Below are positions 1 through 64,000 of a stretch of 64,000 nt of DNA, in pieces. A program made the position numbers and the translations under genes. Source of the stretch: an uncultured Lentisphaerota bacterium (GTDB lineage: Bacteria; Verrucomicrobiota; Kiritimatiellia; CAIQIC01). The stretch lies in the NCBI GenBank assembly GCA_903912445.1, contig CAIWHP010000218.1, forward strand, positions 36,329 to 100,328. The letters are read 5' to 3'. Under the pieces are notes generated by a model. The model made no database searches. It was not told where the DNA came from and saw only the letters and a list, made by a program, of their open reading frames with translations. Each line of letters opens with the position of its first letter. Within the stretch, counting starts at the first letter, position 1.

Positions 1-575
1 TGGGCCTGGGCCACGCCACGCCGCCCGACGCCACGCGACTGCGCACCTGGCTGCAAATGCAAGCGCGCTACCCCGTGCGCTCCGTCGCCGCACAGGCGGA
101 GCTGGGCCCGTGGTTCACCAAGGCCCTCGCCACCGCCCGGGCCACGACCGACGTCGGCGAGAAATTCCGCCTGACCCTCGACCTGATCCGTGACCCGCGG
201 CTCTGGCTCTGCGGGCCGCCCGCCGGCGCCGCCGCGCAGGAATTGCTGAAGGAGGCCACGGCGCGTCCGCCGGCCAAGGAGGAGTGGGCCGCGGAAACCA
301 CCTATTGGAACTTGCTCTGGAAAGTCACCAGCGTGCACGAGCTTGAGGACCTGCGCAGCACGCGCGATGGCTTCAAGAACCTGATCGACACCTATCCCGC
401 TTCCCGCTGGGGCCGGCTCGCCGCCGAGGATTACCGCGTCCTCGCCGACGCCTATGAGCGCACCGCGGCGGCCAAAGCAGCGAGCGCCACCAACATCACC
501 ACGCGCTCCGGCGTCAACAACCGCGGCATCCCCGTCCCCCGCCAGTCGGGCAACAAGATCATTTTCGAACGCTGA
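1..575 (+). CDS. hypothetical protein, 3' partial (continues upstream of window)
   Basis: Reading frame is open from the window edge (frame of ORF 57..575 has no stop back to position 3); no recognisable domain. Confidence 0.4.
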   Translation, partial: GLGHATPPDATRLRTWLQMQARYPVRSVAAQAELGPWFTKALATARATTDVGEKFRLTLDLIRDPRLWLCGPPAGAAAQELLKEATARPPAKEEWAAETTYWNLLWKVTSVHELEDLRSTRDGFKNLIDTYPASRWGRLAAEDYRVLADAYERTAAAKAASATNITTRSGVNNRGIPVPRQSGNKIIFER

Positions 576-645
576 GGCCGGATGCGGTTGGGCGCGCGAG
601 AAAATCAGTCGGATCAGACCTATCCGTCCTGTCCGGTTCCTTCGG

Positions 646-695
646 TTTTCCAAGCCTTGGAAAGAACGGCGTTTCACGTTCCAACCCTTGGAAAC
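646..695. repeat. two phased copies of the palindromic motif TTTCCAAG-N-CTTGGAAA, upstream of the GH2 gene
   Basis: ttttccaagccttggaaag (646-664) and ttccaacccttggaa (679-693); centre-to-centre spacing ~31 bp; same motif family recurs at 5 other loci in the window. Confidence 0.7.
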
Positions 696-744
696 CGCCG
701 GCCTGCGTGCTAGAAGAGCCGCGCACGCGACGAGGAGCAAACAC

Positions 745-3498
745 ATGAAGATTCCGGGCATCGCAGTGGGCTTGGTGGCGCTGGCGGCAGCGGCGGGCGC
801 GGCGGGCGCGGCGGAGGCGCCGCTGGTGTTGCGGTCGCAGGCCACGCACGGCGGCAGCGCGACGTGGCTCATGCAGCGCGCGGGTGACGCGCACGCCGAG
901 GGCGCGACGATCAGCACGCCGGGCTTCCAGACCGCGGGCTGGCAGAACGCGGTCGTGCCGGGCACGGTGCTCAACAGCCTCGTCAAGAACGGCGTCTACC
1001 CGGAGCCCTACTTCGGCCTCAACAACGCGCACGACTTCAAGAAGGTCCCCGACCTCAAGGACGTAGGCCTGGATTTCTACACCTACTGGTTCCGCACCGA
1101 GTTCGCACTGACGCCGGAGTTCGCCGGCCGGCGCGCCCTGCTGGAGCTCGGCGGCATCAACTACCGCGCCGAGATCTGGCTCAACGGCCAGAAGCTCGGC
1201 GACCTCGCGGGCATGTTTCAGCGTGGCTACTTCGACATCACCGCCCTCGCCAAGCCCAGCGGGCCGAACGCGCTCGCGGTGCGCGTGCGGCCGCCGGATA
1301 CGCCGGGCAACTTCCGTCCCAAGAAGGGTGGCGGCGGCGGCGCGGTCGGCGAGAACAGCAACGGCGGCGACCACACCTACGGCCAGAACGTGACGATGCT
1401 GATGAGCGTCGGCTGGGACTTCACCCTCCGCGACGGCGTGCGCGACCGCAACACCGGCGTCTGGAAAGATGTGAAGGTTTATCCCGTCGGCCCGGTGGCG
1501 CTGCGCGATCCGCAGGTGCGCTCCAAGCTGCCGCTGCCGCTGCTCGCGCCGGCGCGCGAGACCGTGGTGATCGAGGCGGTCAACCTGACCGGCGCGGAGC
1601 AAAAGGGCGTGCTGCGCGGAAAAATCCCCGGCGCGGGCGTGACGCTGGAGCAGCCCGTGACGCTCGCGGCCGGCGAGACGCGCACCCTCACCTTCACGCC
1701 GGAGCAGTTCCCGCAACTGGTCATCGCGCAGCCGCAGCTGTGGTGGCCGCTGAACAAGGGCGCGCAACACCTCTATAACCTCGAGTTGGAGTTCGTCGCT
1801 GCCGATGGCCGGGTGTCCGATCAATCCCGCTCGCGCTTCGGCATCCGCGAGATCACCAGCGACCAGCAGACGCCGGGCAGGGACCGCATCTTCTACGTCA
1901 ACGGCCAGCGCCTGTTCATCCGCGGCAGCAACTGGACCCCGGAGGCGATGTGCCGCGGCTCCGACGCGCGCACCTATGCCGAGCTGCGCTGGACCGCGCA
2001 GGCCGGCGTCAACCTGCTGCGCCAATGGGGCGGCGGCATCACCGAGTCGGACTACTTCTACGACCTGTGCGACGAGCTCGGCATCCTCGTCTGGACGGAA
2101 TTCTGGCTGACCGGCGACACCCTGCTGCCCGCCGAGCCGGAGCTCTATCGCGCGAACTTCGCCGACACGATCAAGCGCATCCGGCGCCATGCCTGCAATG
2201 CCTATTACGTCAGCGCCAACGAGCGCGACGCCAAGGGCGTCATCCCGGTCAAGGACCTGATCGACCAGCTCGACGGCACGACCGGCTGGCAGCCCGGCTC
2301 GGAGACCGACGGCATCCATGACGGCAGCCCCTACTGGACCTGCAACCCGATGTGGTACTACGAGGACAGCGCCTCGGAGCGCGGGAGCCGCATCTACGGT
2401 TTCAACCCGGAATACGGCTGCCCGTGCCTGCCGACGATCGACTGCCTGCGTGAGATGATGGACGAGAAGGACATCTGGCCGGTCAACAAAAACGTCTGGG
2501 ACTACCTCGACGGCGGCGGCTTCCACCGCATGTCCAGCGACTACCTGCGCGCGGTGGAGCAGTACGGCCCGATCCACAGCGCCGAGGAGCTCGCGCTACG
2601 CGCCCAGGCCTTCGGCGGCCTGGCCAACCGCGCGATCTGGGAATGCTGGAGCCGGAACAAGTTCGAGTTCGGCGACCGCTTCGGCACCGGCTTCCTCTTC
2701 TGGTATCACAACAGCCCCGAACCGCAGGTCTGCGGGCGCCTGTGGGATCACTCGCTCGAGCCGACCGCCGCACTCTACTTCACCCAGAAGGCCAACGAGC
2801 CGCGCCACGCGCAGTTCGACTTCCTCAAGAACGGCGTCAGCGTGGTCAACGAGCTGAAGCAGCCGTTCGCCGGCCGCGTCACGCTCCGCGTGCTCGATGG
2901 CGCGCTGAAGGAGATCATGCGGCAGGAGGCGGCCTGCTCCGTCGCCGCCGATGCCGTCACCAACGATGTCATCAAGGTAACGTGGCCCGCGCAGCTGCCG
3001 CCGGTCCAGTTTCTCAAGCTGGAATTGCGCGATGCCGGCGGCGCGCTCGTCAGCGATAATTTCTACTGGCGATCCGACAAGGCCTACCGCGCCGGGCCGC
3101 CCACCGCGACCGCGAAGCCGAAGGCGCCGCCGAAGCCCGGCGCGCCGCTGCGCTCATGGACCGGGCCGCAGTACGAGGGCTTCGAGTCGCTCGCCGCCCT
3201 GCCGCGCGTCGCGGTGGCGGCGCAGTTCGCGAAGAAGCAGGAGAACGGCTGGGCGCGCTACACCGGCACCGTGCGCAACCCCTCGCAGGGCCTGGCGTTC
3301 TTCGTCTGGCTGCGGCTGCAGGACGCCGCCACCGGCAAGCCCGTGCGGCCGGCCTACTTCAACGACAACTTCCTGATCCTGCTCCCCGGCGAGAGCAAGG
3401 CGATCACGATCGAGCACGACGAAGGCGTCACCGGCTCCCAGCCCACCCGGCTGGTCGTGGATGGCTGGAACATCGAGAAGCAGACGCTGAAGTTCTGA
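745..3498 (+). CDS. glycoside hydrolase family 2 protein (beta-mannosidase / exo-glucosaminidase-like), secreted
   Basis: ATG at 745 (aa 98 of track ORF 454..3498) gives signal peptide MKIPGIAVGLVALAAAAGAAGAAEA. GH2 sugar-binding-domain motif YRAEIWLNGQKLG and TIM-barrel motif NGQRLFIRGSNW; ~917 aa. Confidence 0.8.
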   Translation: MKIPGIAVGLVALAAAAGAAGAAEAPLVLRSQATHGGSATWLMQRAGDAHAEGATISTPGFQTAGWQNAVVPGTVLNSLVKNGVYPEPYFGLNNAHDFKKVPDLKDVGLDFYTYWFRTEFALTPEFAGRRALLELGGINYRAEIWLNGQKLGDLAGMFQRGYFDITALAKPSGPNALAVRVRPPDTPGNFRPKKGGGGGAVGENSNGGDHTYGQNVTMLMSVGWDFTLRDGVRDRNTGVWKDVKVYPVGPVALRDPQVRSKLPLPLLAPARETVVIEAVNLTGAEQKGVLRGKIPGAGVTLEQPVTLAAGETRTLTFTPEQFPQLVIAQPQLWWPLNKGAQHLYNLELEFVAADGRVSDQSRSRFGIREITSDQQTPGRDRIFYVNGQRLFIRGSNWTPEAMCRGSDARTYAELRWTAQAGVNLLRQWGGGITESDYFYDLCDELGILVWTEFWLTGDTLLPAEPELYRANFADTIKRIRRHACNAYYVSANERDAKGVIPVKDLIDQLDGTTGWQPGSETDGIHDGSPYWTCNPMWYYEDSASERGSRIYGFNPEYGCPCLPTIDCLREMMDEKDIWPVNKNVWDYLDGGGFHRMSSDYLRAVEQYGPIHSAEELALRAQAFGGLANRAIWECWSRNKFEFGDRFGTGFLFWYHNSPEPQVCGRLWDHSLEPTAALYFTQKANEPRHAQFDFLKNGVSVVNELKQPFAGRVTLRVLDGALKEIMRQEAACSVAADAVTNDVIKVTWPAQLPPVQFLKLELRDAGGALVSDNFYWRSDKAYRAGPPTATAKPKAPPKPGAPLRSWTGPQYEGFESLAALPRVAVAAQFAKKQENGWARYTGTVRNPSQGLAFFVWLRLQDAATGKPVRPAYFNDNFLILLPGESKAITIEHDEGVTGSQPTRLVVDGWNIEKQTLKF

Positions 3499-3509
3499 GC
3501 AGTAGAAAC

Positions 3510-4277
3510 ATGAAATACCTGCTCGCCCCCCTCCTCCTGCTGCTGCTCGCCGGTTGCGCCACCGCGCCCAAGCCGGCATTGCCGGACAATTCCGCCGTCA
3601 TGCCGGTTTCGAAACTGGAACAGGACCACTATGACTGGTTCGGACGGCACGAGGAAATTTTGCGCGTCAAGGACACGGTGCAGCCCGAGGTGGTGTTCAT
3701 CGGCGACTCCATCACGCACCAGTGGGGCGGCACGCCCGCAGCCAAGCCCCATCCGTCACCCGGCGAGAAGGTGCTGAAGACCACGCTGGGAGGTTATCGG
3801 ACGCTGAACCTCGGCTTCGGCTGGGACCGCACGCAGAACGTCCTCTGGCGCATCGAGCACGGCGAACTGGACGGCCTGCAGCCCAAGGCGGTGGTCATCC
3901 ACATCGGCACCAACAACACCAGCCCCGGCCATGCCCGGCCGAACACCGCCGCTGAAATCGCGGAAGGGATCAGCGCGATCTGCGACCGCGTCCACAGCAA
4001 GGTGCCGCACGCCAAGATCATCATCATGGCCATCTTCCCGCGCGAGGCCCAGCCCGAGCATCCGCGCCGGCAAATGATCAACGCCACCAACCGCCTGCTC
4101 CCCGCGGTGGCCCGGGCCCAGCAGGCCGCGTTCGTGGACCTCACGCCGCTGATGCTCGCGCCCGATGGCCAGCTGCCGCGCGAGGTGGCGCGCGACCTCT
4201 GCCATCTGACCGAAAAAGGCTACCAGATCTGGGCCGACGCCTTGCTCCCGATCCTGGCCGGGAGCAAGACCCGCTGA
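3510..4277 (+). CDS. SGNH/GDSL hydrolase family lipoprotein (PAF-acetylhydrolase-like)
   Basis: ATG at 3510 (aa 119 of ORF 3156..4277); lipoprotein signal MKYLLAPLLLLLLAGC; GDS motif FIGDSITHQWGG; C-terminal catalytic-His region ...ARDLCHLTEKGYQIWAD. Stop is 12 bp after the GH2 stop, so probably co-transcribed. Confidence 0.8.
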   Translation: MKYLLAPLLLLLLAGCATAPKPALPDNSAVMPVSKLEQDHYDWFGRHEEILRVKDTVQPEVVFIGDSITHQWGGTPAAKPHPSPGEKVLKTTLGGYRTLNLGFGWDRTQNVLWRIEHGELDGLQPKAVVIHIGTNNTSPGHARPNTAAEIAEGISAICDRVHSKVPHAKIIIMAIFPREAQPEHPRRQMINATNRLLPAVARAQQAAFVDLTPLMLAPDGQLPREVARDLCHLTEKGYQIWADALLPILAGSKTR

Positions 4278-4434
4278 CCGGCCGGGGCTTGCGCTTGGTT
4301 CATCTGGCGGCAGCCCGACAAGCCAGCTCCCGCCTGCGCCGCAGGGACCGCTGCGCTCCACCGCTCTGACGGGCCGACCCCGGAAAGCCGCCCCCTGAGG
4401 CCCTAGAATTTCCCGTGATAACCCTTGTGAAAAA

Positions 4435-4464
4435 CCATTTATTAAGTGCGTGACAGGCGGCGGC
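4435..4464 (+). promoter_or_regulatory. conserved upstream element ccTTTATTAAGTGCGTGAcagg (copy 1), ~100 bp upstream of small-protein gene A
   Basis: Near-identical AT-rich 20-mer occurs again at 5680-5707 upstream of paralogous gene B; AT-rich in a GC-rich background. Confidence 0.35.
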
Positions 4465-4535
4465 TTGTCGGCTGAGATAACCGCCCTGCGGAGCGGGTGT
4501 CCTGCGTGAAGGCCGCCCCGCGCGACAGACAATTT

Positions 4536-4868
4536 ATGAGCGAAAAAGCAGACAGACTTTGCAAGGGCCTCAGCCTCGCCTTGGCGTGCGTAAATGGCGG
4601 GGTGCTGTTCGTAGCGTTCCGGCAATGGCATCAAGTCAGCATCCACAGCAGCGCCAACCACGAAGCGGTGCCGCTGCAAAGCCCGGCTTTCATCCAAGCG
4701 CTCCAGTCCATGCCCTCGCTGCTCCTCGTCCTGTTGCTGGTGACCCTGCTGGCACTCCTCGGCAGCAAAGAATGGCTCCGCCCGTCATGGATTCCCCTCG
4801 GCCTGAATGTGCTCTGGCTGGCCGGCGGCTGCTTCCTGCTGCAGAGCCAGCTTGCGCTCCTGCTGTAA
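4536..4868 (+). CDS. small (110 aa) membrane-associated hypothetical protein, paralog A
   Basis: Internal ATG at aa 14 of track ORF 4497 (GTG) gives MSEKADRLCKGLS..., exactly 110 aa like paralog at 5805..6137. Shared motifs: VNGG/AL, LPLQSP, AWLRP; C-terminal hydrophobic helix. Confidence 0.5.
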   Translation: MSEKADRLCKGLSLALACVNGGVLFVAFRQWHQVSIHSSANHEAVPLQSPAFIQALQSMPSLLLVLLLVTLLALLGSKEWLRPSWIPLGLNVLWLAGGCFLLQSQLALLL

Positions 4869-4906
4869 GACGGGTCGCTGGCACCCCCGCCTGAGTCCCT
4901 CGATAG

Positions 4907-5026
4907 CCCGGGCCCAGCAGGCCGCGCGCGTGGACCTCGCGCCGCAGATGCTCATGCCCGACGGCCAACGGCCGCGCGCCGCGGCGACAGACCTCTGTCA
5001 CCTGACCGGAAAAGACTACCAGTTCG
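4907..5026 (+). pseudogene. degenerate duplicate of the 3' end of the SGNH hydrolase gene (homologous to 4110-4229)
   Basis: ~120 bp at ~80% identity; would encode ARAQQAARVDLAPQMLMPDGQRPRAAATDLCHLTGKDYQ versus ARAQQAAFVDLTPLMLAPDGQLPREVARDLCHLTEKGYQ; no upstream catalytic domain, so a remnant. Confidence 0.5.
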
Positions 5027-5050
5027 CAACAGCGCCGTCTGGTTTCGTTG

Positions 5051-5078
5051 TTGCCGCAGGAGTTGAATCTTCTATAAT
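5051..5078 (+). promoter_or_regulatory. sigma70-like promoter candidate (TTGCCG-16 bp-TATAAT) immediately upstream of the RHH-like regulator gene
   Basis: TTGCCG 5051-5056, TATAAT 5073-5078, only 7 nt before the GTG at 5086 (would make a leaderless transcript); sequence-only prediction. Confidence 0.25.
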
Positions 5079-5085
5079 CGTTTCC

Positions 5086-5565
5086 GTGATTAAAAAGAAT
5101 ACTGCTCGTGGGCGTCCGCCTAAGTTCAACGAGGCCTCCCGCCCTGTCACCGTAACCTTGCCAGAGCGTACGCTCCAACAACTGGCGGCTATTCATGGCG
5201 ACCGGGCGCGCGCCATCGTCAAGGCGGCGGCAACCACAACACGCATACATTCGAGGAAGGCTTCGCCTGTCGCGGTCGTGGAAGCCTTTCACGGGCAGGA
5301 GCTGATTGTGGTCGGACCGAGCCAGAGTCTTCGGCAAATCAAATGGTTGCGCTTGGCTGAGGTCGCCCCGTCACGTTTCTTGCTGGTCATCCCCTCCGGG
5401 ACCATGATTGAAACGCTGGAAGTCGCGGTCAGCGATCTCTTTGACCTCCTGCCGCCATCGGAAACCTACGAGCGCGGCTTGTTGGCGGAATTGCTACGCA
5501 TCTTGCGTTTACGTCGCCGCCAGAAGAATGTGACCAAGGCGGAGATCCTGCTGCTACAGCTTTGA
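5086..5565 (+). CDS. putative ribbon-helix-helix-like regulator, 159 aa, paralog 1
   Basis: GTG at 5086 (aa 94 of ORF 4807..5565). N-terminus GRPPKFNEASRPVTVTLPERTLQQLAAIHGDRARAIVKA resembles CopG/RHH. Paralog at 24117..24602 shares protein sequence with many synonymous third-position changes, so it is under coding constraint. Confidence 0.55.
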   Translation: MIKKNTARGRPPKFNEASRPVTVTLPERTLQQLAAIHGDRARAIVKAAATTTRIHSRKASPVAVVEAFHGQELIVVGPSQSLRQIKWLRLAEVAPSRFLLVIPSGTMIETLEVAVSDLFDLLPPSETYERGLLAELLRILRLRRRQKNVTKAEILLLQL

Positions 5566-5679
5566 ATCGGCCTCTACGGCTGTCCCGGGGCTCACCGCGC
5601 TGCCCGCTTCATCGGCGCAAAAGCAAACTTCAACGACTTGCTGCGCCTTATTTATCCCTTAAATAATCACCCCGAACGG

Positions 5680-5707
5680 CCTTTATTAAGTGCGTGAACG
5701 GAGGCCT
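5680..5707 (+). promoter_or_regulatory. conserved upstream element ccTTTATTAAGTGCGTGAacgg (copy 2), ~120 bp upstream of small-protein gene B
   Basis: Matches element at 4435-4464. Confidence 0.35.
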
Positions 5708-5804
5708 TCTGTCTGCTCTAGTAACGATGTTGTACCTTACGTGTTGGAGTTGCGTGCCAGAGGCTGATTGAACTGCGATGCGATGAGCGAGTGAAACCAA
5801 ACCA

Positions 5805-6137
5805 ATGAATGAGAAGGCAGCCAGGCTTGGTAAACGCGGCAGCAACGCCCTGACGGTGGTGAACGGGGCTTTACTGCTTGCTGCTTTTGGGCCCTTCCAG
5901 CGGCTCCGCTTCCGTTCCGGCGATAGCCCTGCCGCCTTACCGTTGCAGAGCCCTCCGGTCTTCCACTCACGGCTGTCCAGGCACCCACTGCGCGGCGTCG
6001 TGCTGACGGCGATCTTGCGGGCGGTCTTGAGCGGTACAGCCTGGCTCCGACCGCTTTCGAGGCCCTTCGGCGGGCAGCTTCCCTGGCCGGGCGCCGGCAG
6101 GCTCCTGCTGCAGCGCGTGACGGTACTACCGAGGTGA
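5805..6137 (+). CDS. small (110 aa) membrane-associated hypothetical protein, paralog B
   Basis: ATG at 5805; MNEKAARLGKRGSNALTVVNGALLLAAF...LPLQSP...AWLRP; same length and motifs as 4536..4868; stop overlaps the start region of the GT-C gene. Confidence 0.5.
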   Translation: MNEKAARLGKRGSNALTVVNGALLLAAFGPFQRLRFRSGDSPAALPLQSPPVFHSRLSRHPLRGVVLTAILRAVLSGTAWLRPLSRPFGGQLPWPGAGRLLLQRVTVLPR

Positions 6138-6139
6138 GA

Positions 6140-8110
6140 ATGGTCAGCGCGTCACCATCTTATTCGGCGGACGCTGCGCCGTGTCCCCCCGGCCAAGCGC
6201 GCAGGCCCTCTTCACGCCCGACACAACCCTTGGCGCGAGGGCACGCCTGGCTGCTCTACGGCTTACTGCCGCTGCTCGCCTTCGCGGCGACAGGGTGGCT
6301 CTACCGCCATGTCTTCCACTGCGCGCCGATTACCACCGACGAGAACAGCTATATCTTTCAGGCTTACAACTTCCTCGCCGGCGTGATCGCCCGGCCCTGC
6401 CCGCCGTCGCCCGAAAGTTTCTTTCACGCCATGATCATTTGTGACGACCGTGTCGGCTGGCTTTCCCGCTATCCACCCGGCCACGCGCTTTGGTTGTTGC
6501 CCGGCTGCCTGCTGCATCAGCCGCACCTCATGGTGGCGCTGGCAGCCGCCCTGTCCGTGGGGCTCATGGCTCGCGTCGGCGCATTATTCGGGGGCCAGGT
6601 CGCTTGGCTCGCCGCACTTTTGCTGCTGCTCTCCCCTTTCTTTCTCTTCACGCATGGCACCTTGTTGGGCCACACCAGCGGACTGCTGGCCACGCTGCTC
6701 TTGCTGTATGGTTTCATGCGGTGGCAAGGGACGGGCACCGTTCTTTTCGCAGCGCTGGCCGGCCTGGGCTGGAGCTGGCTCTATCTGAATCGCACCTATA
6801 CGGCCGCACTGCTGGTCCCGCCGTTGGCCCTCTACAGCCTGATCACGCTCTTTCGCCAGCGGCACAACAAAACCGCATGGCTCGGCATGCTGCTGTTTGC
6901 CGGCACGGCCGCGACAGGTGTGGCGTTGGTTCTCTTCTACAACTATCTGGCCCTCGGTGATGCTTGGACCATGACCTATTCGTATTTCCGGCCTTCGGAG
7001 ACACTGGGGTTTGGCGTCAAACAAATTGATCATGCCCGTGTCGTGCATACGCTATCCACAGGCTTGCGCATGATGTGGGGCAACCTGCGCCTCTACGATC
7101 AGTGGCTGTTTGGCTTCACGGGCTCGCTCGTGGTGGCCGCGGCAGGGGCCCTTATCGGTTGGCGCAAGCAATGGAGTCCCTTGTTGTTGATGGCGCCGGT
7201 CATGGTCTGGGCCGGGTATGTCCTCTTTTGGTATCACGGCCCGCACGAAGTCGGCCCGGCCTATTATACGGAAACGTTGCCGTTCGTGGTTTTGGCGACC
7301 GCTTTGGGGTTGGCGCGCATACTCGACTTTTTGCGCGCAAGGCACTGGGCCTGGCAGTGCGGCTTGCTTGTGCTCTGCGGCGGATGGCTCACCAGTGATG
7401 CGCGTTTCCTCAGGCAGCAATCCGCCACGGTCAGCACCTTGTGCCAGCCGCTCGGGACCTTGCGCGAGTTTGTGCAGCAGGCGCCATCGAATTCCGTCAT
7501 TGTGACCACCGAGGCCACGCCCTTCACCAGCCGCCGCTATGGCCCTTTGGTCTTCAATCCACAGGGACTCGCGAGTCAGCCCCTGATCGTCCACGCCACA
7601 GGCGCTCAGGATGCCAGTGTGATCCCTAGGATGTTCCCCCACCACCAGGCCTTCACGCTGACCTCAACGGGCGGGCAACATCAACTGGTGCCGCTAATTC
7701 CGGCCGCTTTCAATCTTCCACTCTCCCTCGCAGCGCTGCGCCGCCATACCGGCCAGCGCCTCGGCGGGGACGGGCATCAGCCCGTGGTTCTCACGGCACA
7801 GCAAGCGCGAGACAAACCCGAGTTTCTCGCTTTTGGCCACACCGTGTTGCTGCCACCCGGACGCTTCGCTGCCGAGTTTGATTTTATCATCACCAATGCC
7901 AGCGCAAACGAGACGGTGCTGACCGTGGATATCGCCCGGACCGGCGGCCGTGAAAGCGTGGTGCGGCAAGCCTGCGCGGCCAACACCAGCGCCCCCCTTA
8001 TCGTGACGTTTGCGGTGACCCATTTCACCACGGTAGAACCGCGTGTGTTTTACCAAGGGAGAGGCGATGTCACCCTGCGCGGCATACGTCTGTATGAGCT
8101 TTCGCCGTAG
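6140..8110 (+). CDS. GT-C fold membrane glycosyltransferase (ArnT/PMT-like, GT39/GT83 type) with C-terminal soluble beta-sandwich-like domain
   Basis: ATG at 6140 three bp after upstream stop, preceded by gaggtg. ~11 predicted TM helices in the first 430 aa with loop motifs typical of polyprenyl-phosphate-sugar-dependent GT-C enzymes; ~230 aa C-terminal non-membrane domain. Confidence 0.7.
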   Translation: MVSASPSYSADAAPCPPGQARRPSSRPTQPLARGHAWLLYGLLPLLAFAATGWLYRHVFHCAPITTDENSYIFQAYNFLAGVIARPCPPSPESFFHAMIICDDRVGWLSRYPPGHALWLLPGCLLHQPHLMVALAAALSVGLMARVGALFGGQVAWLAALLLLLSPFFLFTHGTLLGHTSGLLATLLLLYGFMRWQGTGTVLFAALAGLGWSWLYLNRTYTAALLVPPLALYSLITLFRQRHNKTAWLGMLLFAGTAATGVALVLFYNYLALGDAWTMTYSYFRPSETLGFGVKQIDHARVVHTLSTGLRMMWGNLRLYDQWLFGFTGSLVVAAAGALIGWRKQWSPLLLMAPVMVWAGYVLFWYHGPHEVGPAYYTETLPFVVLATALGLARILDFLRARHWAWQCGLLVLCGGWLTSDARFLRQQSATVSTLCQPLGTLREFVQQAPSNSVIVTTEATPFTSRRYGPLVFNPQGLASQPLIVHATGAQDASVIPRMFPHHQAFTLTSTGGQHQLVPLIPAAFNLPLSLAALRRHTGQRLGGDGHQPVVLTAQQARDKPEFLAFGHTVLLPPGRFAAEFDFIITNASANETVLTVDIARTGGRESVVRQACAANTSAPLIVTFAVTHFTTVEPRVFYQGRGDVTLRGIRLYELSP

Positions 8111-8140
8111 CGCCGAGGTAAACCCCAGACTCCATACCAT

Positions 8141-8914
8141 GTGCTTTTCTTCTCCCAGCTTCAGCCTCCAACCCGGATGTCATACATGAACACACCCATG
8201 CAGCCCAGCCTCGAGGGACAGCCCGCACAGCGGGTGGACGTGGTCGTCCCCGTGCTGAACGAGCGGGAGATGCTCCCCCGTTTCCTCAGCCGTATTCAGG
8301 CCCTCGACTTGCCTCTAAACCTGATTTTCGTGGATAACGGTTCCACGGACGGGACCTTGGAGTTTCTGGCCTTGCAACAGGGCGCGAAGGCGGACATCCA
8401 GATCATTGCGCACGGGCGCAATATGGGCTACGGGCGCTCCTTGGCGGACGGGTTACGGGCCTCAACCGCCGCGCGGGTCATCATCATTGACGCCGACTGT
8501 GAATATCCTCCCGAGGCCCTTCCGGACCTATTGGCTGCGCTCGAGCTTTCCCCGATGGTGTATGCAAGCCGTTTCCGAGGCGCCAAGCGCATCGCCATGG
8601 CCCCCTTTCGCCGGTGGGGTAACCGCGGGCTGACAGGCTTTTTTAATTTGCTCTATGGTCAGCACCTTACCGACCTGTACACCGGCATGAAGGCGCTACG
8701 TCGAACCGCCTTCGAAGGTCTGACCTTTACCCGGAACGGTTTTGAACATGTGATGGAGTTGTCGGCCAAAGTGGCCCGGCGCGGGGTGCGGATCGGCGAG
8801 GTGCCGGTGGCCTATGCCCCACGCCAGACCGGCCGTTCCAAAATGCGGCATATCCCCGAATTCCTCAAGGCCGTGTACTGCCTGCTTTACTACCGGAGGA
8901 GCCGCCATGAATGA
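8141..8914 (+). CDS. GT2 family glycosyltransferase, polyprenyl-phosphate sugar synthase-like (DPM synthase / ArnC-like)
   Basis: QRVDVVVPVLNEREMLPRFLSRIQALDLPLNLIFVDNGSTDGT is a GT-A/GT2 N-terminal signature; ~245 aa, no TM, like DPM1/ArnC. True start uncertain (M at 8141, 8177, 8186 or 8198). Confidence 0.75.
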   Translation: MLFFSQLQPPTRMSYMNTPMQPSLEGQPAQRVDVVVPVLNEREMLPRFLSRIQALDLPLNLIFVDNGSTDGTLEFLALQQGAKADIQIIAHGRNMGYGRSLADGLRASTAARVIIIDADCEYPPEALPDLLAALELSPMVYASRFRGAKRIAMAPFRRWGNRGLTGFFNLLYGQHLTDLYTGMKALRRTAFEGLTFTRNGFEHVMELSAKVARRGVRIGEVPVAYAPRQTGRSKMRHIPEFLKAVYCLLYYRRSRHE

Positions 8915-10349
8915 ACGCGTCAGTTTGATTCCTGCCGCCGGTAAAGGTACCCGGGCTTACCCCTATACCAAGAACATCCCCAAAGGACTGCTCAAGATTG
9001 CCGGCAAACCGCTGCTGGAACATCTGGTGATATTGCAGAGGGACCAGTTGCGGATTCAGCACATCTATATGGTGGTGGGAACCACCGGGCAGCAGATCCG
9101 CGACTATTTCGGGGACGGGAGCCGCTGGGGCGTCCGAATTGATTATCTGCAAAACGATCGCGTCGATCTGGGCTTGGCCTATTCCGTCTACTTGGGCGCG
9201 GCGGTCATCCGGGAGCCGTTCCTCTTGATGCTCTCGGACGAATATTATCAGGACACGAACCTCGCCCTGCTGTCAGAGGTTACCCTGCAACAAGACGAAT
9301 TGGGCTGCTGCAGCTTAATCGAAACGCAGGACTGGGATCGCATCCGCCGAAACTACACGGTGACCTTGGAGGATGGTCGCGTCACCCGCCTGCTGGAAAA
9401 ACCCCGGGAACGTCAAGGCGACCTGCTGGGAACCGGGACGTTTCTGCTGTCCCCCAAGATTTTTGACTACCTCAAGCGGGCTTTCTCAGAGCCCTCTGCC
9501 CGGCCCGACTTTATCGGCATGGTGGACCAAGCCGTCCGCACCGGGGAGATCCTCCGCCCGCTGATGCTCACCGGCCAGTACCTCAACATCAACGACGTGG
9601 ACAGCCTGAACTGGGCCAATTTTTTAGGCCGCAGCCGCGATTTACCCAAGGCCAGCCTCAGTGTCATCGTCCAATCCTTTGGGATTGAGGAAGGGCTTTC
9701 CCGCGTCGTGGCGGAGTTCCACGCCTTGCCCCGCGTCACGGAAATCCTGGTGGTGGTGCCGGCCGGAGCTGTCCGTCCCGCATGGATCGATGGCCTTGAA
9801 AAAGCACGCTGGGTGGAGGCCCCGGCAGGGGTTAAGGAATACGGGGGCTTGATTGCCTACGGTCTTGATCAGGCCCGGGGAGAGATTCTTACGGTGGCAG
9901 AAGGAGCCTATTCCTTTTTCCCCGGAGATCTTTCCAAGTTGCTGGCCTATTTGGCCGACGCCGACCTGGTCTTGGGCACACGGACCACGCGCCAGTTGAT
10001 CCAGCAGGGCTCCCGCATGAACGGCGTGGTACGCTTGGCCCATATTTTTCTGGCTATACTGATCGAAATCCTCTGGCTCGACCACCGCATCCGTTTGACC
10101 GATGTGGGTTGTACTTTTCGCGCCATCTGGCGGCACAGCTACTTGGACATCCGGGACCGCTTGAAAAGCGCCGGCCCAGAATATGTCTTGGAAATGGATA
10201 TCGAGACGTTGCGGGCAAGGAAACGCTTGATCGAAGTCCCGGTCAGTTTCCTGCATACGAACGAAGCTCTGGCCGAACGGCATCAGCATGCAAGTGTGTT
10301 TTTCAGGCTGTTGTGGACGATTATCTCTAAACGCTTGGGGCGTGACTAG
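8907..10349 (+). CDS. bifunctional sugar-1-phosphate nucleotidyltransferase (N-term) / GT2 glycosyltransferase (C-term)
   Basis: ATG at 8907 (aa 32 of ORF 8814). N-terminus MNERVSLIPAAGKGTRAYPYTKNIPKGLLKIAGKPLLEH is an NTP-transferase (RmlA/GlmU-like) signature. C-terminal half SVIVQSFGIEEGL...VVVPAGA... is a GT2-like fold. Start overlaps upstream gene by 8 nt. Confidence 0.7.
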   Translation: MNERVSLIPAAGKGTRAYPYTKNIPKGLLKIAGKPLLEHLVILQRDQLRIQHIYMVVGTTGQQIRDYFGDGSRWGVRIDYLQNDRVDLGLAYSVYLGAAVIREPFLLMLSDEYYQDTNLALLSEVTLQQDELGCCSLIETQDWDRIRRNYTVTLEDGRVTRLLEKPRERQGDLLGTGTFLLSPKIFDYLKRAFSEPSARPDFIGMVDQAVRTGEILRPLMLTGQYLNINDVDSLNWANFLGRSRDLPKASLSVIVQSFGIEEGLSRVVAEFHALPRVTEILVVVPAGAVRPAWIDGLEKARWVEAPAGVKEYGGLIAYGLDQARGEILTVAEGAYSFFPGDLSKLLAYLADADLVLGTRTTRQLIQQGSRMNGVVRLAHIFLAILIEILWLDHRIRLTDVGCTFRAIWRHSYLDIRDRLKSAGPEYVLEMDIETLRARKRLIEVPVSFLHTNEALAERHQHASVFFRLLWTIISKRLGRD

Positions 10350-10376
10350 CCCCGACCTAGTTTGCCCGTGTATATC

Positions 10377-10742
10377 ATGAAAAATATTGGCAAGAAACAA
10401 GACGGGATGCGCAGGATGAATAAGCCCACAAGCGACAGGCGCGTTAAAGGCAGGTCAACTTTCGCAAGAAAGCCGGCCTCCAAAAGGCAAGGCGCGAACA
10501 CGTTTGCCCTTCTCTATAACCGGCTGAAAAAAAATATCGTGGCTGTTGAACACGACCGGAGGAATTTTGGCGACAAGGTTTTTATTCTCCGTTTTTGGCG
10601 CAAACTCGCGGTGTTATTAAAAGATGTTCAGCAGCTTCGTACGCTGGCGAAGACAGCCGACGAAAGAAAACAGATAAAGACGATGAGGAATTCTATCGAT
10701 CTTCGAATGACAGCTGCCCTCTTATCCATCACAGCTTTTTGA
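10377..10742 (+). CDS. hypothetical small basic protein in low-GC island
   Basis: ATG at aa 6 of TTG-initiated track ORF 10362; region 10360-10750 is markedly AT-richer than surroundings; no recognisable domain; could be non-coding. Confidence 0.3.
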   Translation: MKNIGKKQDGMRRMNKPTSDRRVKGRSTFARKPASKRQGANTFALLYNRLKKNIVAVEHDRRNFGDKVFILRFWRKLAVLLKDVQQLRTLAKTADERKQIKTMRNSIDLRMTAALLSITAF

Positions 10743-10930
10743 GGCCGGAGCGACAGGGCTGCATCCTTGCAGGCGCGCCCGCTCAACCGGGATGGCGTTG
10801 GACAATCACGACAAGGCAGGCGGCACAGGGCAGGAGCAGCACAAGCCCCCGCCGCCGCGACACTAGCCAGATGAAAACAGGCCCAGCATCACGCACCCGT
10901 CGAGGCGCGGGCTTTTCATGCGTATAAAAG

Positions 10931-11743
10931 TCAGGGTCGCTTGCGCAGGTAGGGTGCAGCCAACAGGCTGAACTCGGGAATGCCCCCGCCGCCCCACTGT
11001 ATACACAGGGCAGCCGAGCGGCTGTGCCGGGCATAATGTTCCACCCGCAGCGGATGCATCCCCGCGGTCAGCGGGACCTTCACCGTCCGCAGACTGTTGG
11101 TCCACGGCTGATCATGCCAGTTGTCGAGCACGCAGCGCTCATCGAGATACAGCCGCAGGCCCTCCTGGCTCTGGCAGGTGAAGCTGTACTCGGCGGTCTG
11201 CGGCGCCTGCAGCCAGCCGGTCCAGCGGGAGGAGAAATCGCCCTTGCCAAACCACCACGGCAGCGGGTGCTCATCCGGTTCGGCCAGCAAAGCCATCGCG
11301 TAGCTATACCAAGCGACCTCGGTAAGGTTGGCCTCCCGATAATAGGTGATCAACAGACCTTCAGGCTGTGACCACCGCCGGAACTCGCCGACGGCCATGG
11401 TGACGAACAGCGCTCCGGCAATGGCCAGCAGATAGGAGGCCGCCCGCCAGCGTGCCCGCCGGCGCAGCGCAGGCGGACAGCGGGCGTAGAGTGCGGCCGC
11501 CAGCTGCTCGGCATATCGGCGCAGCGCCCGCCCCTGTATGTCCAAGGCATCCGGCGTCACCGCGGCCACGTGGGCGGGGGGCGGCGCGAGTTGCAGGCTG
11601 GCGGCCACCTGCACCAACCGTGTGTGCGCCTGCGCCAGCGCGCTCTGCCCGGCGGCCAGTCCGGTCGTCGTCAGTGCGCGGGACAGGTCACGGGCCGCGC
11701 CGTGAATTTTTCCCCGCAAATCCCGATAGAGTTCTGCATCCAT
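10931..11743 (-). CDS. single-pass membrane protein with C-terminal PA14 domain
   Basis: ATG at 11743 (aa 31 of ORF ..11833). TM helix ASYLLAIAGALFVTMAV, then PA14-like domain (GWLQAPQTAEYSFTCQSQEGLRLYLDERCVLDNW ... WGGGGIPEFSLLAAPYLRKRP). Strongly similar to the C-terminal 190 aa of ORF 22088..24112. Confidence 0.7.
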   Translation of the reverse strand: MDAELYRDLRGKIHGAARDLSRALTTTGLAAGQSALAQAHTRLVQVAASLQLAPPPAHVAAVTPDALDIQGRALRRYAEQLAAALYARCPPALRRRARWRAASYLLAIAGALFVTMAVGEFRRWSQPEGLLITYYREANLTEVAWYSYAMALLAEPDEHPLPWWFGKGDFSSRWTGWLQAPQTAEYSFTCQSQEGLRLYLDERCVLDNWHDQPWTNSLRTVKVPLTAGMHPLRVEHYARHSRSAALCIQWGGGGIPEFSLLAAPYLRKRP

Positions 11744-11756
11744 GGTATCGGAGTGC

Positions 11757-12863
11757 CTATAAGAGTGAACGCAGCCAGGACCAGGCGTCCCAAGCATTCT
11801 GGCCCGGATGCACCACCTGCCCCAGCCATACATAGTAGGTGGGCGAAAACGAGGCGATGAGGGCGATGAGCATCAACACGCGCTCGAACTGCGCCCGCAG
11901 CCGCGGCCCCGCCTCGTCCGCCTTTTGCAGCGCGTGGACCAGGCCGTGCCACGCGGGGGCCCAGGCGAGCAGCGCAAACACGCGGGTGGTATCGAGACAG
12001 AAAAAAGTGATGCCGTAGAAGAGGGCCAGCAGGCCGAGCAGGCACCACGCATAACCGCGGTCGAGACGCAGCAGGATGGCCACGCTGCCGGCGAGCGCAA
12101 ACCAGCCCATATTCTGCAGGGAAAAGAGGGCCACCGGCAGGTGCTCCAGGTTGTACTTGATCCAATAGAGTAAATTGCGCTCACCGACAAATTCGGCGCG
12201 CGAAACCACCTCGATGCTGTTGATGTGCAGGAACACCCGGACGGCGAGCCAGCCGGCGAGGACGCCGAGCGTGGCCAGCGCCACATGGAGCCAGGTCACG
12301 CCGCTGTCGCGCGCCCGCCAGCGCAGCAGCCACAGGCCGGGCACGGCAAACATGACGATGGGATGGTTATAGGAGCCCAAGGCGGCGAGCAGGAACACCA
12401 CCCACCCCTGCCGGACGTACAGCATCAAGGCGAGCACCAGGAAGGTGATCGCGTCCGGCATCCCGATCCACGAGAGCAAGACCATGGTCAGCGGGCTGGC
12501 CAACAGGAGTGCCAGCAGGAGCAGGGCCCAGAGCGCCCCATAGCGCCGGCGGGCCGCGCGCACGAGGTAGAGAAAGCCGGCCAGGATGACGGAGAAACAC
12601 AGGAGACCAAAGGGTGCCGGCGCCTGCCAGCCGGTCAGATGCGCCAGCACGGGCAGCAGCGGAGATTCTTGGAAATAATTTTCGCGGTGGATGTCGGTAC
12701 GCTGCGCATAGGGATTCTTGGCCAGCTCGCGATAAAATTCCCGCGGCACCACGCCGAGACCACAGTAGAGGATGGTGGCCACCACCAGCAGCGCCAGCAC
12801 CAGGTAAAAATGCTGCCGCACACAGCGGCGCACCCACGCCTCAAGTTGATCAAAGATGGTCAT
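11757..12863 (-). CDS. polytopic integral membrane protein (9-10 TM), unknown family
   Basis: ATG at 12863 (aa 12 of ORF ..12896); hydrophobic throughout; stop 14 bp before the PA14 gene start, so the two are likely co-transcribed. Confidence 0.6.
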   Translation of the reverse strand: MTIFDQLEAWVRRCVRQHFYLVLALLVVATILYCGLGVVPREFYRELAKNPYAQRTDIHRENYFQESPLLPVLAHLTGWQAPAPFGLLCFSVILAGFLYLVRAARRRYGALWALLLLALLLASPLTMVLLSWIGMPDAITFLVLALMLYVRQGWVVFLLAALGSYNHPIVMFAVPGLWLLRWRARDSGVTWLHVALATLGVLAGWLAVRVFLHINSIEVVSRAEFVGERNLLYWIKYNLEHLPVALFSLQNMGWFALAGSVAILLRLDRGYAWCLLGLLALFYGITFFCLDTTRVFALLAWAPAWHGLVHALQKADEAGPRLRAQFERVLMLIALIASFSPTYYVWLGQVVHPGQNAWDAWSWLRSLL

Positions 12864-13135
12864 CGCCCGGTCACCAGCCGACACGCCCCGGCCCAACCAT
12901 GCGCCGCGGAGCGGGAAGCATACGACGCATGGAGTTAAGCAGGATGCGTACCGGGCGTCACGCGCTTAATTATGCCGTCCCGGATGCCTTATTACGGAGA
13001 AACCGGCGGCGCGTGGGCCGGCGGGCGGCCTGCCGGCGCCGAGGCGCGCCGCGGCCTGTCAGTTTCATGGGCAGGCTTTCCTATTGACAACGCAATTTAT
13101 TTATTTACAGTTGCCGCCCGTACTTGGATGACAAT

Positions 13136-13885
13136 ATGAAAAACTACATTAAAACTGCCGTGGTTATGTTGACCCTCATGTTGCAGGCCGGCGTCTGTGG
13201 TCGCGCGGCCGAACCGGCCGGCCAAAAGCCTGACTGGATCACGGGCCACTTGGAAATCGGCACCCGGACCACCTATTTCCAGCTTCAGGATCAGCATCGG
13301 GATTTCCTGGGTGGTGACCGGTTTTATGGCAGCATCAATGAACTCGATGTCCAGCAGATCTATCTGCCCCTGAAAGTATTCGTCGCCTATAAAGTTAACC
13401 CCTATTGGGGCGTTGAACTGACCGCGGAAAAATTGTCCGTTGAAACCTGGTCGCGTCCGAACCCGCAGGACGCCCCCCCCTGGACGGACGGGACGATCAA
13501 TCTCATGGGCCCCGTCTTCAGCGTGTTCGCCCGCTATCCCAATTCCACCCGGCTCACGCCCTATGCGGGAGTTGGCGCGGCCTATTTCTTTGCCGACTTC
13601 GATGCTGACCCGGCGTGGCATCACCCGGCGGATAAAAGGGAGTATGATCCGACTTTTTATCAGGACTTCAAACTGGATAATTCGCTCGCGTGGCTTGGTT
13701 ATGTCGGCCTGATGATCAACCTGAACGACAACTGGGCGCTTGATTTTATGGCCCGCTACATGGCCATGGATGTAGACGGCGTCACGCTTACCAAGCACGG
13801 TGGTAGTGACTACTATGAGAACGGAACTTTCACATTCCCCATGAAGAACATTTCCTATGGCGTGGGCCTCCGCTATATGTTTTGA
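13136..13885 (+). CDS. outer-membrane beta-barrel protein (OmpW/OmpA-like fold)
   Basis: ATG at 13136 with signal peptide MKNYIKTAVVMLTLMLQAGVCG; alternating hydrophobic pattern and C-terminal ...YGVGLRYMF typical of OM beta-barrels. Confidence 0.65.
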   Translation: MKNYIKTAVVMLTLMLQAGVCGRAAEPAGQKPDWITGHLEIGTRTTYFQLQDQHRDFLGGDRFYGSINELDVQQIYLPLKVFVAYKVNPYWGVELTAEKLSVETWSRPNPQDAPPWTDGTINLMGPVFSVFARYPNSTRLTPYAGVGAAYFFADFDADPAWHHPADKREYDPTFYQDFKLDNSLAWLGYVGLMINLNDNWALDFMARYMAMDVDGVTLTKHGGSDYYENGTFTFPMKNISYGVGLRYMF

Positions 13886-14046
13886 TCACCACCCCGCGCG
13901 CTGCACGGCGGCAGTTCCTCTTTATGTCGAACGTGGCCCATGCCTCCCAACGCTTGGAATTGCTGACCAGGTTCGCGGTCCCCGCTAGCACAAGGGCTGC
14001 AACGCCCACGCCTGTCATCAGCTCGCCCTAGCCGAAGCCGTCGCTC

Positions 14047-16002
14047 ATGAGCGCCACCGTTGCTGAGCCACTCGCCCCGGCCTCCGATTCTGCCCCGGAA
14101 AAGCATTGCTATAGATGGCTGCTGCTCGGAGTGGGCCTGTGCGCCAGCGTGCTCGCCTGGGCCTCCTTGAAGCGGCACTGGAACCTGGCTTCGGCCGAGG
14201 ATCTGGCGATGTTCGACCAGATGCTCTGGAGCGTGCGGCAAGGGCAGGGCCTGCTGTGTTCGGTCAGCGGCAATGGCAACCTTCAGTTTCTGCATCATTT
14301 TTTTGGCGAACATGTCTCGCCCATCCTCTATCTGCTGGCCTGGCCCGCTGCGCTGACGCAAGGCCCCGAGGCCTTGCTCGTCTTTCAAGCGCTGGTTTTC
14401 GCTTTGGCGGCCCTGCCACTTTATCGGTTGGTCTTGCTGCTGACGGCCTCCGGGCGCATCGCCCTCGGCGCAGCCGTGGGTTGGCTGTTCCAACCGGCCC
14501 TCTGGGGCGCGGTCCTATATGATTTCCACATGGAAGCCTTCGAGGCTTTGTTCCTCTTCAGCTTTGCCTTGGCGCTGTGGCGGAATCGTTGGACAGCGGT
14601 GCTCTGGGCCGTGCTCTACGCGAGTTGCAAGGAGGATGCGCCGCTCTACCTGGCGGCGGTCGCTGTGTTGCTCGGCTGGAAAGCCAACCGCTGGCGCATC
14701 GGCTTGGTTGTGGCCATCGGGGCGCTGCTCTATTTCCTGGCGGCCGTGCTGTGGATTGGGCCGGCCTGCTCGCCCTCGGGGCAACATCTGCTGATCGGCA
14801 GGATGCTCACCCCCAAGAACTGCGGCGGGCTGTGGGCCTGGTTGCAGGCCGTGCCGCTGCACCCCACCCGGTGGCTGGCGCTCACCGGGCACCTGCTCGC
14901 CTTGGGACTGCTGCCGGTGCTGGGCGGCCGGCTGCTCATTCCGGCGGCCATGGCAGTGGGCGTGATGTGGATTGCCCGCGGAGAAGCCCAGGCGCTGATC
15001 CTCATCCACTACCCCCTGACCGTCTACCCGTTGCTGGCCTTGGCGGCCGTGGCCGGGCTCGCGCGCATCGTTAACAGTGGCCCGCTGCGTCGGCATCCGG
15101 CCTGTCGCCGGCTGGCCCTGCCGGGCCTCTGCGGCGTCGTGCTCTTGGGCTGGGTGCTGGCGTGGGGCGGACAGCTCGAAAGCATCCGGTCCCTGGGGCT
15201 GGGCCGCGAGGACGGGGGGCTGGCCAGAAGTCGCGCCCTCACCGCCGTGGTGGCGCGCATCCCCGCAGAGCAGCCCGTGTTCGCCTTGCCGACCCTTGCG
15301 GCACATATGGCCCGCCGGCAAACGCTCAATTTGCTGGATGGCTTCCACGAGGCCGACTGGCTGGTCCTCCGGCTGGACGGCCAAGGCTATCCCTATGATC
15401 CGACGGCCTATCACGCCTGGCTGAATCGGCTGCTCGGCGCCAGTTCGCCCTATGGGGTCTACGCTATTGCCAGCGACCAGGTGGTGGTCTTGCGCCGCGG
15501 CCATTCCCGCGCGCTCAATGTAAAGGCCCAGTCGTATGATCGGTTCCTGGAGGCAGAAACACTCAACCACAAAATCGGCCATGGCGCCTTTGACTTCGCC
15601 GCGCGGACCGGCGTGGCCTGGGAGGCCAGTCGTTATGACCGCCAAGATTATATGCTGTTCGGTCCCTATCCCGACCTGGATTTTCCGCGGGGGCGCTATC
15701 TCGTCGGCTTTCGCATCAAAGCCGAAAAAATAAAGACGTCCAACCCGGTCACCCTGGAAGTGACCGGACAACACGGCCGCGTGTTACACGGCAAAATCAT
15801 TTTGGACCGGCCTACCCGTGGCTATCAGTGGCTGGACATGGAGGTGGACAGCACGGGCGGCAGCTTCGAATTCCGCTGCTGGAAGTCTGGTTACGGCAAC
15901 GTCCGGCTGGACGCGGTGCGCTGGCACCTGATGGACTCAAACCAAGCGCCCCATGCGCCGGGAGGCGGGGGCTGCCTGCCAGGCAACCCCGGCACCCTCT
16001 GA
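14047..16002 (+). CDS. DUF2079-family polytopic membrane protein (putative GT-C-like glycosyltransferase) with C-terminal beta-sandwich-like domain
   Basis: N-terminal membrane region ...HHFFGEHVSPILYLLAWP... matches the DUF2079 signature; ~10 TM; C-terminal ~150 aa soluble domain (FGPYPDLDFPRGRYLVGFRIKAEK...) resembles the C-termini of 6140, 16090 and 18052 products. Confidence 0.65.
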   Translation: MSATVAEPLAPASDSAPEKHCYRWLLLGVGLCASVLAWASLKRHWNLASAEDLAMFDQMLWSVRQGQGLLCSVSGNGNLQFLHHFFGEHVSPILYLLAWPAALTQGPEALLVFQALVFALAALPLYRLVLLLTASGRIALGAAVGWLFQPALWGAVLYDFHMEAFEALFLFSFALALWRNRWTAVLWAVLYASCKEDAPLYLAAVAVLLGWKANRWRIGLVVAIGALLYFLAAVLWIGPACSPSGQHLLIGRMLTPKNCGGLWAWLQAVPLHPTRWLALTGHLLALGLLPVLGGRLLIPAAMAVGVMWIARGEAQALILIHYPLTVYPLLALAAVAGLARIVNSGPLRRHPACRRLALPGLCGVVLLGWVLAWGGQLESIRSLGLGREDGGLARSRALTAVVARIPAEQPVFALPTLAAHMARRQTLNLLDGFHEADWLVLRLDGQGYPYDPTAYHAWLNRLLGASSPYGVYAIASDQVVVLRRGHSRALNVKAQSYDRFLEAETLNHKIGHGAFDFAARTGVAWEASRYDRQDYMLFGPYPDLDFPRGRYLVGFRIKAEKIKTSNPVTLEVTGQHGRVLHGKIILDRPTRGYQWLDMEVDSTGGSFEFRCWKSGYGNVRLDAVRWHLMDSNQAPHAPGGGGCLPGNPGTL

Positions 16003-16089
16003 TGGAGTCCCTCTCAGAGGGCGAAACGGGGAAGCCAGCCCTTGGGTTGCCAAGCGATGCGCTAATGGTGCATAATTTTGTCAGGGCCG

Positions 16090-17481
16090 ATGGCCAAGGA
16101 CGGGATTAGCGGCGATCAGGAGGTACTTGTGGATGTGAAGGACAACTTAGCGCAGCGGTGGCGCAGCAGGCTGTTTGCCGCCTGTTTCAGCCTGATCTCC
16201 GTGCTGCTGGCGATGTACGCGTCCGAGCTGCTGCTGCGCCGGATGGCCGCCAAGCAGGGCTGGGACAAATGGGTATACACGACCAACGAGCAAGGGAACC
16301 GCGGACCGGTGGCCGACGGACCCAAACGTCCGGGGATCAGCAGGATTCTGGTGCATGGCGACTCCATCACCTACGGGGTCGGCGTTAGCGATTACAGGGA
16401 GCTCTACCCCTTTCAACTCCTGGCCCGACTCAACAAGACTGGCGAGAAGTATGAAATGCACAGCAGCGGCGTGCCCGGGCGGGAATTGAACGGGCAGGCC
16501 CGCCTGCTGGAAGAAAGCGCCGCCAAGCTGAGCCCCGACCTGATCATCTACCAATGGTTTGTCAACGACGTTGAACTGACCCATGAGAACCGTCCGGAAA
16601 GCCGCTCCACGCTGTGGAGGCGGCTGCCCTGTCACGCCGACCTTAAACGCCGCTCCTACCTCTACTGCCTGTTAGATGAAAGGCTGGCCGGTTGGCTGCC
16701 CGCCTTCAATCGTTCCTATGAACAATACTTGCTGGAGGATTATGCCGAAAAAAGCCGGACCGGCTATTGGTATCCGGTCCGCTACGAGTTCCATCGGTGG
16801 GCCACGCGGGCGACCCTGACCGCCAAACGAAACATCCTGATGCTCTATCCGCTGCTCCCGTTTAAAGGTGAATATCCCCTGCGCTCGTTGCATCAGCGCA
16901 TGGCGGAGATGGCCGGCCGCAGCATTTTCTCCATGCCGGCTTACGAGATGCATATGAAAGACGGGGACAATGTCGAGGATAAAGACTCCACCTATGGCGT
17001 GACGCGCAAAGCCAGCGCCGGCCTGACCCAGACCAACTGCTTTCTCGTGCATGGCCCCTATCTGCCTCTGGGGCCGGGCAACTACGCGGCCACCTTCCGC
17101 CTGAAGGCCGACACGTTTCAGGCTGGTCCCGTGGCCAAGCTGGACGTGGTCTGCGACGAGACGGCCACGACCCTGGCCCAGACGGTTAAAGGCAGCGAGG
17201 ACTTTGCCGCCACCAACAGCTGGCAGGACTTCACCATACCCTTTTCCGTGTCGAAGGCTTGGATCGGCGACATTGAATTCCGTGTCACGTACTTGGGGAA
17301 TGGCAATCTGTCCGTTGATTCGATCCGGTTGCCCACGCAGTACAATGTCGAAGTGCTGGATTTAACGCCCCACCTCAAGGACATGGACACGTGGGCCAGC
17401 CCCACCGACGGCCATCCCAACGCCAAAACACACAAAGCAATGGCCGAGCTCCTTTATCGTCACATCTCGCGGGAGCCGTGA
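16090..17481 (+). CDS. membrane-anchored SGNH/GDSL hydrolase with C-terminal beta-sandwich-like domain
   Basis: ATG at 16090 (aa 5 of TTG ORF 16078); N-terminal TM helix; SGNH block I ILVHGDSITYGVG; C-terminal HGPYLPLGPGNYAATFRLKAD... similar to the module in neighbouring GT-C proteins. Confidence 0.7.
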   Translation: MAKDGISGDQEVLVDVKDNLAQRWRSRLFAACFSLISVLLAMYASELLLRRMAAKQGWDKWVYTTNEQGNRGPVADGPKRPGISRILVHGDSITYGVGVSDYRELYPFQLLARLNKTGEKYEMHSSGVPGRELNGQARLLEESAAKLSPDLIIYQWFVNDVELTHENRPESRSTLWRRLPCHADLKRRSYLYCLLDERLAGWLPAFNRSYEQYLLEDYAEKSRTGYWYPVRYEFHRWATRATLTAKRNILMLYPLLPFKGEYPLRSLHQRMAEMAGRSIFSMPAYEMHMKDGDNVEDKDSTYGVTRKASAGLTQTNCFLVHGPYLPLGPGNYAATFRLKADTFQAGPVAKLDVVCDETATTLAQTVKGSEDFAATNSWQDFTIPFSVSKAWIGDIEFRVTYLGNGNLSVDSIRLPTQYNVEVLDLTPHLKDMDTWASPTDGHPNAKTHKAMAELLYRHISREP

Positions 17482-17562
17482 CGCCCGCCTCCCTCCAAGG
17501 GGCAGGCAGGACACCCTGCGCTGGCGGAGGCGTGTATGAGCGGCGCCTGCAGGCCCGGTGTC

Positions 17563-17591
17563 TTGACGAAAGGATTTCAATATAGTAGTAA
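17563..17591 (+). promoter_or_regulatory. weak sigma70-like promoter candidate in AT-rich intergenic island upstream of DUF5989 gene
   Basis: TTGACG (17563-17568), 17-bp spacer, TAGTAA (17586-17591); prediction only. Confidence 0.2.
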
Positions 17592-17807
17592 AATGGCGTG
17601 TTAAAGCATCTGCGCCAACAGCAAAAACAACAGAAGGCTTTCGCCTGTTGAGCTGTAACCAGCTGCGGCGCAGGGCACCTGGGCGGGGCAGGCTCTTCCG
17701 GCTCCCAGAGGAGTTGGCGGCGGCCGGCGCGGTGGTGAGGGTGTGGTGCAGAAGCTGTTCGGGTCTTTTTCGGGCAAGTTAAAGCTGGAATTCGCGGGAG
17801 GCTGCAC

Positions 17808-17972
17808 ATGAGATTCTTGAGAAATTTGGGACGGCTGCTGAAGGAGTTCCTGGCTTTTGCCTGGCATAAAAAAGCCTGGTGGATCGTGCCCATGATCTTG
17901 GTGCTGCTGCTGCTGATGCTGTTGATTTTTACAGGTCAATCTGCGGCGCCCTTCATCTACACCTTGTTCTGA
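17808..17972 (+). CDS. DUF5989-like small membrane protein (54 aa); absent from the ORF track because it is <60 aa
   Basis: atg at 17808 to tga 17970-17972 encodes MRFLRNLGRLLKEFLAFAWHKKAWWIVPMILVLLLLMLLIFTGQSAAPFIYTLF; the K/R-rich N-terminus, single TM and APFIYTLF C-terminus match the DUF5989 pattern as I recall it. Confidence 0.5.
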   Translation: MRFLRNLGRLLKEFLAFAWHKKAWWIVPMILVLLLLMLLIFTGQSAAPFIYTLF

Positions 17973-18051
17973 GAGCGCTTGCTGCGTGGGTGGCGAGGAA
18001 GGCGCAAGGTGCAGGGACCAGCGCGGGCGAGGTGCGCCGGGCGCCTGAAGG

Positions 18052-21000
18052 ATGTTTCGCGTGATGGCTATGCCTACATTGAACCGCCTGCAAAAACTGG
18101 CGCTGCTGTTGATTGTCGCGCTCGGCTTCGGCCTGCGTTTTGGCGGGCTGGACCATGACCTGCACGAGGAAATCCAGTACCACCCCGACACGCCCAAGCA
18201 AGTGCGGGCGGTGCAGCGTTTTCTGGACGGACAATATTACGCCCACTTCGGGATCCTCGATTACGACGCCTACCCCTACCTCCATTCGCATATCGTGGAA
18301 TATATCAGCCGGGCGGGCTCGGCACTCCACGGGGGCATGCAGGCGCTGACCGGTGTGCCGGGGACGGAGTGGCGGCCGGATTACTATCAAATTTTTTGGC
18401 TGGCGTTGGGTTGGAATGCGCTGTTGTCCACGCTTTTGATCCTGCTGGTCTTCCAACTGGCGCGCGAGAACTGGGACCTGCGCGCGGCCTTCGCCGCCGC
18501 GTTCTTTCTTGCGGTCTCGCCGATGGATGTCATCGCCTGTCATTTTGCCGGCGCCGATACCACGGCCGGTTTTTTTGCCACCGTGACGGTCTTCTTTGCC
18601 TTGCGCATCTACCGCCTGGGGCGTATCCGGGACTATGCCTTGGCCGCGCTGTTTGCCGCCTGCGCTTTTTCCTCGAAATATCATGCGGGCATGGCCCTGC
18701 TGCCGGTGCTCGCGGCCCATGGTCTGCGCATGGGTTCGTGGCGCGCGCAGTGTACCCGCACGGCCGTGGGGCGGCTGGGCCTGCTGGGGCTGATCGGCCT
18801 CACGGCGCTGGTTCTGACCACGCCGGTTTTCTTGACGCACTTCACGGAGACGGTCCGCAATATCATTGGTTTCTTCAACCAGGTCACCAGTTTCCGTGGG
18901 GCCGATGAAACCATTCGCGCCAGTGGCTGGAGCACAAAGCTGGTCTTTGGCCTGCAGCACAACGTGCCGCTGCTCGTCCAGATTCTCGGGCCGCTGGCCT
19001 TTGTGGCCGCGCTGCTCGGCCTCAAGGAGGTGTTCCGGCGCCAGCCCGAACCGCGTGCCCTGATTCTGTATGTTCTGCCGCTCTGCTATTTTCTCGCTGG
19101 CGGCGGGCTCCGGCCGATGGCGCACCCCATCGTCCAAACGCTGACGACCCCGCTGGTCTTTGTGGCGGCGGGGTTGGTGTTCACGCGCCCCTGGCTCCGG
19201 TCCGTGCCGGAGCACCCGCTCCTGGCCGGCCTGCGCAAGGGCCTCATGGCGCTCGCGCTCGGGTTGTTGGCCCTGCACGCGGCCCGCGAGTCGTTCCTGT
19301 TCTGGCATCAGGACACCCGGCGGCTGGCTTTGGCTTGGACGGAGGAAAACGTTCCACCTGCCTGCGCCGTGCACACCGACAACTATTCGTTCTCCTCCGA
19401 TAAATTCGCGTCGCCAACCAACGCGACAGGCTGGTTTCAGGCGGTGGCCGCCCAGCCGCCGGCCGCACCCTATGGCCACCTGAAGAGCTTTTCGGTGGAA
19501 ACTGACGGGTTGCCGATTCATCGCAACATCCCTGTGCACCTCTTCCTACAGCCTTCCGCCTGGCTGCAACCGGGCTTCCAGCTGCCCATCGGCCAGCGCT
19601 CCGCCTCGGAAGACGGCAACCGCATCATCTGCGACAACGGGCCGGAATTCGTGCGGAGCGAAAAGCTGCTCAACCTGCAAGCGGCCGACAAGCCTGTGGT
19701 GCGCTGCCTGGTCAGTGCCACGCCGTTGCGTGAAGCATGGATTGGCGTGCAAAACGGCGCTGCGCCCAATTTCGTGGAAGTCCACTTTGGCGGCTCCTCA
19801 CGCCGCTCCAGCATGAAGCCCGGCGAGGTCAGCTGGTGGCGCATCCCCGCGCCTCGCGCCAGCTGGCCCATCGACCCCAACCATGCCTGGTACCGCCTGC
19901 GTGTCCAAGCCCACTACGGCCGCGCCCGCGTCTTGTTGGCGACACGGCCGGAGGAACTCGGCGTCTTCTTGTTCAACGCGGGCCGCTACGCTGACGCCTT
20001 GCCCTGTCTTTTGAAGACCACGGCCGCGCACCCAGCCCTGTTGGCCACCTTGGCGTTGATCTGCGCACAGCAGACCGGTCACGACCTGGCGCCGGCCACA
20101 CGCGCCCAACTAGAGCGACGTGCCCAGCCGCTGGCCGACATGCGCGACAGCGCCAGCTGCCGCCAGGTGGCCGGCATTGCTCCGGCCTATCTGGAGGCGC
20201 TCGATTTCATCAAGCTGGAGTGCGCCGGGTTTGTACACTCCCCCGGGTGCCGCCGGATCGACGACTTGGCGGCTGCGGGCCGGCTGGCACTTGAAAAGGT
20301 GCCTTTGACGGGGGCCGCAGCGACTAACTATCCGCCGTTTTCCATCTGCTCGCCGATGCTCCAACTCGACCCCGGCGTCTATACCCTGCAGCTGCGGGTC
20401 CGGGGCAGCGACCGGACCACCGCGCCACTCCGTTGGCGCATGGAAGCACAGGATATGTTTGGCGCCAGCCTCGCGGAGACCGACGTGGAACTGCCGCCGC
20501 TGGACAACCGTAATTACACCAACGTCACCGCCACCTTTCACATGCCGCTGGCGCCGCCCGAAGTCCGCCTGGTGTTCAAGCCGCAGACGTTGGACGGCGT
20601 GGTGCTCGACGAAGTGGCCATCAAGCCGGACGTGCTGGCAACCATCCGCTGGTTGCAGCAGACGCGACAGCAGGCCAGCCCGTTGCGCGGGGCGCTGCCA
20701 GCGCCAGCGTTGTTCCACCATAACGTGGATACGATTTTTCAGGGCGGTTTACGGTTGGAGCAAATAACGTGCGACCGGACGACGCTCCAACCCGGACAAG
20801 CGCTCCACGTTGGCGTCCAGTTCCGCCTGGAAGCACCCGGTTTGAACACCGCCGGCCTGGCCTTTTTTATTCACGTTGTGGATCCGACAGGGCAGATAGC
20901 GTTTCAGGGTGACTTTGGGCTGGCTGATCTGCTGCAGGTCTACGCACCACGCATTGCCGCACCGGCGCAAGCGTACAAGACCCTCGCGGTCCCGGCCACC

Positions 21001-21141
21001 CTGAAGGCCGGGGCCTACGCCCTCCGCGTAGGCGTCTGCCGGGTGGAAGACGGCAAGCGGTTGCGGGTGCAAAGCAGCCCCTTGCCCTATAAATCCAACG
21101 CCGTCCAGCTCCCGACCCCGCTGGTCATCGCTCCCCCTTGA
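18052..21141 (+). CDS. large GT-C fold membrane glycosyltransferase (ArnT/PMT-like) with TPR-like and tandem beta-sandwich C-terminal domains
   Basis: ATG at 18052; first ~450 aa are polytopic with PMT_2/ArnT-like loop motifs; then ~580 aa extracytoplasmic region with a TPR-like segment and two carbohydrate-binding-like beta-sandwich domains. Confidence 0.7.
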   Translation: MFRVMAMPTLNRLQKLALLLIVALGFGLRFGGLDHDLHEEIQYHPDTPKQVRAVQRFLDGQYYAHFGILDYDAYPYLHSHIVEYISRAGSALHGGMQALTGVPGTEWRPDYYQIFWLALGWNALLSTLLILLVFQLARENWDLRAAFAAAFFLAVSPMDVIACHFAGADTTAGFFATVTVFFALRIYRLGRIRDYALAALFAACAFSSKYHAGMALLPVLAAHGLRMGSWRAQCTRTAVGRLGLLGLIGLTALVLTTPVFLTHFTETVRNIIGFFNQVTSFRGADETIRASGWSTKLVFGLQHNVPLLVQILGPLAFVAALLGLKEVFRRQPEPRALILYVLPLCYFLAGGGLRPMAHPIVQTLTTPLVFVAAGLVFTRPWLRSVPEHPLLAGLRKGLMALALGLLALHAARESFLFWHQDTRRLALAWTEENVPPACAVHTDNYSFSSDKFASPTNATGWFQAVAAQPPAAPYGHLKSFSVETDGLPIHRNIPVHLFLQPSAWLQPGFQLPIGQRSASEDGNRIICDNGPEFVRSEKLLNLQAADKPVVRCLVSATPLREAWIGVQNGAAPNFVEVHFGGSSRRSSMKPGEVSWWRIPAPRASWPIDPNHAWYRLRVQAHYGRARVLLATRPEELGVFLFNAGRYADALPCLLKTTAAHPALLATLALICAQQTGHDLAPATRAQLERRAQPLADMRDSASCRQVAGIAPAYLEALDFIKLECAGFVHSPGCRRIDDLAAAGRLALEKVPLTGAAATNYPPFSICSPMLQLDPGVYTLQLRVRGSDRTTAPLRWRMEAQDMFGASLAETDVELPPLDNRNYTNVTATFHMPLAPPEVRLVFKPQTLDGVVLDEVAIKPDVLATIRWLQQTRQQASPLRGALPAPALFHHNVDTIFQGGLRLEQITCDRTTLQPGQALHVGVQFRLEAPGLNTAGLAFFIHVVDPTGQIAFQGDFGLADLLQVYAPRIAAPAQAYKTLAVPATLKAGAYALRVGVCRVEDGKRLRVQSSPLPYKSNAVQLPTPLVIAPP

Positions 21142-21311
21142 TTGCCCATGGAGAGGAAACCGGCCACCCGCGTTTCCGATACCGGGAACAGCCCTCAACC
21201 CGCAGCAAGGCCGGGGACGAGCGGATGCTGCTCACAGGGCACACCCGGCGTGCTTTCGAGTTGCCGCAGGCAGGGAAGCGCCTATACTCACGCGCAGGAG
21301 ACCAAGACCCT

Positions 21312-22016
21312 ATGAAAAGAAACTTGCGCGCTTTCCTCTGCTTGGGACTGCTGGGTGTGGCCATGCCTTGGCTGGCGGGCTGTGGCGGCGACTCGTCCGA
21401 TAGCACCGGCGCCGCTGCTGCCGCCGCCACCAACTCCTCCGACAGTGCTTCGGGCGATACCAACAGCGTGACGGACGCCTCGGGTACGCTGCCCCATTTC
21501 CCCGATGGACTGCATCCGGACGCCACCGCCAGCGCATCCATTGCGGCGGCGTTCAACGACCGTATTTCCAGCAGCCCCTCCGGGATTGGCGACAACGATC
21601 CGAACGTCATCGTCTGCCTGGGCGACAGCATCACGCTCTCCGGTTATCCTGGCATTCTCGCCGGCATGACCGGCAAGACCTGCGTCAATGAAGGGAAGCC
21701 TGGCGAGGAAAGCGGCGGCGGCGCGAGCCGGGTCGCCGGTGTTTTGGAAGCCAACAAACCGGCCTACCTCTGCATTATGTATGGATCGAACGACGTCCAC
21801 TCACACCTCTCGTTCGACTCCGTCATCAGCCATCTGGCCACCATCATTGCTTCAGCGCGCGCGCACAACACGATTCCGATTCTGGCCACCATTCCCCCGA
21901 TGTCCGGCCCCCGCTTCGGCGGCTTAGCCGGTGATGTACGCGATCTCAACAACATGATCCGCTCCCTGGCCTCCAGTTCCGGGACGGCGCTGGCGGATGT
22001 GGAACGCGAGTTCTGA
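21312..22016 (+). CDS. SGNH/GDSL hydrolase lipoprotein with long Ser/Asp/Ala-rich linker
   Basis: ATG at 21312 (aa 59 of ORF 21138); lipobox LAGCGG; ~80 aa low-complexity Ser/Thr/Asp/Ala linker; SGNH block I VIVCLGDSITLSG. Confidence 0.75.
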   Translation: MKRNLRAFLCLGLLGVAMPWLAGCGGDSSDSTGAAAAAATNSSDSASGDTNSVTDASGTLPHFPDGLHPDATASASIAAAFNDRISSSPSGIGDNDPNVIVCLGDSITLSGYPGILAGMTGKTCVNEGKPGEESGGGASRVAGVLEANKPAYLCIMYGSNDVHSHLSFDSVISHLATIIASARAHNTIPILATIPPMSGPRFGGLAGDVRDLNNMIRSLASSSGTALADVEREF

Positions 22017-22087
22017 ACGACCCTCCTTGGGGTCGCCGGTACGCCGCAGTGGGGCGGGAGTCACGGCCCGGCGGACGCGGGAAAAGA

Positions 22088-24112
22088 TCACGGACGCTTG
22101 CGCAGATAAGGCGCGGCGAGCAGGGTGTTCTCGGGAATGCCGCCGCCGCACCAACGGACACGCAGGGCGCCAGACTGGTCGTGCGAGAAGTGCTCCACCT
22201 TCAACGGATGCAGGCCGGCCGTGAGATGGACCTTGGCGGCGGTGCCGCTGGTGCTGAACCGCTGCCGGCGCCAGTTATCCAATACGCACTGGCCGTCGAG
22301 ATAGAAGCGGATACCGTCTGAGCTTTGGCTGTAGAAGATGTAGTCCGCCTCGCGCGGCACGTCCAGGTAGCCGGTCCAGCACGACGAGAAGCCGCCGGGC
22401 AGGATCCACCAGATCGGCGGATCCTCTTCAAAATCGCGGACCAGATCGTGCTCGACACCGCGCCAGGCCGGGAATTTCAGGCTGACATCCTGATAGTACG
22501 TCACGCTCAAGCCCTCCGGCCGGATCCAGCGGTTCACCTCGCCCGCCTCCAACAGAGACCAAAACAGGATGCCAACCACGAGGGCCCAGCGGACCGTGCG
22601 GCGCCGGTCGGCGAGCGTGACGGCGACCGACGGCGTTTCCAGGAACAGCTGGAGTGGCGCGGGCGTGGCAGCCCGCCGCCGCAGCCGCCGCCAGAGCAGC
22701 AGCCCCACCAGCGTCACCAGGACCAGCAGCGAGAACAGCAGGGTGACGTGGACGGAGCGCAGATAGGCGGGATCGTCCAGCGTGAGGATGTTGGGGAGGA
22801 GCAGATCCGGCGCACCGCAGATAAAGTTGCGCTCAATGGACTCCATCCGCCATAAAGCCCAGTGATAGCGGAGTTGGAGCAACAGCGCGGCCACGGCGGC
22901 CAACATACCGAAGCCAAGCCAGCGGATCTGAATGAAGCACTGATGCAGCCGCTGAAAACGCGCACAGGCCATCACCACCAGAAACACCAGCGGCAGGACC
23001 AGGAACCGCGAGGGCACGCGCTCGGTGTTCGGGACGGCGGCCGGCAGGAACGCAATGAATTGCTGATAGAAGTCGCCCAAGGAGAGGGCCAGCAGGATCA
23101 ACAAGGGCAGATAAAGGCCGCGAAAACGGGCGGCCGCGAGTTCCGGCCGCGCACTGAAGGCGAACCAGATGCCGAAGATGAAAAGGAACGCGACACCGAC
23201 CAGGCCTATGTACAGGTCGTATTCCCAGGGGAACAGCGCCTTCTTGAACAAGGCGGTCGAGTCCAGGCGGGCAAGGATGTCGGCGAGCGAGCCGAAGCCG
23301 CTCTCGAACTCCGCCGCCGAAAGTTTGCCGAGCGTCAGCGCGGCCGGCGCGAGGCGGAAGACCGACAACAGGCCGGTCAACGCCGCCGCCAGCAAGGCCG
23401 TCCAGCGGGCGCGGCTGCTGCAGAGGAACAGCAGGCCCAGAAAAATCATGCACAGCGCATAGAGATGAATCGAGCCCTGCAGCAGCACGAACAGGTTGAC
23501 CAGGGCGATCCGGACCCCGGTCTCGAAAACCGGCGCGCGGCGGTCGAGCGCGTCGAGGACGAAAGCGGCCAGCATGGCCAGGTAAAAATAGCCGTTCCAT
23601 TTGTGGCCCGCGGCGACGTGCGCAATGATGTGCCCGTTGAGATTGAACAGCAGGACCAAAACAAGGAACGCGACCGGCGACAGGTCGAGCCGGCGCCGCA
23701 ACATCAAACACCCCCAGAAACCGATGGCAAAATGCAGCAGGACATTGACGACCACGAACTGCTTCAGGGTCAGGAAGGCGAGCAGCGGGGCCTGCGGCGC
23801 GAGCCAGTAGAGCGCTTCCGGCACGGCCATGAACCGCTGTGTCGGCCGCAGCGGCTGCACCGGGGTCGACACATGATAGGGCGCCTGCTGGGTCTGCCAA
23901 GCCTGCTGGATGATGTGGTAGTACTGCTGCTCGACCTTCCAATCAATCGCATGGAAGAACGGCTCCGCCTCCTGGCACTTGAAGAACGAACACCAGAAGC
24001 CGCCGCCCAGCAACAGGACGAGCGCCAGGAAGAGCATCTGCATCCGCTTAAAGCGGCTGGCGGAAGGCGGACCAAACGCAAAGGTTAGAAAGTTGTCCAC
24101 CCAGGCGGGCAT
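22088..24112 (-). CDS. polytopic membrane protein fused to C-terminal PA14 domain (fused counterpart of the 12863..10931 gene pair)
   Basis: ATG at 24112 (aa 36 of GTG ORF ..24217); ~480 aa polytopic region, TM anchor, then PA14-like domain ending ...WCGGGIPENTLLAAPYLRKRP, near-identical to the ending of 10931..11743. Confidence 0.7.
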   Translation of the reverse strand: MPAWVDNFLTFAFGPPSASRFKRMQMLFLALVLLLGGGFWCSFFKCQEAEPFFHAIDWKVEQQYYHIIQQAWQTQQAPYHVSTPVQPLRPTQRFMAVPEALYWLAPQAPLLAFLTLKQFVVVNVLLHFAIGFWGCLMLRRRLDLSPVAFLVLVLLFNLNGHIIAHVAAGHKWNGYFYLAMLAAFVLDALDRRAPVFETGVRIALVNLFVLLQGSIHLYALCMIFLGLLFLCSSRARWTALLAAALTGLLSVFRLAPAALTLGKLSAAEFESGFGSLADILARLDSTALFKKALFPWEYDLYIGLVGVAFLFIFGIWFAFSARPELAAARFRGLYLPLLILLALSLGDFYQQFIAFLPAAVPNTERVPSRFLVLPLVFLVVMACARFQRLHQCFIQIRWLGFGMLAAVAALLLQLRYHWALWRMESIERNFICGAPDLLLPNILTLDDPAYLRSVHVTLLFSLLVLVTLVGLLLWRRLRRRAATPAPLQLFLETPSVAVTLADRRRTVRWALVVGILFWSLLEAGEVNRWIRPEGLSVTYYQDVSLKFPAWRGVEHDLVRDFEEDPPIWWILPGGFSSCWTGYLDVPREADYIFYSQSSDGIRFYLDGQCVLDNWRRQRFSTSGTAAKVHLTAGLHPLKVEHFSHDQSGALRVRWCGGGIPENTLLAAPYLRKRP

Positions 24113-24116
24113 GGCC

Positions 24117-24602
24117 TTACTTTTTTCCGGTGCGGATGAGCAGAATTTCCGCCTTGGAGACGTCCTGCTGCCGGCGGCGCTGGCGCAGCAAGCGGTGCAG
24201 GGCGCCCAATAATTCACGCTCGTATTTCTCGTCCGGCATCAACCGGTCCAAGAGGTCGGAAACGGCCACCTCCAACTGCTCGATCGCCGTGCCCGTCGGG
24301 ATCACCAGCAGATGCCGCGCCGGCGCGACCTCACCGAGCCGCAGCCACGGGATTTCCTGCAGCCGCCGGCTGGGCCCGACGATGATCACCGCTTCGTTGG
24401 GCCGCACCTCGACCACATCCACCAGGGGCCGTTCTTCCGCCTTAAAGCCGATGGCCAAGGTGGTCGCCTTGACGATGGCGCGTGCACGGTCGCCATGCAG
24501 GGCCGCGAGCTGCTGCAGGATGCGTTCCGGCAGCGTCACCGTGATGGGGCGGCGCGCCTCTTCGAATTTGGGTGGCCGCCCGCTGAGTTTACGTCGTTCC
24601 AT
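24117..24602 (-). CDS. putative ribbon-helix-helix-like regulator, 161 aa, paralog 2
   Basis: ATG at 24602 (aa 9 of ORF ..24626); MERRKLSGRPPKFEEARRPITVTLPERILQQLAALHGDRARAIVKA...; paralog of 5086..5565; stop (24117-24119) is 4 nt from the PA14 gene start, so the two are likely co-transcribed. Confidence 0.55.
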   Translation of the reverse strand: MERRKLSGRPPKFEEARRPITVTLPERILQQLAALHGDRARAIVKATTLAIGFKAEERPLVDVVEVRPNEAVIIVGPSRRLQEIPWLRLGEVAPARHLLVIPTGTAIEQLEVAVSDLLDRLMPDEKYERELLGALHRLLRQRRRQQDVSKAEILLIRTGKK

Positions 24603-24798
24603 AGTTTGTTCCTGCGGGGAAAACACCTTTGCGAAGTATTTTTACGTCATAATGCGCCATGTGACAACACCTTTTTCGCGCCACAGGCACCGGTGAATAG
24701 GACCGCCCGCCCAGAGGCGCGCGCCCTTGGAAACACTCCCGTCGGCTGGCCACAGTTCGGGACAGGCCAGCCTGTGTTGGACGGAGCAGCCGTGTGCG

Positions 24799-25371
24799 TC
24801 AATGCGCGATGTTTTGCATCCGACCGATCATCGCAAAAATCACGACGCCATAGACAATCATGAAGATGACCGTGAAGATGAACATCATGATGTAGCTCCA
24901 GCCCAGGGCCTTGAAGGCGCTACGCTGCTTCTCCAGCGCCGGCAGCATCGCCGGATCGATGCTGGGCAGCGTGTTGAACAGGTTCTTCGCGCCGATCAGA
25001 CCGACGCCACCGATGATCATCGGAATGCCATAGATCAGTCCGATGCAGGACAGGCAGGCGAACGCGCCACCGACGATGTGCATGACGCCGACAAAGGTCA
25101 TCCAGCCACCCAGCCCCTGCGGCACCGGCACGCCGCCTGTGACGGTGGCCGCTGCGACCGACACGCCCGCCGCGGAAGCCACGGGAGCGGCGGCGGACGG
25201 GGGTTGCAGCGCGGCTACGCTGCTCGCCGGCGCCCAGTTCGCCATGCCTTCGCTCCACACCAGCGTGGCCGCCGAAATGTGTCCGCTGGCGAGCAGTTGC
25301 TGCAGTTCGCTTTCCGGCACCGGCCCTTTTTTCTCCTGGCCATCTGCCGAGTAGAACCAATTCTTTTCCAT
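24799..25371 (-). CDS. DUF4339 (GYF-like) domain membrane protein
   Basis: ATG at 25371 (aa 24 of ORF ..25440); N-terminus MEKNWFYSADGQEKKGPVPESELQQLLASGHISAATLVWSEGMANWAPA matches the DUF4339 pattern; C-terminal half has 4 TM helices. Confidence 0.6.
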   Translation of the reverse strand: MEKNWFYSADGQEKKGPVPESELQQLLASGHISAATLVWSEGMANWAPASSVAALQPPSAAAPVASAAGVSVAAATVTGGVPVPQGLGGWMTFVGVMHIVGGAFACLSCIGLIYGIPMIIGGVGLIGAKNLFNTLPSIDPAMLPALEKQRSAFKALGWSYIMMFIFTVIFMIVYGVVIFAMIGRMQNIAH

Positions 25372-25546
25372 ATGCCTGACTCCCGTGGTTGAAGGTTGCG
25401 CGGAGCATAAGAAGTCGCCGCCCGAGAAGCAAGCAGGCACCGCGCAAAAAAGAGCCGGAGCGGCAACCGCGCCCCAGAAAGCTTCCGGCAGGCCCCCGCG
25501 AGGAACTGCCTATTTGGCTGCGACACCTGCGGCGGGGGGCGCCGCC

Positions 25547-26296
25547 TCAGCCGGGCGGGCGGCCACACAGCCGGCACCGCGGGTTACGGCGGACCGGCAC
25601 GACGCGGAACTGCATCTGCAGCGCGTCGAACGTCAGCAACCGGTCGGTCAGCAGCGTGCCACAGCCCGTGATGAATTTGATCGCCTCCAAGGCCTGCAGG
25701 GAACCGATCACACCAGGCACCGCGCCCAGCGGGCCCTGCGGCGGTCCGGCCGGGGTGGCCGGCGGCTCGTCGAACAGGCAGCGATAGCAAGCGGTCCGGC
25801 CGGGGATGACCGTCATCGTCTGCCCGAGGCAGGCGAGAATGCCGGCGTGGGAATAGGGTTTGCCGGCGGCATGGCAGGCATCGGCGATCAGGAACTTGCT
25901 GTCGAAGTTATCCGTCGCATCCACGACGAAGTCAAATTCTGCAAGGATCCGCGGCGCATTGGCGGCGGTCAGGCGTCCGGAAAGTTTCCGCACGCGACAA
26001 TCCGGATTGAGTGCCTCAAATGTGCGCTGCGCGGAATCCACTTTCGGCCGGCCGAGATCGGCGGTGGTGTGCGCGATCTGCCGTTGCAGGTTGCTCGCCT
26101 CCAGCACGTCGCCATCCATGATGCCGAGTGTGCCGATGCCCGCGGCGGCGAGATAGAGCCCCGTCGGCGAGCCCAGTCCGCCGACGCCGACCAGCAGCAC
26201 GCGCGCGGCCAGCAGGCGCTCCTGCCCGGCCGCGCCGATCTCCGGCAGCGTCAGGTGCCGCGCATACCGCTGTTGTTGGAAGGCTGATAGCGACAT
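25547..26296 (-). CDS. MoeB/ThiF-family E1-like adenylyltransferase
   Basis: ATG at 26296 (aa 108 of ORF ..26617); Rossmann GxGxxG motif VLLVGVGGLGSP; LQRQI...GRPKV; C-terminal CxxC pair (CYRC...CRLC). Confidence 0.8.
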   Translation of the reverse strand: MSLSAFQQQRYARHLTLPEIGAAGQERLLAARVLLVGVGGLGSPTGLYLAAAGIGTLGIMDGDVLEASNLQRQIAHTTADLGRPKVDSAQRTFEALNPDCRVRKLSGRLTAANAPRILAEFDFVVDATDNFDSKFLIADACHAAGKPYSHAGILACLGQTMTVIPGRTACYRCLFDEPPATPAGPPQGPLGAVPGVIGSLQALEAIKFITGCGTLLTDRLLTFDALQMQFRVVPVRRNPRCRLCGRPPG

Positions 26297-26414
26297 GGGA
26301 GAAGATGGTGAACGGTGGATGGTTGAGGGCGTCGGCAGTATAGCGCGGCTCCCCGTGGGAGCAACCACGATCATCTGCCCTGCACCCTGTCCCAGCCACC
26401 ATCCTCCATGTTTT

Positions 26415-27371
26415 TCAGCCGATGCCCTCGAAGAGCGCCGTCGAGAGATAGCGCTCGGAGGCATCGGGCAGAATCGCGACGATGGTCTTGCCCGCGAACT
26501 CCGGCAACTGGGCCAGCCGCACCGCGACGGCGGCGGCCGCGCCGCTGGAGATGCCGGCGAGGATACCCTCCTCCTTCGCCAGCCGCTTCGCGAACTCGAT
26601 GGCGGCCGGGCCATCAATCAGCTCGACGCGATCCACGAGGGCAAGGTCGAGGGTGTCCGGGATGAAGCCCGCGCCGATCCCCTGGATCTTGTGCGGCCCG
26701 GGTTTGAGCTCCTGCCCGGCCAGCTTCTGCGTAATGACCGGGCTCTCTTTCGGCTCGACCGCGACGGAAAGCACCTTCGCGCCCTTGGTCTTCTTGAGGA
26801 AGCGCGAGATGCCGGTGATCGTGCCGCCGGTGCCGACGCCGCTGACGAGCACATCCACCATGCCATCGGTGTCGTTCCAAATTTCCGGGCCGGTGGTCTT
26901 CTCGTGGATCGCCGGGTTCGCCGGGTTCTTGAACTGCTGCGGCAGGAAATACCGCTGCGGATCGCTCGCCGCGAGCTCTTCCGCGCGCCGCACCGCGCCC
27001 TTCATGCCTTCCGGGCCGGGGGTGAGCACAAGGTTCGCGCCGAGCGCCGCGAGCACGCGCCGCCGCTCGATGCTCATCGTCTCCGGCATCAGCAGCGTCA
27101 GCTTGTAGCCGCGCGCCGCGGCCACATAGGCGAGCGCGATGCCCGTGTTGCCGCTGGTCGGCTCGACGATCTCGATGCCGGGCTTGAGCACGCCGCGCTG
27201 CTCGGCATCCCAGATCAGGTTGGCGCCGATGCGGCACTTGACCGAATAGGAAGGATTGCGGCCTTCGATCTTGACCAGCACCACGGCCTTGGCGCCCTCG
27301 ACCACCCGGTTGAGGCGCACCAGCGGCGTGTTGCCGATGGAACGCGAGTTGTCATCATAGATACGGCTCAT
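26415..27371 (-). CDS. cysK: cysteine synthase A (O-acetylserine sulfhydrylase)
   Basis: Full-length PLP-fold: [23 protein letters not shown] motifs; 318 aa. Confidence 0.9.
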
Positions 27372-27388
27372 GGTTTTTCTCCTGTTGG

Positions 27389-27826
27389 TTAAATTTCGTA
27401 CTCAAGGTGTCCGCCGTAGACCTTGAACGCGATCAGATCCGCCGCCGTGAGGATGCCCACCGGCGCGCCGGCCTGCGTGACGAGCACGCCGGGCGCACCG
27501 CCGCGCAGCAGGCCCAGCGCCTCGTCCAGCGTGGCCGCTTCGTCGAGCGCCGGCAGCGGCGGCTGCATGAATTGCTCCACCGCCCCGCGCAGGTGCGCAT
27601 CCGTCGTCACCAGCCGCTCCAGCAGCGCGCGCTCATCGAGGCTGCCCACGACGCGCGCACCGTCCAGCACCGGCAGCTGCGAGATGCCGTAGATCTGCAT
27701 CTGGTTGATCGCCGCGCCGATGTCGCTGCCCGCCTGCACGGCGATCAGCCGCATGTGCCCCTGCAACCGGCGGTTGTAGTCGCGCACGACGTGCAGCGAC
27801 ACTTTTTTATGGAGCGGTTCCGTCAT
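27389..27826 (-). CDS. CBS domain-containing protein
   Basis: ATG at 27826 (aa 33 of ORF ..27922); two CBS repeats (…[15 protein letters not shown]… / …[12 protein letters not shown]…). Confidence 0.7.
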
Positions 27827-28184
27827 CGGCCATCGCCTCGATCTCCAGCCGCGCGCCCTTGGGCAGCGCCGCCACCTGGAAGCACGACCGCGCCGGCGGC
27901 TGCGCGCCGAAGTAACGCGCATAGACCTCGTTCATGGCGGCAAAATCCTTGATGTCCGCGAGCAACACGGTCACCTTCACCACGTGCTGGAGGTCCAGCC
28001 CTGAGGCGCGCAAGACATTACGAACGTTCTCCAGCGTCTGCGCCGTCGCCGCGCCGATCTCCGTCGCCAGCTCGCCATCCCACTTCACCGGCAACTGGCC
28101 GGAGACGAAGACCAGATGGCCCGCGCGGCGGAAATGCGAGTAGGGCCCTGCGGGCGCCGGCAGTTTTGGTTTTTCCGTGCTCAT
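27807..28184 (-). CDS. ridA: RidA/YjgF family reactive-intermediate deaminase
   Basis: ATG at 28184 (aa 23 of ORF ..28250); PAPAGPYSH...GHLVFVSGQLP...KVTVLLADIKDFAAMNEVY...CFQVAALPKGARLEIEAMA. Confidence 0.8.
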   Translation of the reverse strand: MSTEKPKLPAPAGPYSHFRRAGHLVFVSGQLPVKWDGELATEIGAATAQTLENVRNVLRASGLDLQHVVKVTVLLADIKDFAAMNEVYARYFGAQPPARSCFQVAALPKGARLEIEAMADDGTAP

Positions 28185-28188
28185 CGTT

Positions 28189-28269
28189 CTTCCAAGGGTT
28201 GGAACTTTATTTCGCGTTTTTTCCAAGGCTTGGAAAAGCCCACAGAGCACCTTTCCAAGCCCTGGAAAG
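28189..28269. repeat. three phased copies of the palindromic motif TTTCCAAG-N-CTTGGAAA
   Basis: ttccaagggttggaac (28189-28204), ttttccaaggcttggaaaa (28218-28236), ctttccaagccctggaaag (28251-28269); ~31-33 bp phasing; fills the ridA-metY intergenic gap. Confidence 0.7.
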
Positions 28270-28274
28270 CGCGC

Positions 28275-29606
<1,332 letters not shown>

Positions 29607-30107
29607 TCAAATCACGTAGTGCAACTCGGCCGCCTGCGCGTCGTACTGCTCCACAATGTTGCGCAGGGTCAGCGACTGCAATTTTTGGCGGAGCGCCGCC
29701 TCGACCTCGCGCCAGGCATAGCCCGCCGCGCCATTGGTGAGTTCATCGACCGGCACCAGCTGGCACGGGCCTTCGAGCGCCTCGACGATGGCGAGCAGCG
29801 TGATCGCCTCCGGCTGGCGCGCCAGCCGGTAACCGCCATGCGCGCCGCGCTCCGCGCGGATCAGCTCCGCCGAGGTCAGCAGCCGCGCCACGTGCCAGAG
29901 ATATTTCTCCGAGATGAGCAGCAGCCGCGAGAGCGCGCCCAGCGTGAAGGGCTCCGCGCCCGGATGCCGCGCAAGCGCGATCATGAAGCGCAGCCCGTAG
30001 CGCCCCTTGGTCGTCACACCCAGGCCGCTGCCAAATTTTCCGAGCGGGGCCGCCGCCTTGGGCACCGCGCCCCGCCCCACCCGCTTCACCTTGGTTTGCT
30101 TTTGCAT
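29607..30107 (-). CDS. Rrf2 family transcriptional regulator (IscR/CymR-like)
   Basis: ATG at 30107 (aa 6 of ORF ..30122); wHTH GRYGLRFMIALARHPGAEPFTLGALSRLLLISEKYLWHVARLL; sits between sulfur-metabolism genes. Confidence 0.8.
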   Translation of the reverse strand: MQKQTKVKRVGRGAVPKAAAPLGKFGSGLGVTTKGRYGLRFMIALARHPGAEPFTLGALSRLLLISEKYLWHVARLLTSAELIRAERGAHGGYRLARQPEAITLLAIVEALEGPCQLVPVDELTNGAAGYAWREVEAALRQKLQSLTLRNIVEQYDAQAAELHYVI

Positions 30108-30186
30108 ATTCAATTCTCTCATATGTCCATCGGCGTGGTGGAGTATATGATAGAAAAACCGCCTGTCAACCGCTTTGTGATTTTTT

Positions 30187-31227
30187 TCAGGCCTCCACCG
30201 GCCGCCGTGCCGCGCCCTGGCCCTGGCCCACGGGGCGGCCGATGGCAGCGAGGCGGCCGCGCAGGCAGAAGCTGCATTGCGCGCCGTCCTCGCGGATGCA
30301 CGCCTTGCCGGGATAGATTTCGTAGAGAGCGCGGTACTTCAGCGGCGTGACGTTGGGCATGACGATGTTCGCACCGCGCTGCAGGCCGAGCTCGCGGCCC
30401 TGCTCCAGGTTGAGGGTCGCCAGCGCCGTCGTGCTCGGGATGTTGGCGCGCGGGCACAGCAGCCGCGTCAGCGCGATCATCTTGAACGTCATCAGTTCAT
30501 CCGCCGGCGGTTGCTCCGGCCCCGCCACGGCCGCCGTTTTGCCAAGCGGCGTGTCGGGGTGCGGGATGAACGGGCCGACGCCGATCATGTCGAGATCGAG
30601 TGCGCGGAACGTCTCCAGGTCGCGCGCGAGGTCGCGGTAGGTCTGGCCGGGGATGCCGATCATCACGCCGCTGCCGATTTCGTAGCCGAGGGCGCGCAGT
30701 TCGCGGAGCATCGCGAGGCGGTCGGAAAGCTGGCCGCCCGGACCGGCGGGATGGATCAGGTCGTAGAGCGCGCGGTTGGAGGTTTCGAAGCGCAGCAGGT
30801 AGCGGTCGGCGCCGGCCGCGCGCCAGAGCTTCCACTCGTCAGGTGACCGCTCGCCGAGGCTCAGCGTGACCGCGAGCGGGGTTTCGCCCTTGATGCGGCG
30901 CACGACGTCGGCCATTTCCTCCGCGCGCCAGCCGGGATCCTCGCCGGCCTGCAAGACGACGGTGCCGTAGCCGAACTGAAACGCATCGCGCGCGGAGCCG
31001 AGCACCTCGTCGGCCGTCATGCGGTAGCGCGCCAGCTCCGCACGCTCGACGCGCAACCCGCAGTAGGCGCAGCGGCGCACGCAGTGGTTGGAGATCTCGA
31101 TCAGCCCGCGGAGATGGACGGCCTCGCCGACGTTCGCGCGGCGGACACGGTCGGCCTCGGCCCACAAGGGCGCCAGGCGCTTTTCGTCCGTCTCGGTCAG
31201 CCAGGCCAGGATGTCGGCGGTGTTCAT
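30187..31227 (-). CDS. radical SAM protein, HydE/BioB/PylB-like subfamily
   Basis: ATG at 31227 (aa 13 of TTG ORF ..31263); CxxxCxxC motif in EISNHCVRRCAYCGLR; ~345 aa TIM-barrel rSAM. Confidence 0.7.
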   Translation of the reverse strand: MNTADILAWLTETDEKRLAPLWAEADRVRRANVGEAVHLRGLIEISNHCVRRCAYCGLRVERAELARYRMTADEVLGSARDAFQFGYGTVVLQAGEDPGWRAEEMADVVRRIKGETPLAVTLSLGERSPDEWKLWRAAGADRYLLRFETSNRALYDLIHPAGPGGQLSDRLAMLRELRALGYEIGSGVMIGIPGQTYRDLARDLETFRALDLDMIGVGPFIPHPDTPLGKTAAVAGPEQPPADELMTFKMIALTRLLCPRANIPSTTALATLNLEQGRELGLQRGANIVMPNVTPLKYRALYEIYPGKACIREDGAQCSFCLRGRLAAIGRPVGQGQGAARRPVEA

Positions 31228-31259
31228 GCGCGCCAAGGATGCCGCAGGTTGGGCGGAAA

Positions 31260-31706
31260 TCAAACGCGGACTTTGATGACGACCTTGTGCAGCGCCCCCG
31301 CCCCGGCCAGCGGCGCGTGCAAATCTTCCGGGAAGAAAACAGCGAAACTGCCCGCCGGGGCGGGCAGCCAGACGGCCGGCGCACCGGCGAAAAATTCAAG
31401 ATCCTTGCCGTCCACATACGGCTCGGCCACCGCCGGTGCATCGGCCCGCGCGCGCCAGCCATATTCCTCGTGGCCGGCAAGCACGAACTGGATGTCCGCA
31501 TATTTCCGGTGCGCTTCCAGCCGCGCGCCGGCGTGGCCGCGTCCTTCCGGACGCTGCACGAGCGCAAACAGCCGGTCGCCATCCAGCTCGATCCGCCCGA
31601 CGGGCAACGTCGCCAGGTCCGCCCGCCGCAGGAAGGCGAACGCCGCCGCAAAGGCCGGATGTGCGCCCGCATAACGCTCCGCATTTTCCAACAAGTCCAG
31701 AATCAT
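31260..31706 (-). CDS. YhcH/YjgK/YiaL family protein (DUF386)
   Basis: ATG at 31706 (aa 56 of ORF ..31871); 148 aa, MILDLLENAERYAGAHPAFAAAFAFL...HRKYADIQFVLAGHEEYGW.... Confidence 0.65.
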   Translation of the reverse strand: MILDLLENAERYAGAHPAFAAAFAFLRRADLATLPVGRIELDGDRLFALVQRPEGRGHAGARLEAHRKYADIQFVLAGHEEYGWRARADAPAVAEPYVDGKDLEFFAGAPAVWLPAPAGSFAVFFPEDLHAPLAGAGALHKVVIKVRV

Positions 31707-31720
31707 GTTATCGTCTCCGC

Positions 31721-33241
31721 GTGTCGGCCATCGTTCTAGCAACTTTTTCGGCGCGCTACCAGCACGCGGCGTTCGGCCTGCGCTATTTGCAGGCGAACCT
31801 CGGCGAGCTGCAGGCGGATTCCGCCCTCCTGGAATTCGACCTGCAAACCGCACCCGCGCTGGCCGCCGCAAAAATCCTCGCGCCCGCCCCGCGCCTCGTC
31901 GGGCTCGGCGCCTATATCTGGAACATTCCCCAGACCGCCGCGTTGCTCGCGGCCCTGCGCCGCGCCGCGCCGCAGCTCACGCTCGTCCTCGGTGGCCCGG
32001 AAATCAGCTACGCAACCGAAACGCATCCGCTGACGCCGCTGGCCGACTACGTCATCTGCGGCGAGGCCGACCTCACGTTCGCCGCGCTCTGCCGCGCCGT
32101 GCTCGCCGGCGCGCCGCCGCGGGAGAAAATCGTCCACGCGCCGCCGCCCGCGCCCGCGCAGCTCGCCCTGCCCTACGCGCTCTATACCGATCACGACCTC
32201 GCGACGCGCTTCACCTACCTCGAGGCCTCGCGCGGCTGCCCGTTCGGCTGCGAGTACTGCGTCTCGGCCATCGAGCGCGGCGTGCGCCGCTTCGAGCTGG
32301 CAGCCCTTTTGCCGGAGTTCGAGCGTTTGCTCGCCCGCGGCATGCGGCGCATCAAGTTCGTGGACCGCACGTTCAACCTCGACGCCGACTTCGGCCGAGC
32401 CGTGCTGGAATTTTTCTATTCCTATGCTGCAGGTAGGGCGCCGCCTCCGGCGGAGCCGCTCGCCGTCAACGGCTCGGCGGGACGCCTCGCCCCACCGTCA
32501 GAGCTGCAGGTGCATCTGGAAATCACACCGTCGTGCCTGACGCCACCGTGGCGCGAGCTGCTGCGGCGCGCGCCGCCCGGCCTGCTGCGGCTGGAGGTCG
32601 GCGTGCAGACCTTTTCCGAGGAAATCAACGCGCGCATCGGCCGGCAACAAACCGCCGCCGCGGCCGAGGACGCGCTCCGCTTCCTGCGCCAGGAGACCCA
32701 CGCGCTGATCCACGCCGACCTGATCGCCGGGCTGCCGGGCCAGACGCTGGAAAGTTTCGCCGCCGACTTCGACCGCATGATCCATCTCCAACCCCACGAG
32801 CTGCAGGTCGGCATCCTCAAGCGCCTGCGCGGCACGGCCATTGCGCGGCACGACGCCGAGTGGGATGTCCGCTGGAATCCCGAGCCGCCGTACGAGCTCG
32901 TCGCCAACCAGTTGCTCGACGCCGCGACCGTGGAAAAGCTCAAGCGCTTCTCGCGCTTCTGGGAGCTGCTCGGCAACCGCGGCCGCTTCGAAAACACCTT
33001 GCCGCTGCTCTGGAGCGGGCCGGGCGACTCGCCGTTTTCCAGGGTTTGGAAGCTCTGCGACCACCTTTTTCCAAGGTTTGGAAAAACCCACAGCATCCCC
33101 CTGTTCGAGCTGGCCTACGCGCTCCTCGAACACCTGGTCGCCGGCTGCGGCCTCGAACGGGCGCGCGTCGCCGCCGCGCTGCGTACCGATTTGGCGCGCA
33201 GCGGCGCGCTGCATCTGCCAAACTGGCTCGACACACCATGA
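31721..33241 (+). CDS. B12-binding domain radical SAM protein (DUF4080 type)
   Basis: GTG at 31721 (aa 96 of ORF 31436); N-terminal B12-binding-like Rossmann, rSAM motif LEASRGCPFGCEYC, C-terminal DUF4080-like region; carries an in-frame copy pair of the TTTCCAAG palindrome at 33035-33086. Confidence 0.7.
   Translation: MSAIVLATFSARYQHAAFGLRYLQANLGELQADSALLEFDLQTAPALAAAKILAPAPRLVGLGAYIWNIPQTAALLAALRRAAPQLTLVLGGPEISYATETHPLTPLADYVICGEADLTFAALCRAVLAGAPPREKIVHAPPPAPAQLALPYALYTDHDLATRFTYLEASRGCPFGCEYCVSAIERGVRRFELAALLPEFERLLARGMRRIKFVDRTFNLDADFGRAVLEFFYSYAAGRAPPPAEPLAVNGSAGRLAPPSELQVHLEITPSCLTPPWRELLRRAPPGLLRLEVGVQTFSEEINARIGRQQTAAAAEDALRFLRQETHALIHADLIAGLPGQTLESFAADFDRMIHLQPHELQVGILKRLRGTAIARHDAEWDVRWNPEPPYELVANQLLDAATVEKLKRFSRFWELLGNRGRFENTLPLLWSGPGDSPFSRVWKLCDHLFPRFGKTHSIPLFELAYALLEHLVAGCGLERARVAAALRTDLARSGALHLPNWLDTP
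33035..33086. repeat. two phased copies of palindromic motif TTTCCAAG-N-CTTGGAAA located in-frame inside the B12-rSAM CDS
   Basis: ttttccagggtttggaag (33035-33052) and tttttccaaggtttggaaaaa (33066-33086); translates in-frame as ...SPFSRVWKLCDHLFPRFGKTH.... Confidence 0.65.
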
Positions 33242-34650
33242 AAAATACCGACCGCCCGATCGTCGTCAGCCTCGTCAGCCTCGGCTGTGCGAAGAACACC
33301 GTGGACTCCGAGCGCATCCTCGGCCGCCTCGTCGAGGCGGGCTTCCTGCTCTCGGAAGACCCGGCGCTGGCGGATATCTGCCTGGTGAACACCTGCGGCT
33401 TCATCCACGACGCGCGCGAGGAATCCGCCGCGACGCTGCGCGAGCTGGCCAAGCTGCGCCAGGGCGGACAGCTCAAGGCGCTCGTCGCGCTCGGCTGCCT
33501 CGCCGAACGCGCGCTCGATGTGCCGGAGGTAGCCGCGACGCTCGCGCCCGCCGACGCCACCGTGCGCTTCTGCGACTATCCGCGCCTCGCGGAAATCTGC
33601 CGCGAGTTGGCCGGGCGCCATTCCGAAAAGAATCGGCGGCCACAGGCCGCCGCTCCAGCAGCAGGCGACTATCACCAGACCTTCCAGAATTTTCCGCGCC
33701 TGCGCATCGGCGCGGCGCACACGGCCTATCTGAAAATTTCGGAGGGCTGCTCGAATCCCTGCCGTTTCTGCGCCATCCCGCGCATCCGCGGCAAGCAGGT
33801 CAGCCGCCCGATCGCCGACCTCGTCCGCGAGGCGCGCGAGCTGCTTTCCATCGGCGCGCAGGAGCTGTGCCTGATCGCACAAGACACGACCAGCTATGGC
33901 CGCGATCTCTCGGGAAAACTTCTGCTGCCCGAACTGCTCGGCACGTTGCGCGACGAAATCTCCGACGCCGTCTGGTTCCGCCTCATGTACGCCTACCCGC
34001 TGCACCTGACCGACGCCGTGCTCGACGCGCTCGCCAGCGACAGCCGCTTCTGCCCCTACCTCGACCTCCCGCTCCAGCACATCTCCGACGCCATGCTCGC
34101 CGGGATGGGCCGCGGCATGACCAGGGCCGCGACGCTCGCGCTGCTCGACCGCCTGCCGAAAAAATTGCCCGGCCTCGCGCTGCGCACCTCGTTCATCGTC
34201 GGCTATCCCGGCGAGACCGAAAAGGATTTCGAGGAACTGCTCGCCTTCGTCCGGGAGGGCCGCTTCACGCACGCCGGCGTCTTCCTCTACTCGCACGAGG
34301 CCAAGACGCCCGCCGCCCAGCTCGCCGACAGCCTGCCGCCAGCCGTCAAGCAGGCCCGCCGCGACGCGCTGATGGCGGCGCAGCTGGACGTCTCGCAGCG
34401 GCGACAGGCCGCGCGTGTCGGCCAGGAATTTTCTGTGCTGGTGGATGAGCCCGTCGAGCGCGGCGCCAAAGTTCCCAAGGGCGTCCGCGCCATCGCGCGC
34501 AGCCAGCACGAGGCCCCGGAAGTGGATGGCGTGGTCATGCTCCGCGGTGCCGCCGCCGGACGCCTGCAGCCCGGCGCCTTCGCCACCGCGCGCGTCGTCG
34601 AAAGTCTCGATTACGATGTGATCGCGGATGTTGTGCCGACGAAGGGATGA
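33238..34650 (+). CDS. rimO: ribosomal protein S12 methylthiotransferase RimO
   Basis: ATG at 33238 (aa 236 of ORF 32533), overlapping upstream stop as ATGA; MTTase N-domain, rSAM CxxxCxxC (SEGCSNPCRFCAIP), TRAM domain; 470 aa. Confidence 0.9.
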   Translation: MKNTDRPIVVSLVSLGCAKNTVDSERILGRLVEAGFLLSEDPALADICLVNTCGFIHDAREESAATLRELAKLRQGGQLKALVALGCLAERALDVPEVAATLAPADATVRFCDYPRLAEICRELAGRHSEKNRRPQAAAPAAGDYHQTFQNFPRLRIGAAHTAYLKISEGCSNPCRFCAIPRIRGKQVSRPIADLVREARELLSIGAQELCLIAQDTTSYGRDLSGKLLLPELLGTLRDEISDAVWFRLMYAYPLHLTDAVLDALASDSRFCPYLDLPLQHISDAMLAGMGRGMTRAATLALLDRLPKKLPGLALRTSFIVGYPGETEKDFEELLAFVREGRFTHAGVFLYSHEAKTPAAQLADSLPPAVKQARRDALMAAQLDVSQRRQAARVGQEFSVLVDEPVERGAKVPKGVRAIARSQHEAPEVDGVVMLRGAAAGRLQPGAFATARVVESLDYDVIADVVPTKG

Positions 34651-34685
34651 GGCCGCGGACAACCGGTGGCCGGCAGATCAACCCG

Positions 34686-35507
34686 TCACTTCACGCCATC
34701 GCGGAGCGGCACGATGTTGTAATCCTTGCCGCGCGTGACCTTGATCAGCGGCTCCAGCAACTCCACGGTGTTGGTGTACCCCACGTGCAGGAGCACGATG
34801 GCGCCGGACTGGAAGCGGTTGACGATGTTGGAGGCATACGTCATCTTGGGGTCGGGTGGCTTATAGTCCTTGTCCAACATCATCATCAGCTTCTGCCGCT
34901 GGATCCATTCATAATTGGGATCGCGCTCCCGGGCGGAAGCGGAGGACTGGTCGACCGTATTGGTTGCCGTATCCAGCAGGTTGGTGGGCCCCGCCATCAT
35001 GATGCCCGGCTTCCAATCATCGGCACTGATGGTCCAGCGCACCACCCGATAGCCCTCGGCGAACGCCACGCGCCGTAAGTTCTCATCGATCTCCCCGTAG
35101 GCCGGGCGGAAGAACGGTTTCGAGGAACGCCCCGTCGCGCGGACGATCGCGGCATCGGCGCGCCGCAGTTGCTCGACGATGCGCGCCTCCGGCGCATGCC
35201 GCAGCAGCGGATTGCTGTAGCTGTGGTTATAGACCTCGTGGCCTTCGGCCGCGATGCGTCGCGTCAGGGCGGGATGTTGCTCGACGAACTGCCCGGTGAC
35301 GAAAAAGGCCGCGGGCACACGATAATAGCGCAGCTTGTCGAGCAGCTCGGCGGCGCCGATATCGCTCTCGCGCGCATCGAACGTGAACATCACCTGCCGG
35401 CCGAGCCAGTGGCCGCGGTTGATCGTCGCCGGCGCATCGGCGGGCGCGAACAACATCGTACACCCCGCGGCGGCCAGCAGCACCAAGGAGACAAGCAGGC
35501 GTTTCAT
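34686..35507 (-). CDS. polysaccharide deacetylase (NodB-homology, CE4) lipoprotein
   Basis: ATG at 35507 (aa 33 of ORF ..35603); lipobox LAAAGC; NodB motifs FTFDA, HEVYNHSYSNP, LLH. Confidence 0.8.
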   Translation of the reverse strand: MKRLLVSLVLLAAAGCTMLFAPADAPATINRGHWLGRQVMFTFDARESDIGAAELLDKLRYYRVPAAFFVTGQFVEQHPALTRRIAAEGHEVYNHSYSNPLLRHAPEARIVEQLRRADAAIVRATGRSSKPFFRPAYGEIDENLRRVAFAEGYRVVRWTISADDWKPGIMMAGPTNLLDTATNTVDQSSASARERDPNYEWIQRQKLMMMLDKDYKPPDPKMTYASNIVNRFQSGAIVLLHVGYTNTVELLEPLIKVTRGKDYNIVPLRDGVK

Positions 35508-35742
35508 GTGGATTTTGTAGCGCAAGCGGCGACCTTTTCCAAGACTTACCGCCAGCGGCGGGCGAGGCAGCCGTGCCACGGGCGGCCCTGTTGCGCCCCG
35601 CACAACACGCTGACCGTTCTTGCTCGTCCTCGTCCTCGATAAACCCCGTGAACGCTGATCGAGGACAACGACGTGAACGAGGGACGCTTAATCTGCGTCA
35701 GACTGTTGTACGGCTCTCAATCGATGGAAAATGGCCGGGCGC

Positions 35743-36129
35743 CTACAGTAACACACAGCTTTCGATATCGGCGTCGTCGAATTCCGCCGTCCCGATCCGC
35801 AACCGCAAGGGCTCGTGGCCGGCGGCGCAAGGCAGCAACTGCGCCAGCACCAGGGTCCCCACAAACTCCGCGGGCACGCCGCACAGCGTCACGCGTACCC
35901 GGCGGTTCAGAATCAACCCGAACCGCTGTTCCAGTTCCTGGAGGGCCGCAGCCCTTTCCGAGTGGAAGGCCTGATAGCCGCGCTCGGACGGGTCGCCGGG
36001 CAACGCGGTCAGGGGCTCAGGGCGTGGTGGCACCACCGGCGGGACCGCCGGCCGGGCCGGGGCCGTCTGCGTAAAGTCCAACGCCAGCTGCGTCGTCCCC
36101 GAGGCCATCCGCTTGTCCGTGCGTCGCAT
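35743..36129 (-). CDS. hypothetical protein (128 aa)
   Basis: ATG at 36129 (aa 124 of the artefactually long ORF ..36498), 9 nt after the cobU stop; no recognisable domain. Confidence 0.35.
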   Translation of the reverse strand: MRRTDKRMASGTTQLALDFTQTAPARPAVPPVVPPRPEPLTALPGDPSERGYQAFHSERAAALQELEQRFGLILNRRVRVTLCGVPAEFVGTLVLAQLLPCAAGHEPLRLRIGTAEFDDADIESCVLL

Positions 36130-36137
36130 CGGCACTC

Positions 36138-36683
36138 CTAGGGATACGCGACGCCTTTGAGCGCCAGCGGCAGGCCGGCCGCGATGAACATGACGGCATC
36201 GGCCTCGGCCGCCAGCGCCTGGTTCAGCCAGCCGGCGAGGTCGCGGAACTCGCGGCCGAGCGCGTGCTCCGGCACGATGCCGAGGCCGACTTCGTTGCTG
36301 ACGAGAATCAGGCTCGTGGTGCGCCCGCGTATGGCGGCGAGCAGCGCCTGCTGCCGCGCCGCGACGCCGGGGGCGCCTTCCTTCACCAGCACGTTGCCGA
36401 GCCAGACGGTCAGGCAGTCGAGCAGCACGCCATCCCCCTGCCCCGCCGCACGCGCAAGCGCGCCGGCGAGGTCGAGCGGTTCCTCGACGCACTGCCACCG
36501 GTCGCCGCGCGCGGCACGGTGCTGCGCGATCCGCGCGACCATCTCCGCATCGATCGCCTCCGCCGTCGCCAGGAATACCGGGCGCGGCCAGTAGCGCTCC
36601 GCGAGCTGCTGGGCGTAACGGCTCTTGCCGCTGCGCGCGCCGCCAAGCACGAGGATCAGCCGGCCTTGGTTTGCGTCAGACAT
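36138..36683 (-). CDS. cobU: bifunctional adenosylcobinamide kinase / adenosylcobinamide-phosphate guanylyltransferase
   Basis: P-loop ILVLGGARSGKS; 181 aa; CobU/CobP family features incl. the conserved His region (IAQHRAARGDRW). Confidence 0.85.
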   Translation of the reverse strand: MSDANQGRLILVLGGARSGKSRYAQQLAERYWPRPVFLATAEAIDAEMVARIAQHRAARGDRWQCVEEPLDLAGALARAAGQGDGVLLDCLTVWLGNVLVKEGAPGVAARQQALLAAIRGRTTSLILVSNEVGLGIVPEHALGREFRDLAGWLNQALAAEADAVMFIAAGLPLALKGVAYP

Positions 36684-37516
36684 GGTGACAACCTTTCGAT
36701 GGAAAGCCGCGCGGCATCGTACTCAAACACCTCGAGCGTGACCACGCCGGAAAAGCCGCGCACCGCCTCCAGGAAACTCTCCAGCCGGCCCGGCGCGAGG
36801 GCCGTCAGCGGCAGATGGTCGCGCCCGTCGCGCTCGCCGTGCAGGTGGATCACCCGCGCCCGCGGCAGCCAGGTGCGCAGGAACGCCGGCACGTCGCCGC
36901 CGCCCCGCCAGACATGCCCCACATCGGCACAAACGCTCAAGCCGAACCGGTCGAGCAGCGGCGCGCACCACTCGAAGGGATAGTTCAAGCTCTCGACACA
37001 GAACAGGCCGGGCGGCGGCCCGTCCGCGAGCAGGCGTGGCAGCTCGGCGGCCACGTCGCGCTGCCACGCCGCGACACGCGCGGCGGAGTCGCCCGGGCCG
37101 ATACCTTCGAGGTGCAGGATGTAGCCATGCACCGGCAAGGGCGCGAGGAGTGTGATGATGCGGCGCATCTGGTCCACGTGCGCCGCGCGTTCGGCGGCGT
37201 CCGCACTGCCGAGTTTGCGGTCGGTCGGAAAATGCACGGTGTAGGTCAGGCGGTGCTGATGGCCCAGCTCGGCCAAGCGCGCGACGACTTCCGCCGAAGG
37301 CAGGTTCGCCGTCTGCTCCGACTCGAAGAGCACCAGTTCGATATCGTCCACGCGCCCGGCGAGGCGCTCGACGTTCGGCAGGATATCGGCCGGATAGACA
37401 TAGGAGGTGACGCCGACGCGAAACGGCCGCGGAAAGGGCAGCCGGGGTAAGGGTGGATGGTGGATGCCAGGAGACGGAAGCGCTGCAATATATTCTGGAT
37501 CAGGCCTTGTCGTCAT
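36656..37516 (-). CDS. xylose-isomerase-like TIM-barrel protein (sugar phosphate isomerase/epimerase family); CbiR-like candidate
   Basis: TIM-barrel sugar-phosphate isomerase/epimerase-like pattern (…VHGYILHLEG…, …VIHLHGE…); overlaps cobU start by 28 nt; the Akkermansia cobamide-remodelling enzyme CbiR belongs to this fold and sits in cobamide loci. Confidence 0.45.
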   Translation of the reverse strand: MTTRPDPEYIAALPSPGIHHPPLPRLPFPRPFRVGVTSYVYPADILPNVERLAGRVDDIELVLFESEQTANLPSAEVVARLAELGHQHRLTYTVHFPTDRKLGSADAAERAAHVDQMRRIITLLAPLPVHGYILHLEGIGPGDSAARVAAWQRDVAAELPRLLADGPPPGLFCVESLNYPFEWCAPLLDRFGLSVCADVGHVWRGGGDVPAFLRTWLPRARVIHLHGERDGRDHLPLTALAPGRLESFLEAVRGFSGVVTLEVFEYDAARLSIERLSPCLTQTKAG

Positions 37517-37549
37517 ATGCGTTTCTCATCCACCATTCACCATCCGCCA

Positions 37550-39484
37550 TCAACCATTCTCCATGGTTTCCGCCACCCATGCTTGCAGCGCCGGGAAAAG
37601 CGGCTGGTGACCGAGCGCGCGGTGGAGCTGGCGCAGCGCGGCGGGGATGTGGGCGGCAAATGCGGCCGACTCCGGCCGCGCCGAAAGCTTGGCAAAGGCG
37701 CCGAGCGCCTGGACCAGCCGCTGGATCGCGGCCAGCCAGAACAGGTCCACCGGCACCGCGCCACCACCCTCGCGCTGGTAGGCGCTCAGCAGGTGCAGCT
37801 GCACCTCTTCCGTGAGATCGGCGTAGGGATCGCAGAGCAGCGACGCGAGATCGTAGGCCGCCGGGCCCAGGCGCATCCCCTGGAAATCGATCAGGTGCGG
37901 GTGGTTCTCGCGCCAGATGATGTTGCTCGATTGCAGATCGCGATGCACCAGCACCTGCGGCTCGCGCTCCAGTTGCGCGGTGATACCGGCCAACTCCTGC
38001 AGGATGCTCGCGATGGTTTCCACCGGCACGCCGCAGCGGCGCGCCAGCATATGCTCGGCAAAATAGTCGTGCTCCCAACGGTAGAGCTCGGGCCCGAAGT
38101 CCGGCATCCGCGCCAGCCCGACGCGCCGGACCGCCTGCGCGCCCTGCGTGTGCAACAGCACGACCGGACGCAGCGCCAGTTCATACAGCGCCAGCAGGTC
38201 GGCGCGCGCGAGGCCTTTCGCGAGGTTCAGCAGGTCGCGCTCGCCCACGTCCTCGACGATGGTGAGCTGGTGCTCCGGGTCGTCGTGCAGCACCGCCGGC
38301 ACCGGCAAGCCCAGGTCCTTGAGGAAGCGCGCGTGCAGGGCGAAGAGCTTGTTCTCCGCGCGCGCCGGATCGTAGCGCATCAGGATCGCCGTCCTTGCGC
38401 CGCTCATCAGCCACACGAACGTCCGCTGCGAGCCGCGCATGCCATCGGTGGCGACGGTCGTCTGCGTCACATCAAAACCCACCGCGCGCACCGCCGCCTG
38501 CTCCGCGGCATCGAGCCAGCGCTCGGCGCGTCCGACGAGGCCGGTCACATTGTGTTCCACCAGGGTATCCGGCCCGACGACGGCGCCGAACACTTCCACC
38601 TGCGGCGCGATCCGCGCACCGGGCAACAGCACGCTCAGCTCCACGCGCGCTTCCGGCGCCACCGTCACGTTCTCCGCCATCGCGACGAAGCCCGCGCCCC
38701 GCCGCGGCAACTGGCCGGCGCGCTGCGCCAGCGCAGGATCAAAGAGCGCGCCGCCGCACCGCTGCTGCTGATGCAGTTCCATGACCGTGGCATGCGCCGC
38801 CACATAATCCATGGGGCGGCCGGCATCCGCCCAGAAGGCGCCGGGCACCACCACGCCGCGCACGACCTCGCCGCGCGCCAGCGCCGCCGTATAGGTGGGC
38901 GTCATGCTCGCGAACACCTCCTGCTGCGGCAGGAAATCCAGGATGCGCTTCGTGAGCAGGTGCAGGCCGGTGAACGTGAACAGGTCCGGCGCGCCGGCCC
39001 GCGGGCTGGTCAGGTTCAGGATGCGCCCCGCCTGCAGGTCCACGGTGCGCGGGCCGAGGTGCGGCATCAGCCAGAGCGCCGCGAGCGGCTGATGCTGCGC
39101 AAAATCCGCGAGCAGCGGCAGCGGATCGAGCGCGGCGGCGACATCGGCATTGAACAGCCAGAAGGGTCCGGCATCGGGCAGGAACGGCTTCGCGCGCACC
39201 AGCGCGCCGCCCGTGCCGAGGATTTCCGTTTCGACGGAAAACTGCACCTGCACATCGGTGCGGGGCTGCTTGGCGAGGTGCGCGCGGATGGCGTCGGCGC
39301 CGTGGTGCAGGTTGATGAGCACCTCGCGCACGCCGAAGCCGGCGAGCAGGTCGAGCGCGCGGTCGAGCAGCGTCCGGCCCCACAGCGGCAGCAGCGGCTT
39401 GGGCACCTCGCGGGTCAGCGGCAACAGCCGCGTGCCGAAGCCGGCGGCGAGCAGCACGGCCTTGGTTGGACGGGAAATTATCAC
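37550..39484 (-). CDS. bifunctional sugar-1-phosphate nucleotidyltransferase (N-term) / aminoglycoside-phosphotransferase-like kinase (C-term); MurU-AmgK-like fusion
   Basis: GTG start; N-terminus MIISRPTKAVLLAAGFGTRLLPLTREVPKPLLPL is an NTP-transferase signature; C-terminal HRDLQSSNIIWRE...LIDFQGMRLGPAAYDLASLL is an APH/choline-kinase-like catalytic loop plus DFG-like motif. Confidence 0.65.
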   Translation of the reverse strand: MIISRPTKAVLLAAGFGTRLLPLTREVPKPLLPLWGRTLLDRALDLLAGFGVREVLINLHHGADAIRAHLAKQPRTDVQVQFSVETEILGTGGALVRAKPFLPDAGPFWLFNADVAAALDPLPLLADFAQHQPLAALWLMPHLGPRTVDLQAGRILNLTSPRAGAPDLFTFTGLHLLTKRILDFLPQQEVFASMTPTYTAALARGEVVRGVVVPGAFWADAGRPMDYVAAHATVMELHQQQRCGGALFDPALAQRAGQLPRRGAGFVAMAENVTVAPEARVELSVLLPGARIAPQVEVFGAVVGPDTLVEHNVTGLVGRAERWLDAAEQAAVRAVGFDVTQTTVATDGMRGSQRTFVWLMSGARTAILMRYDPARAENKLFALHARFLKDLGLPVPAVLHDDPEHQLTIVEDVGERDLLNLAKGLARADLLALYELALRPVVLLHTQGAQAVRRVGLARMPDFGPELYRWEHDYFAEHMLARRCGVPVETIASILQELAGITAQLEREPQVLVHRDLQSSNIIWRENHPHLIDFQGMRLGPAAYDLASLLCDPYADLTEEVQLHLLSAYQREGGGAVPVDLFWLAAIQRLVQALGAFAKLSARPESAAFAAHIPAALRQLHRALGHQPLFPALQAWVAETMENG

Positions 39485-39606
39485 GGCCCGAGCTTAGCTG
39501 CCGCCCCGCCAGATTCCAAGGATGGGAAATGCGCCCGCGGCCACACGCGCGCCGCGGTTGCGCAGGCTGCGCGGCGGGCTTACGTTTTATCGACCGGAGG
39601 TGGCCT

Positions 39607-39861
39607 ATGACAGAGACAGGTATCGGTAAAGTGACGCACTACTTCGGGCATCTGGGCGTCGCGGCGATCGAGTTGCGCGGCCCGCTGAGCGTGGGCGATC
39701 TGATTCACATCAAGGGACGCACGACCGATCTTATGATGAAAGTGGATTCCCTGCAGGTGAACCATGTCGATGTCCACGCGGCGCAGGCCGGCATCAGCAT
39801 CGGCGCGCGCGTGCCGGAGCATGTCCGCGAGCACGACGTGGTTTTCAAGCTGGCGGCCTGA
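39607..39861 (+). CDS. small elongation-factor-like beta-barrel protein (84 aa)
   Basis: ATG at 39607 (aa 48 of TTG ORF 39466); MTETGIGKVTHYFGHLGVAAIELRGPLSVGDLIHIKGRTTDLMMKV... resembles the small translation-elongation-factor-like protein family. Confidence 0.45.
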   Translation: MTETGIGKVTHYFGHLGVAAIELRGPLSVGDLIHIKGRTTDLMMKVDSLQVNHVDVHAAQAGISIGARVPEHVREHDVVFKLAA

Positions 39862-39972
39862 CCGGGGTACCGGGGGATCTGGTGCGTTTTGTCTGCGGTT
39901 GGGGCGTCCCGTGAACGTTCCCCAGCCGTGAAATGCGCTTGCTTTCAGGGCGTAGAGGGGGATATTGCGGCC

Positions 39973-40542
39973 ATGAAAAAATCAATCGTCTTGCTGGCCG
40001 CGGTTCTCGGCGTCGTGGCGGTCCACGCCGCGCCGGCGGCGGACGCACCGGCCAAGGGAGAAACGAAAATGGAATCCGCTACGTTTGCCGCCGGCTGCTT
40101 CTGGGGTGTGGAAGCGGAATTTCGCGACGTGAAGGGCGTGAAGGAGACGGCTGTCGGCTATACCGGCGGCGCCGTGCCGAAACCTACCTACGAGCAGGTC
40201 TGCGCGCACGCGACCGGCCATGCCGAGGCGGTCGAGGTCCAGTTCGATCCGCAGGTGGTGAGCTACGGGCAACTGCTCGACGTGTTCTGGAAAATCCACG
40301 ACCCGACACAGCTAAACCGGCAGGGACCGGACGTCGGCGACAACTATCGTTCCGCAATTTTCTGCCACACGCCGGAACAACTGAAGGCCGCCAAGGCTGC
40401 GCTGGACAAGCTGCAGAAATCCGGAAAATTCGGCGACCGCAAGATCGCCACGCAGATCGTACCCGCCGCGCCGTTCTATCGCGCCGAGGAATACCACCAG
40501 CGTTATCTCGAGAAGCACGGCCGGGCGAGATGCCACAACTGA
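39973..40542 (+). CDS. msrA: peptide-methionine (S)-S-oxide reductase MsrA, secreted
   Basis: ATG at 39973 (aa 29) gives signal peptide [23 protein letters not shown]; catalytic GCFWG motif. Confidence 0.9.
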
Positions 40543-40606
40543 GCAGGGTAGACAGCGGCTATGGGATGGTGAAGGGCGGGGTCAGTAAATTCTTTCCAAC
40601 CATATA

Positions 40607-40675
40607 GGGGCGCAGTCTTGCTGCGCCCAATGTGTGTCGGAAACAGAATGAAAAGGGCGCAGAAAGCCTGCGCCC
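40607..40675. terminator. pair of GC-rich hairpins (shared stem GGGCGCAG/CTGCGCCC) between convergent msrA and msrB
   Basis: ggggcgcag-tcttg-ctgcgccc (40607-40628) and gggcgcag-aaagc-ctgcgccc (40655-40675); no clear U-tract, so assigned as likely bidirectional terminators from position only. Confidence 0.35.
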
Positions 40676-40705
40676 CTGCCGGCAAAGCTCCCCTACGGCC
40701 AAGCC

Positions 40706-41230
40706 CTATTTCTTCGCCGGCACGAACTTCATGGCCACTTCGTTGAGGCAGTAGCGCTTGCCGGTGGGCGGTGGGCCGTCATCGAAGACATGGCCGAGGT
40801 GCGCAGCGCACCGGGCACATTGGATTTCCGTACGCACCATGCCATGGCTGCGGTCCTCGACATATTGGACATGCTCAGCCGCGACGGGCTGATAGAAGCT
40901 CGGCCAGCCGCTGCCGGAGTGGAACTTGTTGGTGGAGCTGAACAGCTCCAGCCCGCAGCAGACGCAGCAGTAGCTGCCCGGCTCCTTGCTGTCGTGCAGG
41001 ATGCCGCAGAACGGCGGCTCGGTGCCGCGGTTGCGCGTGATGCGGTATTGCTCCGGCGTCAGTTGTGCCTTCCACTCGGCGTCGGTCTTCACGATTTTTT
41101 GCATGACCTTGGTTCCTTTCACAGGCGCAGCCGGGGCATTCGTTGCGGGCGGCTGGGCGGCGTAGCCGGCGAGCGCGCCGGCGCCGAGCAGCGCCAGCGT
41201 GAGCAGCAGGTTGTGGTTTGTCGTTTTCAT
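40706..41230 (-). CDS. msrB: peptide-methionine (R)-S-oxide reductase MsrB, secreted
   Basis: ATG at 41230 (aa 44 of ORF ..41359); signal peptide [22 protein letters not shown]; two CxxC zinc motifs ([16 protein letters not shown]); SelR domain. Confidence 0.9.
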
Positions 41231-41249
41231 CGTGTGCAACCTTACGGGT

Positions 41250-41888
41250 TCAGCTTGGATTTTCAATGCCGAGCAATGCGCGGATGGGCCGGAAGCTGCG
41301 CCGGTGCTGCGGCGTCGGGCCGAGCTCGCGCAGCGCGCGCTGGTGGAGCGCGGTGCCATAACCTTTGTGCGCGGCGAAGCCGTAGCCGGGAAACTGGCGG
41401 TCGAGCTCCAGCAGCTGGTGATCGCGCGTGACCTTGGCGATGATGCTGGCCGCGGCGATGGAGAGGCTCAGCGAGTCGCCGCGCACGATCGCGCGATGCG
41501 GGCAGGGCAGGCCCTTCACGGGCAGGCCATCCACGAGGGCAAATTCCGGCGGCGGCTGGAGCGCGGCGAGCGCGCGCGCCATCGCCAGGTGCGTTGCGCG
41601 CAGGATGTTCAGCGCGTCGATCTCGGCCACGTCGGCCTGGCCGACCGCCCAGGCGATCTCCGGGCGGCTTTGGAGGCGGGCAAAGAAAAACTAACGCCGC
41701 GCGGGCGTGAGTTTTTTCGAATCGGTCAGGCCGCGGAAGAACCCGTCGGCCTCGGCCTCGGCGAAGGCCGGCGCAATCATCACGGCGCCGGCCACCACCG
41801 CCCCGGCCCACGGCCCGCGCCCGGCCTCGTCTACTCCGGCCAGGCGCTGGATGCCCGCGCGCCAGCAATCGCGCTCGTGAGCGAGCAC
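41250..41888 (-). pseudogene. rnhB: ribonuclease HII gene interrupted by an in-frame TAG codon at 41691-41693
   Basis: N-terminal ORF 41691..41888 (…[21 protein letters not shown]…[10 protein letters not shown]) and C-terminal ORF 41250..41630 (…EIDALNILRATHLAMARAL…) are in the same frame, separated by one TAG where RNase HII homologues have Glu (GAG); otherwise intact. Confidence 0.6.
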
Positions 41889-41902
41889 GGCGGCGTCCCC
41901 GC

Positions 41903-42295
41903 TCAGGCCTTGGCCTTCGCCTTGGCAGCGGGCGCGACGACGTCGGCCACGACGTTCTCGTCGAGCTTGGTCGCCTTGCCGGTCAGCTTGCGCAGGTAGT
42001 AAAGCTTGGCGCGGCGGACGCGGCCGGACTTTTCCACCACGACCTTGGCCACGCTCGGCGCGTGCACCGGGAAAATGCGTTCGACGCCTTCGCCGTAGCT
42101 GATGCGGCGGACGGTAAAGGTTTCCGTCGTGCCACGGCCGTTGCGTGCGATGACCGTCCCGGTGAAGACCTGGACGCGCTCTTTATCGCCTTCCTTGATC
42201 TTCACGTGGACGTGCACGGTATCGCCGATGGAGAATTCCGGCACGCCGTCCTTCTTCACCTGCTCCAGATGGATCTTATCAAGTATCTTGCTCAT
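41903..42295 (-). CDS. rplS: 50S ribosomal protein L19
   Basis: [55 protein letters not shown]...; canonical L19. Confidence 0.95.
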
Positions 42296-42992
42296 CGTTG
42301 TCCTGTCCTTCCTCTTTCAACAAGTCCGGCCGGCGCTCGCGCGTACGGCGGCGCGCTTGCTCCGCCCGCCACGTTGCGATCGCGGCATGGTGGCCGGACA
42401 TCAAAACTTCGGGCACCTGCATCCCGCGGAACTCGGCCGGCCGCGTATAGTGCGGATACTCCAGCTGCCCCGCCGCAAACGATTCTTCCAGCGTGGCGCC
42501 CTCGCCGCCGAGCACATCCGGCAGCAGCCGCACCAGCGCATCGATCACCACCGCCGCCGGCAGCACGCCGTTGGTCAACACATAGTCGCCGATGGAGATT
42601 TCCTCATCCACCAGCGACTGCCGGATCCGCTCATCCACGCCCTCGTAGTGGCCGCAGACGAAGACCAGATGCCGTTCCTGCGACAGCCGCTGCGCCGCCG
42701 CCTGGTCGAAACGCCGCCCTTGCGGCGTCATCAAAATCACCCTGGCGCCCGGCTCCCGCAGCGCTTCCACCGCGGCGAAGACCGGCTCGCACTTGAGCAC
42801 CATCCCCGGGCCGCCGCCGAAGGGGCGGTCGTCGGTCGTCCGGTGCGCATCGGTGGTGAAGTCCCGCAGATTGACCGCGCGGAAGTGTACCGCGCCCATC
42901 TGCGCCGCGCGCTTCATCATGCTCGCGCCGAGAAAGCCGTCCAGCATCTCCGGGAAGATGGTGATGACGTCTATCTGCAACGGCGTGCGCAT
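42279..42992 (-). CDS. trmD: tRNA (guanine37-N1)-methyltransferase
   Basis: SPOUT-fold TrmD: [52 protein letters not shown]. Confidence 0.95.
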
Positions 42993-43005
42993 GCAGCGCC
43001 CGGCC

Positions 43006-43236
43006 TCACTCGACGATTTCGAGCATGGCGCGCCGGCCGTTCTTGGCCGCGAAGGCGCTCAGCAGCACGCGGACCGCACCCACGGTGCGGCCGCTCTTGC
43101 CGATCAGCTTGCCCAAATCTTCTTTGTGGCACCGCAGCTCGAACACGGTCGTCTGCTCGCCCGCCAGCTCCGCGAGACGGACCGCCTCGGGATGGTCGGC
43201 GAGCGCGCGCAAAATCTGTTCCACGAACTCTCTCAT
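43006..43236 (-). CDS. KH-domain RNA-binding protein (YlqC/UPF0109 family)
   Basis: 76 aa; LIGKSGRTVGAVRVLL GxxG KH motif; conserved position between rpsP and trmD. Confidence 0.85.
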   Translation of the reverse strand: MREFVEQILRALADHPEAVRLAELAGEQTTVFELRCHKEDLGKLIGKSGRTVGAVRVLLSAFAAKNGRRAMLEIVE

Positions 43237-43250
43237 GCAACGCGTCCTGT

Positions 43251-43559
43251 TCAGGCCTGTGCGGCCGGTGCGACGGGCTCGGCCGCAGCCGGCGCCGTCT
43301 TGGCCGCCGCGCGGGCAGCCGTCTTGCGCAGCTTGCGCATAAAGCTGTTCACGGTATCCGAGAGCTGCGCGCCTTTGCCGACCCAGTATTCCACCCGGTC
43401 AACCTTCAGCTCGAAGTTGGTGCCCTTCTTTTTCGGGTCGTACCAGCCCAAAGCTTCCAAGAAGCGTCCCGCATTGGGACGCCGCGAATCGGTCGCCACA
43501 ACGCGAAAGAACGGCTTTTTGTTTCCGCCCATCCGCCGCAACCTGACTATGACTGCCAT
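43251..43559 (-). CDS. rpsP: 30S ribosomal protein S16
   Basis: MAVIVRLRRMGGNKKPFFRVVATDSRRPNAGRFLEALGWYDP...; canonical S16 with Ala-rich tail. Confidence 0.95.
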   Translation of the reverse strand: MAVIVRLRRMGGNKKPFFRVVATDSRRPNAGRFLEALGWYDPKKKGTNFELKVDRVEYWVGKGAQLSDTVNSFMRKLRKTAARAAAKTAPAAAEPVAPAAQA

Positions 43560-43727
43560 AACGTTCCTCCAGACTCAACCACCGGTCGGCGTTTCGCACA
43601 CGCGGACGCCGGCACCGGACAAACGAGCGCGGTTCTATAGCCTATTCCCCCCCGCCCCGGCAATCCTTTTTACTGGAAAAGCGCGAAATGTTCCGCGCGG
43701 CCGGCCGCGGCGCGCCGGGCGGCGGGG

Positions 43728-43781
43728 CTTTTCCAGACCTTGGAAACCGGAACCCGCGGCTTTTCCAAGGCTGGGAAAACC
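43728..43781. repeat. two phased copies of palindromic motif TTTCCAAG-N-CTTGGAAA upstream of the rpsP operon
   Basis: cttttccagaccttggaaacc (43728-43748) and cttttccaaggctgggaaaacc (43760-43781); ~32 bp phasing. Confidence 0.65.
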
Positions 43782-43784
43782 ACC

Positions 43785-45194
43785 TCAACGCGCGGGCGGC
43801 GCCGGCGCCGGCGTGCCGGGCGGCGGGTAATTTTGCGCGGCATCGTCGAGCGCCAGCACCCAGTCGAGCGCCTCGCCGGGCGTCGGCGTGACGAAGGTGC
43901 GCGTGCCGGTATTGGGAAATTCGCCGGCCCGCGTGGCCGCGCCGGTGCGCGGATCGAACCACCAGGCCCGGACGACAGGACCGGAGAGCTTGTCCATGCG
44001 CACGCCGAACGGGCGGCCGGCCGGCGCATAGACGAAGGCGTAGCGGCCGTGCGCGTCGCGCGTGGCGGCGAAACGATAGCGCCCGGCGCCGGGCACCGCG
44101 TTCGTGACGGCGGCGGGCGCCAGCACCCCGTCGTCCGGCACGCGCGTCAGGACCGGACGCGACTCAAGCAGCCGGCGCCCAAACTGCATCTGGCCGGCGC
44201 CGGGCTGGTCGAGCGCCGCGCGCCACGGCAGCAGCGGGTGATTGACCGGCTGGCGCCCGGGCTGCCACAGTTGCCAGACCGAATGATGGCCATAGGTGTG
44301 GCCGCACGCGCCGCTGAACAAATCCCAATACAGCGCCCGGCGCACGTCGGCGGCCAGCGAGTAGCCCTGCTCAGCCGCCTTGAACGCAAGCGGGTGGTCC
44401 TCATAGAGCGGCTCGCCATCGATCACGGGCTTGGCGGGTTGGCGGTCGTAATCGGCGCGCGTCTTGGCGTAACGCGAAAATTCGGCGCCGTGCCCGTTCT
44501 GGCGCAGATTGAACGCGAGCCAGCCGTCGTCGTGGAACCATTCCGCGGAGCCGCGACCGCCGCACGGGTGCAGCGTCATCAGGTGCGTGCCGCCATCGCC
44601 GGCGCGCAGCCCGCGCGCCAAGGCACGGAGGATGGCCTTGTGCGCTTCGCTCTCCACGGGCCGGTCGCCGCCGAGGATCCAGATGATCGGCTTGTCGCGA
44701 TAGCGGCGGCCGAGCCCTTCGCCATAGGCCGCCGCGTTCTCCGCCGTGAAGAGGGCCGGCCCCTGCCCCCACTTCTGGTTCCACTTGTCGCCCCACGTGG
44801 GCAGCATACCTACATAAAGGCCCAGTGCCTCGGCCTTGTTCACGATCCAGTCCACGTGCTGGAAGTAGCGCTCGTCCGGCTTCGTGGGATCGTCGCCGAC
44901 GAGCGGCGTGTGGCCATAGGCGTTCGGCACATGCAGCCCGTCGAGTTCCGCCAGCACGACGGCCTGGATGACGGTGAACTGTTTCGCCGCGCGGTCCTTG
45001 AGATAGAACTCCGCATCCTCCCGCGTCGTGCGGTGGAACAACTCCCACGCCGTGTCGCCCAGATAGAAGAACGGCGCGCCCTGCTCCGTCACCAGGAAGT
45101 GCTGGTTCTCGCTGACGCGCAAGCGCGGCAGCGGCGCCGCGCCGAGGGGCAGCAGGCCCCAGGCGCAGGCCAGCAGGACGAACGCTCTTTTCAT
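43785..45194 (-). CDS. secreted glycoside hydrolase, DUF4038 / GH140-like
   Basis: ATG at 45194 (aa 30 of ORF ..45281); signal peptide [20 protein letters not shown]; [12 protein letters not shown]...FTVIQAVVL...[13 protein letters not shown] matches the DUF4038 (GH140-type) catalytic domain. Confidence 0.6.
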
Positions 45195-45284
45195 GGCTGG
45201 AAACTTTTGGCCAAGGCCGGCAGCCGCATGGTCGTCAGGGGGACGGCGACGCACGCCGAGTGCCCGTTGCACGGAGGCCACCCG

Positions 45285-46286
45285 CTATTTCGGCATTTCG
45301 TGCGCGCCGACCTTGTCGGCGGGCATTTTCCCCGCCGCCGGCGGCGGCAGGGTCACGGCGCCGGTCGCGGCCCATTCGGTGCCGCGCTGCAGGGTGGCCT
45401 GGAAACCAACATCAACCATGGATGAACCGTTATGGCCCAGCGCCGTGTGGAAAATGCGGCCCTTCTCGTAGCTGATGACCATCAGCATCGGCTCGTGATG
45501 GCCGGTGCCCTTCTGGGCGGGATCGGCGTACGCGGTGGCGAGCACGGTAAGGTGCTTGGCCGGGCCGCGCAGCTTGGAATAGAGTTCATCCTTCGCGTGC
45601 AACCATTTCGTGGGCAAGCCTTGCGTGATCGGGTGATCGGTCACACGCAACTCGACCACATATTCGTGCTGCGGGCCGTGCGTGCCACCGGCGCCGGGCG
45701 TTTCGTCGCGCACGATCTTGCCGTCCTGCCAGTAGAGCATCGGGCCTGACTTCTCGTTGCGCCCGCCCCACCCGCCGACGCCCATCATCTCGTTGAACTC
45801 CGGCCATTCCGGGAACGCATTATCGGCCGCGTGGTAGAAGACCACGCCGCCGCCTGCGCTCACGTACTTGAGGAAAGCGGCTTTGACGGCGTCGGGCCAC
45901 TTGTCGCCGGTGTAGTTCAGGACGATCACAGCGTAGTCGCTGAACTTCGGATGCCACTGCTGCCACGCCGCGGCGCTGGCCTTCTCCAGCCCGGCCTTCT
46001 CCGCCTTCCACTTGGCCAGTTCGGCCGCGTGCTTGGCCTTTTGCTTCTCGTTCGCCTGCCCCTTGGGCAACTGCGGCGCACGTGGCGCGGCAGGTGGCGT
46101 CGTGGAAACATCCACGGTGAAGCGCCCGCAGTCTTCCAAAATCCATTTCAGCACGGGCGTCGCGCCCTTCCAGTCGTGATTGTTCTGCCCGTCCACGATC
46201 AGGACCTTGAGCTTGTCCGCCGCCTGCGCGGAAACGCACACCGCCGCCAACGCCGCCAAACCAACGATCAGCCTGCTGAGTTTCAT
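45285..46286 (-). CDS. ThuA-like (class I glutamine-amidotransferase-like) domain protein, secreted
   Basis: ATG at 46286 (aa 14 of ORF ..46325); signal peptide; KVLIVDGQNNHDWKGATPVLK and VVFYHAADNAFPEWPEF are ThuA-family hallmarks. Confidence 0.65.
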   Translation of the reverse strand: MKLSRLIVGLAALAAVCVSAQAADKLKVLIVDGQNNHDWKGATPVLKWILEDCGRFTVDVSTTPPAAPRAPQLPKGQANEKQKAKHAAELAKWKAEKAGLEKASAAAWQQWHPKFSDYAVIVLNYTGDKWPDAVKAAFLKYVSAGGGVVFYHAADNAFPEWPEFNEMMGVGGWGGRNEKSGPMLYWQDGKIVRDETPGAGGTHGPQHEYVVELRVTDHPITQGLPTKWLHAKDELYSKLRGPAKHLTVLATAYADPAQKGTGHHEPMLMVISYEKGRIFHTALGHNGSSMVDVGFQATLQRGTEWAATGAVTLPPPAAGKMPADKVGAHEMPK

Positions 46287-46359
46287 TTTTTGACTCCTAT
46301 TGTTGCAGCCACCGGGCGCGCCCACGGCACGCCGTCCGACACTCTTCCAACGTAAAGCA

Positions 46360-46779
46360 TCAAGTTATCTCTTCCCCCGCCATCCCGGCGAAGAAGTCCT
46401 TATAGCGCATATCCTCTTCCAAAATATGGTGCGTCCACCAATGCCCCAGGAAATTGAGGAGCACCGCCGGCATGCCGGCAATGTCCTGTTGCGTCGCCCG
46501 GCACAATACCAGATTTTTTCTCCGGTACCCCGCATGATGCGCCCGCTGCTCCAGCAGGCGCGGGTAGTTGTGCGCCGCCAGCAGCCGCTCTTCGTGCCGG
46601 AAGTGACCCTGCGCGTACCGCGTCATCTGCGACAAGAGCTCCCCCGCCGCCGCCATGCTGTTCGCGGTGGCGAGCCGGTCGTGGAGGGTGTTGATCATCT
46701 GGATGATCTGCTGGTGCTCGCCGTCCATGGCCGGCACCCCGACGCTGAATCGTTCCTCCCATTTCATTTTTCGCAGCAT
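46360..46779 (-). CDS. hemerythrin-like (bacteriohemerythrin) protein
   Basis: 139 aa; start MKWEERFSVGVPAMDGEHQQII and the spaced H...H...E...H...H...D ligand pattern are typical of hemerythrins. Confidence 0.75.
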   Translation of the reverse strand: MLRKMKWEERFSVGVPAMDGEHQQIIQMINTLHDRLATANSMAAAGELLSQMTRYAQGHFRHEERLLAAHNYPRLLEQRAHHAGYRRKNLVLCRATQQDIAGMPAVLLNFLGHWWTHHILEEDMRYKDFFAGMAGEEIT

Positions 46780-46910
46780 TTCGACAGCATCCCTTCATCA
46801 TTTCGACAGCGGACAGCGGCGCCCGTAGGCGCCGCGGCCAGTTTCGCAGACAACGCGGCCGTTTTCGAGCCGCGCCGTGCTGCTGCTTTCGCCCTTGGCG
46901 GCGGCGCGGC

Positions 46911-48608
46911 CTATTCGGCCGCCGATTTTACCCTGACCACGATTTCATTGTTGTTCGTGGCGATTTTTTCGGAGTCGGCGACCTGGATCGCCAGGTGTGC
47001 ATCGGCGCCGGGTACGAGCACGATCTTGTTGTGGTTCACGAGCGCATCCCGTGTCGAACTGATGCTGATCGCCGGGGCGACGGCATTGCTTATCGTGTTA
47101 TGCGCGATGCGGATGTTCTGATGCGCGCCAGGCGCGGCTGCTTTACCCGCGCCACACGGGGCCTCGATGCGCATCGCCGCGACGGGAGCACCGCTCATCA
47201 GGTTGTGTTCGATGACCAACCCGCTGCTGAGACCGCCCTCGAATGTGGCGTAACTCGGTATGCTGTAGATGGCGTGGCCCTGCAACCCGGCGAACACATT
47301 GCTGCTGATCAAACCCTTGGAGGCGCGGATGTCCAGCCCACTGCCCCGGCCCGGGCCGAACCGGTTGTTTTCAATGACGAAGCCGCTGCCGGAGCGCGCC
47401 GTGGCCAACACCAGGCTGCCGCGCGCGAGAGTCACCTCGCGATCCAGACGGAGGCTCACCGCTTTGCTCAACCGCTCTGGCGTGGGCGTGATGACGATGT
47501 CGGGATGCAGAGGTAGTTTCCTGATGTACTCACGTTCCTCATCGGTGATGGTGCCATCATCTTTGAGATCAATCACCTTGGCTGTAGTCGGGCGCGCGCC
47601 ATCAAAGGGCAGCAGTTCCACCACGTCCCCTTTCACCACATAGTTGATCGCATCCACAGGCAGCACGCGCAGTTTCTTCCGCTCCACCGCCGTCACCAGT
47701 TCACAGGATGCGGCAATCGAAACCACATCGCTGAAGATATCGCTCACCGTACAGCCCAGCAGCCGCGGACCTTGAGCGGCATTTCTGCTGATGAACGCAC
47801 AGCCCAAGGTGGAGCGGAAACGGCGGACGGCGCGCGTGGCATAATCGCTCTCCGGCGGACAGGGCACCACCCGGCAATCTTGATAGGTGACCTGCTTGCT
47901 GCTGTCGTCATGGAAGGCCGTGGTAAAGCCGCTGTAGATCGTGACCTTTTCGAGGGTGACATTGGTGCTCGCCACATTGTGGATGATGGCACCCGGACCA
48001 CGGGCAGGCGCGAGTGACGTGAGGACCACGATGTTGCCCACCGCCCCCTGTTGGGCGCAGGGATTTTCCTTGGTGTCCGGCGTCAAGCGCACGACTCTGC
48101 CGGGCAGCACCTCAAGCGTACAACCGGGATAATACGGACATACCAGCGCGCCCTTTTCGTCGTAGACCTGCGTCCCTTCAGGCCGGAGATCCTCTGCAGG
48201 ATAATTCTCGCAGAGGGCGATGTCCCACGCCAGCGTCTCCGGGTCAATCTTGACGATGCGCCCCTGCGTGAACGGCAGCGGATCAAAATCAATGGTCAGT
48301 CCGCGGATGACCACATCCTTGCAGTTCACCAGTTGCAGGCAGCAGCGCTGGTTTTCCATGATGATCTTCACGCCGTCGAAGATCAGGGTTTTGCCCTGCA
48401 ACCCGACGAGCGGAATCGCGAGGTCCTCCAGCGTCTTCAAGCGATACACGCCCGGCGGAACGATGAGGGTTTTGCGCGACTGCGCCTTCTGCTTGATGAA
48501 CAGGGCTAGATCCGTGACCTGTTGGCCCTTCTCCCCAGACGGCGCCCCTTGGCCCACCGCCGCCAGCAGCCACGTCAGACTCACCAGATAACACCACAGC
48601 GGTTTCAT
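46911..48608 (-). CDS. secreted right-handed parallel beta-helix repeat protein (pectin-lyase fold)
   Basis: ATG at 48608 (aa 4 of GTG ORF ..48617); signal peptide; repeated NxxxGxxxxGI/V beta-helix rungs (IENNRFGPGRGSGLDIRASKGLISSNVFAGLQGHAIY...). Confidence 0.6.
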   Translation of the reverse strand: MKPLWCYLVSLTWLLAAVGQGAPSGEKGQQVTDLALFIKQKAQSRKTLIVPPGVYRLKTLEDLAIPLVGLQGKTLIFDGVKIIMENQRCCLQLVNCKDVVIRGLTIDFDPLPFTQGRIVKIDPETLAWDIALCENYPAEDLRPEGTQVYDEKGALVCPYYPGCTLEVLPGRVVRLTPDTKENPCAQQGAVGNIVVLTSLAPARGPGAIIHNVASTNVTLEKVTIYSGFTTAFHDDSSKQVTYQDCRVVPCPPESDYATRAVRRFRSTLGCAFISRNAAQGPRLLGCTVSDIFSDVVSIAASCELVTAVERKKLRVLPVDAINYVVKGDVVELLPFDGARPTTAKVIDLKDDGTITDEEREYIRKLPLHPDIVITPTPERLSKAVSLRLDREVTLARGSLVLATARSGSGFVIENNRFGPGRGSGLDIRASKGLISSNVFAGLQGHAIYSIPSYATFEGGLSSGLVIEHNLMSGAPVAAMRIEAPCGAGKAAAPGAHQNIRIAHNTISNAVAPAISISSTRDALVNHNKIVLVPGADAHLAIQVADSEKIATNNNEIVVRVKSAAE

Positions 48609-48678
48609 GGTTAGCACCGTTCACCAACACACACAGATCAAGCCGCAACGCACGCGCTGCCTTGCCAAAGCTTGGCCC

Positions 48679-51381
48679 TCATTTCGCCAGCGGACAGCGG
48701 AACTCGTAGACGCCGCTACCGGCTTCGCAGACGACGTGCCCGGCTTCGACGCGCGGGCGGCTGAGGCCGGCGGCCTTGGCCAGCGGATCGCGGTTGGCCC
48801 TGGCGGCGGCGAGGTCGGCGGTCGGCAGGGTGACCGTGGCCGTGCTGTTCGGCGGGATGACCACGCGCAGCCGGAATTCTTCGCCCTTCAGCTTCCAGTC
48901 GCTGACGATCTTGCCGCGGATGGATTCGTATTCGCCCCGGGCGCTCGTGAGGTCGCCGACGACCTGGGGGCTGATGAAGAAGTGCTTGAAGCCCGGCGCC
49001 TGCGGGTCGGGCCGGATGCCGGCGAGGGCCTTGTAGAACCAGGCGCTGATATCGCCGTACATGATGTGGTTGCGCGAGGCTCCGCCGTCCCACTGTTCCC
49101 AGAGCGTCGTGGCGCCCTGCGCGATCCACCAGCCCCACCCCGGCTGGTCCTTTTGCGAGACGATCCGATAGGCCACATCGGCGCGGCCGTGGTCGAGCAG
49201 CGTGTTTGGCAGATACTTCGCGCCGAGGATGCCGGTGTCGATGTGGCCGCCGGTTTTCTCCACCGCAGCCACCAGGTTGGCGAGCACGCGCGCGTGGTTC
49301 TCGGGCGGCACCAGCCCCTGGTAGAGCGCGCAGCTCAGCGCGGTCTGGCTGCCGTTGTCATAGAGGCCGGTATCGGCGTGATAGAATTTCTTGTTGAACG
49401 CGTCCTTGATGGTTCCGGCCAGTGCGCTGTACTTCGCGGCGTCCTCCGTCTTGCCGAGCACCTGCGCGGCGAGCGCGACGACCTGGGCATCCACAAAGAA
49501 GTAGGCGGTGTCGGTGATCCCCGCCTCGGTCTTGGTCTTCCACGGCGCCCAGTCGTTGAGCCCGAGCTTGACGAGGCCGTCCTTGGCGTGGCTGGCGAGA
49601 TAATCCACATAGCGCTTCATCCCGGCGTAGTGGGCGCGAAACACTTCCACGTCACCGTAATACACATACTGATAATAGGGGATCAGGATGAAGGCGTTGT
49701 CCCACGCCGGGCCGTTGCCCCACTTGTAGCCCCAGCCGCCGGTCGGCACGATGCCGGGCAGCTTGCCGTCGGGCTGCTGCTCGTCAGCGAGATCGTTCAG
49801 CCACTTCGCATTGGCGGCGGGCGGGAAATAATTGAACATCGCCTGCTCGGCGGCGAGGTGCGCGTCGCCCGTCCAGCCGTTCTTCTCGCGATGCGGGCAG
49901 TCGGTCGGGATGCCATGCAGGTTGCTCAAGTAGGACCAGCGGCCCGCTTCCCAGATCTTGTTGAGCAGCTCGTTCGAGCATTCGAACTGGCCCGCGACCG
50001 GCACGGCGGTGTGCGCGAACACGGCGCGCAGGTTGCCGGCCGTCGGCTTGCCGGGGAACCCGGTGACCTCGACGTACTGGAAACCATAATAGGAGAAGCG
50101 CGAGTGCCACGTCTCCTTGCCCTGCCCCTTGAGGATATAGGTGTCGGTCTGGAACACCTGGTTCGAGCCGAAACGGATGACGTGCGTGGCGATGTCCTTC
50201 TGGTCCACCATGCCATCCTTGGCGAGGCGCTCGGTGTATTTCAGCTTCACGGCGGCACCGGCCGGGCCGCGCACGGACAGCTCGGCATAGCCCGCCAGGT
50301 TCTGGCCGAAGTCGAACACGAACACGCCGGGCTGCGGCTCGGTGATCTTGGCCACGGGCAGCACCTTGTCGGCGCGGATCGGCGGCAGGGCCTGCGCCAC
50401 GAGCTGCCCCTTGGGCGCGGCCACCAGCTGGGCCGCCGCCCACGTCTGGTCAGCGAAGCCCGCCGTGTCCCAGCCGGCCTGGTCCAGCCGCGCGTCATAG
50501 CTTTCGCCGCCATAGATCGTATTGAACAGGACCGGCCCGGCGGCGCACTTCCACTTGTCGTCGGTGCCGATCACCTCCGTGTGGCCGTCGGCATAATCGA
50601 TCTGGAGCGACGCGAGCAGGCGCGGCGCGCCGCGCCACGGCGCCGCGTCGAAATCCCACGCCGCCTTGGACTGGACGTTGTACCAGCCGTTGCCGAGCAT
50701 CACGCCGAGCGCGTTGACGCCCTTGGCGAGCTGCGCGGTCACATCGTGCGTCACATAGAGGACGCGCTTGTCGTAGCGCGTGTAGCCGGGGTCGAGGTGG
50801 TGGTCGCCGACCTTCGCGCCGTTGAGCCGGGCCTCCGCATAGCCCAGGCCGCTGATATAGAGCCGCGCGCTGCGCACCTTGCCCGTCACCGTGAACTCGC
50901 GGCGGAAGAGCGGCAAAGGTTGCTCGACCGTGTTCGTGTTCTGCCCGATCCACTTGGCCTCCCACTTCGGCAGGGCCAGCAGGCCCATCTCCCAGGTGGC
51001 GACCGGACTCCACTTCGAAGCCGCCCCGGCCTTGTCCCACACGCGCGCCTTCCAGAAGCACACCTGGCGCGACGGCAGCGGCCGGCCGGCATAACGGATT
51101 TGCACCGTCGCATCGGATGCGACCTTGCCGCTGTCCCACAGATCGCCCACGTCGCGCGCCAGATTATCCAGCGAGCTGGCGACGATCACCTGGTAGGCGG
51201 TCTGGCGCTCGTCGCGTTCGTCGGCGACGAGCTTCCACGCCAGCAGCGGCTGCGCCGCGTCCAGCCCGAGGGGCTGCTCCTGGTACTCGCAGAGCATTTG
51301 CCCGACCTGCAGACCGGCCCGCGCCGGCAGGGCCGCGGCCATGCCGAGCAAAACCACAGCGGCGAATGGGATCATTTTCAT
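48679..51381 (-). CDS. alpha-L-rhamnosidase (GH78)
   Basis: ATG at 51381 (aa 72 of ORF ..51594); signal peptide MKMIPFAAVVLLGMAAALPARAG; ARLYISGLGYAEARLNGAKVGDHHLDPGYTRYDKRVLYVTHDVT and six-hairpin catalytic domain typical of bacterial GH78. Confidence 0.85.
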   Translation of the reverse strand: MKMIPFAAVVLLGMAAALPARAGLQVGQMLCEYQEQPLGLDAAQPLLAWKLVADERDERQTAYQVIVASSLDNLARDVGDLWDSGKVASDATVQIRYAGRPLPSRQVCFWKARVWDKAGAASKWSPVATWEMGLLALPKWEAKWIGQNTNTVEQPLPLFRREFTVTGKVRSARLYISGLGYAEARLNGAKVGDHHLDPGYTRYDKRVLYVTHDVTAQLAKGVNALGVMLGNGWYNVQSKAAWDFDAAPWRGAPRLLASLQIDYADGHTEVIGTDDKWKCAAGPVLFNTIYGGESYDARLDQAGWDTAGFADQTWAAAQLVAAPKGQLVAQALPPIRADKVLPVAKITEPQPGVFVFDFGQNLAGYAELSVRGPAGAAVKLKYTERLAKDGMVDQKDIATHVIRFGSNQVFQTDTYILKGQGKETWHSRFSYYGFQYVEVTGFPGKPTAGNLRAVFAHTAVPVAGQFECSNELLNKIWEAGRWSYLSNLHGIPTDCPHREKNGWTGDAHLAAEQAMFNYFPPAANAKWLNDLADEQQPDGKLPGIVPTGGWGYKWGNGPAWDNAFILIPYYQYVYYGDVEVFRAHYAGMKRYVDYLASHAKDGLVKLGLNDWAPWKTKTEAGITDTAYFFVDAQVVALAAQVLGKTEDAAKYSALAGTIKDAFNKKFYHADTGLYDNGSQTALSCALYQGLVPPENHARVLANLVAAVEKTGGHIDTGILGAKYLPNTLLDHGRADVAYRIVSQKDQPGWGWWIAQGATTLWEQWDGGASRNHIMYGDISAWFYKALAGIRPDPQAPGFKHFFISPQVVGDLTSARGEYESIRGKIVSDWKLKGEEFRLRVVIPPNSTATVTLPTADLAAARANRDPLAKAAGLSRPRVEAGHVVCEAGSGVYEFRCPLAK

Positions 51382-51592
51382 GGGACGGCTTCTAACAGAG
51401 CCGCGCCCGCTTGCCAAGCCTAGGAACGCCGAGCAGAAACAAACGAAAAACACGACGCAAGCGTGAAGCCTGCGCCAAGCATGGTTCTGTTTTCCGCAGG
51501 ACTTGACGGCTGCAGCCAGCGTCCTCCTCATATAATTAATGGATTGCAGCAGGAACGGTGTTACGTTCAGATCGAAGCAGAAGGGACTCAGC

Positions 51593-52018
51593 ATGAAACC
51601 AAATATTGGGTTATGGATTGATCATCGGAACGCTATCATTGTGACCCTCGGGAGCAAGGGTGAAGAAGTCGCTCGGGTTTTCTCGCAAGTGGAACCACAG
51701 CTCCGCCGCTCCGGGGATTCGCCCCTGAAGGGCCGTCATGAAAAGCTGAATATCGCGTCGGACACCAGCCAAAAGCGCGCCTTGACCGGCAAGTTCAACA
51801 TCTACTACGACGCGGTGAGCGACTGCCTCGGACGGGCCGGATCCATTTTCCTGTTCGGCCCTGGCGAGGCTAAGGGCGAACTCAAGAAACGGCTGGTCCG
51901 GAACAAACTGGGTGCCCGTATCGTACAGGTGGAACCCTCAGACAAGATGACGGACCGCCAGATTTCGGCAAAAGTCCGCCAGTATTTTGCCGTGAAACCT
52001 ACGGACATCAAAGGCTAG
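51593..52018 (+). CDS. hypothetical protein (141 aa), possibly bacterial eRF1-like/host-attachment-like fold
   Basis: ATG at 51593 (aa 19 of ORF 51539); MKPNIGLWIDHRNAIIVTL...FLFGPGEAKGELKKRL; assignment tentative. Confidence 0.35.
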   Translation: MKPNIGLWIDHRNAIIVTLGSKGEEVARVFSQVEPQLRRSGDSPLKGRHEKLNIASDTSQKRALTGKFNIYYDAVSDCLGRAGSIFLFGPGEAKGELKKRLVRNKLGARIVQVEPSDKMTDRQISAKVRQYFAVKPTDIKG

Positions 52019-52289
52019 AAGGATTACGCCTTTGTCACCCGCGACTGGGCGGCGCGCGTGCTATTCAACTGCATGGTCCACGACAAGAAAATCGTCCTCC
52101 CCGCCCAGCCGGAACGGCCCGCGGCGAAATAACCACAGCCGCTTGTTCCGCCCAGACGCTGAGCGCACCAAGAGAGCGGAACCGCAGCCAGGCCAAACCG
52201 GGCAGGAGCACACCGCCCTGCGCAACGCCGGTCGTAGATCGCGTTTTTTTCGTGGCCCGGGGGCGGATTCCGTGTAAGCTGGGGCTGCG

Positions 52290-52784
52290 ATGAGTTCACT
52301 ACCCTTACTTTATGTGCTGCTGCTGCTGGTCGGGCTGTTCCTGATCGGGGCGGAGATCTATCTGCCGGGCGGCGTGGTCGGCTTCCTCGGCGCGGTGGCG
52401 CTGGTTGGGGCGGCGGTCTGCGGCGCGCAGTTCGACGCGCCGTGGAATGTCCTCTCGATCCTGCTGATCGTCATCCTCGCGGCGGTCGCCAGCTGGCTCT
52501 GGATCCGCTTCTTCCCGCGCTCGAAGATGGGACGCAAGCTGACGCTCGAAGCCGATGGCAGCCAATTCAAGACCGCGCCGGACAGCCATGCGCTCGTCGG
52601 CACCACGGGCGAGGCGCTTTCTCCGCTGCGGCCGGCGGGGCTGGCGCTGCTCGGTGGCCAGCGCATCGATGTGGTCGCCGAGAGCAGCTGGATCGCCGCC
52701 GGCGCCCAGGTCCGCGTGATCGAGGTCGCCGGCAACCGGATCGTCGTCCGGCAGACCGCGCCGCCCAAGGAAACCGCTTCATGA
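52290..52784 (+). CDS. NfeD-family membrane protein
   Basis: Two N-terminal TM helices then OB-fold beta domain (HALVGTTGEALSPLRPAGLALLGGQRIDVVAESSWIAAGAQVRVIEVAGNRIVV). Confidence 0.8.
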   Translation: MSSLPLLYVLLLLVGLFLIGAEIYLPGGVVGFLGAVALVGAAVCGAQFDAPWNVLSILLIVILAAVASWLWIRFFPRSKMGRKLTLEADGSQFKTAPDSHALVGTTGEALSPLRPAGLALLGGQRIDVVAESSWIAAGAQVRVIEVAGNRIVVRQTAPPKETAS

Positions 52785-53980
52785 AATGCTTCGCGCTCCC
52801 GCTGCTGCTGGCCTGCGCCCTGCCGCTCGCCGCCCCCGCGCTCGAATGGCACGCGACCAACGACTTCGCCCTCAAGCCCGGCCAGACCCTGACCAACGAA
52901 CTGTGGCTCTCCGCCGAGACGGCCAAAATCTCCGGCGTGGCCGAGCGCGGCGTGTTCGTTCAGGCCCAGACGCTGGAGCTGGCCGGCGCGTACCGGCGCG
53001 ACGTCTGGGCGCTGGCCGACACGCTCGAGTATTCCGGCCGCGCCGAGCAGGCGGTGCGCGTCGCGGCCAAGCGCAGCGTACAGCTCTCCGGCGACATCGG
53101 CGGCACCCTGCTGGCCTTTGGCGACACGGTGCAGCTCCAGAAGAGCCTGCGCGTCGCGGACGACGTCGTGCTGCTGGGGCAGGACATCATCGTCGAGGGC
53201 ACGCTCAGCAACCAGCTCTGGGCGCTGGGCAACAAGGTCACGCTGGCCGGCGAGATCGGCGGCTCGGTGCGCATCGTCGCCGAGGAGATCACGCTGCTGC
53301 CCGGCACCAAGATCGCGGGCGACCTGCGCTACTCGTCCACGAAAGACCTGGTCAAGCCGGAGGGCGTGACGATCGGCGGGCAGCTGCTCCGCGTGGCCAA
53401 GCCGAACTTCGGCCTCGGCCTGCCGGCGCTGTCGCTCGCGCAGCTGGTCACGCTCCAATTTGCCATGTTCCTGGCGGCGCTGCTCGTCGGTCTGCCCTTC
53501 GTCTCCGTGTTCCCGCTGTTCACCTCGCGCGCGGTGACGGCGCTGCGCACGCAGTCGAACAAGTGCCTGCTGGCCGGCGGCATCGCGCTGGCGGCGCTGC
53601 CGATGGTCGCGGTGATGGCGGCGCTGACGTGGATCGGGCTGCCGCTCGGCCTGCTGCTGCTGGGCATCTACGGCGCGTTGCTCTATCTTGCCAAGATCAT
53701 CGTGGCGATCCCGCTGGCCGCCTGGCTGCTCACGCTGCGCGGCCCGGCCGGCCGCCCGCTCGGCGCGCTGCCCGTGCTGGTGGTCGGTTTGTTCCTGCTG
53801 TATATTGGCGCCGCGTTGCCATTCGTCGGGTTCGCGGTCTGGCTGGCGACGGTGCTCTATGGCATGGGCGCGCTGGTGCTCGCGCTGCTCGGCGGGCAGA
53901 AGGGGCTGCCGCTGGTCATGCTGGCGCCCGACCGCCCGCCGCCGCCCGCGCCGCCGCCGCTCGCTGGTTTTGGTCCGTAG
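52781..53980 (+). CDS. bactofilin-like beta-helical repeat protein with C-terminal polytopic membrane domain
   Basis: ATG at 52781 (aa 114 of ORF 52442), ATGA overlap with nfeD stop; signal peptide; tandem ~18-aa beta-helix rungs (...VRVAAKRSVQLSGDIGGTLLAFGDTVQLQ.../...VTLAGEIGGSVRIVAEEITLLPGTKIAGDL...), then 4-5 TM helices and Pro-rich tail. Confidence 0.5.
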   Translation: MKCFALPLLLACALPLAAPALEWHATNDFALKPGQTLTNELWLSAETAKISGVAERGVFVQAQTLELAGAYRRDVWALADTLEYSGRAEQAVRVAAKRSVQLSGDIGGTLLAFGDTVQLQKSLRVADDVVLLGQDIIVEGTLSNQLWALGNKVTLAGEIGGSVRIVAEEITLLPGTKIAGDLRYSSTKDLVKPEGVTIGGQLLRVAKPNFGLGLPALSLAQLVTLQFAMFLAALLVGLPFVSVFPLFTSRAVTALRTQSNKCLLAGGIALAALPMVAVMAALTWIGLPLGLLLLGIYGALLYLAKIIVAIPLAAWLLTLRGPAGRPLGALPVLVVGLFLLYIGAALPFVGFAVWLATVLYGMGALVLALLGGQKGLPLVMLAPDRPPPPAPPPLAGFGP

Positions 53981-53995
53981 GTTGGTTGCAAAGGA

Positions 53996-55042
53996 ATGCT
54001 GGAAAGGAGCGTTGCTATGCTTGGTAATCTTGGAATAGTGCTCTTGGCGGTGTTGGCGATCCCGGTACTGATCCTCCTCGGGACGATCTTCTATTTCCTG
54101 AAGATTTGGATCCAGGCGCTGACCTCCGGCGCACGCGTGAGCTTCTTCACGCTCGTGGCCATGAAACTGCGCCGGGTACCGCCCTCGCTGATCGTCGAGG
54201 CGCGCATCCGGCTCGTCAAGGCCGGCATCGGACTCGACACCGACCCGCTCGAAGCCCACTACCTCGCCGGCGGCGATGTCATCCAGGTCGTCAACGCGAT
54301 GATCGCGGCCGACAAGGCCGGCATCCCGCTCGTGTTCCAGAACGCCTGTGCGATCAACCTCGCCGGGCGCGACGTCCACGCCGCCGTCCAGACCAGCGTC
54401 AACCCGAAGGTCATCGACTGTCCGGACCCGGCGCGCGGCACCACGCTGCTCGACGCCGTGGCCAAGGACGGCATCCGGCTGCTCGTCAAGGCGCGCGTCA
54501 CGGTGCGCACCAACCTCAAGCAACTAGTCGGCGGCGCGATGGAGGATACGATCATCGCGCGCGTCGGCCAGGGCATTGTCAGCGCCATCGGCTCTTCGTC
54601 CTCCTACAAGGATGTGCTGGAGAATCCCGACAAGATCAGCCGCAAGGTGCTCGACAGCGGGCTCGACTCGCAGACCGCTTTCGAAATCGTCTCGATCGAT
54701 ATCGCCGATGTCTCCGTCGCCGGCGTCAGCGGCGCGCGCGAGGTCGCCAACGTCGGCGCGCTGCTCGAAACCGAGCGCGCCGAGGCCGACAAGAAGCTGC
54801 GCCAGGCCGAGGCCGAAGGCCGGCGCGCCATGGCCGTCGCCGCCGAGCAGGAAATGCGCGCGAAGACGCAGGAGATGCAGGCCAAGCTCGTCGAGGCGCA
54901 GGCGCAGATTCCGCTCGGCATCGCGCAGGCGCTCAAGGAAGGCCGGATCGGGGTCATGGATTATCTGAAGATGCAAAACGTGATGGCCGACACCTCGATG
55001 CGCGAATCGCTCGCCGGCGGCGAGGACCAGCCCAAGGCGTAA
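53996..55042 (+). CDS. floA: flotillin-like protein FloA (YqfA/UPF0365)
   Basis: N-terminal TM, SPFH-like domain with long Ala/Glu-rich coiled coil (…[45 protein letters not shown]…); classic pairing with nfeD. Confidence 0.8.
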
Positions 55043-55047
55043 GGACC

Positions 55048-55126
55048 TTTTCCAAGCCTTGGAAACCGGGCAGCCGGTTTTTCCAAGGCTTGGAAAAAAA
55101 CCGTGTGGAATTTCCAAGGCTTGGAA
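55048..55126. repeat. three phased copies of palindromic motif TTTCCAAG-N-CTTGGAAA
   Basis: ttttccaagccttggaaa (55048-55065), tttttccaaggcttggaaaaa (55078-55098), tttccaaggcttggaa (55111-55126); 30-32 bp phasing; fills the floA-downstream intergenic gap. Confidence 0.75.
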
Positions 55127-55128
55127 CC

Positions 55129-55806
55129 ATGACATTGCCGCTGCCCATAACCGTGGCCGCCTCCGGGGTCGAAGGCCTGGTCTGGCTGGTGGTGATCTTC
55201 ATCTGGCTGATTTTCCAGGCCCTGTCGAGCGCGGCGAAGAAGAAAATGCCGCCGCCGCCCGGCGACGACGCCCCCACCCCGGGGGCTTATCCGCCACAGC
55301 CGGAGCAGGCGCCCCGCGACGAACTGCGCGAAATGATCGAGGCGCTGACCGGCCAGAAGCCGCCGATGACCGCCGCGGACGACGAGGCCGAGGACGCGCC
55401 CGCCCTGCCGCGGCCCGCCAAGCGGCCGGCGCCGGCCCGCAAGGCGGGGGCCGCGCCGTCGCGCTTTTCCCAGCCCGCGCGGAAGATGGAGCGGCCCGTC
55501 CAGAGCGTGGCCTCGACGACGGCGCCACGCGCGGCCAGGCCGCCGCCCATGCCCGCCCCTGCGCCCGCGCCAGTGCCCGGAGCCGATGCGCATCTCGTTC
55601 ACACGCAGGCGGCGCTGGCCCGCGAAGCGCTGCGGCTCGCGCCGCTGATGGAGATGACGTGGCCGCGCAGCCAGTTCCAACGCTTCGCCATCGCGGCGCG
55701 GCGCACGACCGCCCCCTCCCTGCTCAAGCTCCAATTGACCGGCCGTGCGGCCCTGCGGCAGGCCATGGTCAGCCGCATCGTCCTCGGCCCGCCCGGCGGC
55801 CGGTGA
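55129..55806 (+). CDS. hypothetical Pro/Ala-rich membrane-anchored protein
   Basis: ATG at 55129 in frame of track ORF 54106..55806; one N-terminal TM (GLVWLVVIFIWLIFQAL), then low-complexity P/A-rich region. Confidence 0.45.
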   Translation: MTLPLPITVAASGVEGLVWLVVIFIWLIFQALSSAAKKKMPPPPGDDAPTPGAYPPQPEQAPRDELREMIEALTGQKPPMTAADDEAEDAPALPRPAKRPAPARKAGAAPSRFSQPARKMERPVQSVASTTAPRAARPPPMPAPAPAPVPGADAHLVHTQAALAREALRLAPLMEMTWPRSQFQRFAIAARRTTAPSLLKLQLTGRAALRQAMVSRIVLGPPGGR

Positions 55807-55905
55807 GCCTGGCCGGCGGCGGCAAGTCCACTACGTGAAACTATTTTTGAACATTTGACCCTAGAGCCACGTCAAACTGCATACGACTCGCGGAAAGGAA
55901 GCAAC

Positions 55906-56895
55906 ATGAGCAACGGAATCGGGATCATCAACGAGCAGGTGAAGGCGGAGAGCGCGTGGGTGGCGGCGCTGCGCGCGGAGATCGGCAAGGTCATCGTCGG
56001 GCAGAAATACCTGGTGGACCGCTTGCTGGTGGGCCTGCTGTCCAACGGCCACGTGCTGCTGGAGGGCGTGCCGGGCCTGGCCAAGACGCTGTCGGTCAAG
56101 ACGCTCGCCGCGGCCATCCACACCGGCTTCCAGCGCATCCAATTCACGCCCGACCTGCTGCCCGCCGACCTGCTCGGCACGCAGATCTACAGCCCCAAGG
56201 ACGGCACGTTCTCGACCAAGCGCGGGCCGATCTTCACCAACCTGCTGCTAGCCGACGAAATCAACCGCGCGCCGGCCAAGGTCCAGAGCGCGCTGCTGGA
56301 GGCGATGCAGGAGCGCCAGGTGACGCTCGGCGGCGAGACGCACAAGCTGCCCAGCCCGTTCCTCGTGCTCGCCACGGAGAACCCGATCGAGCAGGAAGGC
56401 ACCTACCCGCTGCCGGAGGCGCAGGTCGACCGCTTCATGCTCAAGCTGCGCATCACCTACCCGACGATCGAGGAAGAAAAACAGATCCTCGAGACGATGG
56501 CCGTCACCGAGCGGCAGTTCGCCGTGGCCCCCGTGGTCGAGCCGGACACGATCGCCCGCGCGCAGAAGGTCGTCAACGAGATCTACATGGACGACAAGAT
56601 CAAGGACTACATCCTGAGCATCGTCTTCGCCACGCGCGAGCCGGAGAAGTACAAGCTGGCGCTCAAGGACTACCTGCGCTACGGCGCCTCGCCGCGCGCG
56701 ACGATCTACCTCGCCGTGGCCGCGCGCGCCCAGGCGTTCCTGCAGGGGCGCGGCTACGTGACCCCGCAGGACGTCAAGACCATCGCGCCCGACGTGCTGC
56801 GCCACCGCATCATCGCCTCCTACGAGGCCGAGGCCGAGGAGCTGACCACCGACGACCTGATCGCGCGGATCCTAAGCGAATTACCCGTGCCGTGA
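55906..56895 (+). CDS. MoxR-family AAA+ ATPase
   Basis: ATG at 55906 (aa 18 of ORF 55855); Walker A LLEGVPGLAKT, Walker B FTNLLLADEINRAP; ~330 aa; first gene of Bat-type operon. Confidence 0.9.
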   Translation: MSNGIGIINEQVKAESAWVAALRAEIGKVIVGQKYLVDRLLVGLLSNGHVLLEGVPGLAKTLSVKTLAAAIHTGFQRIQFTPDLLPADLLGTQIYSPKDGTFSTKRGPIFTNLLLADEINRAPAKVQSALLEAMQERQVTLGGETHKLPSPFLVLATENPIEQEGTYPLPEAQVDRFMLKLRITYPTIEEEKQILETMAVTERQFAVAPVVEPDTIARAQKVVNEIYMDDKIKDYILSIVFATREPEKYKLALKDYLRYGASPRATIYLAVAARAQAFLQGRGYVTPQDVKTIAPDVLRHRIIASYEAEAEELTTDDLIARILSELPVP

Positions 56896-56920
56896 AAAGC
56901 TGACAAGGGCTGGAGCATTT

Positions 56921-57425
56921 CCGATTGAAGATTGCCGATTGCCGATTGCCGATTTGCGGTAGTGGAACTTAACGGAAGAAAAGCTGAAGCGTGCCGGGCG
57001 AGGTAGTGGATCATGACACCGGAAGAATTGAAAAAGCGCACGAAACAGTTCGCGCTGCGGGTGATCAAGCTGGTTACCGCGCTGCCCGACACGCCGTGGG
57101 GCCGGGTGGCGGGCCACCAGCTCCTGCGCGCGGGCACGGCGGTGGGAGCCAACTATCGAGCGGCCTGCCGCGCCCGGTCGCGCGCCGAGTTCGTCGCCAA
57201 GGTCGGCACCGTCATCGAGGAGTCTGACGAAAGCGCGTATTGGCTCGAACTCATTGTCGATAGCAAGCTGATGGATGCGAAACTGGTCACCGATCTCCAC
57301 CAAGAGGCGGAGGAACTCACGGCCATCATGACCTCCTCGCGTAAATCCGCGCAGAAAAATGCGCCCCCTTATGAATGAAAGGTTCCCTACCGCAAATCGG
57401 CAATCTTCAATCGGAAATCGAAAAT
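56921..57425. mobile_element. inverted-repeat-flanked cassette carrying a four-helix-bundle protein gene, inserted between moxR and the DUF58 gene
   Basis: Left repeat ccgattgaagattgccgattgccgattgccgatttgcgg (56921-56958); right repeat ccgcaaatcggcaatcttcaatcggaaatcgaaaa (57390-57425) is its imperfect reverse complement; cargo is the 4HB gene 57013..57378. Confidence 0.55.
57013..57378 (+). CDS. four-helix-bundle protein (23S rRNA intervening-sequence protein family, TIGR02436-like)
   Basis: 121 aa; MTPEELKKRTKQFALRVIKL...GHQLLRAGTAVGANYRAACRARSRAEFVAKVGTVIEESDESAYWLELI.... Confidence 0.85.
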   Translation: MTPEELKKRTKQFALRVIKLVTALPDTPWGRVAGHQLLRAGTAVGANYRAACRARSRAEFVAKVGTVIEESDESAYWLELIVDSKLMDAKLVTDLHQEAEELTAIMTSSRKSAQKNAPPYE

Positions 57426-57437
57426 AGCGTTTTTCCC

Positions 57438-58322
57438 ATGCTCGCCAAAGAGATCATCAAAAAAGTTCGCCAGATCGAGATCCGTACGCGGCATCTCGTG
57501 AACGACGTCTTTGCGGGCGAGTACCACAGCGTCTTCAAGGGCCGCGGCATGGAGTTCCAGGAGGTGCGCGAGTACGAGCCGGGCGACGACATCCGCGCGA
57601 TCGACTGGAACGTCACGGCGCGCATGGGCCACCCCTTCATCAAGAAGTTCAGCGAGGAGCGCGAGCTGACCGTGATGCTGCTGGTGGACATCAGCGGCTC
57701 GAACCAGTTCGGCTCCGGCACGCAGCTCAAGCAGGACCTCGCCGCCGAGCTCGCCGCCGTGCTCGCCTTCGCCGCCATCCGCAACAACGACCGCGTCGGC
57801 CTGATCCTCTTCAGCGACGAGGTGGAGCATTATCTCCCGCCCAAGAAGGGCAGCAGCCACGTCCTGCGCGTCGTGCGCGACGTGCTCGGCTTCCGCGCCA
57901 AGCGCCGCGGCACCGCCCTGGCGCCGGCGCTGGATTTCCTCAACCACACCACCGCGCGCAAGACGGTGACGTTCCTCATCAGCGATTTCATCACGCGGGA
58001 GGACCTGAAGGCCGCGCTGCGCGTCAGCGCCACGCGCCACGACCTCGTCGCCGTCGTCACGGCCGACCCGCGCGAGCGCGTCTGGCCAGCCGCCGGCCTG
58101 GTGGAATGGCGCGACCCGGAAACCGGCGCCGTCCAGGTGTGCGACACCTCGAGCCCGCGCGTGCGCCAGGCCCTGACGCGGCAGTTCGACCAGCAGCGCA
58201 CCGACCTCAAGCAGCGGCTGGCGCGCACCGGGCTGGACGTGGTCGAGGTCTGGGCCGGCGAGGCCTATGACCGCGAGCTGGTGCGCTTCTTCAAGGCGCG
58301 CGAACGGCGGCTGCGGACATGA
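57438..58322 (+). CDS. DUF58 domain protein (Bat-operon vWA-like)
   Basis: ATG at 57438 (aa 22 of ORF 57375); GEYHSVFKGRGMEFQEVREYEPGDDIRAIDWNVTAR is the DUF58 core; MLLVDISGSN vWA-like MIDAS region. Confidence 0.85.
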   Translation: MLAKEIIKKVRQIEIRTRHLVNDVFAGEYHSVFKGRGMEFQEVREYEPGDDIRAIDWNVTARMGHPFIKKFSEERELTVMLLVDISGSNQFGSGTQLKQDLAAELAAVLAFAAIRNNDRVGLILFSDEVEHYLPPKKGSSHVLRVVRDVLGFRAKRRGTALAPALDFLNHTTARKTVTFLISDFITREDLKAALRVSATRHDLVAVVTADPRERVWPAAGLVEWRDPETGAVQVCDTSSPRVRQALTRQFDQQRTDLKQRLARTGLDVVEVWAGEAYDRELVRFFKARERRLRT

Positions 58323-59296
58323 AGAACTGGCGCTCATACCTGATGCCGGTGCTGGGTTTGGTCATCGCCGCCGTCATCGGCTGCCACCGCAAGGCAACGC
58401 CAGCCCCGGCCGGCGACACGCTCACGGTCGCGCTCAGCACCAACACCATCCGCGTCGGCGACCTGATCCAGCTGCGGCTGACCTCGGTGCATGGGACCAA
58501 TTTGCATCTGAACCCGCCGGAGCTGGGGCAGGGCAAGGACGTCATCGTGCGCGCCCGCCACGATGCCAGCGTGCGGCTGCCCGGCGGCCGCGTCCGCGAG
58601 GTGCTCGACTATGCGATCACCTCGCTCGTCACCGGCCAGCACATCCTCGCCGCCAGCCCCGGCGTCATCTGGACGCGGCCCGACGGCACCACGACGCAAG
58701 TGCCCCTTCCGTTCGCCGCCTTCAAGGTGCAGAGCACGCTCACCACCACCAACGCCAGCTTGAGCCAGATGCGCGATCTGCACGACCTCGCGCGCTGGCC
58801 CGACCGGTTCCCGCGCTGGCTGCTCGCGCTGCTGATCGCCGCCGTCGTGGTCGGCCTCGCCGCCTGGCTGCTGCGCCTCTACCTGGCCCACGCCCGCGAC
58901 GTGGCCGCCCATGCGCCGCCGATCCCGCCGCACACCGCCGCGCTCGCCGCGCTGCAGGCCCTGCTGGCGCGCGGCCTGATCGAGCAGCACCAGACCGAGA
59001 CGTTCTATGTGGAACTTTCCGCCATCGCGCGGCGCTACCTCGAGGCGCGCTTCCAGCTGCACGCGCCCGAGCAAACCACCGAGGAGTTCTTGCGCGACGC
59101 CGCCTCCGCCGGCAAGCTCTCGCCCGCCCATCAACAGCTGGTGACGGATTTCCTGGAGCAGAGCGATCTCGTGAAGTTCGCGCGCTTCCAGCCTGGCCAG
59201 GCCGATATGCGCGCGGCCTATGCCGCCGCCGAGAAACTCGTGCGCGAAACGGTGCCGCTTGCGCCGGACAGCGCGTCTGACCGCTCTGCCCAATGA
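58319..59296 (+). CDS. hypothetical membrane-anchored protein of the Bat operon
   Basis: ATGA overlap with DUF58 stop; N-terminal TM/lipoprotein-like (LVIAAVIGC), mid TM (WLLALLIAAVVVGLAAWLL); consistent position for the Bat-operon DUF4381-type gene. Confidence 0.5.
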   Translation: MKNWRSYLMPVLGLVIAAVIGCHRKATPAPAGDTLTVALSTNTIRVGDLIQLRLTSVHGTNLHLNPPELGQGKDVIVRARHDASVRLPGGRVREVLDYAITSLVTGQHILAASPGVIWTRPDGTTTQVPLPFAAFKVQSTLTTTNASLSQMRDLHDLARWPDRFPRWLLALLIAAVVVGLAAWLLRLYLAHARDVAAHAPPIPPHTAALAALQALLARGLIEQHQTETFYVELSAIARRYLEARFQLHAPEQTTEEFLRDAASAGKLSPAHQQLVTDFLEQSDLVKFARFQPGQADMRAAYAAAEKLVRETVPLAPDSASDRSAQ

Positions 59297-59392
59297 CCCA
59301 TAATGAGTGTCCCATGACAACCAACCACTGACCAAAGACTAATGACGAGTGACTTTCAAAAGCAGGGTTAGGATTAAGATTACGATCAAGCA

Positions 59393-60346
59393 ATGACTTT
59401 CTGTTATCCATGGCTGTTGCTGGCGGCGCTGCTGATCCCGGCGGTGCTTTGGCTGCGGTTTGCGCACCGCCGGCCGACGCTGAACTTCAGCGACGGCGGG
59501 CGGCTCGCGCACCTGCCGCGGACTTGGGCCGTCCGGCTCCAGCCCGCCCTGCCGGTCCTGTACGCGCTCGGCCTGCTGTGCCTAGTCATCGCCCTCGCCC
59601 GCCCGCAAAAAGGCCTCGAAGAAAGCCGCGTCCGCACCGAGGCCGTGGACATCGTGCTGCTGGTGGACGTCTCGCCCTCGATGAACATCCCCGATTTCTC
59701 CACGCCCATGCGCACGATGAACCGGCTCGACGCCGCCAAGACGGTGCTCGACAAGTTCATCGCCAGCCGCACACACGACCGGCTCGGAATGATCGGCTTC
59801 TCCGCCTTCCCCTACACGCTCTGCCCGCTGACGCTCGACCACGGCTGGCTGCTGGAGCGCATGCGCAACCTGCGCCCCGGCATGCTGGGCGACGCCACCG
59901 GCATCGGCGACGCGATGGCTTCCGCCGTCAACCGCCTGCGCGACAGCAAGGCCAAGAGCAAGGTCGTCGTCCTGCTGACTGACGGTCAGAATAACTGCGG
60001 CCTGATGCAGCCCGACATCGCGGCGCAGGCGGCGAAGGCGCTCGGCATCAAGATCTACACCGTCGGCGCCAGCAGCCGCACCACCCGCGGCGCCGGCGAT
60101 GACGGCGTGGACGAGGCCGCGCTCAAGCGCATCGCCGAAACCACCGGCGCCGCCTACTTCCGCGCCGCCAACCTCGACCGGATGCAGCACGTCTACGAGC
60201 AGATCGACAAGATGGAAAAGACGGAGATCCAGGTGGACCACTTTACGCGCTTCCACGAACTGGCCACCCCGTGGCTGCTGGCCGCGCTGCTGCTGCTGGG
60301 CCTGGAACAAGCGCTCGCGCTGACGCGGCTGGGGAGGCTCCCATGA
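59393..60346 (+). CDS. batA: vWA domain-containing protein BatA
   Basis: Two N-terminal TM helices, vWA MIDAS motif VDIVLLVDVSPSM...TDGQNN, C-terminal TM. Confidence 0.8.
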   Translation: MTFCYPWLLLAALLIPAVLWLRFAHRRPTLNFSDGGRLAHLPRTWAVRLQPALPVLYALGLLCLVIALARPQKGLEESRVRTEAVDIVLLVDVSPSMNIPDFSTPMRTMNRLDAAKTVLDKFIASRTHDRLGMIGFSAFPYTLCPLTLDHGWLLERMRNLRPGMLGDATGIGDAMASAVNRLRDSKAKSKVVVLLTDGQNNCGLMQPDIAAQAAKALGIKIYTVGASSRTTRGAGDDGVDEAALKRIAETTGAAYFRAANLDRMQHVYEQIDKMEKTEIQVDHFTRFHELATPWLLAALLLLGLEQALALTRLGRLP

Positions 60347-60354
60347 GGAAATTG

Positions 60355-60576
60355 ACGATTGCAGATTGCCGATTGAAGATTTGTGGAAGGGCACACTTCC
60401 TTAGAATCAGAAAGGCAAGCTGCGCCCTTTCCCAGGCCTTGGGAAAAACAGCACTTTCGTTTGATAAGCTTTGGAACGAAGTGTGTGTGGACCTTTTTGA
60501 CACCGCCCATGGGTCATTCTTAGTCCGGTTCGCTACCGCCAATCGGCAATCGGCAATCTTCAATCGGAAATTCCGC
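60355..60576. mobile_element. second inverted-repeat-flanked insertion (same CCGATTG-rich terminal repeats) with ~150 bp non-coding cargo, between batA and batB
   Basis: Left gacgattgcagattgccgattgaagatttgtgg (60355-60387); right ccgccaatcggcaatcggcaatcttcaatcggaaattccgc (60536-60576), reverse-complement related; cargo contains one tttcccaggccttgggaaaaa palindrome (60428-60448) and no ORF. Confidence 0.5.
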
Positions 60577-60578
60577 TG

Positions 60579-61592
60579 ATGCAATTCGGTCATCCAGAGT
60601 GGTTGTACGCGCTGTGGGGCTTGCTCCCGCTGGCATGGCTCGGCTTCGCGCTGCTCGCGTGGCGCGAGCGGCGGCTGGGGCAGCTCGCCGCGCTGAAGCT
60701 GTGGGCCGTCCTCGCGCCGGAGCGCAGCCTGGCGCGCCGCCGCCTGCGCCTCGCCCTCTGGTTCGCCGCCGCCGCGCTGCTCATCGCCGCCCTGGCGCGC
60801 CCGCAGTGGGGCTTCCGCTGGGAGGACGTCAAGCGGCGCGGACTCGACATCCTCGTCGTGCTGGACACCTCGCGCAGCATGGCGTCGCAGGACATCAAGC
60901 CCAACCGCCTGCAGCGCGCAAAGTGGGGCGTGCGCGACCTCCTTGGCAAGCTGCAGGGCGACCGCGTCGGCCTGATCGCCTTCGCGGGCACGAGCTATGC
61001 GGCCTGCCCGCTGACGATCGACTATGCCGCCTTCGCGGCGATGCTCGACGATGTCTACGTGGGTTTCGTGCCGCGCGGCGGCACGGCCATCGCGCAGTCG
61101 CTGGACACCGCGATCCGCAGCTTCGAAAGCGGCGGCGAGGCCGACCGCGCCATCGTCCTGATCACCGACGGGGAAGACCACGAGGGCGATCCCCTCGCGC
61201 GCATCGCCGGGCTGAAGGCGAAGAACATCCGCGTCTACGCAGTCGGCGTCGGCACCCCGGATGGCGAACTGATCCCCGAAGAGGCCGGCGGCCACGCCGG
61301 CTTCCTCAAGGACCGCGCCGGCAACGTGGTCAAGTCCGCCTTGCGCGAGGACGTGTTGCGCCGGCTCGCGGTGGAGACCGGCGGCGCCTACGTCCGCGCG
61401 ACGCCCGGCGACTTCGGGCTGGAACGGATCTATGACCAGGGCATCGCCCAGCTCAAGCGCGACGAGCAGTCGGGGCGGCTCTCGCAGATCGCCGAGGAGC
61501 GCTATCCATGGTTCATCGGGGCGGCGCTCGTGCTGCTGCTCGCCGAGGCGCTCATCGGCCTGCGCCGGCGTAATCCGGAGGCAGCGCGATGA
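60579..61592 (+). CDS. batB: vWA domain-containing protein BatB
   Basis: N-terminal TMs, vWA MIDAS LDILVVLDTSRSM...ITDGEDHEGD, C-terminal TM; stop overlaps batC start. Confidence 0.8.
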   Translation: MQFGHPEWLYALWGLLPLAWLGFALLAWRERRLGQLAALKLWAVLAPERSLARRRLRLALWFAAAALLIAALARPQWGFRWEDVKRRGLDILVVLDTSRSMASQDIKPNRLQRAKWGVRDLLGKLQGDRVGLIAFAGTSYAACPLTIDYAAFAAMLDDVYVGFVPRGGTAIAQSLDTAIRSFESGGEADRAIVLITDGEDHEGDPLARIAGLKAKNIRVYAVGVGTPDGELIPEEAGGHAGFLKDRAGNVVKSALREDVLRRLAVETGGAYVRATPGDFGLERIYDQGIAQLKRDEQSGRLSQIAEERYPWFIGAALVLLLAEALIGLRRRNPEAAR

Positions 61593-62479
61593 GGAGCTTC
61601 CTCCGCATCTCCTGTAGCGGCGACCTGCGGTCGCCGTCGGCGGCCACAGGCCGCCGCTACAGTTGCGCGCTGCTGCTGGCGTTCGCGTGTCAGCTTTCCG
61701 CGCGCGCCGCGACCGATCCGCGTGCCGCGCTCGAGGCCGGCACAAAGGCCTACGGCGCCAAACAATTCGAAGCCGCCCGGCAGGCATTCGAGCAGGCGGC
61801 GACCAACGCCGCCGCCCACCAGCTCGATCCGGCGGTCGCCCGCTACAATGCGGCCGCGGCCGACTACCGCCTCGGGCAGCTGGATGCCGCGGCCGACCGG
61901 CTGGCCGAGGCGCTGCGCACCGGCGACCTGCAGCTCCAACAGAAGGCGTGGTTCAATCGTGGCGATGTCATGCTCGGGCGCATGGGCCAGCTGGAGCAGC
62001 AGGGCAAGCTGGAGGACGCGCAGAAGGCGGCCGCGGAAGCCGCGACCCAGTTCGAGCAGGCGATCCTGCTCGATCCGGCGGACGCCGATGCCAAGGTGAA
62101 CTACGAGCTCTGCCTCCAGCTGCAGCAGGAGCTGGAGAAGAAAAAACAGGAGCAGCAGCAAAAGCAGGACAAGGATAAGAAGGACCAGGACAAGCAGAAG
62201 CAGGACAAGGATAAAGACAAGGACAAGAAAGACCAGCAGGACCAGCAGAAGAAGCCGGAGGCCGGGCAGGACAAGGATAAAGACAAAGATCAACAGCAGT
62301 CCAAACCCGATGAAAAGCAGCAGCAACAGCAGGCAGCGCAAGCGGAGAAGAAGGATGGCGAGATGACCCCGGATGAGGCCAAGCAGCTCCTCAACGCCAT
62401 GCGGCAGGAGGAGCAGGCGAACCGCGAGAAAATGCGTTTGAACCTCGGCCAGCCGGAACCTGTCGAAAAGGATTGGTGA
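61589..62479 (+). CDS. batC: TPR-repeat protein BatC with Lys/Asp/Gln-rich low-complexity tail
   Basis: Signal peptide, TPR-like helices (AYGAKQFEAARQAFEQAA..., ...ARYNAAAADYRLGQLDAAADRLAEAL), then KKKQEQQQKQDKDKKDQDKQKQDKDKDKDKKDQQDQQKK charged tail. Confidence 0.75.
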   Translation: MRSFLRISCSGDLRSPSAATGRRYSCALLLAFACQLSARAATDPRAALEAGTKAYGAKQFEAARQAFEQAATNAAAHQLDPAVARYNAAAADYRLGQLDAAADRLAEALRTGDLQLQQKAWFNRGDVMLGRMGQLEQQGKLEDAQKAAAEAATQFEQAILLDPADADAKVNYELCLQLQQELEKKKQEQQQKQDKDKKDQDKQKQDKDKDKDKKDQQDQQKKPEAGQDKDKDKDQQQSKPDEKQQQQQAAQAEKKDGEMTPDEAKQLLNAMRQEEQANREKMRLNLGQPEPVEKDW

Positions 62480-62505
62480 TGCCGCTATACTCCGGCGGAC
62501 AATTT

Positions 62506-64000
62506 ATGCGGACACCCCTGCTAAGACCTTGGATGAAGATACTGGCCCTCGGCCTCGCGCTGATCGGTTGCGCTTCGGCCGTGCCGCTGTCGGTGGATTT
62601 TGATGTGCAGCCGCGCATCCTGCGCCTCGGCGAGGCGGCGCAGCTCACGGTCACGGTCCACGGCAACCGCAGCCCGCCCGCGCCACCGATTGCCAACCTG
62701 ATCGACTGCGATGTCGCCGGCCCCAATTTCAGTTCGATGTTCAACTTCATCAACGGCTCGTTGGACCAGTCGGGTTCCTTCGTCTATCAGCTCGTGCCGC
62801 GCCGCACCGGCTCTCACCGGATCGGCCCGTTCGACTACAAGGTCGGCGATCGCATGTTCAAGCTGCCCCAGATCGAGCTGAACGTCGCGGCACCCACGAC
62901 GGTGCCGGTCGCGACCGCCGCCGGCAGCGGCCCGACGCAGCAGGTGGCTATCGCCGACCTCGTCTTCGCACGCCTCGACGTGATGCCGACCAACATCGTG
63001 GTCAACCAGACCTTCGAACTCCGGCTCTCGATCCTCTTCCGCGACGTGCGGCTCGACAACAATTTCTCGCTCAACAATTGGGCGCCAGCCGGCCTGAACC
63101 TCTCGCCGTTCGGCGAGCTGCCCGCACAGCGAACCATGATCAAGGGGCAGGTCTATGAAGTGCGCCAGTTCCGCAGCCAGGCGCGGGCGCTGACCGCCGG
63201 CCATCAGCGGCTGGCGCCCACCGTGCGTGGGGCCATTATCATCGAGGGAGAACGTCGGCGACGTGGCGGACCCTTCGACGATCCCTTCTTCGATGGCATT
63301 TTCGGCCGGGGCGTGCAAACGCGGGCCATCGAGATCGCCACCCAACCGCTCGAGTTCAACGTGCAGGGCCTGCCGGAGGCGGGCCGGCCGGCGAATTTCG
63401 GCGGCGCGATCGGGCACTTCACGCTCGAGGCACAGGTCAAGCCCAACGACGGCGCCGTCGGCGACCCGGTCACACTCACCGCACGCATCGCCGGCAACGG
63501 CAACTTCGACTCCATCGCCCTCCCGATGCTGACCAACAGCGAGCAATTCAAGACCTATGAAGCGAAGATGACGAGCAAGGAGCTCGATGGCAGCCAGCTC
63601 AACGGCAGCAAGACGTTCGAGCAGATCATCATCCCGAAAAGCATGGAGGCCAACCGGATCCCGGCGATCGGCTTCAGCTTCTTCGACAGCGACAAAGGCC
63701 AGTACGTCACCCTGTCCGCCGGCCCGTTCGACCTGAAGTTGCATCCGGCCACCGCCGGCAGCGCGATGATCGCCGGCGGCGGCCCGGCGGCCAACTCGCC
63801 GACCGGCCGCGACATCGCCTACCTCAAGCCGGCGCCCGCCGAGTGGCATCCGCGCAGCGTGGCGGGCGCAGACGCCGGCCCGCTGTTCTGGCCGCTGCAG
63901 GCCCTGCCGCCGCTCGCCGTGCTGGCGGCGTTCATCCTCGCCCGGCGCCGCGATGCGCGCGCCGGCGATGTGCGCCTCGTGCGCCGTGAACAGGCCCCGC
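62506..64000 (+). CDS. batD: BatD-like protein, 3' partial (runs off window end)
   Basis: ATG at 62506 (or in-frame ATG 62533 giving signal peptide MKILALGLALIGCASA); open to the end of the window with one hydrophobic TM anchor near the end (LFWPLQALPPLAVLAAFILARRR); the track's antisense ORF 62521..63849 is rejected. Confidence 0.6.
   Translation, partial: MRTPLLRPWMKILALGLALIGCASAVPLSVDFDVQPRILRLGEAAQLTVTVHGNRSPPAPPIANLIDCDVAGPNFSSMFNFINGSLDQSGSFVYQLVPRRTGSHRIGPFDYKVGDRMFKLPQIELNVAAPTTVPVATAAGSGPTQQVAIADLVFARLDVMPTNIVVNQTFELRLSILFRDVRLDNNFSLNNWAPAGLNLSPFGELPAQRTMIKGQVYEVRQFRSQARALTAGHQRLAPTVRGAIIIEGERRRRGGPFDDPFFDGIFGRGVQTRAIEIATQPLEFNVQGLPEAGRPANFGGAIGHFTLEAQVKPNDGAVGDPVTLTARIAGNGNFDSIALPMLTNSEQFKTYEAKMTSKELDGSQLNGSKTFEQIIIPKSMEANRIPAIGFSFFDSDKGQYVTLSAGPFDLKLHPATAGSAMIAGGGPAANSPTGRDIAYLKPAPAEWHPRSVAGADAGPLFWPLQALPPLAVLAAFILARRRDARAGDVRLVRREQAP

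Follow-up and report, generated by a model that had tools for sequence, protein, structure and literature searches.

Positions 28189-28269 of the window (the whole stretch of 64,000 nucleotides that was analysed) hold three palindromes set one after the other in the gap between a metY-like gene and ridA, and the same palindrome recurs at other loci in similar series. The question that this raises is what maintains such a series: the palindromes may be read by a dimeric DNA-binding protein, or they may be copies of an extragenic element of the REP/BIME type. Both readings had been proposed in an earlier note on this DNA, and we have examined them, together with further candidates, through the anatomy of the motif, its distribution in related genomes, its position with respect to genes and its behaviour when it falls inside them.

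Palindrome arrays in the window

The locus reads TTCCAAGGGTTGGAA-16 nt-TTCCAAGGCTTGGAA-17 nt-TTCCAAGCCCTGGAA and is one of six reported by the earlier note, all of which are found at the positions given for them. Their number lies far above chance: the 15-mer TTCCAAGNCTTGGAA occurs exactly 5 times in the window against 0.00 expected from 100 dinucleotide shuffles, and 15 times with at most two mismatches against 0.09 expected. Indeed, this is the dominant intergenic repeat of the window, and the reported spacing of about 31-32 bp is constant within it, the 15-mers starting at 648 and 679 (31 bp), at 28190, 28221 and 28253 (31 and 32 bp), at 33037 and 33069 (32 bp), at 43731 and 43763 (32 bp) and at 55050, 55081 and 55112 (31 and 31 bp). 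The individual features are the following.

646..695, no strand: two palindromes in an array, centred at 655 and 686 (31 bp); between an ORF of unknown function ending at 575 and the ATG (745) of a GH2 gene (GH2 by Pfam)
13943..13961, no strand: single copy with two mismatches, TCCCAACGCTTGGAA (15-mer at 13945), in an intergenic gap
28188..28269, no strand: array of three palindromes, centres 28197, 28228 and 28260, 31 and 32 bp apart; occupies the whole 90-bp gap that separates two minus-strand genes, from the stop codon of the metY-like one (28275) to the start of ridA (28184)
33035..33085, no strand: two intragenic palindromes centred 32 bp from each other, at 33044 and 33076; host gene B12-binding radical SAM/DUF4080, 31721-33241, plus strand
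39512..39530, no strand: single copy with two mismatches, TTCCAAGGATGGGAA (15-mer at 39514), in a divergent intergenic gap
43729..43779, no strand: two palindromes in an array, centred at 43738 and 43770 (32 bp); the apiosidase-like stop codon at 43785 (minus strand) precedes the array by 5 bp, and rpsP, also on the minus strand (43251-43532), begins 196 bp beyond it
51410..51428, no strand: single copy with two mismatches, TGCCAAGCCTAGGAA (15-mer at 51412), in a divergent intergenic gap
55048..55128, no strand: three perfect palindromes, centres 55057, 55088 and 55119, 31 and 31 bp apart; spans the gap from the floA stop codon (55042) to the following start codon (55129/55131)
60428..60478, no strand: decaying array between batA-like and batB-like VWA genes

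The genes on either side of the 28.2 kb locus were assigned by Pfam, the metY-like one as Cys_Met_Meta_PP and ridA as Ribonuc_L-PSP. Two of the loci need a fuller description than they had been given. The site at 60428-60448 was taken for a single copy, and the copy is there as the symmetric variant TCCCAGGCCTTGGGA (start 60430, centre 60437), but it is not alone, as a remnant with four mismatches is centred at 60469, exactly 32 bp downstream. The array at 43.7 kb, placed upstream of rpsP, does lie 196 bp from the rpsP start and also abuts the apiosidase-like stop codon. Judging from their sequences, the three singles at 13945, 39514 and 51412 are probably relics; all of them sit within the approximately 11% of the window that is intergenic.

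Half-sites in the window amount to 13-14 in total, about the number accounted for by 13 palindrome copies, and composition alone predicts by our estimate about 2. Half-sites are thus nearly confined to palindrome copies, which indicates that the full dyad is the unit. Outside the palindromes, CCWWGG is neither depleted nor otherwise unusual in the window.

A 19-bp dyad at three-turn spacing in a clade of uncultured bacteria

The motif was sought in one genome for each of 185,579 species, two perfect copies with a free gap of 5-35 bp being demanded. Among the matches listed there are more than 100 tiles of 8 kb, which come from at least nine Kiritimatiellales-like uncultured assemblies recorded as Lentisphaerae, Verrucomicrobia/Verrucomicrobiota, Kiritimatiellae, Kiritimatiellales or "uncultured bacterium". 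All these related genomes are MAGs, and the window itself is absent from the matches listed. The free gap is 16 or 17 bp in all matches listed bar two from Prevotellaceae, where the 15-mer matches are ordinary tandem repeats of 21-22 bp with conserved spacers and are unrelated. Across the at least nine assemblies the GC content of the loci ranges from 0.58 to 0.74 and the motif is the same. An array is met about once in 7-10 kb, and by extrapolation a genome would hold several hundred such loci. Viral contigs hold single sites only, in about the number that we would estimate for chance, and no phased dimers, so that carriage by phages was rejected. A possible dialect in a sister genome (L114), namely a single TTCCATCGGATGGAA, lies within coding sequence, where it reads YSIGWN, and has no phased partner; it was therefore treated as a coding coincidence.

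The logo of 440 copies from about 100 loci defines the core as TTTTCCAAG-S-CTTGGAAAA, which is a palindrome as had been described, its conserved length being 19 bp (9-1-9) and not that of a 7-1-7 or 8-1-8 repeat. The CC/GG pairs at ±4-5 are invariant in at least 99% of these copies and form the information peak of the profile, followed by TT/AA at ±6-7 (about 98%), AA/TT at ±2-3 (about 96%) and the ±1 positions (about 86%), while 52% of the copies have G at the centre and 45% have C. The profile is dyad-symmetric and its information falls to about zero beyond ±9, between the copies as well as outside the arrays, the flanks of the 19-bp palindrome being without conservation. The two information peaks form the pattern that would be expected of two half-sites one helical turn apart. 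Perfect palindromes account for 280 of 466 copies, a proportion which has to be read with the fact that the related loci were chosen for a perfect dimer, a criterion that biases copy quality and array size. The two arms do not covary: mirrored double changes are as frequent as independent arms would give and are seldom complementary, and the single changes between arms show no excess of G-T wobble. No polarity with respect to transcription direction was found either, the profile being symmetric and the centre base unbiased; the G/C centre was considered as an orientation mark, and it has no link to spacing or to transcription direction.

The spacing is as strict outside the window as within it. 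Among the 440 copies, 236 neighbour distances are of 31 bp (n=106) or 32 bp (n=130), a handful fall at 29-30 or 62-63 bp and there is almost nothing else below 200 bp, so that the phasing noted at first in the window holds elsewhere, in agreement with the free gaps of 16-17 bp in the PVC matches listed. The mean neighbour distance of about 31.5 bp corresponds to three turns of B-DNA. One genome favours 32 over 31 bp (43 vs 8), and an alternation of the two values as a means of keeping phase is not seen in the neighbour distances. Array size ranges from 1 to 5 copies, in a distribution which is biased, as the sample was picked on dimers.

What lies between the palindromes is, by comparison with the palindromes themselves, devoid of pattern. 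Each spacer is unique and 12-13 bp long, and the sole signal is a rise in GC to about 75% at the midpoint. Adjacent spacers match at 5.5 of the 12-13 positions, as compared to 5.4 for random pairs, and since neighbours are unrelated the arrays are neither recent tandem duplications nor composite repeats; tandem duplication as their origin was ruled out on this ground. Self-complementarity of the spacers is marginal only (3.4 vs 3.0 matches), and additional half-sites within them were rejected, the frequency of TTCC or GGAA being only some 5% per position.

Turnover can be followed where the window is syntenic with L059, from 53.4 to 61.9 kb, at about 83% DNA identity. In this comparison the palindromes stay perfect, the spacers cannot be aligned and the copy number varies: the array after floA has 3 copies in the window and 4 in L059, with different spacers, the batA-batB site carries the decayed array in the window and 3-4 good copies in L059, and another orthologous site has 1 vs 4 copies. 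In fact, copy number at orthologous sites varies by whole 32-bp units. Arrays are retained at orthologous sites at approximately 80-87% protein identity, and their positions differ at approximately 50-60%.

Gene context and copies inside genes

Gene context was established with our own codon-usage gene caller, by which 88.5% of the window is called coding. About 83% of the arrays are intergenic although about 88% of the DNA is coding, and the intergenic enrichment of the motif, for which the earlier note had asked for a test, is about 36-fold. The 178 arrays of the sampled loci that could be classified by context are distributed over tandem gaps (102 arrays in 462 gaps, 22% occupied), convergent gaps (28 in 64, 44% occupied) and divergent gaps (18 in 60, 30% occupied), the other 30 being within called genes. 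All three gap types are thus used. In tandem gaps the arrays keep close to the gene that ends, with a median of 29.5 bp to the upstream stop codon, about one third of them at 10 bp or less, and a median of 91.5 bp to the downstream start.

The neighbouring genes evidence no functional coherence: the 57 genes with an array at most 200 bp upstream yield 88 Pfam families, with a maximum of 2 members each and no enrichment. As for small DNA-binding genes adjoining arrays, one ArsR-family gene lies beside one array and is the sole helix-turn-helix gene nearby.

About 15% of the copies are within real genes, where they are present without insertion. Five intragenic cases were examined, three of them aligned to homologues and two judged by eye, and the intragenic calls include at least one start-codon miscall (array L022 4233). 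The pair at 33035-33085, rightly placed by the earlier note inside a coding sequence, belongs to a real gene (rSAM/DUF4080) and not to a spurious ORF. It is translated as FSRVWK....FPRFGK, in the stretch SPFSRVWKLCDHLFPRFGKTH, which aligns gap-free with distant homologues reading SPFAAFWRLSDWLFAQTGRQH. The nucleotides CTT TTT CCA AGG TTT GGA AAA are identical in three species, and this stretch of 21 nt is made of rare A/T-ending codons, in host genes with a GC3 of 0.69-0.86. In the rSAM gene tree the motif is present in orthologues of 70% identity or more and is missing from one of 57%, which has GC-rich codons of the usual sort. In one species a third palindrome was gained further along the gene, where it is read as FQGLEK. 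In the ThiD-like and HemN-like proteins the region of the pair is likewise gap-free against PDB homologues, and the CinA-like and MurC-like pairs appear insertion-free by eye. The gap-free alignments indicate that the intragenic copies examined arose by substitution and not by insertion. The recurrent peptides FSKxWK, FQxLEK and FPxLGK, which had been attributed to spurious ORFs, do in some cases come from these, but several are parts of the genuine rSAM/DUF4080, ThiD, HemN-like, CinA and MurC proteins.

Between species, 83-100% of the synonymous third positions within the palindromes are conserved, as against 62-73% in the rest of these genes; when the cases are pooled, 44 of 48 positions match within palindromes, compared with about 67% outside. 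Even the intragenic copies come as pairs at exactly 31-32 bp. Taken together, synonymous conservation and gap-free alignments point to a constraint which acts on the DNA itself, and on correctly spaced pairs.

Candidate explanations and known systems

The explanation that we favour, and to which we assign about an even chance, is that a conserved dimeric DNA-binding protein of the Kiritimatiellales-like clade, with a global or architectural role, recognises the 19-bp palindrome in double-stranded DNA. The symmetric profile, the 31-32 bp spacing with unique spacers, the lack of covariation and polarity and the synonymous conservation of the in-gene pairs all support the dimeric protein that the earlier note had envisaged, the protein itself being putative. 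Indeed, we infer the binding protein, its cooperativity and its architectural function from the pattern of sites in the DNA. As 31-32 bp make three turns, 2-5 dimers, for instance of a helix-turn-helix-type protein, would be lined up on one face of the helix, where they could bind cooperatively, or as one higher-order oligomer bending or wrapping the DNA. Possible roles would be those of a nucleoid-associated anchor, a topological or transcriptional boundary or a recruitment site, and selection at the DNA level would maintain the arrays, even against codon usage in genes. The several hundred loci, the bias towards 3' ends and the unrelated neighbours suggest a global or architectural role rather than a regulon.

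A more specific proposal, which we advance tentatively, is that the clade has a chromosome-wide punctuation, with an oligomeric protein sitting on several hundred phased arrays, mainly at gene ends. If this were true, the arrays would be nucleoid anchors or topological or transcriptional boundaries, and the pressure on them would be strong enough to recode essential genes and to keep exact three-turn pairs.

REP/RAYT mobility, an RNA hairpin and a DNA uptake sequence were weighed as alternatives, and each of them is weaker than recognition by a dimeric protein. An RNA-level element, by which transcribed hairpins would stabilise or process operon mRNA as E. coli REP does, or would bind an RNA-binding protein, seems to us unlikely. 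Many arrays do come just after stop codons in likely operons (metY-ridA, floA and its next gene, batA-batB), and the array region folds at -48.9 kcal/mol with z = -5.0, but a strong fold would arise from any palindrome array. The stem sequence is invariant, above all at CC/GG, to a degree beyond what pairing demands, while compensatory changes and G-T enrichment are missing, three-helical-turn spacing has no obvious meaning in RNA, and arrays are also found in divergent gaps and without transcription polarity. A structured RNA family was rejected, with no Rfam match in the whole window at the gathering threshold and no covariation, and so was a Rho-independent terminator: the stem has an AT-rich base with an A-run behind it, there is no U-tract, the T-run being part of the stem, and the terminator scan of the 28.2 kb locus predicts 0 sites. 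The transcribed palindromes necessarily fold, and may have some RNA role.

Of similarly low probability is a mobile element of the REP/BIME kind, in which hairpins would spread as single-stranded DNA by a RAYT-type (IS200/IS605-like Y1) transposase and pile up between genes. The motif is indeed short, palindromic and highly repeated, in clusters of 1-5, it is enriched in intergenic DNA, near stop codons and in convergent gaps, and orthologous sites vary by whole 32-bp units. However, the intragenic pairs, three by alignment and two by eye, bring no change of length with respect to homologues, and nothing is conserved beyond the 19 bp that could represent an inserted element. The unrelated spacers do not fit duplications or composite REPINs, and the palindrome is fully symmetric, lacking a REP-like asymmetric head, with arms that do not covary. 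In addition, the same motif is present in at least nine species over a GC range of 0.58-0.74, and orthologous sites keep their arrays where the proteins are about 80-87% identical. The second reading of the earlier note is thus disfavoured by the insertion-free copies in genes, the conservation limited to 19 bp and the unrelated spacers. The bias to 3' ends and convergent gaps and the unit-sized changes in copy number are REP-like too, and the intergenic copies may on this account be of mobile origin.

We are equally doubtful of a DNA uptake sequence or molecular drive, by which competence machinery or a copying bias would favour DNA that bears the motif. Such a process would agree with the over-representation of very many perfect copies of a clade-wide motif, with the substitution of intragenic copies at protein-compatible positions and the gain of a third copy in one species, with the location near 3' ends and in convergent gaps, which resembles that of DUS pairs, and with the absence of phased dimers from viral contigs. 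Known uptake sequences, however, are asymmetric 9-12-mers that act singly, and a dimer-type palindrome, paired at 31-32 bp even in genes, is not predicted by an uptake bias alone; the roughly 36-fold intergenic density differs from the situation of USS, about two thirds of which are in genes. The 280 perfect copies of 466, in a sample chosen for perfect dimers as explained above, are more uniform than typical binding sites, and this could reflect a copying or molecular-drive process.

An operator array of a specific transcription factor with its regulon, for which the phased palindrome and the arrays upstream of some genes (GH2, the rpsP operon) might speak, is already largely refuted and very improbable, since the 57 downstream genes show no enrichment, arrays occupy 44% of the convergent gaps of the sampled loci, where promoters are not expected, tandem-gap arrays are nearer to the upstream stop than to the downstream start, and several hundred loci per genome are extrapolated. 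Some further element types were rejected on the anatomy of the arrays: a MITE, as only the 19-bp palindrome is conserved and flanks and spacers hold about 0 bits; a CRISPR array, as the repeat has 19 bp (not at least 23), the spacers have 12-13 bp (not about 26-72) and there is about one array per 7-10 kb; and an 8-bp methyltransferase-site motif of the HIP1 type, as the motif is 19 bp long and enriched in intergenic DNA and CCWWGG is not unusual.

If the palindromes are the sites of a dimeric protein, the arrays would offer a way to a hitherto undescribed protein of the PVC/Kiritimatiellota, a little-studied lineage, which binds DNA globally or organises the nucleoid. They are also a clean natural example of a DNA-level constraint that outweighs codon usage. 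Their anatomy, namely a long perfect dyad, three-turn phasing, unique spacers and creation within genes, allows a selected site to be told from a mobile insertion by sequence alone. In practice the motif marks the lineage for binning and gives rise to recurrent spurious peptides in ORF calls. Palindromes repeated throughout a genome, REP, HIP1 and the uptake sequences among them, have long been a puzzle, and the phased palindrome belongs to the same kind, that of genome-wide selected palindromes and protein-site arrays. In the literature searched we found no earlier description of the system, the motif being in no paper and nothing relevant being reported on palindromes of Kiritimatiellae.

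Compared with known systems, the likeness to the REP/BIME sequences of Enterobacteria and Pseudomonas consists in short palindromes, hundreds of copies, extragenic clusters and a bias to 3' ends and operon gaps. E. coli BIMEs are also binding sites for gyrase, IHF and Pol I. The present arrays differ in having a symmetric 19-mer only, unique spacers, three-turn spacing, insertion-free copies in genes and no covariation, and we know of no association of phased palindromes with RAYTs. DUS of Neisseria and USS of Pasteurellaceae share with them the many near-perfect copies, a family-level clade, in-gene substitution and the preference for 3' ends, but are non-palindromic, act singly and do not form fixed three-turn arrays.

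HIP1 (GCGATCGC) of cyanobacteria is a palindrome over-represented across a clade and under selection at the DNA level, coding regions included (PMC5861425, PMC4390886). The phased palindrome is likewise clade-wide and selected at the DNA level inside genes, at synonymous sites. HIP1 differs in its length of 8 bp, in its link with DNA methyltransferases and in a frequency of about one copy per gene, most copies being within genes (PMC5861425, PMC4390886), whereas the palindrome described here has 19 bp, lies predominantly between genes and forms arrays at 31-32 bp.

The ParB-type sites and their relatives, that is parS, the Noc site NBS (ATTTCCCGGGAAAT), matS of MatP and the SlmA site SBS, are palindromes of 13-16 bp distributed over the genome, bound by dimers that organise the chromosome and often tolerated in genes, and NBS and parS even contain TTCC...GGAA, as the phased palindrome does. 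They are single sites, however, in tens per genome, with a half-site gap of 2-4 bp where it is 7 bp here, and they form no phased arrays.

The operators of the Lrp/AsnC family, such as those of E. coli Lrp at pap, ilvIH and gltBDF, are alike in being dimer palindromes at integral helical turns. The distance between Lrp sites is about 30-33 bp, and such an arrangement permits cooperative binding or wrapping on one face of the DNA. Plasmid centromeres share this geometry, for example sopC of F, which consists of 12 units of 43 bp, each with a 7-bp inverted repeat. Unlike the present arrays, which are near-perfect and occupy several hundred loci, the Lrp arrays and sopC are single loci or many degenerate sites, and their half-sites are unrelated in sequence to the phased palindrome, for which binding is proposed from the DNA sequence. 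In dyad symmetry and in the spacing by integral helical turns, the palindromes at 28.2 kb and their counterparts in the clade show the arrangement that characterises an Lrp/AsnC-like array.

Regulator genes near the palindrome arrays

L102 1460-2026, divergent gap: 4-copy palindrome array and ArsR-family helix-turn-helix gene
Window 29607-30107, minus strand: Rrf2-family regulator gene, immediately upstream of the metY-like gene

L102 is one of the 8-kb loci matched in the genome scan. Its ArsR-family gene (Pfam HTH_5, E = 3e-14), with the array placed 126 bp upstream of it, is the sole gene for a DNA-binding protein observed to adjoin an array; it is a weak lead to a candidate cognate protein of the palindromes. 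Within the window, the operon appears to be ordered as Rrf2, metY, the palindrome array, ridA and a CBS-domain protein.

Insertion and palindromes in the rSAM/DUF4080 gene

Window 31721-33241, plus strand: rSAM/DUF4080 gene
Window 32428-32503, plus strand: GC-rich in-frame insertion of ~22-27 aa inside this gene
L113 4357-4371: third in-gene palindrome, read as FQGLEK, in the DP16D_bin.41 orthologue

The third palindrome of L113 is found 74 bp past the conserved in-gene pair, and is therefore outside the 31-32 bp phase. The corresponding residues of the window protein are GCGLER, and the palindrome looks like a site now arising.

The insertion is carried by the window protein and by some close orthologues, reading EGRAxPPAEP...GSAGRLAPP in P0002, P0011 and P0016 and ...CGRRRRSQTAATEE in P0003, P0004 and P0012, the latter version being possibly another reading frame of similar DNA. 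It is absent from P0005, P0006, P0008, P0009, P0013 and P0015 as well as from all distant homologues, and no further copies were found in the window or in the fetched related loci.

Other features and a common core

Window 60350-60394 and 60528-60572: inverted arms of 45 nt each, 78% complementary, bracketing the batA-batB intergenic region
Window 41250-41888, minus strand: RNase HII (rnhB) homology, Pfam profile
L056 255-345 and L013 3495-3560: 15-mer core TTCCAAGSCTTGGAA in Prevotellaceae genomes

The batA-batB arms are composed of ~7-bp GATTGNN repeats and constitute an element separate from the TTCCAAG palindromes that sit between them; the orthologous region of L059, the syntenic locus, has analogous but different repeats of GATTT type. 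The rnhB homology is divided over two reading frames (profile positions 1-46 at 41691-41888 and 72-197 at 41250-41630), pointing to a frameshift, to a pseudogene or to misassembly of the MAG.

The Prevotellaceae copies of TTCCAAGSCTTGGAA were considered as kin of the PVC arrays and rejected, being conventional 21-22 bp tandem repeats with conserved spacers; the two look unrelated, and their common core a coincidence.

Follow-up and report, generated by a model that had tools for sequence, protein, structure and literature searches.

The window analysed here, a stretch of 64,000 nucleotides, holds on its minus strand three consecutive genes that encode a fused sugar-1-phosphate nucleotidyltransferase/APH-fold kinase, a predicted cobamide-remodelling phosphodiesterase (CbiR) and CobU (Table 1). 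A first-pass annotation had described these three genes at the same coordinates, together with an overlap between cbiR and cobU, and direct reading of the sequence confirms both: the TGA stop codon of cbiR ends at 36656 and the ATG of cobU lies at 36683, an overlap of exactly 28 nt. Third codon positions of the three frames have a GC content of 0.81-0.88 in surrounding DNA of ~65-69% GC, and we therefore regard them as real genes; a 717-aa antisense ORF at 37457-39610 (+) is best taken as a high-GC artefact.

Table 1. Features of the fused gene-cbiR-cobU locus, in window coordinates
Feature	Position	Strand	Description
orf128	35743..36129	-	128 aa; starts 8 nt past the cobU stop; without Pfam match
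cobU	36138..36683	-	181 aa, ATG start; AdoCbi kinase/AdoCbi-P guanylyltransferase; PF02283, NF004469, P-loop
cbiR 3' end/cobU 5' end overlap	36656..36683	-	28 nt; read from sequence
cbiR	36656..37516	-	286 aa, ATG start; cobamide-remodelling phosphodiesterase; NF041277, AP_endonuc_2
fused sugar-1-phosphate nucleotidyltransferase/APH-fold kinase	37550..39484	-	644 aa, GTG start; Pfam NTP_transferase + APH
APH-fold kinase domain of fused protein	37568..38428	-	residues ~353-639; HRDLQSSN and IDFQGMRLGPAAYDLASLLCDPY motifs
middle region of fused protein	38435..38782	-	residues ~235-350; profile matches in first part
nucleotidyltransferase domain of fused protein	38783..39463	-	residues 8-234; PF00483; signature LLAAGFGTRLLPLT...PKPLLP
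divergent intergenic region, fused gene (-)/84-aa ORF (+)	39485..39606	.	122 nt; presumed promoter region

Two of the start codons required a choice. A codon-usage gene caller placed the cbiR start at 37351, which we reject as it would cut conserved residues 34-55; the conserved core of the protein begins at about residue 34, following 33 unconserved N-terminal residues, and the ATG at 37516 is the sole canonical start upstream of it. For the fused gene, the shorter start used by NCBI (P0001, 635 aa) was likewise rejected and the GTG at 39484 retained, because P6 and A9, which lie upstream of the NCBI start, are invariant across the family.

The fused gene is the first of a predicted transcription unit. 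Its stop codon is separated from the cbiR ATG by a 33-nt spacer, no terminator-like sites were found between the fused gene, cbiR and cobU, and we infer that the three are co-transcribed. The divergent intergenic region is presumed, from its position alone, to hold the promoter, and no consensus sigma-70 site was found within it. A possible fourth gene of the unit, orf128, has a homologue only in L001 among the loci compared (66% identity, same position), and on the P0002 contig a 124-aa gene without a Pfam match comes after cobU.

A putative cbiR-cobU remodelling cassette

The first-pass annotation had proposed that the TIM-barrel protein is CbiR, and comparison with profile models bears this out. 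The NCBIfam equivalog NF041277 matches almost end to end (model positions 1-247 of 249, residues 32-276), scoring 267.3 bits (cutoff 105). The protein does not stand far from CbiR in a locus free of corrinoid genes, and the corrinoid reading of cbiR and cobU holds. The His, Asp and Glu positions D58, E60, E65, H95, D99, H135, E175, D198, H201, H224, H234 and E262 are invariant over 16 homologues of 47-100% identity. Exact-sequence look-ups of the window protein returned no gene on record and homologues were used for comparison; those of 54-82% identity are labelled CbiR by NCBI. Judged by its sequence, then, the protein is CbiR. We find it very improbable that it is instead a sugar isomerase or epimerase partnering the upstream fused enzyme, with cobU as a bystander. 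Such a role would suit a gene placed directly after that of a sugar-activating enzyme, as well as the generic xylose-isomerase-like TIM barrel that is all Pfam detects (AP_endonuc_2, PF01261, 48.7 bits) and the name 'sugar phosphate isomerase/epimerase' given to homologues by JGI, but it is opposed by a full-length equivalog match at 2.5 times the cutoff, by the conserved overlap with cobU, by homologues outside the clade of the window that keep cobU near cobS, cobT and btuFCD without a fused gene, and by the absence of the TIM-barrel gene from all 60 fused-gene loci that lie outside the clade and have a downstream flank of 1.5 kb or more.

The characterized CbiR of Akkermansia muciniphila (Amuc_1679; Mok et al. 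2020, PMC7733943) falls into one NCBIfam equivalog family with the window protein, in which the His/Asp/Glu positions are conserved, and both are AP-endonuclease-2 TIM barrels by superfamily; its host is, like that of the window, a member of the PVC superphylum. Unlike its Akkermansia counterpart, the window cbiR is accompanied by cobU alone, with the 28-nt overlap, has a non-corrinoid gene upstream and lacks a riboswitch.

CobU is matched by PF02283 (201 bits) and by the equivalog NF004469 (PRK05800; 199 bits, cutoff 161), with the P-loop GGARSGKS at residues 14-21. In passing the PRK05800 cutoff, in its P-loop and in its typical length it resembles CobU of Salmonella enterica, but its gene lies outside any cobUST operon and is paired with cbiR instead, and for this reason the guanylyltransferase half-reaction on the CbiR product is probably its main role. 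The published CbiR reaction yields AdoCbi-P and alpha-ribazole (PMC7733943), and as AdoCbi-P is the CobU substrate the pair would form a coupled remodelling/salvage cassette. The overlap, which likely results in translational coupling, is kept in relatives: it is called at 28 nt in the P0002 contig and L085 as well, and measures 34 nt in L082. Cobamide genes are neighbours of 80% of cbiR homologues, and in a heterologous E. coli system CbiR together with the host CobU/S/T/C was enough for remodelling (PMC7733943). The cassette is in this sense ordinary, and the NCBI pipeline already labels such genes CbiR.

In line with the first-pass annotation, the pair looks like salvage or remodelling as opposed to de novo synthesis, with no other cob or btu genes in the window according to a Pfam scan of 53 of its 55 called genes and no match in a tblastn search of the window with CobT, CobS, BtuF and BtuC of relatives. 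Rfam detects no cobalamin riboswitch (RF00174), either window-wide at the gathering score or at E<=1 within 33000-42000. Three relatives (L003, L085 and L004) have cobT-cobS downstream of the fused gene-cbiR-cobU trio, behind an RF00174 riboswitch of its own; among the eight relatives' loci scanned with Rfam (L082 was left out) this element occurs nowhere but ahead of cobT, and neither the window nor any of the six scanned loci of its clade has one before the fused gene. L082, which lies outside the clade where the fused gene is linked to cbiR, carries cbiR-cobU ~5 kb from cobS, cobT and btuFCD-like genes. In L038 and L080 the fused gene has a CobS-like gene on its downstream side, which was considered as a second, independent corrinoid link and rejected, because an intervening tmRNA gene argues against an operon.

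Domains and likely substrate of the fused protein

The upstream gene encodes NTP_transferase and APH domains (the latter PF01636, 77 bits, residues 357-574) on one polypeptide, and its description in the first-pass annotation as a MurU-AmgK-like fusion agrees with the best NCBIfam match of each half, both of which fall below the equivalog cutoffs by a wide margin. The N-terminal half matches MurU with 96 bits against a cutoff of 250 (second MurU model: 72.9 against 370; models NF045761 / NF045697), and the C-terminal half AmgK with 73.7 bits against 550 (second AmgK model: 63 against 500; models NF045759 / NF045698), the NF045759 match spanning residues 353-623. The G-x-G-T-R ... P-K-P signature of the nucleotidyltransferase (G15, G17, R19, K29, P30) is invariant in alignment A1, as are the H-R-D-x-x-x-x-N loop and D-F/Y-Q-G motif of the kinase (H514, R515, D516, N521, D533, Q535, G536). 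Relatives in the PDB are MurU (4y7t/8hhd), GDP-mannose pyrophosphorylases and 3csv. The first part of the middle region can be aligned to the C-terminal extension found in enzymes of the GDP-mannose-pyrophosphorylase type: the profile alignments with 7whr, 7x8j and 7d72 extend to residues ~311-324, and the matches of the NCBIfam models Arch_glmU and man1P_GTase to residues 311-313. We infer a beta-helix fold for the region.

The folds and reaction types predicted for the two halves are those of AmgK and MurU in the anabolic recycling of MurNAc by Pseudomonas putida. Both kinase and transferase signatures are conserved, and the fused family is linked to the peptidoglycan-degrading namZ (see below). 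Unlike the P. putida enzymes, the window protein is a single chain in the order transferase-linker-kinase, with a middle region of ~115 residues that is missing from 'minimal' MurU; its family has NamZ as a partner in place of MupP/AnmK, and it scores far short of the equivalog thresholds. We found no description of a natural MurU-AmgK fusion, or of a PVC example, in the literature searched. The same domain pair, NTP_transferase with an APH/choline-kinase fold, occurs in LicC/LicA and in Treponema LicCA, a fused choline kinase and CTP:phosphocholine cytidylyltransferase in which the transferase half comes first. The likeness of the window protein to these (the LicC structure 1jyk, and Pfam Choline_kinase at 19 bits, below cutoff) is much weaker than to MurU/AmgK, and no phosphocholine-related context was seen.

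By sequence the protein is thus most likely an enzyme of the MurU-AmgK type that would serve MurNAc salvage. Its sugar and nucleotide can nevertheless be assigned only tentatively, because GDP-mannose-pyrophosphorylase-type structures slightly outscore MurU as matches of the N-terminal half: with a family profile, 7whr, 7x8j and 7d72 score 130-138 bits over ~310 residues, compared with 109 bits for MurU 4y7t. It is possible, if unlikely, that the enzyme salvages a different sugar (e.g. GlcNAc, mannose or another hexose) to a GDP- or UDP-sugar, which would alter the substrate only and keep the conclusion that the gene is an unrelated neighbour of cbiR-cobU. Besides the structural scores, this would accord with the widely missed MurU and AmgK cutoffs, with the fact that about half of the fused-gene loci lack namZ, and with an organism rich in glycoside hydrolases. 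On the other side, AmgK leads the next kinase family by about 47 bits (73.7 against 27 bits), MurU tops the NCBIfam matches of the N-terminal half, and in 32 loci the abutting gene belongs to the exo-beta-N-acetylmuramidase family, whose NamZ-type members release free MurNAc (PMC8054146).

Neighbourhoods of the fused-gene family

Relatives of the fused gene occur in 420 stretches of a species-representative genome collection. Among the best 80 of these 420 loci, cbiR-cobU lies downstream in only one clade, consisting of the window and L001-L004 (clades assigned from a neighbour-joining tree); counting loci with a downstream flank of 1.5 kb or more, this amounts to 4 of 64, all four in the clade of the window. 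Elsewhere the gene keeps different company. Directly upstream of it is the exo-N-acetylmuramidase gene namZ (assigned by Pfam NamZ_N and NamZ_C) in 31 of the 64 non-clade loci with enough upstream sequence, and among the best 80 of 420 loci 34 have a same-strand namZ upstream. These 34 are scattered across several deep clades, and in 32 of them the gap to the fused gene is within ~75 nt (median -7.5 nt). No namZ was found in the window or in L001-L004.

The first-pass annotation had suggested that the fused enzyme might activate a lower-ligand or aminopropanol precursor, a role which these neighbourhoods do not bear out. We consider it improbable that the enzyme is a working part of a corrinoid module in the cbiR-linked clade, whether in this form, in re-activating the alpha-riboside released by CbiR, or as a non-orthologous cobinamide kinase plus nucleotidyltransferase analogous to CobU/CobY. 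A functional link of this kind might be read from the trio itself, which is retained across no fewer than eight genomes or contigs within the clade, with fused proteins down to 56% identity, and is the one block to persist as the genes on either side vary; from the spacing of the fused gene and cbiR, which is 23 nt in L084 and shrinks to a 4-nt stop/start overlap in L085; and from the complete locus with cobT-cobS in three relatives. CobU combines kinase and nucleotidyltransferase reaction types, formally the same pair as in the fused protein. Retention amid changing flanks, with tight spacing, is indeed a pattern also expected from a true functional partnership.

Against such a partnership, the adjacency goes back to a single evolutionary event in one monophyletic clade, and at the 34 other loci the family shares an operon with namZ instead. 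Members of the cbiR-linked clade have not diverged at the active site from other members of the family: just two conservative switches (F381Y and A555V) stand against 111 shared conserved positions. The modules are unlinked in the MAG CAZSUU01, where contig 2 (L053) carries the fused gene and contig 21 (L082) carries cbiR-cobU. The fused gene is without B12 riboswitch control, CobU is already present, so that a second kinase/transferase would be redundant, and the E. coli remodelling system described above did without a fused enzyme. The one-clade link to cbiR, the namZ neighbours, the two substitutions and the unlinked MAG make MurNAc salvage the most likely role of the protein.

A model of two joined modules

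We think it likely that a single PVC (Kiritimatiellia/Lentisphaerota-like) lineage brought two functionally distinct modules together, probably as one transcription unit, the fused gene encoding a sugar salvage enzyme, most likely for MurNAc, and cbiR-cobU a remodelling/salvage cassette. CbiR would cleave imported cobamides at the phosphoribosyl bond, yielding adenosylcobinamide-phosphate and releasing the unwanted lower base as its alpha-riboside. CobU would guanylylate AdoCbi-P to AdoCbi-GDP, and could act as a kinase on free cobinamide as well; the preferred lower ligand would then be added by CobT, CobS and CobC, presumably encoded elsewhere in the genome. The APH-fold half of the fused protein would phosphorylate a free sugar at C1 and the nucleotidyltransferase half would make the NDP-sugar, the most likely route being MurNAc to MurNAc-alpha-1-P to UDP-MurNAc, as with AmgK plus MurU. 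The fused gene would be tied to cbiR-cobU by gene order and expression (a shared promoter, no B12 riboswitch) and not by chemistry.

It seems improbable, by comparison, that a MurU-AmgK-type fusion was recruited into cobamide remodelling in the Kiritimatiellia-like clade, for example in phosphorylating or nucleotidylating the CbiR-released alpha-riboside or a lower-ligand riboside for reuse or disposal; if true, this would account for the cohesion of the trio, with its overlapping or near-abutting frames, amid reshuffled surroundings. If the modules are indeed distinct, adjacency alone would have wrongly given the fused sugar kinase/nucleotidyltransferase a corrinoid role. The cassette itself suggests that CbiR-type remodelling, first shown in Akkermansia, extends to free-living freshwater PVC bacteria, here in a compact cbiR-cobU form without a riboswitch. 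NamZ as a family-wide partner of the fused enzyme in turn points to an undescribed route of MurNAc reuse in Kiritimatiellia and Lentisphaerota, from NamZ to the fused MurU-AmgK.

Identity and transcription of the cbiR-cobU pair

The three minus-strand reading frames of the first-pass annotation, cobU, a TIM-barrel gene and a fused NTP_transferase/APH-kinase gene (together the trio), sit exactly where that annotation had placed them, in high-GC sequence (0.59-0.70 in 2-kb bins), and their third-position GC of 0.81-0.88 leads us to take all three as coding. The 717-aa ORF antisense to the entire fused gene is best read as a high-GC shadow ORF, for which codon-position GC gives no support. The TIM-barrel stop overlaps the cobU start by 28 nt, 33 nt lie between the end of the fused gene and the TIM-barrel ATG, and no terminator-like hairpin was found between the trio's genes. 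Since an 84-aa ORF and msrA are divergently transcribed upstream of the fused gene, we place the start of the unit in the 122-nt gap at 39485-39606. At the other end, a 128-aa ORF with a proline-rich N-terminus and no Pfam family match may belong to the unit as its fourth gene; among the loci compared, a counterpart (66% identity, same position) occurs only in L001, and a relative's contig (P0002) carries a 124-aa gene, also lacking a Pfam match, after cobU.

Features of the window and of compared loci of relatives
Feature	Locus	Coordinates	Strand	Remark
128-aa ORF	window	35743-36129	-	start 8 nt past cobU stop
cobU	window	36138-36683	-
TIM-barrel gene (cbiR)	window	36656-37516	-
fused gene	window	37550-39484	-	644 aa
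717-aa ORF	window	37457-39610	+	antisense to fused gene
B12-binding radical-SAM enzyme	window	31721-33241	+	B12-binding, Radical_SAM, DUF4080
MiaB-like methylthiotransferase	window	33238-34650	+	start overlapped by radical-SAM gene
glycosyltransferase overlap/480-aa NTP_transferase protein	window	8186-10349	+
NfeD, flotillin FloA	window	52314-55042
Bat-type operon	window	55906-63999	+
namZ	L038	8712-10010
fused gene	L038	10007-11869
tmRNA gene	L038	12052-12406	+	~188-190 bits
tmRNA gene	L080	12411-12765	+	~188-190 bits
metal-transporter operon and cbiR-cobU	L082	5250-9400
RF00174 riboswitch	L003	13332-13549	+	72.8 bits
RF00174 riboswitch	L085	15057-15266	+	64.4 bits
RF00174 riboswitch	L004	15184-15381	-	36.1 bits
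566-aa gene	L085	13280-14980	+

CobU scores 201 bits against Pfam PF02283 and passes the NCBIfam equivalog (199 bits, cutoff 161). Pfam recognizes in the TIM-barrel protein only a generic AP_endonuc_2 barrel, but the NCBIfam equivalog for CbiR, the cobamide-remodelling phosphodiesterase, matches end-to-end at 267 bits (cutoff 105), so that its earlier designation as CbiR-like was right. Sixteen CbiR homologues (47-100% identity) have in common invariant Asp, Glu and His residues of the kind that binds metal in this superfamily, and NCBI already names homologues from Kiritimatiellota MAGs (54-82% identity) 'CbiR'. CbiR cleaves cobamides to AdoCbi-P and alpha-ribazole, and together with the E. 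coli CobU/S/T/C set it suffices for remodelling (Mok et al., PMC7733943). Because AdoCbi-P is the substrate of the guanylyltransferase activity of CobU, the overlapping cbiR-cobU pair constitutes a two-step cassette, and the first-pass reading of corrinoid salvage and remodelling stands, with the remaining nucleotide-loop assembly presumably encoded elsewhere in the genome. Both proteins are ordinary members of known families, and the position of cbiR beside a cobamide gene follows the published norm, 80% of CbiR homologues adjoining such genes (Mok et al., PMC7733943).

As previously stated, the window holds no other cob genes: Pfam scans of 53 of its 55 called genes detected no further cob or btu gene, and tblastn with relatives' CobT, CobS, BtuF and BtuC returned no match. 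Nor did Rfam detect a cobalamin riboswitch, window-wide at gathering score or around the locus at E<=1. The sole other B12-related gene, some 3 kb away from cbiR-cobU and on the other strand, encodes a B12-binding radical-SAM enzyme, likely a cobamide consumer; its end overlaps the start of a gene for a MiaB-like methylthiotransferase. Locus L081 likewise has a B12 radical-SAM gene close to cbiR, 33% identical to the window's.

The fused gene across its family

The fused protein carries an NTP_transferase domain over residues 8-234 and an APH-fold kinase domain over residues 357-574, with catalytic signatures in both halves that are invariant across the family. Its predicted activity resembles that of AmgK plus MurU, yet its best NCBIfam matches, MurU (96 bits) and AmgK (73.7 bits), fall far under both equivalog cutoffs. 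PDB relatives of the first ~320 residues are GDP-mannose-pyrophosphorylase-type enzymes and MurU, while the kinase half retrieves 3csv alone, and the middle region aligns with the C-terminal extension of the GDP-mannose-pyrophosphorylase-type enzymes. Given the failed thresholds and this extra region, we name the protein MurU-AmgK-like rather than file it as a member of either family.

Protein searches found homologues in Kiritimatiellota, Lentisphaerota and Verrucomicrobia metagenome bins, and a species-representative genome collection yielded 420 relatives, from the best 80 of which neighbourhoods were taken. When CbiR and CobU of the window were used as tblastn queries, the pair was found directly downstream only in the four closest loci (L001-L004, fused proteins 82-56% identical to the window's) and in none of the 60 others whose downstream flank extends 1.5 kb or more. 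These four and the window form one clade in a neighbour-joining tree built without support values. The commonest neighbour among the best 80, from clustering of flanking ORFs, is instead a co-oriented ~400-aa gene directly preceding the fused gene (34 loci); it encodes a NamZ-family exo-beta-N-acetylmuramidase (NamZ_N 199.6 bits, NamZ_C 78.2 bits in Pfam). Of the 64 loci outside the clade with sufficient upstream sequence, 31 have it; the estimated gap is within ~75 nt in 32 of all 34 cases (median -7.5 nt), and the linked loci (L006, L012, L013, L021, L023 and 29 more, from Kiritimatiellia, Lentisphaerota and Verrucomicrobiota) are scattered among several deeply diverging parts of the tree.

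NamZ yields free MurNAc (PMC8054146), precisely what an AmgK-type kinase with a MurU-type transferase acting after it would take as substrate. From this linkage we take MurNAc to be the most likely sugar of the fused enzyme, and the arrangement suggests an undescribed route of MurNAc reuse from NamZ to a fused kinase/uridylyltransferase; the literature collection searched gave no description of a natural MurU-AmgK-like fusion or of its linkage to NamZ. According to Mueller et al. (PMC8054146), bacteria with the anabolic AmgK/MurU route mostly lack NamZ, a remark that these loci contradict for PVC bacteria.

Two conservative substitutions, F381Y and A555V, are all that set the clade apart from the other family members, with 111 positions conserved in both groups; there is thus no sign of changed function. 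MAG CAZSUU01 has the two modules on separate contigs, the fused gene on contig 2 (L053) and cbiR-cobU on contig 21 (L082). At the latter locus, outside the clade, the pair comes after a ZnuA/ABC_tran/ABC-3 metal-transporter operon of like orientation, with a 155-nt gap, and some 5 kb from cobS, cobT and btuFCD-like genes, which lie within 7 kb on the opposite strand; apparently cbiR-cobU moves as one block. Of the proposed corrinoid module, then, CbiR and salvage/remodelling hold, but activation of a lower-ligand or aminopropanol precursor by the fused enzyme does not find support, its adjacency to cbiR being confined to one clade, with namZ upstream elsewhere, conservative substitutions only, and no linkage in CAZSUU01. 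A second apparent proximity of fused and corrinoid genes, in L038 and L080, is coincidental: the fused gene is immediately followed there by a tmRNA gene, and only then by a CobS-like gene.

Retention of the trio

At least eight members of the clade, genomes or contigs, keep the trio while its flanks vary: the window, L001-L004, the further loci L084 and L085, and the P0002 contig. The spacing of fused gene and cbiR is tight, with 33 nt in the window and 23 nt in L084, and in L085 the two overlap by 4 nt. Such retention is also the pattern expected if the fused gene were a real functional partner of cbiR-cobU, which, set against the family-wide evidence, we consider very improbable. In L003, L085 and L004 the trio is followed by cobT and cobS, which in every case have a cobalamin riboswitch (RF00174) of their own in front of them. 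Ahead of the fused gene Rfam detected none, either in the window or in the six clade loci scanned; the nucleotide-loop genes of the three relatives are thereby split into a B12-regulated and an unregulated part. The simplest reading is that a nucleotide-loop salvage locus came to adjoin a sugar-salvage gene in the clade ancestor, that cbiR-cobU would then have become dependent on the promoter of that gene, and that in the window's lineage cobT-cobS may since have relocated elsewhere. In L085 cobU overlaps by 4 nt a 566-aa gene that separates it from the cobT riboswitch, matches no Pfam family and has no counterpart in any other locus compared.

Elsewhere in the window, a family-2 glycosyltransferase gene is overlapped at its end by the gene for a second NTP_transferase-domain protein (480 aa), a sugar-nucleotide enzyme in its own right with no relation to the fused gene or cbiR-cobU. 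NfeD and flotillin FloA genes precede a Bat-type aerotolerance-like operon that encodes a MoxR AAA ATPase, a DUF58 protein, two VWA/BatA proteins and a BatD-like protein.

Follow-up and report, generated by a model that had tools for sequence, protein, structure and literature searches.

Element 1, an inverted-repeat cassette that carries a four-helix-bundle (4HB) gene within a Bat operon, is best read as a selfish hairpin cassette that spreads horizontally and belongs with the ORF-bearing intervening sequences (IVSs) of 23S rRNA; here it resides in an operon spacer. We put the probability of this reading at about 0.65. The cassette lies in a 64-kb window (the whole stretch of DNA that was analyzed) and is situated between the protein-coding genes moxR and DUF58, not in a hairpin loop of 23S or 16S rRNA. 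An earlier note on this DNA had placed a 4HB gene at that position; the ORF is real, and both of its neighbors give clear Pfam matches (Table 1). For DUF58, the likely start is the ATG at 57438, because the listed start at 57375 would run the gene through the right arm of element 1; relatives conserve the start at 57438, which falls 12 nt past that arm. The real start of moxR is possibly 55956 instead of the listed one. A promoter and terminator scan of the + strand gave no promoter-like or terminator-like site within element 1, and an Rfam search (E-value mode, 54 to 64 kb) returned nothing relevant in element 1 or in a second, gene-less element (element 2) and no rRNA match.

Table 1. Coordinates of elements 1 and 2 and of their host genes in the 64-kb window
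Feature	Position	Strand	Content	Evidence
moxR (AAA_3 ATPase), upstream host gene	55855..56895	+		Pfam AAA_3 E 3e-65, AAA_lid_2
moxR stop codon	56893-56895	+		
Element 1 (whole)	56917-57425	+	inverted heptad arrays bracketing the 4HB gene	
Element 1 left arm	56917..56970	+	heptads TCCGATT-GAAGATT-GCCGATT x3, then inner stem TGCGGTAGTGGAAC	inverted-repeat search, TRF, fold
Element 1 ORF leader (5')	56971..57012	+	GAGG ~9 nt before ATG	sequence
4HB gene (S23p / 23S_rRNA_IVP / TIGR02436)	57013..57378	+	121 aa, ATG start	PF05635, TIGR02436
Element 1 right arm	57379..57425	+	GGTTCCCTACCGCA, then AATCGGC-AATCTTC-AATCGGA-AATCGAA	inverted-repeat search, closing-stem 3' half
DUF58 / vWA-like, downstream host gene	57438..58322	+		Pfam DUF58 E 2e-76
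BatA-like vWA gene, upstream of element 2	59393..60346	+		Pfam VWA and BatA
Element 2 left arm	60347..60390	+	GACGATT-GCAGATT-GCCGATT-GAAGATT, then TGTGGAAGGG	repeat search, fold
Element 2 interior, non-coding	60391..60532	+	one palindrome, TTTCCCAGGCCTTGGGAAA, at 60428-60446	
Element 2 right arm	60533..60575	+	CTACCGCC, then AATCGGC-AATCGGC-AATCTTC-AATCGGA	repeat search, fold
BatB-like vWA gene, downstream of element 2	60579..61592	+		Pfam VWA_2 and BatA

The inverted repeats flanking the 4HB gene are genuine and somewhat longer than the ~35 bp first described. A 24-nt core is 100% complementary (56917-56940 / 57395-57418), and a further 41-nt pairing at 85% (56930-56970 / 57379-57419) is offset by two additional GCCGATT heptads in the left arm, a 14-nt register offset that makes the stem imperfect. 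The arms consist of GATTKNN heptads on the left and NNMAATC heptads on the right, plus a short unique inner stem; TRF reports a period of 7 with 5.4 copies at 56917-56954. When up to 2 mismatches are allowed, CCGATTGCCGATT has 15 matches in the window versus 2.5 expected (none of 100 shuffles reached 15), and 13 of the 15 fall within the four arms of elements 1 and 2. Predicted RNA folds agree with this layout: in both the MFE and the centroid structure, each element is closed by a stem made of its two arms (z = -4.66 for element 1 and z = -5.89 for element 2), with no shuffled sequence as stable in either case. A third heptad pair, at 37450-37560, was considered as another hairpin and rejected, as its fold does not outperform those of shuffled sequence (z = 0.0).

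Element 2 (60347-60575) belongs to the family of element 1 but is non-coding; it is located in the batA-batB spacer and corresponds to the gene-less insertion with the same repeat type that had been noticed earlier. Its left arm begins immediately 3' of the batA stop codon and can be aligned with the arms of element 1, and positions 60540-60571 are the reverse complement of 56917-56948 over 32 nt at 100% identity. These two family members, with the perfect segment that they have in common, are the ones found in the window. The spacer between batA and batB has a median length of 1 nt in relatives (34 loci) and exceeds 100 nt in only 2. The interior of element 2 was also examined as a decayed 4HB gene, with negative results from both blastn and six-frame hmmsearch.

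The moxR-DUF58 junction was compared in relatives with 88 to 95% identity in DUF58. The two genes were said to be normally adjacent, and moxR is indeed directly upstream in the 69 related Bat loci that have both, barring inserts of this type. The empty site that the earlier note proposed to look for exists in two loci: L138, a 90%-identical relative with a 6-nt spacer (TAA-CATCCC-ATG), and L127. At L134, the junction holds a gene-less derivative with the same arms, in which the right inner stem CCCTACCGCAAATCGG is kept and its left partner is missing, while L124 and L130 carry the same cassette with right or left ends duplicated. A different 4HB gene (63% identical), with GCGGATT heptads on both flanks, occupies L125, and L123 holds a hairpin of GGAGTG units. 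Relatives with the 4HB gene at this position were checked for copies without repeats, and they do carry flanking repeats. Since the junction may be empty, gene-less, or filled with the same cassette or with a different 4HB gene, the insert appears to have been gained, lost, and replaced; the gene and its inverted repeats thus behave as the discrete optional cassette that had been suggested. As read from the compared sequences, this polymorphism shows spread, loss, and replacement between lineages. It could come partly from loss out of an ancestral filled site, and the different cassettes found at one site (L125, L188, L153, and L123) argue for repeated gain. The term "mobile" rests on polymorphism among metagenomic relatives, because no target-site duplication and no recombinase was found and the 64-kb window holds two members. 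Spacers of more than 100 nt separate moxR from DUF58 in 27 of the 69 loci, versus medians of ~0 to 5 nt at other junctions. Repeat-unit hairpins are very common in the moxR-DUF58 spacers of relatives and are built from many unrelated unit sequences.

The same anatomy recurs at 4HB loci elsewhere. Loci L001 to L120 are biased because they were chosen by the GATTGCC motif; the motif-independent set has ~20 loci, several of them orthologous. All 4HB genes sampled independently of the motif (L124 to L130, L153, L203, L205, L206, L207, L209, L212, L214, L215, and L217) have an xGATTxx array upstream and its complement at or past the 3' end. Lag autocorrelation, measured against control lags, favored a period of 7 over all others in 19 of the 25 upstream flanks and 24 of the 25 downstream flanks, compared with ~10% of control pieces. 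Inverted-repeat scores were 20.6 for arms of the same element, 13.2 for arms of different elements, and 7.7 for shuffled sequence. In 18 of 19 junctions, the left array starts 0 to 8 nt past the stop codon of the preceding gene, and in all ~15 loci with known gene order the ORF runs in the same direction as that gene (a manual tally, with gene order taken from precomputed gene calls and tblastn matches to the Bat proteins of the window). The preference for operon spacers, proposed from the two original inserts, is the rule in every context sampled, and the same cassette type occurs in unrelated operons encoding RND efflux, xanthine-dehydrogenase-like, restriction helicase, and thiolase functions.

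Across these loci, the heptad arrays vary in copy number and unit sequence and keep the 7-nt period. The heptad core is GATTK (by sequence logo) for the 4HB subfamily of the window, GCGTGAA, ACGTAAA, or GAGTGAT for the L188-type subfamily, and GTTCATA for a classic IVP-type gene in L058. Common descent of whole elements can account for this correlation between core and subfamily, with no interaction between protein and repeat. The 4HB protein and its arrays occur together across phyla. The 120 motif-selected loci contain 36 GATT..AATC pairs, mostly with loops of <100 nt. Some genomes (L011 and L023) also have solo arrays right after stop codons or before start codons. A literature search, mostly outside subscription journals, found no description of heptad repeats around non-rRNA 4HB genes, and an earlier description is possible.

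The protein encoded by element 1 matches PF05635 (23S_rRNA_IVP; E = 3.5e-14, 53.3 bits against a cutoff of 33.8) and TIGR02436 ("four helix bundle protein"; E = 5e-22, 78.2 bits against a cutoff of 24). Its subfamily profile is homologous to a solved four-helix-bundle structure, PDB entry 2RLD, over residues 1 to 116 (E = 9.6e-26), and that entry comprises 5 chains of one sequence. The related S23p protein from Xanthomonas forms a homopentameric toroid, according to work cited in PMC4990558. Among relatives, the 4HB gene has a dN/dS ratio of 0.05 to 0.12, by which it is under purifying selection and its protein functional; its dS is ~2 times that of the adjacent DUF58 gene. Protein identity across phyla is 60 to 70%, and the subfamily comprises at least 7994 clusters at 90% identity and at least 9393 at 50% identity (E ≤ 1e-3). 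PADLOC gave no match to the 4HB protein.

The closest known counterparts are the ORF-containing IVSs of 23S rRNA in Leptospira, Coxiella burnetii, Xanthomonas, and Brucella, in which a PF05635/TIGR02436 protein is likewise encoded in the sense orientation, in the loop of a long stem formed by terminal inverted repeats. The 23S IVS of C. burnetii has an S23p ORF in its loop and, 5' of the ORF, two to three tandem GACAGAT heptamers whose copy number varies by strain; RNase III cuts its stem at the first repeat (PMC4990558). Tandem heptamers of variable copy number in the 5' stem are thus a likeness to element 1, as are a sporadic, horizontally acquired distribution, the existence of ORF-less versions, and the view of these elements as selfish. 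The two differ in location, as element 1 lies between protein genes of an operon whereas the IVSs occupy helix 9, 25, or 45 of 23S rRNA, and in coding constraint, as the ORF of element 1 is strongly constrained (dN/dS ~0.1) whereas that of Coxiella is decaying and probably untranslated. RNase III excision was demonstrated experimentally for the rRNA IVSs. Because the anatomy of element 1 matches that of S23p-bearing 23S IVSs, an IVS-type hairpin cassette outside rRNA is a better label for it than a MITE.

By this analogy, the cassette would be transcribed by read-through from the promoter of the Bat operon, and its arms would pair in the RNA into a stem of ~25 to 45 bp, drawing the moxR stop and the DUF58 start together. 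As in the rRNA IVSs, the heptad stem would be a substrate for RNase III. We propose that stem pairing and RNase III cutting would therefore do little harm to the host operon and would leave a mini-mRNA, capped by the stem, that encodes the 4HB protein; the SD-like site of element 1 lies within the stem and so would survive cleavage. The 4HB protein would serve the element and not the Bat pathway, through binding of its own heptad arrays, maintenance, or spread.

The MITE-like description in the earlier note holds only in part: the insert is optional and has inverted termini, but the arms are variable heptads, and neither target-site duplications (at 19 junctions) nor a transposase (in ~30 loaded loci) were found with them. 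A classical MITE, or nonautonomous transposon, would use its arms as terminal inverted repeats (TIRs) and be pasted into intergenic DNA by a transposase encoded elsewhere. MITE, REP/BIME, and Correia elements are small intergenic inverted-repeat elements, often in operons, whose presence differs between strains, and gene-less copies in these families far outnumber loaded ones. The present family resembles them in consisting of small inverted-repeat inserts in spacers, with polymorphic presence (as at the moxR-DUF58 junction) and gene-less copies commoner than loaded ones (the 36 mostly short-looped pairs in the 120 motif-selected loci). The inverted termini themselves, the arm segment shared at full identity by two elements in one genome, and a strong bias in arm polarity (the expected side had 88 partners, the other side 19, and shuffles 0) would also suit such an origin. 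We nevertheless regard it as unlikely. Target-site duplications, which the earlier note suggested seeking at the repeat boundaries, are absent outside the arms at 19 junctions and from the comparison of the empty L138 site with filled ones. The TIRs would have to be tandem 7-nt heptads of variable number and unit, with the period alone conserved, a pattern not expected of a site bound by a transposase. No transposase was found beside any of ~30 loaded elements or among neighboring genes, nor was a RAYT, and the gene carried by the loaded form is a 4HB gene, not a transposase gene. An element with symmetric TIRs would be expected in both orientations, yet the ORF always points the same way as the upstream gene in ~15 contexts, and rRNA IVSs share the same architecture. 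Exchange or landing at existing heptad arrays fits the data better than classical transposition.

It is less probable still that the hairpin is an RNA structure that benefits the host through processing, attenuation, or stability, in the manner of REP/BIME or STRR sequences, with the 4HB gene as a secondary lodger or a Bat accessory. The many long moxR-DUF58 spacers with diverse hairpins suggest that a hairpin is tolerated or useful there, and the solo arrays of L011 and L023 adjoin stop or start codons. However, the hairpin is dispensable, given the 6-nt empty spacer of a 90%-identical relative; the cassette type is also found in unrelated operons and therefore has no Bat-specific role; and the 4HB protein and arrays move jointly across phyla. 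Derivation from a diversity-generating retroelement (DGR), of which the cassette would be a stray piece, is conceivable because the 4HB protein is a homologue of the DGR accessory protein Avd, itself a pentamer, with a homologous four-helix-bundle fold and family; Avd proteins have been assigned to PF05635 (PMC10053308). We consider this origin highly improbable. The 4HB gene here is solitary between heptad arrays with Bat operon genes on both sides, the scanned flanking ORFs include no reverse transcriptase (RT) domain and no template/variable repeat pair, PADLOC is without a match, and an RT is likewise absent from the ten nearest contexts.

The reading of element 1 as an IVS-type cassette can be extended, tentatively, to a scheme that we regard as possible though doubtful, in which 4HB genes with inverted heptad arrays would form a class of autonomous mobile elements that is very large and spans phyla. 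Under this scheme, a probably pentameric 4HB protein would read the 4- to 5-nt core of its own heptads in RNA or single-stranded DNA, much as TRAP reads spaced GAG repeats, and would promote propagation or retention of the hairpin. Propagation might be RNA mediated, with a reverse transcriptase of the host as partner (comparable to the pairing of Avd and RT in a DGR), or incoming copies might be targeted to resident arrays. Gene-less heptad hairpins and solo arrays, which are far more numerous, would be nonautonomous dependents, and a single system would embrace rRNA IVSs and cyanobacterial STRRs as special cases. Its scale would be at least 9,000 clusters at 50% identity for the subfamily of the window alone, and several subfamilies exist. 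STRRs (short tandemly repeated repetitive sequences) are tandem heptamers of intergenic DNA, described only in heterocystous cyanobacteria (with the units CCCCAGT, TTGGTCA, and CAACAGT) that also occur in a helix of RNase P RNA, and inverted STRR arrays can form hairpins. Element 1 shares with them tandem heptanucleotide units in noncoding DNA but differs in its GATTKNN units and in its host, which is not cyanobacterial, judging from relatives; their names suggest a high-GC freshwater bacterium of the Verrucomicrobiota/Kiritimatiellota type. No link between STRR arrays and 4HB genes was found in the literature.

rRNA IVSs have been known since ~1990 as oddities, and 4HB genes rank with the most common small genes still lacking an explanation in Verrucomicrobiota, Planctomycetota, Acidobacteriota, Chloroflexota, Bacteroidota, and Cyanobacteria. 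The present reading would make the ORF-bearing IVS architecture (a heptad stem plus an S23p gene) a general habit of this family that is not confined to rRNA; the family would reside mostly in the spacers of protein-coding operons, with many gene-less derivatives and thousands of relatives across bacterial phyla. It provides a testable model for 4HB genes as parts of selfish hairpin cassettes rendered harmless through RNA folding and processing. Heptad hairpins would also give rise to RNA processing sites within operons and to miscalled CRISPR-like or tandem repeats in metagenomes. Puzzling 23S_rRNA_IVP genes were noticed earlier within cas operons, for example between cmr3 and cmr2 (PMC3936711), and the model offers an explanation for them. 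Viral contigs scanned with the subfamily profile yielded only 3 loci, two of which are the same region, so phages are not the main carriers; heptad arms are present at these viral loci as well.

The insertion between the moxR and DUF58 genes of the Bat operon (element 1) is best filed as a selfish hairpin cassette of the rRNA intervening-sequence (IVS) type that sits in an mRNA spacer. As the earlier note had it, a four-helix-bundle (4HB) gene lies at this site, bracketed by inverted repeats; the profile of its subfamily (subfamily A) matches the solved structure 2RLD (E 1e-25). Both arms consist of tandem 7-nt units (heptads; TRF period 7) and, after these, an inner stem of unique sequence (TGCGGTAG(T)GGAAC); the register of the longer pairing is shifted by two extra left-arm GCCGATT units. 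A second, gene-less element with kindred repeats was also confirmed (element 2): 32 nt of its right arm (60540-60571) are the reverse complement of the element 1 left arm at 100% identity, and one consensus, ..ATTGNNGATTGNNGATTGCCGATTTGCGGTAGGGAAC, aligns all four window arms plus the arms of relatives. The motif CCGATTGCCGATT (≤2 mismatches) occurs 15 times in the 64 kb against 2.5 expected, with 13 of the 15 matches in these four arms. No trace of a 4HB gene was detected in the interior of element 2. Each element is predicted to fold as RNA into a structure closed by an arm-arm stem (-232 kcal/mol, z -4.66, for element 1; -93.9 kcal/mol, z -5.89, for element 2), and no shuffled sequence folds as well.

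Features of the Bat operon, its insertions, and other repeats in the window
Feature	Position	Strand	Description
moxR	stop at 56895		AAA_3 ATPase; directly upstream of the 4HB cassette
Element 1	56917-57425		with 4HB gene
Perfect core of inverted repeat	56917-56940 / 57395-57418		24 nt
Longer arm pairing	56930-56970 / 57379-57419		41 nt, 85%
4HB gene	57013..57378	+	121 aa; PF05635 23S_rRNA_IVP, E 3.5e-14; TIGR02436 "four helix bundle protein," E 5e-22
DUF58 gene	57438-58319		conserved start ATG 57438; directly downstream of the cassette
DUF4381-like ORF			between DUF58 and BatA-like genes
BatA-like gene	59393-60346		vWA
Element 2	60347-60575		gene-less
Palindrome	60428-60446		single, inside element 2
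BatB-like gene	60579-61592		vWA
Further ORF	61589..62479		after BatB-like gene
Tandem repeat	62162-62254		inside the further ORF
Third heptad pair	37450-37466 / 37527-37560		GGTGGAT x2 / CATCCAC-like x5

Related loci (L handles) were drawn from genome, metagenome, and viral collections. Scanning metagenomes with the DUF58 protein gave 80 related Bat loci, of which 69 hold both moxR and DUF58; such inserts apart, moxR lies directly upstream in these 69, in keeping with the premise that the two genes are normally adjacent. The empty site that the earlier note proposed to look for exists in L138 (DUF58 90%; 6-nt spacer, TAA-CATCCC-ATG) and in L127 (DUF58 71%; 24-nt spacer). L134 (DUF58 88%) carries a gene-less 128-nt hairpin with the same arms as element 1; as its right inner stem (CCCTACCGCAAATCGG) is kept and the left partner is missing, it resembles a gene-bearing (loaded) element shortened by deletion. 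The same cassette, with 4HB proteins 81-93% identical, is present in L124, L126, and L130 (DUF58 89-95%) and in L206, its right end being duplicated in L124 and its left end in L130. Different occupants are a 63% identical 4HB gene with GCGGATT / AATCCGC heptads on its flanks (L125; DUF58 92%) and a gene-less hairpin of GGAGTG-type units (L123; DUF58 95%). More distant loci hold, at the same junction, another 4HB (L153; 45% identical, GCGGATT / AATCCAA), one of a different subfamily (L188; GAGTGAT / ATCACTC), or other, decayed-looking 4HB genes without arrays (L143 and L198). Between batA and batB the median spacing is 1 nt (34 loci), and long spacers occur in L126 and L133 only; the L126 insert is orthologous to element 2, the right ends agreeing at 97% over 38 nt. 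By these varied junction states and the usual ~1-nt batA-batB spacing, each of the two window elements is an insertion against the common state; there has been repeated gain, loss, and replacement. The idea of an optional cassette is thus upheld.

Across L123-L202, moxR-DUF58 spacers exceed 100 nt in 27/69 cases, and the medians at other Bat junctions are ~0-5 nt. The long spacers that were read are mostly hairpins whose arms are inverted arrays of 7- or 8-nt units, with unrelated unit sequences; in several, GGAG/GAGG-rich 5' arms and CTCC-rich 3' arms resemble SD and anti-SD sequences.

Beyond the window, a genome-collection scan with CGATTGNNGATTGCCGATT returned at least 120 loci, a motif-biased set. 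Those listed belong to Verrucomicrobiota, Planctomycetota, Acidobacteriota, Chloroflexota, Bacteroidota, Cyanobacteria, and others; in ~10 of them a close 4HB homologue is bracketed by arrays, most others being short hairpins or arrays without the gene (solo). Adjacent pairs among the loci listed run GATT..AATC in 36 cases versus 8 in the reverse order, and 88 of their 202 arrays have an inverted partner on the expected side (other side, 19; shuffles, 0). Because of the motif bias, 4HB genes were also sampled by protein similarity only, comprising 3 viral contigs, 7 homologues (64-81% identity, long contigs), and the Bat-locus set. All protein-sampled genes have an xGATTxx array upstream and a complementary array at or just past the 3' end. 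Often the ORF runs on into the right array without a stop (L125, L153, L013, L209, L212, and L214-L217), yielding repeat-encoded C-terminal tails such as NPQSAIRNPQS and NPKSKIQNPKS. In a set of 25 loaded elements, a period of 7 gives the strongest lag signal in 19 upstream and 24 downstream flanks (control pieces, ~10%), and the arm pairing score is 20.6 within the same element, 13.2 between different elements, and 7.7 for shuffled sequence. The heptad logo of loaded elements is G-A-T-T-K-N-N; positions 1 and 5, unused in registration, are 88% G and 95-100% G/T.

Other subfamilies use other heptads. The L188-type subfamily, with at least 5556 clusters, is flanked by GCGTGAA (L218), ACGTAAA (L221), ACGTGAA (L222), or GAGTGAT (L188), plus complements; GTTCATA units accompany a classic IVP-type gene in L058 and CTTTGTA units a truncated one in L027. 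Gene-less Bat-spacer hairpins are built of 7- or 8-nt units including GGAGTGTT, GGAATGAT, AAGAGTT, ATTGAAT, and CACAGAGG, among others. Judged by these sequences, period and inverted arrangement are conserved, and the unit sequence follows element lineage.

The 4HB copies at the Bat junction are under purifying selection (dN/dS 0.05-0.12), identity across phyla stays at 60-70%, and the protein is judged functional. An exhaustive search gave 9393 50%-identity clusters at E≤1e-3 and 3298 at ≤1e-10. Relative to the window copy, dS in L124, L126, and L206 is 0.46-1.0 for the 4HB gene versus 0.21-0.59 for the adjacent DUF58 gene, or ~2x in the same genome pairs, which is compatible with cassette exchange between lineages and also with weaker codon bias.

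The left array begins 0-8 nt past the upstream stop codon in 18 of 19 junctions, with the stop sometimes inside the array (in L222, the host gene ends at such a TGA), and the right array ends 0-17 nt ahead of the next start codon. Insertion into operon spacers, as the earlier note envisaged, recurs in Bat operons, in RND efflux operons between MFP and pump genes (4/7 subfamily-A look-ups), and in xanthine-dehydrogenase-like and thiolase operons; further copies lie downstream of a DEAD/ResIII helicase gene and of an SSF transporter gene. A MITE-like mechanism was not supported: no direct repeat that could mark a target-site duplication flanks the arms at the 19 junctions, and no transposase was seen in ~30 loaded loci or among the neighbouring genes. 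In a hand tally, the 4HB ORF runs the same way as the gene upstream of it in all of the ~15 loci whose gene order is known, either from precomputed gene calls or from matching the window's Bat proteins by tblastn. A symmetric-ended element would insert both ways. This exclusive sense orientation, together with a promoter/terminator scan that found no such sites on the + strand inside element 1, indicates that the cassette depends on host read-through transcription.

At the RND junction, 4HB genes lie between membrane-fusion (CzcB-like) and ACR_tran pump genes in different MAGs (L212, L214, L215/L216, and L217; ~2800-3430), making this spacer a second recurrent junction beside moxR-DUF58. The left end in L214 (array, leader, and first four codons) is present in three tandem copies.

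Warrier et al. (2016) described the 428-nt IVS in the 23S rRNA of Coxiella burnetii as a selfish element with an S23p ORF in its loop; its 5' stem region contains 2 or 3 tandem GACAGAT heptamers, depending on the strain, and RNase III cuts at the first repeat (PMC4990558). Also cited there are the homopentameric toroid structure of Xanthomonas S23p and a proposal by Ralph and McClelland in which the IVS is mobile and its ORF serves that mobility. Such 23S_rRNA_IVP ORFs are also known from CPR bacteria, within 16S and 23S insertions, and have been noticed among CRISPR-associated genes. They have likewise been noticed inside cas operons, e.g., between cmr3 and cmr2 (PMC3936711). Element 1 shares every anatomical feature of an ORF-bearing IVS and differs in its location outside rRNA; no DGR component was detected beside the 4HB gene among the flanking ORFs scanned. 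The part of the literature covered held no description of non-rRNA 4HB genes as hairpin cassettes with inverted heptad arrays.

On the rRNA precedent, the cassette would be cotranscribed with its host operon, and RNase III would cleave the 21-45-bp heptad stem, three heptads amounting to about two helical turns. The host operon would thereby suffer next to no harm from the insertion, and a stem-capped 4HB mRNA, its SD-like site intact, would be set free. A speculative extension is that the 4HB oligomer recognizes its own arrays by their conserved GATTK core. Landing or exchange at preexisting arrays, also speculative, is hinted at by duplicated ends (L124, L130, and also L214), by a solo hairpin adjoining a loaded one in L217, and by the hot-spot junctions. 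The finding extends to thousands of loci and links the abundant "four helix bundle protein" genes both with rRNA IVSs and with heptanucleotide repeat arrays.

Several further repeats were observed. Solo arrays without an inverted partner keep a single orientation along gene clusters in two MAGs: in L023 (Opitutaceae, 1434-6508), AATCGNC arrays immediately precede pseudopilin-like genes (GFTLLE motif) or lie inside their 5' ends, and in L011 (Verrucomicrobiia, 4135-7607), GATTTAC arrays come straight after stop codons. The third complementary heptad pair of the window lies in a minus-strand spacer between ORFs 37550..39484 and 36656..~37440, flanked by an NTP_transferase-APH fusion gene and a xylose-isomerase-like TIM-barrel gene; its predicted RNA fold is not more stable than those of shuffles (z 0.0), which may mark it as a decayed element. 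A separate class of ~19-20-nt palindromes, of the form TTTTCCACGSCATGGAAAA or TTTCCCAGGCCTTGGGAAA, occurs singly in element 2 and in tandem (period ~38 nt) in relatives, in DUF58-orfX spacers and inside the batA-batB element (L126 4466-4864; L180 4876-5119; L193 3103-3318; L197 3371-3542). Finally, the imperfect 36-nt / 15-nt tandem repeat (AAGCAGGACAAGGAT...) in the ORF after the BatB-like gene should, from its unit sequence, encode a Lys/Asp/Gln-rich low-complexity stretch.

Follow-up and report, generated by a model that had tools for sequence, protein, structure and literature searches.

The window, as we call the whole 64-kb stretch of DNA analysed here, contains a moxR-bat operon with the order moxR, E1, a DUF58 gene, a hypothetical gene, batA, E2, and batB. 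E2 is a gene-less inverted-repeat element with heptamer arms, and it makes up the entire batA-batB intercistronic spacer (60347..60578, plus strand, 232 bp). The upstream host gene, batA (59393..60346, plus strand), codes for a VWA/BatA protein, and its TGA stop codon directly abuts the left arm of E2. The downstream host gene, batB (60579..61592, plus strand; VWA/BatB), has an ATG that overlaps the TGA of the right edge of E2 (TGATG). The left arm (60350..60394, plus strand) is formed by the heptamers GATTGAC, GATTGCA, GATTGCC, GATTGAA, and GATTTGT, followed by an inner non-repetitive extension (GTGGAAGGGCAC). The right arm (60528..60572, plus strand) starts with its own inner extension (GTTCGCTACCGC) and continues with two to three copies of CAATCGG, then CAATCTT and CAATCGG. 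In general terms, tandem (GATTGNN)n units at the left end face inverted (NNCAATC)n units at the right end. The initial annotation had reported the right repeat (60536-60576) and a palindrome inside the spacer (60428-60448) exactly, and it had started the left repeat at 60355 instead of 60354. It had also described the interior as free of ORFs, which held except for a 46-aa GTG frame, the only ORF of at least 40 aa lying wholly within the spacer; alignment showed that the sequence of this frame is unconserved in orthologous copies.

The periodicity and the inverted arrangement of the arms were verified. Tandem Repeats Finder detected period-7 arrays at 60357-60381 and 60540-60571 (3.6 and 4.6 copies), and the arms were found to be complementary over 25 nt at 92% or over 45 nt at 78%, with an inverted-repeat alignment score of 40 (mean 13 and maximum 24 in shuffled sequences). 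The E2 spacer is visibly richer in A+T than the window, whose average G+C content is about 65%. Searches of the 64-kb window with the exact double-heptamer GATTGNNGATTG gave nine matches (0.09 expected), all of them confined to the four arms of E1 and E2, and the looser pattern CGATTGNNGATTG gave 13 (1.29 expected). E1 and E2 are the only two GATTG-type elements in the window, and both belong to one operon. A third heptamer inverted-repeat pair, built from another unit, was observed at 37451-37557, just 5' of an ATG at 37564: two copies of GGTGGAT are separated by a gap of about 60 nt from a second array (CATCCAC, CATTCAC, CATCCGC, CATCAAC, CATTCTC), and no four-helix-bundle gene is present inside this pair.

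E1, the full-length sister of E2, is located 3.4 kb upstream (56896..57437, plus strand), between moxR (55855-56895) and the DUF58 gene. It consists of a left heptamer arm (about 56917-56968), a gene for a four-helix-bundle (4HB) protein of 121 aa (57013-57378), and a right arm (about 57381-57419), all on the plus strand. The 121-aa product matched PF05635 (E = 3.5e-14) and TIGR02436, "four helix bundle protein" (E = 5e-22), and has a structurally solved relative (PDB 2RLD); it is the only cargo of E1, which encodes no transposase. The mechanically called ORF of the DUF58 gene begins at 57375 and takes in the right arm as well as the end of the 4HB gene; DUF58 orthologs (294 aa, ATGctcgccaaa) indicate that the true start is at 57438.

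The resemblance of the terminal repeats of E2 to those around the 4HB gene had been noticed in the initial annotation, which had set an alignment of the two repeat pairs beforehand as the test that could refute it. When the left arm of E1 was compared with the E2 right arm in reverse complement, 34 of 35 positions were identical. In addition, GGTTCNCTACCGC, located inward of the heptamers, is common to the right arms of both elements, and GATTTG(C/T)GG(T/A)AG to their left arms. The match reaches into the non-repetitive inner part (GATTTGYGGWAG / CTACCGCNAATCGG), and the inner GCGGTAG / CTACCGC is present in E1, in E2, and across species. Since the arm identity includes this non-repetitive sequence, the likeness exceeds what low-complexity heptamer runs would give, and the resemblance withstood the test. 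Outside the arms, no sequence shared by E1 and E2 was detected by alignment or blastn. Judged by their arms, E1 and the element inserted as E2 are members of the same subfamily.

In order to reconstruct the history of the spacer, bat operons of relatives were gathered through their BatA homologs, with L001, L002, L004, and L206-L209 as the ingroup and L217 and L218 as outgroups. In both outgroups (62-63% BatA identity) batA and batB overlap, so the E2 spacer corresponds to an insertion, as had been proposed. The batA-batB junction measures 232 bp in the window, 370 bp in L001, 193 bp in L002, 211 bp in L206, 161 bp in L207, 397 bp in L209, 58 bp in L208, and 2 bp in L004. Six ingroup relatives thus have a filled junction at exactly the E2 site, with edges in common (TGA followed by agagattgatgattg on the left, ccgcTGATG on the right). 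The closest BatA proteins to that of the window come from verrucomicrobial MAGs. These comparisons indicate that E2 is old and has been inherited vertically since its insertion into the originally overlapping batA/batB junction of an ancestor of this verrucomicrobial clade; it is not a recent or active MITE.

In trees of BatA and of BatB, L208 is basal and L004 is the sister of L207, within the filled group. L004 was considered as a possible ancestral empty site and was ruled out, as it is nested among filled lineages in both trees; its 2-bp junction accordingly represents a clean secondary loss of E2. L004 also lacks E1. The junctions at which E1 and E2 are gone are of 7 bp and 2 bp (4154-4160 and 6961-6962 of L004, the same in L005), and their cleanness suggests that these hairpin elements are deleted efficiently and almost precisely.

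The interior of the spacer contains palindromes of a family that is widespread in the window. The canonical palindrome TTCCARGNCYTGGAA occurs 12 times (0.01 expected), in five intergenic clusters of two to three copies each (648-693, 28190-28267, 33037-33083, 43731-43777, and 55050-55126), with a spacing of about 31-32 bp and usually just 5' of a start codon. The clusters look like a REP/BIME-like repeat or an array of regulator sites. The palindrome of E2 (60428..60448) is a diverged copy of TTCCAAGNCTTGGAA: it was correctly reported as the single copy inside, but it carries an additional C:G pair and fails to match TTCCARGNCYTGGAA with one mismatch or fewer. Most filled orthologs contain several TTCCAAGNCTTGGAA palindromes (three in L001, L002, and L206; six in L209), so that the number of copies differs among orthologous spacers. 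Alignment with L001 and L002 showed that the window has kept only the middle one of three, with traces of the other two flanking it: a decayed first palindrome (cttccttagaatcagaaag, 60396..60414), aligned with ttttccaagcattggaaac in L001, and a decayed third one (tttgataagctttggaacg, 60460..60478), aligned with tttccaatgcttggaaaac in L001 and tttccaagccttggaaaac in L002. The physical link of E2 to the TTTCCAAG palindromes, already pointed out from the window, is thus real and even stronger in the orthologs with three to six copies inside.

These copy numbers raise the question of whether the palindrome array, as a REP/BIME-like or regulator-binding module 5' of batB, could be the primary element and the heptamer arms incidental to it. 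The 12 canonical copies elsewhere in the window, in clusters that all lack heptamers, and the three to six copies in orthologous spacers would speak for such an origin. We nevertheless consider it very improbable, because only one diverged palindrome survives in the window E2, because the E2 site of L207 and that of the basal relict L208 have heptamers and no palindromes, and because the arms of E2 are homologous to those of E1, which contains no palindrome.

The arms themselves have diverged considerably at the orthologous site. Complementarity between them is kept only in the window and in L001, its closest relative, is weak in L209, and has been lost in L002, L206, L207, and L208. This distribution indicates that E2 is decaying and that hairpin formation is not conserved at the E2 site. 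The type of heptamer also varies among orthologous copies (GATTGCC, GATTTAT, GATTTTC, TCAGGTN). In L002, the right arm (7095-7147) consists of TCAGGTN heptamers, which lack complementarity to the GATTGCN units on the left; judging from this copy, arms are evidently replaceable by unrelated heptamer arrays.

E2 was also searched for traces of the gene that its sister element carries. No 4HB remnant was detected in E2 or in its six orthologs, either by blastn and blastx or by a six-frame profile search (hmmsearch, E of at least 0.3), and the weak blastx matches of E2 were traced to heptamer-encoded tails of over-extended gene calls. A deletion of the ORF would thus have to be deduced for E2, whose descent from a gene-bearing copy is suggested by the homology of the arms. 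A comparable deletion can be seen directly at the other spacer of the operon. The moxR/DUF58 spacer of L207 (2011-2110, 100 bp) keeps both E1 arms together with the last codons and the 3' tail of the 4HB gene (aatgaaaac..ccctaccgc), and the 4HB ORF is deleted. Arms without the ORF offer a direct view of the route from a gene-bearing element to a gene-less heptamer hairpin, and from its sequence we interpret this spacer as a natural intermediate between the two. The initial proposal of a decayed or cargo-less version of the same element fits with the E1 of L207, while for E2 itself, which has no 4HB remnant, the deletion is a deduction.

The moxR/DUF58 junction also records how the element was acquired. 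In the basal L208 this spacer has only 24 bp and no heptamers, and later branches have arms plus gene; this difference indicates that the arms and the cargo of E1 arrived as one unit. The outgroup L218 (62% BatA identity) has a 4HB cassette with other arms (GATTTTC / GAAAATC-GCAGATC) at the same moxR/DUF58 junction (940-1440), and a separate inverted repeat of 8-nt units (GAGAATGG ... CTCCCACT) upstream of batA (3362-3500). The spacers of the bat operon appear to have been colonised repeatedly.

In order to find out if heptamer arms are a general property of 4HB genes, 31 relatives of the 4HB protein were aligned, and with this alignment 80 metagenome loci, whose 4HB proteins are 53-69% identical to the query, were obtained with flanks of 1.5 kb. 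With a strict detector applied within 260 nt of the gene to 75 of these loci, period-7 arrays were detected upstream in 58, downstream in 60, and on both sides in 49. Their density was 3.75 per kb near the 4HB gene vs. 0.48 per kb farther away, and the period was specific: 149 arrays had period 7, and between 1 and 20 had each of the periods 5, 6, 8, and 9. When the upstream flank was aligned with the reverse complement of the downstream flank, the best alignment was the heptamer run in nearly all testable loci, and the inverted-repeat scores were far above those of direct-repeat and shuffle controls, again in nearly all loci. The inverted orientation of the arms is the usual one in about 70 independent loci. 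On the sense strand, the upstream unit is G-A-T-T-(T/G)-N-N; its variable positions vary from element to element and correspond between the arms of any single element, so that left and right units covary (2.63 of four variable positions match vs. 1.89 in permutations, with none of 5000 permutations reaching the observed value). According to crude ORF calls, the two genes next to the 4HB gene both point in its direction in 38 loci and both point the opposite way in five. E1 and E2 have the same polarity within the moxR-bat operon; in both, the sense strand carries the GATT arm and the host genes are co-directional. A crude check for conserved motifs gave no 23S rRNA context in any of the 80 loci.

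The same design was recognised in hosts from many phyla. In Gloeocapsa PCC 7428 (L211), GATTTTA arms abut the start and stop codons of a 4HB gene located between a DUF1156 gene and a Swt1-HEPN gene; in Planktothrix agardhii (L212), a cassette with GATTTAC arms lies between the DISARM gene drmD and an MmeI-type gene; and Candidatus Chlorohelix (L213) has the same arm-4HB-arm arrangement. These three cassettes are on plasmids, inside defence-type operons. Other units were found in the arms of Nostoc punctiforme (GTCGGAG) and Treponema saccharophilum (GAAAGNN). Gene-less heptamer hairpins like E2 were present in metagenome loci (L151, L129, L170, L165, and L182) and among matches from a genome collection (L106, L024, L094, and L092). 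This collection had been scanned with CCGCNAATCGGCAATC across 596 Gb, a pattern so short that the matches were mostly chance hits to coding DNA, and among the matches listed about 11 loci contain genuine heptamer arrays. In a collection of viral contigs, only three relatives of the 4HB subfamily were found, which indicates that the cassettes are not mainly phage-borne there. 4HB proteins 64-71% identical to that of the window were observed in Thermodesulfobacteriota, Patescibacteria, Planctomycetota, and Chthoniobacterales, and host BatA proteins already fall to about 60% identity within Verrucomicrobiota and Kiritimatiellia. Comparison of both values suggests that the cassette gene has spread horizontally. 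If the association holds up, PF05635/TIGR02436 genes would usually reside inside a hairpin with GATT[G/T]NN-heptamer arms, inserted in sense between the genes of a host operon, and would degenerate into heptamer hairpins that no longer have the gene.

The family data also bear on whether any element was inserted at all. Heptamer runs could have grown in place by slippage or expansion, an origin already proposed for other heptamer repeats between genes, the likeness of E2 to E1 being then due to gene conversion between spacers 3.4 kb apart. The quick turnover of heptamers at the orthologous site is in line with such growth, the only two GATTG-type elements of the window do share one operon, and intergenic direct repeats of heptamers, of unknown origin, have been described in Beggiatoaceae and Geobacter (PMC4679880, PMC2700814). 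On the other hand, slippage leaves unexplained the non-repetitive GCGGTAG / CTACCGC that E1 and E2 share with other species, the E1 site evolved from a spacer without heptamers in L208 to arms and gene together in later branches, and arms are inverted as a rule in about 70 independent loci. Growth in place is thus unlikely in our opinion.

The predicted RNA structure of both elements was then considered. The structure prediction that had been recommended at the outset gave, for E2, a fold in which the arms pair, at -95.3 kcal/mol (z = -5.1); for E1, the predicted fold had -232 kcal/mol (z = -4.9), and the entire ORF is enclosed in it by a stem that the arms form over about 40 bp. Rfam gave no match for E2 at the gathering score, nor any beyond noise at E values up to 10 (the best one, 14.9 bits and E = 3.1, was to eukaryotic families), and an Rfam scan found no rRNA in the window. 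In the region 60100-60800, no promoter-like site was found and no terminator-like site lies within E2; the only terminator-like match (60239-60226, minus strand) is inside batA, and such matches were no more frequent than in shuffled sequences. Among E2 orthologs the interior and the arms are unconserved, and the final 16 nt or so before the batB ATG (GGAAATTCCGCTGATG) are fairly conserved.

A stable fold would be expected if E2 were a selected cis-acting RNA or a small RNA gene, for instance an intercistronic processing or stability hairpin or an attenuator tuning batB-batD expression relative to batA. Its z value, its sense polarity in a spacer without a terminator-like site, the conservation of GGAAATTCCGCTGATG, and the retention of the spacer in most of the clade are in line with this. 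We nonetheless find a selected RNA improbable: spacer length varies from 58 to 397 bp among orthologs, the arms have become non-complementary in four of them and only weakly complementary in L209, one lineage has lost the spacer and still keeps the operon, and neither an Rfam match nor a promoter-like site was found in the searches described above. Consequently, the small RNA considered in the initial annotation received no support. Arm mismatches were also counted across 61 elements: G:U pairs (60) were not in excess over A:C (53), so nothing shows that selection acts on pairing in RNA and not in DNA, and the pairing may be preserved in the DNA itself or by the process that produces the arms. 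The decay among orthologs, together with this lack of a G:U excess, speaks against a selected RNA role at the E2 locus, and its speed argues that E2 is essentially neutral selfish DNA at the bat locus, a near-neutral relic.

Several known systems resemble E1 and E2 in part. In the ORF-bearing intervening sequences of 23S rRNA (Coxiella burnetii, Leptospira; S23p / PF05635 gene), a 4HB ORF of about 120 aa is enclosed in a long stem, which is exactly the design of E1. The Coxiella report describes an ORF of the PF05635 family bounded by a 28-bp inverted-repeat stem, within which RNase III cuts, so that the element is excised from the host transcript, and regards it as selfish (PMC4990558). Complementary termini forming a stable stem are shared, in predicted folds, by E1 and E2, and the arms of E2 are those of E1. 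In contrast, the rRNA elements sit in helix 9, 25, or 45, whereas E1 and E2 occupy mRNA intercistronic spacers between protein-coding genes; the arms of E1 and E2 are tandem heptamers, a feature that the available part of PMC4990558 does not describe for 23S rRNA intervening sequences; and E2, unlike the ORF-bearing elements, has no ORF.

The arms of E2 resemble a second group of sequences, namely short tandemly repeated repetitive (STRR) type repeats, whose units are tandem, intergenic, and of 7 nt, as in E2 (period 7, 3.6 and 4.6 copies). STRRs are intergenic heptanucleotide repeats of cyanobacteria, whose RNase P RNA also contains STRR units in one of its helices. The E2 unit GATTGNN is presumably not one of the canonical STRR units, and its host is, by its closest proteins, verrucomicrobial and not cyanobacterial. 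The heptamer runs flanking the 4HB genes of Nostoc punctiforme and Planktothrix look like members of this STRR-like class. Outside cyanobacteria, TAACTGA repeats in Beggiatoaceae and heptanucleotide elements in Geobacter are intergenic, variable in copy number, and of unexplained origin, and the Beggiatoa survey counted 169 direct heptamer sets and one inverted set (PMC4679880, PMC2700814). Known heptamer repeats are thus mainly direct arrays, while those of the E1/E2 type are inverted pairs bracketing a cargo, with the unit GATT[G/T]NN and in a verrucomicrobial-type genome. No link of intergenic heptamer repeats to 4HB genes was mentioned in the papers searched.

E2 also shares features with mobile repeats. 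Like MITEs, it is small and non-coding and has terminal inverted repeats, with the complementarity given above; like MITE, REP/BIME, ERIC, and Correia elements, it is intergenic, is predicted to fold back on itself in read-through RNA, and is present in some relatives and absent from others. It differs from them in its internally periodic arms. No target-site duplication could be defined for the elements: TGA stands at both edges of E2 (ccaTGA followed by gga, and ccgcTGA followed by TG), where it is also the batA stop codon and part of the stop/start overlap, and no consistent duplication was seen at E1. Moreover, the autonomous partner of a MITE encodes a transposase, whereas E1, the full-length partner of E2, encodes only the 121-aa 4HB protein. 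The Avd protein of diversity-generating retroelements has a four-helix-bundle fold too. In a review, Avd is assigned to PF05635, the Pfam family of the E1 cargo (PMC10053308). Neither a reverse transcriptase gene nor a template/variable repeat pair was found among the bat-operon genes examined, and E2, in contrast to Avd, encodes no protein. Finally, 23S_rRNA_IVP genes have been reported in cas operons, where cmr3 and cmr2 can flank such a gene, and discussed as possible CRISPR-associated functions (PMC3936711); the links of 4HB genes to defence and cas operons may simply reflect the insertion of cassettes into operons.

Taking these data together, we think it likely that E2 is a gene-less, degenerating relic of a family of inverted repeats with a (GATT[G/T]NN)n 5' arm and its reverse complement as the 3' arm. 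In full-length members, the arms would enclose one small promoterless 4HB gene (PF05635/TIGR02436). E1 has both the heptamer arms and the enclosed ORF, and E2 has the arms and no such ORF; without any 4HB similarity, E2 can belong to the family only as a gene-less derivative. A member of the E1 subfamily entered the overlapping batA/batB junction in the verrucomicrobial-clade ancestor and has been inherited vertically since then. Its 4HB ORF may have been lost by internal deletion, as in the E1 of L207, or the element may have been gene-less on arrival. The loop holds an array of the TTCCAAGNCTTGGAA palindromes of the genome, of which two out of three, together with part of the arm complementarity, have decayed in the window. 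Given its sense polarity inside an operon and its lack of a terminator, E2 would most likely be co-transcribed with the moxR-bat genes, and its transcript is predicted to fold into a stem of 25-45 bp closing a structured loop of about 135 nt. By analogy, such a stem would be the kind of substrate that RNase III cuts in the ORF-bearing rRNA intervening sequences, and E1 and E2 might act like intervening sequences in mRNA. If functional at all, the E2 stem could be cut by RNase III or could block decay, and in this way set the batA and batB parts of the mRNA apart or give them different stabilities.

A broader hypothesis, which we put forward as possible rather than probable, is that heptamer inverted repeats are the ends of an unrecognised class of selfish cassettes that lack a transposase, have an Avd-like 4HB protein as their sole product, and insert in sense into operons across phyla; gene-less hairpins such as E2, and perhaps much STRR-like array DNA, would then be their footprints. 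The cassettes encode no transposase, and if this hypothesis is true one would expect the 4HB protein to bind the GATT-periodic arms in their DNA or RNA form and so promote spread or maintenance.

ORF-bearing intervening sequences, intergenic heptanucleotide repeats, and 23S_rRNA_IVP genes in cas operons are all already known, and the interest of the present findings lies in the family-level association of 4HB genes with heptamers. In the literature searched, in which subscription journals were mostly outside coverage, we found no described link of 4HB/IVS-protein genes to heptamer inverted repeats and no statement that gene-less heptamer hairpins derive from 4HB genes. E2 itself is a decaying relic, and its value is that it exposed a general arm rule for the abundant and functionally obscure PF05635/TIGR02436 genes. 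If this rule holds up, it would link two old puzzles, the ORF-bearing rRNA intervening sequences and the intergenic heptanucleotide repeats, and would explain the presence of 4HB genes in operons as unrelated as bat, the DISARM operon of Planktothrix, DUF1156-HEPN, and cas. It would also call for caution in annotating 4HB genes by guilt by association, and its signature would let annotators read such spacers as selfish insertions and not as regulatory regions.
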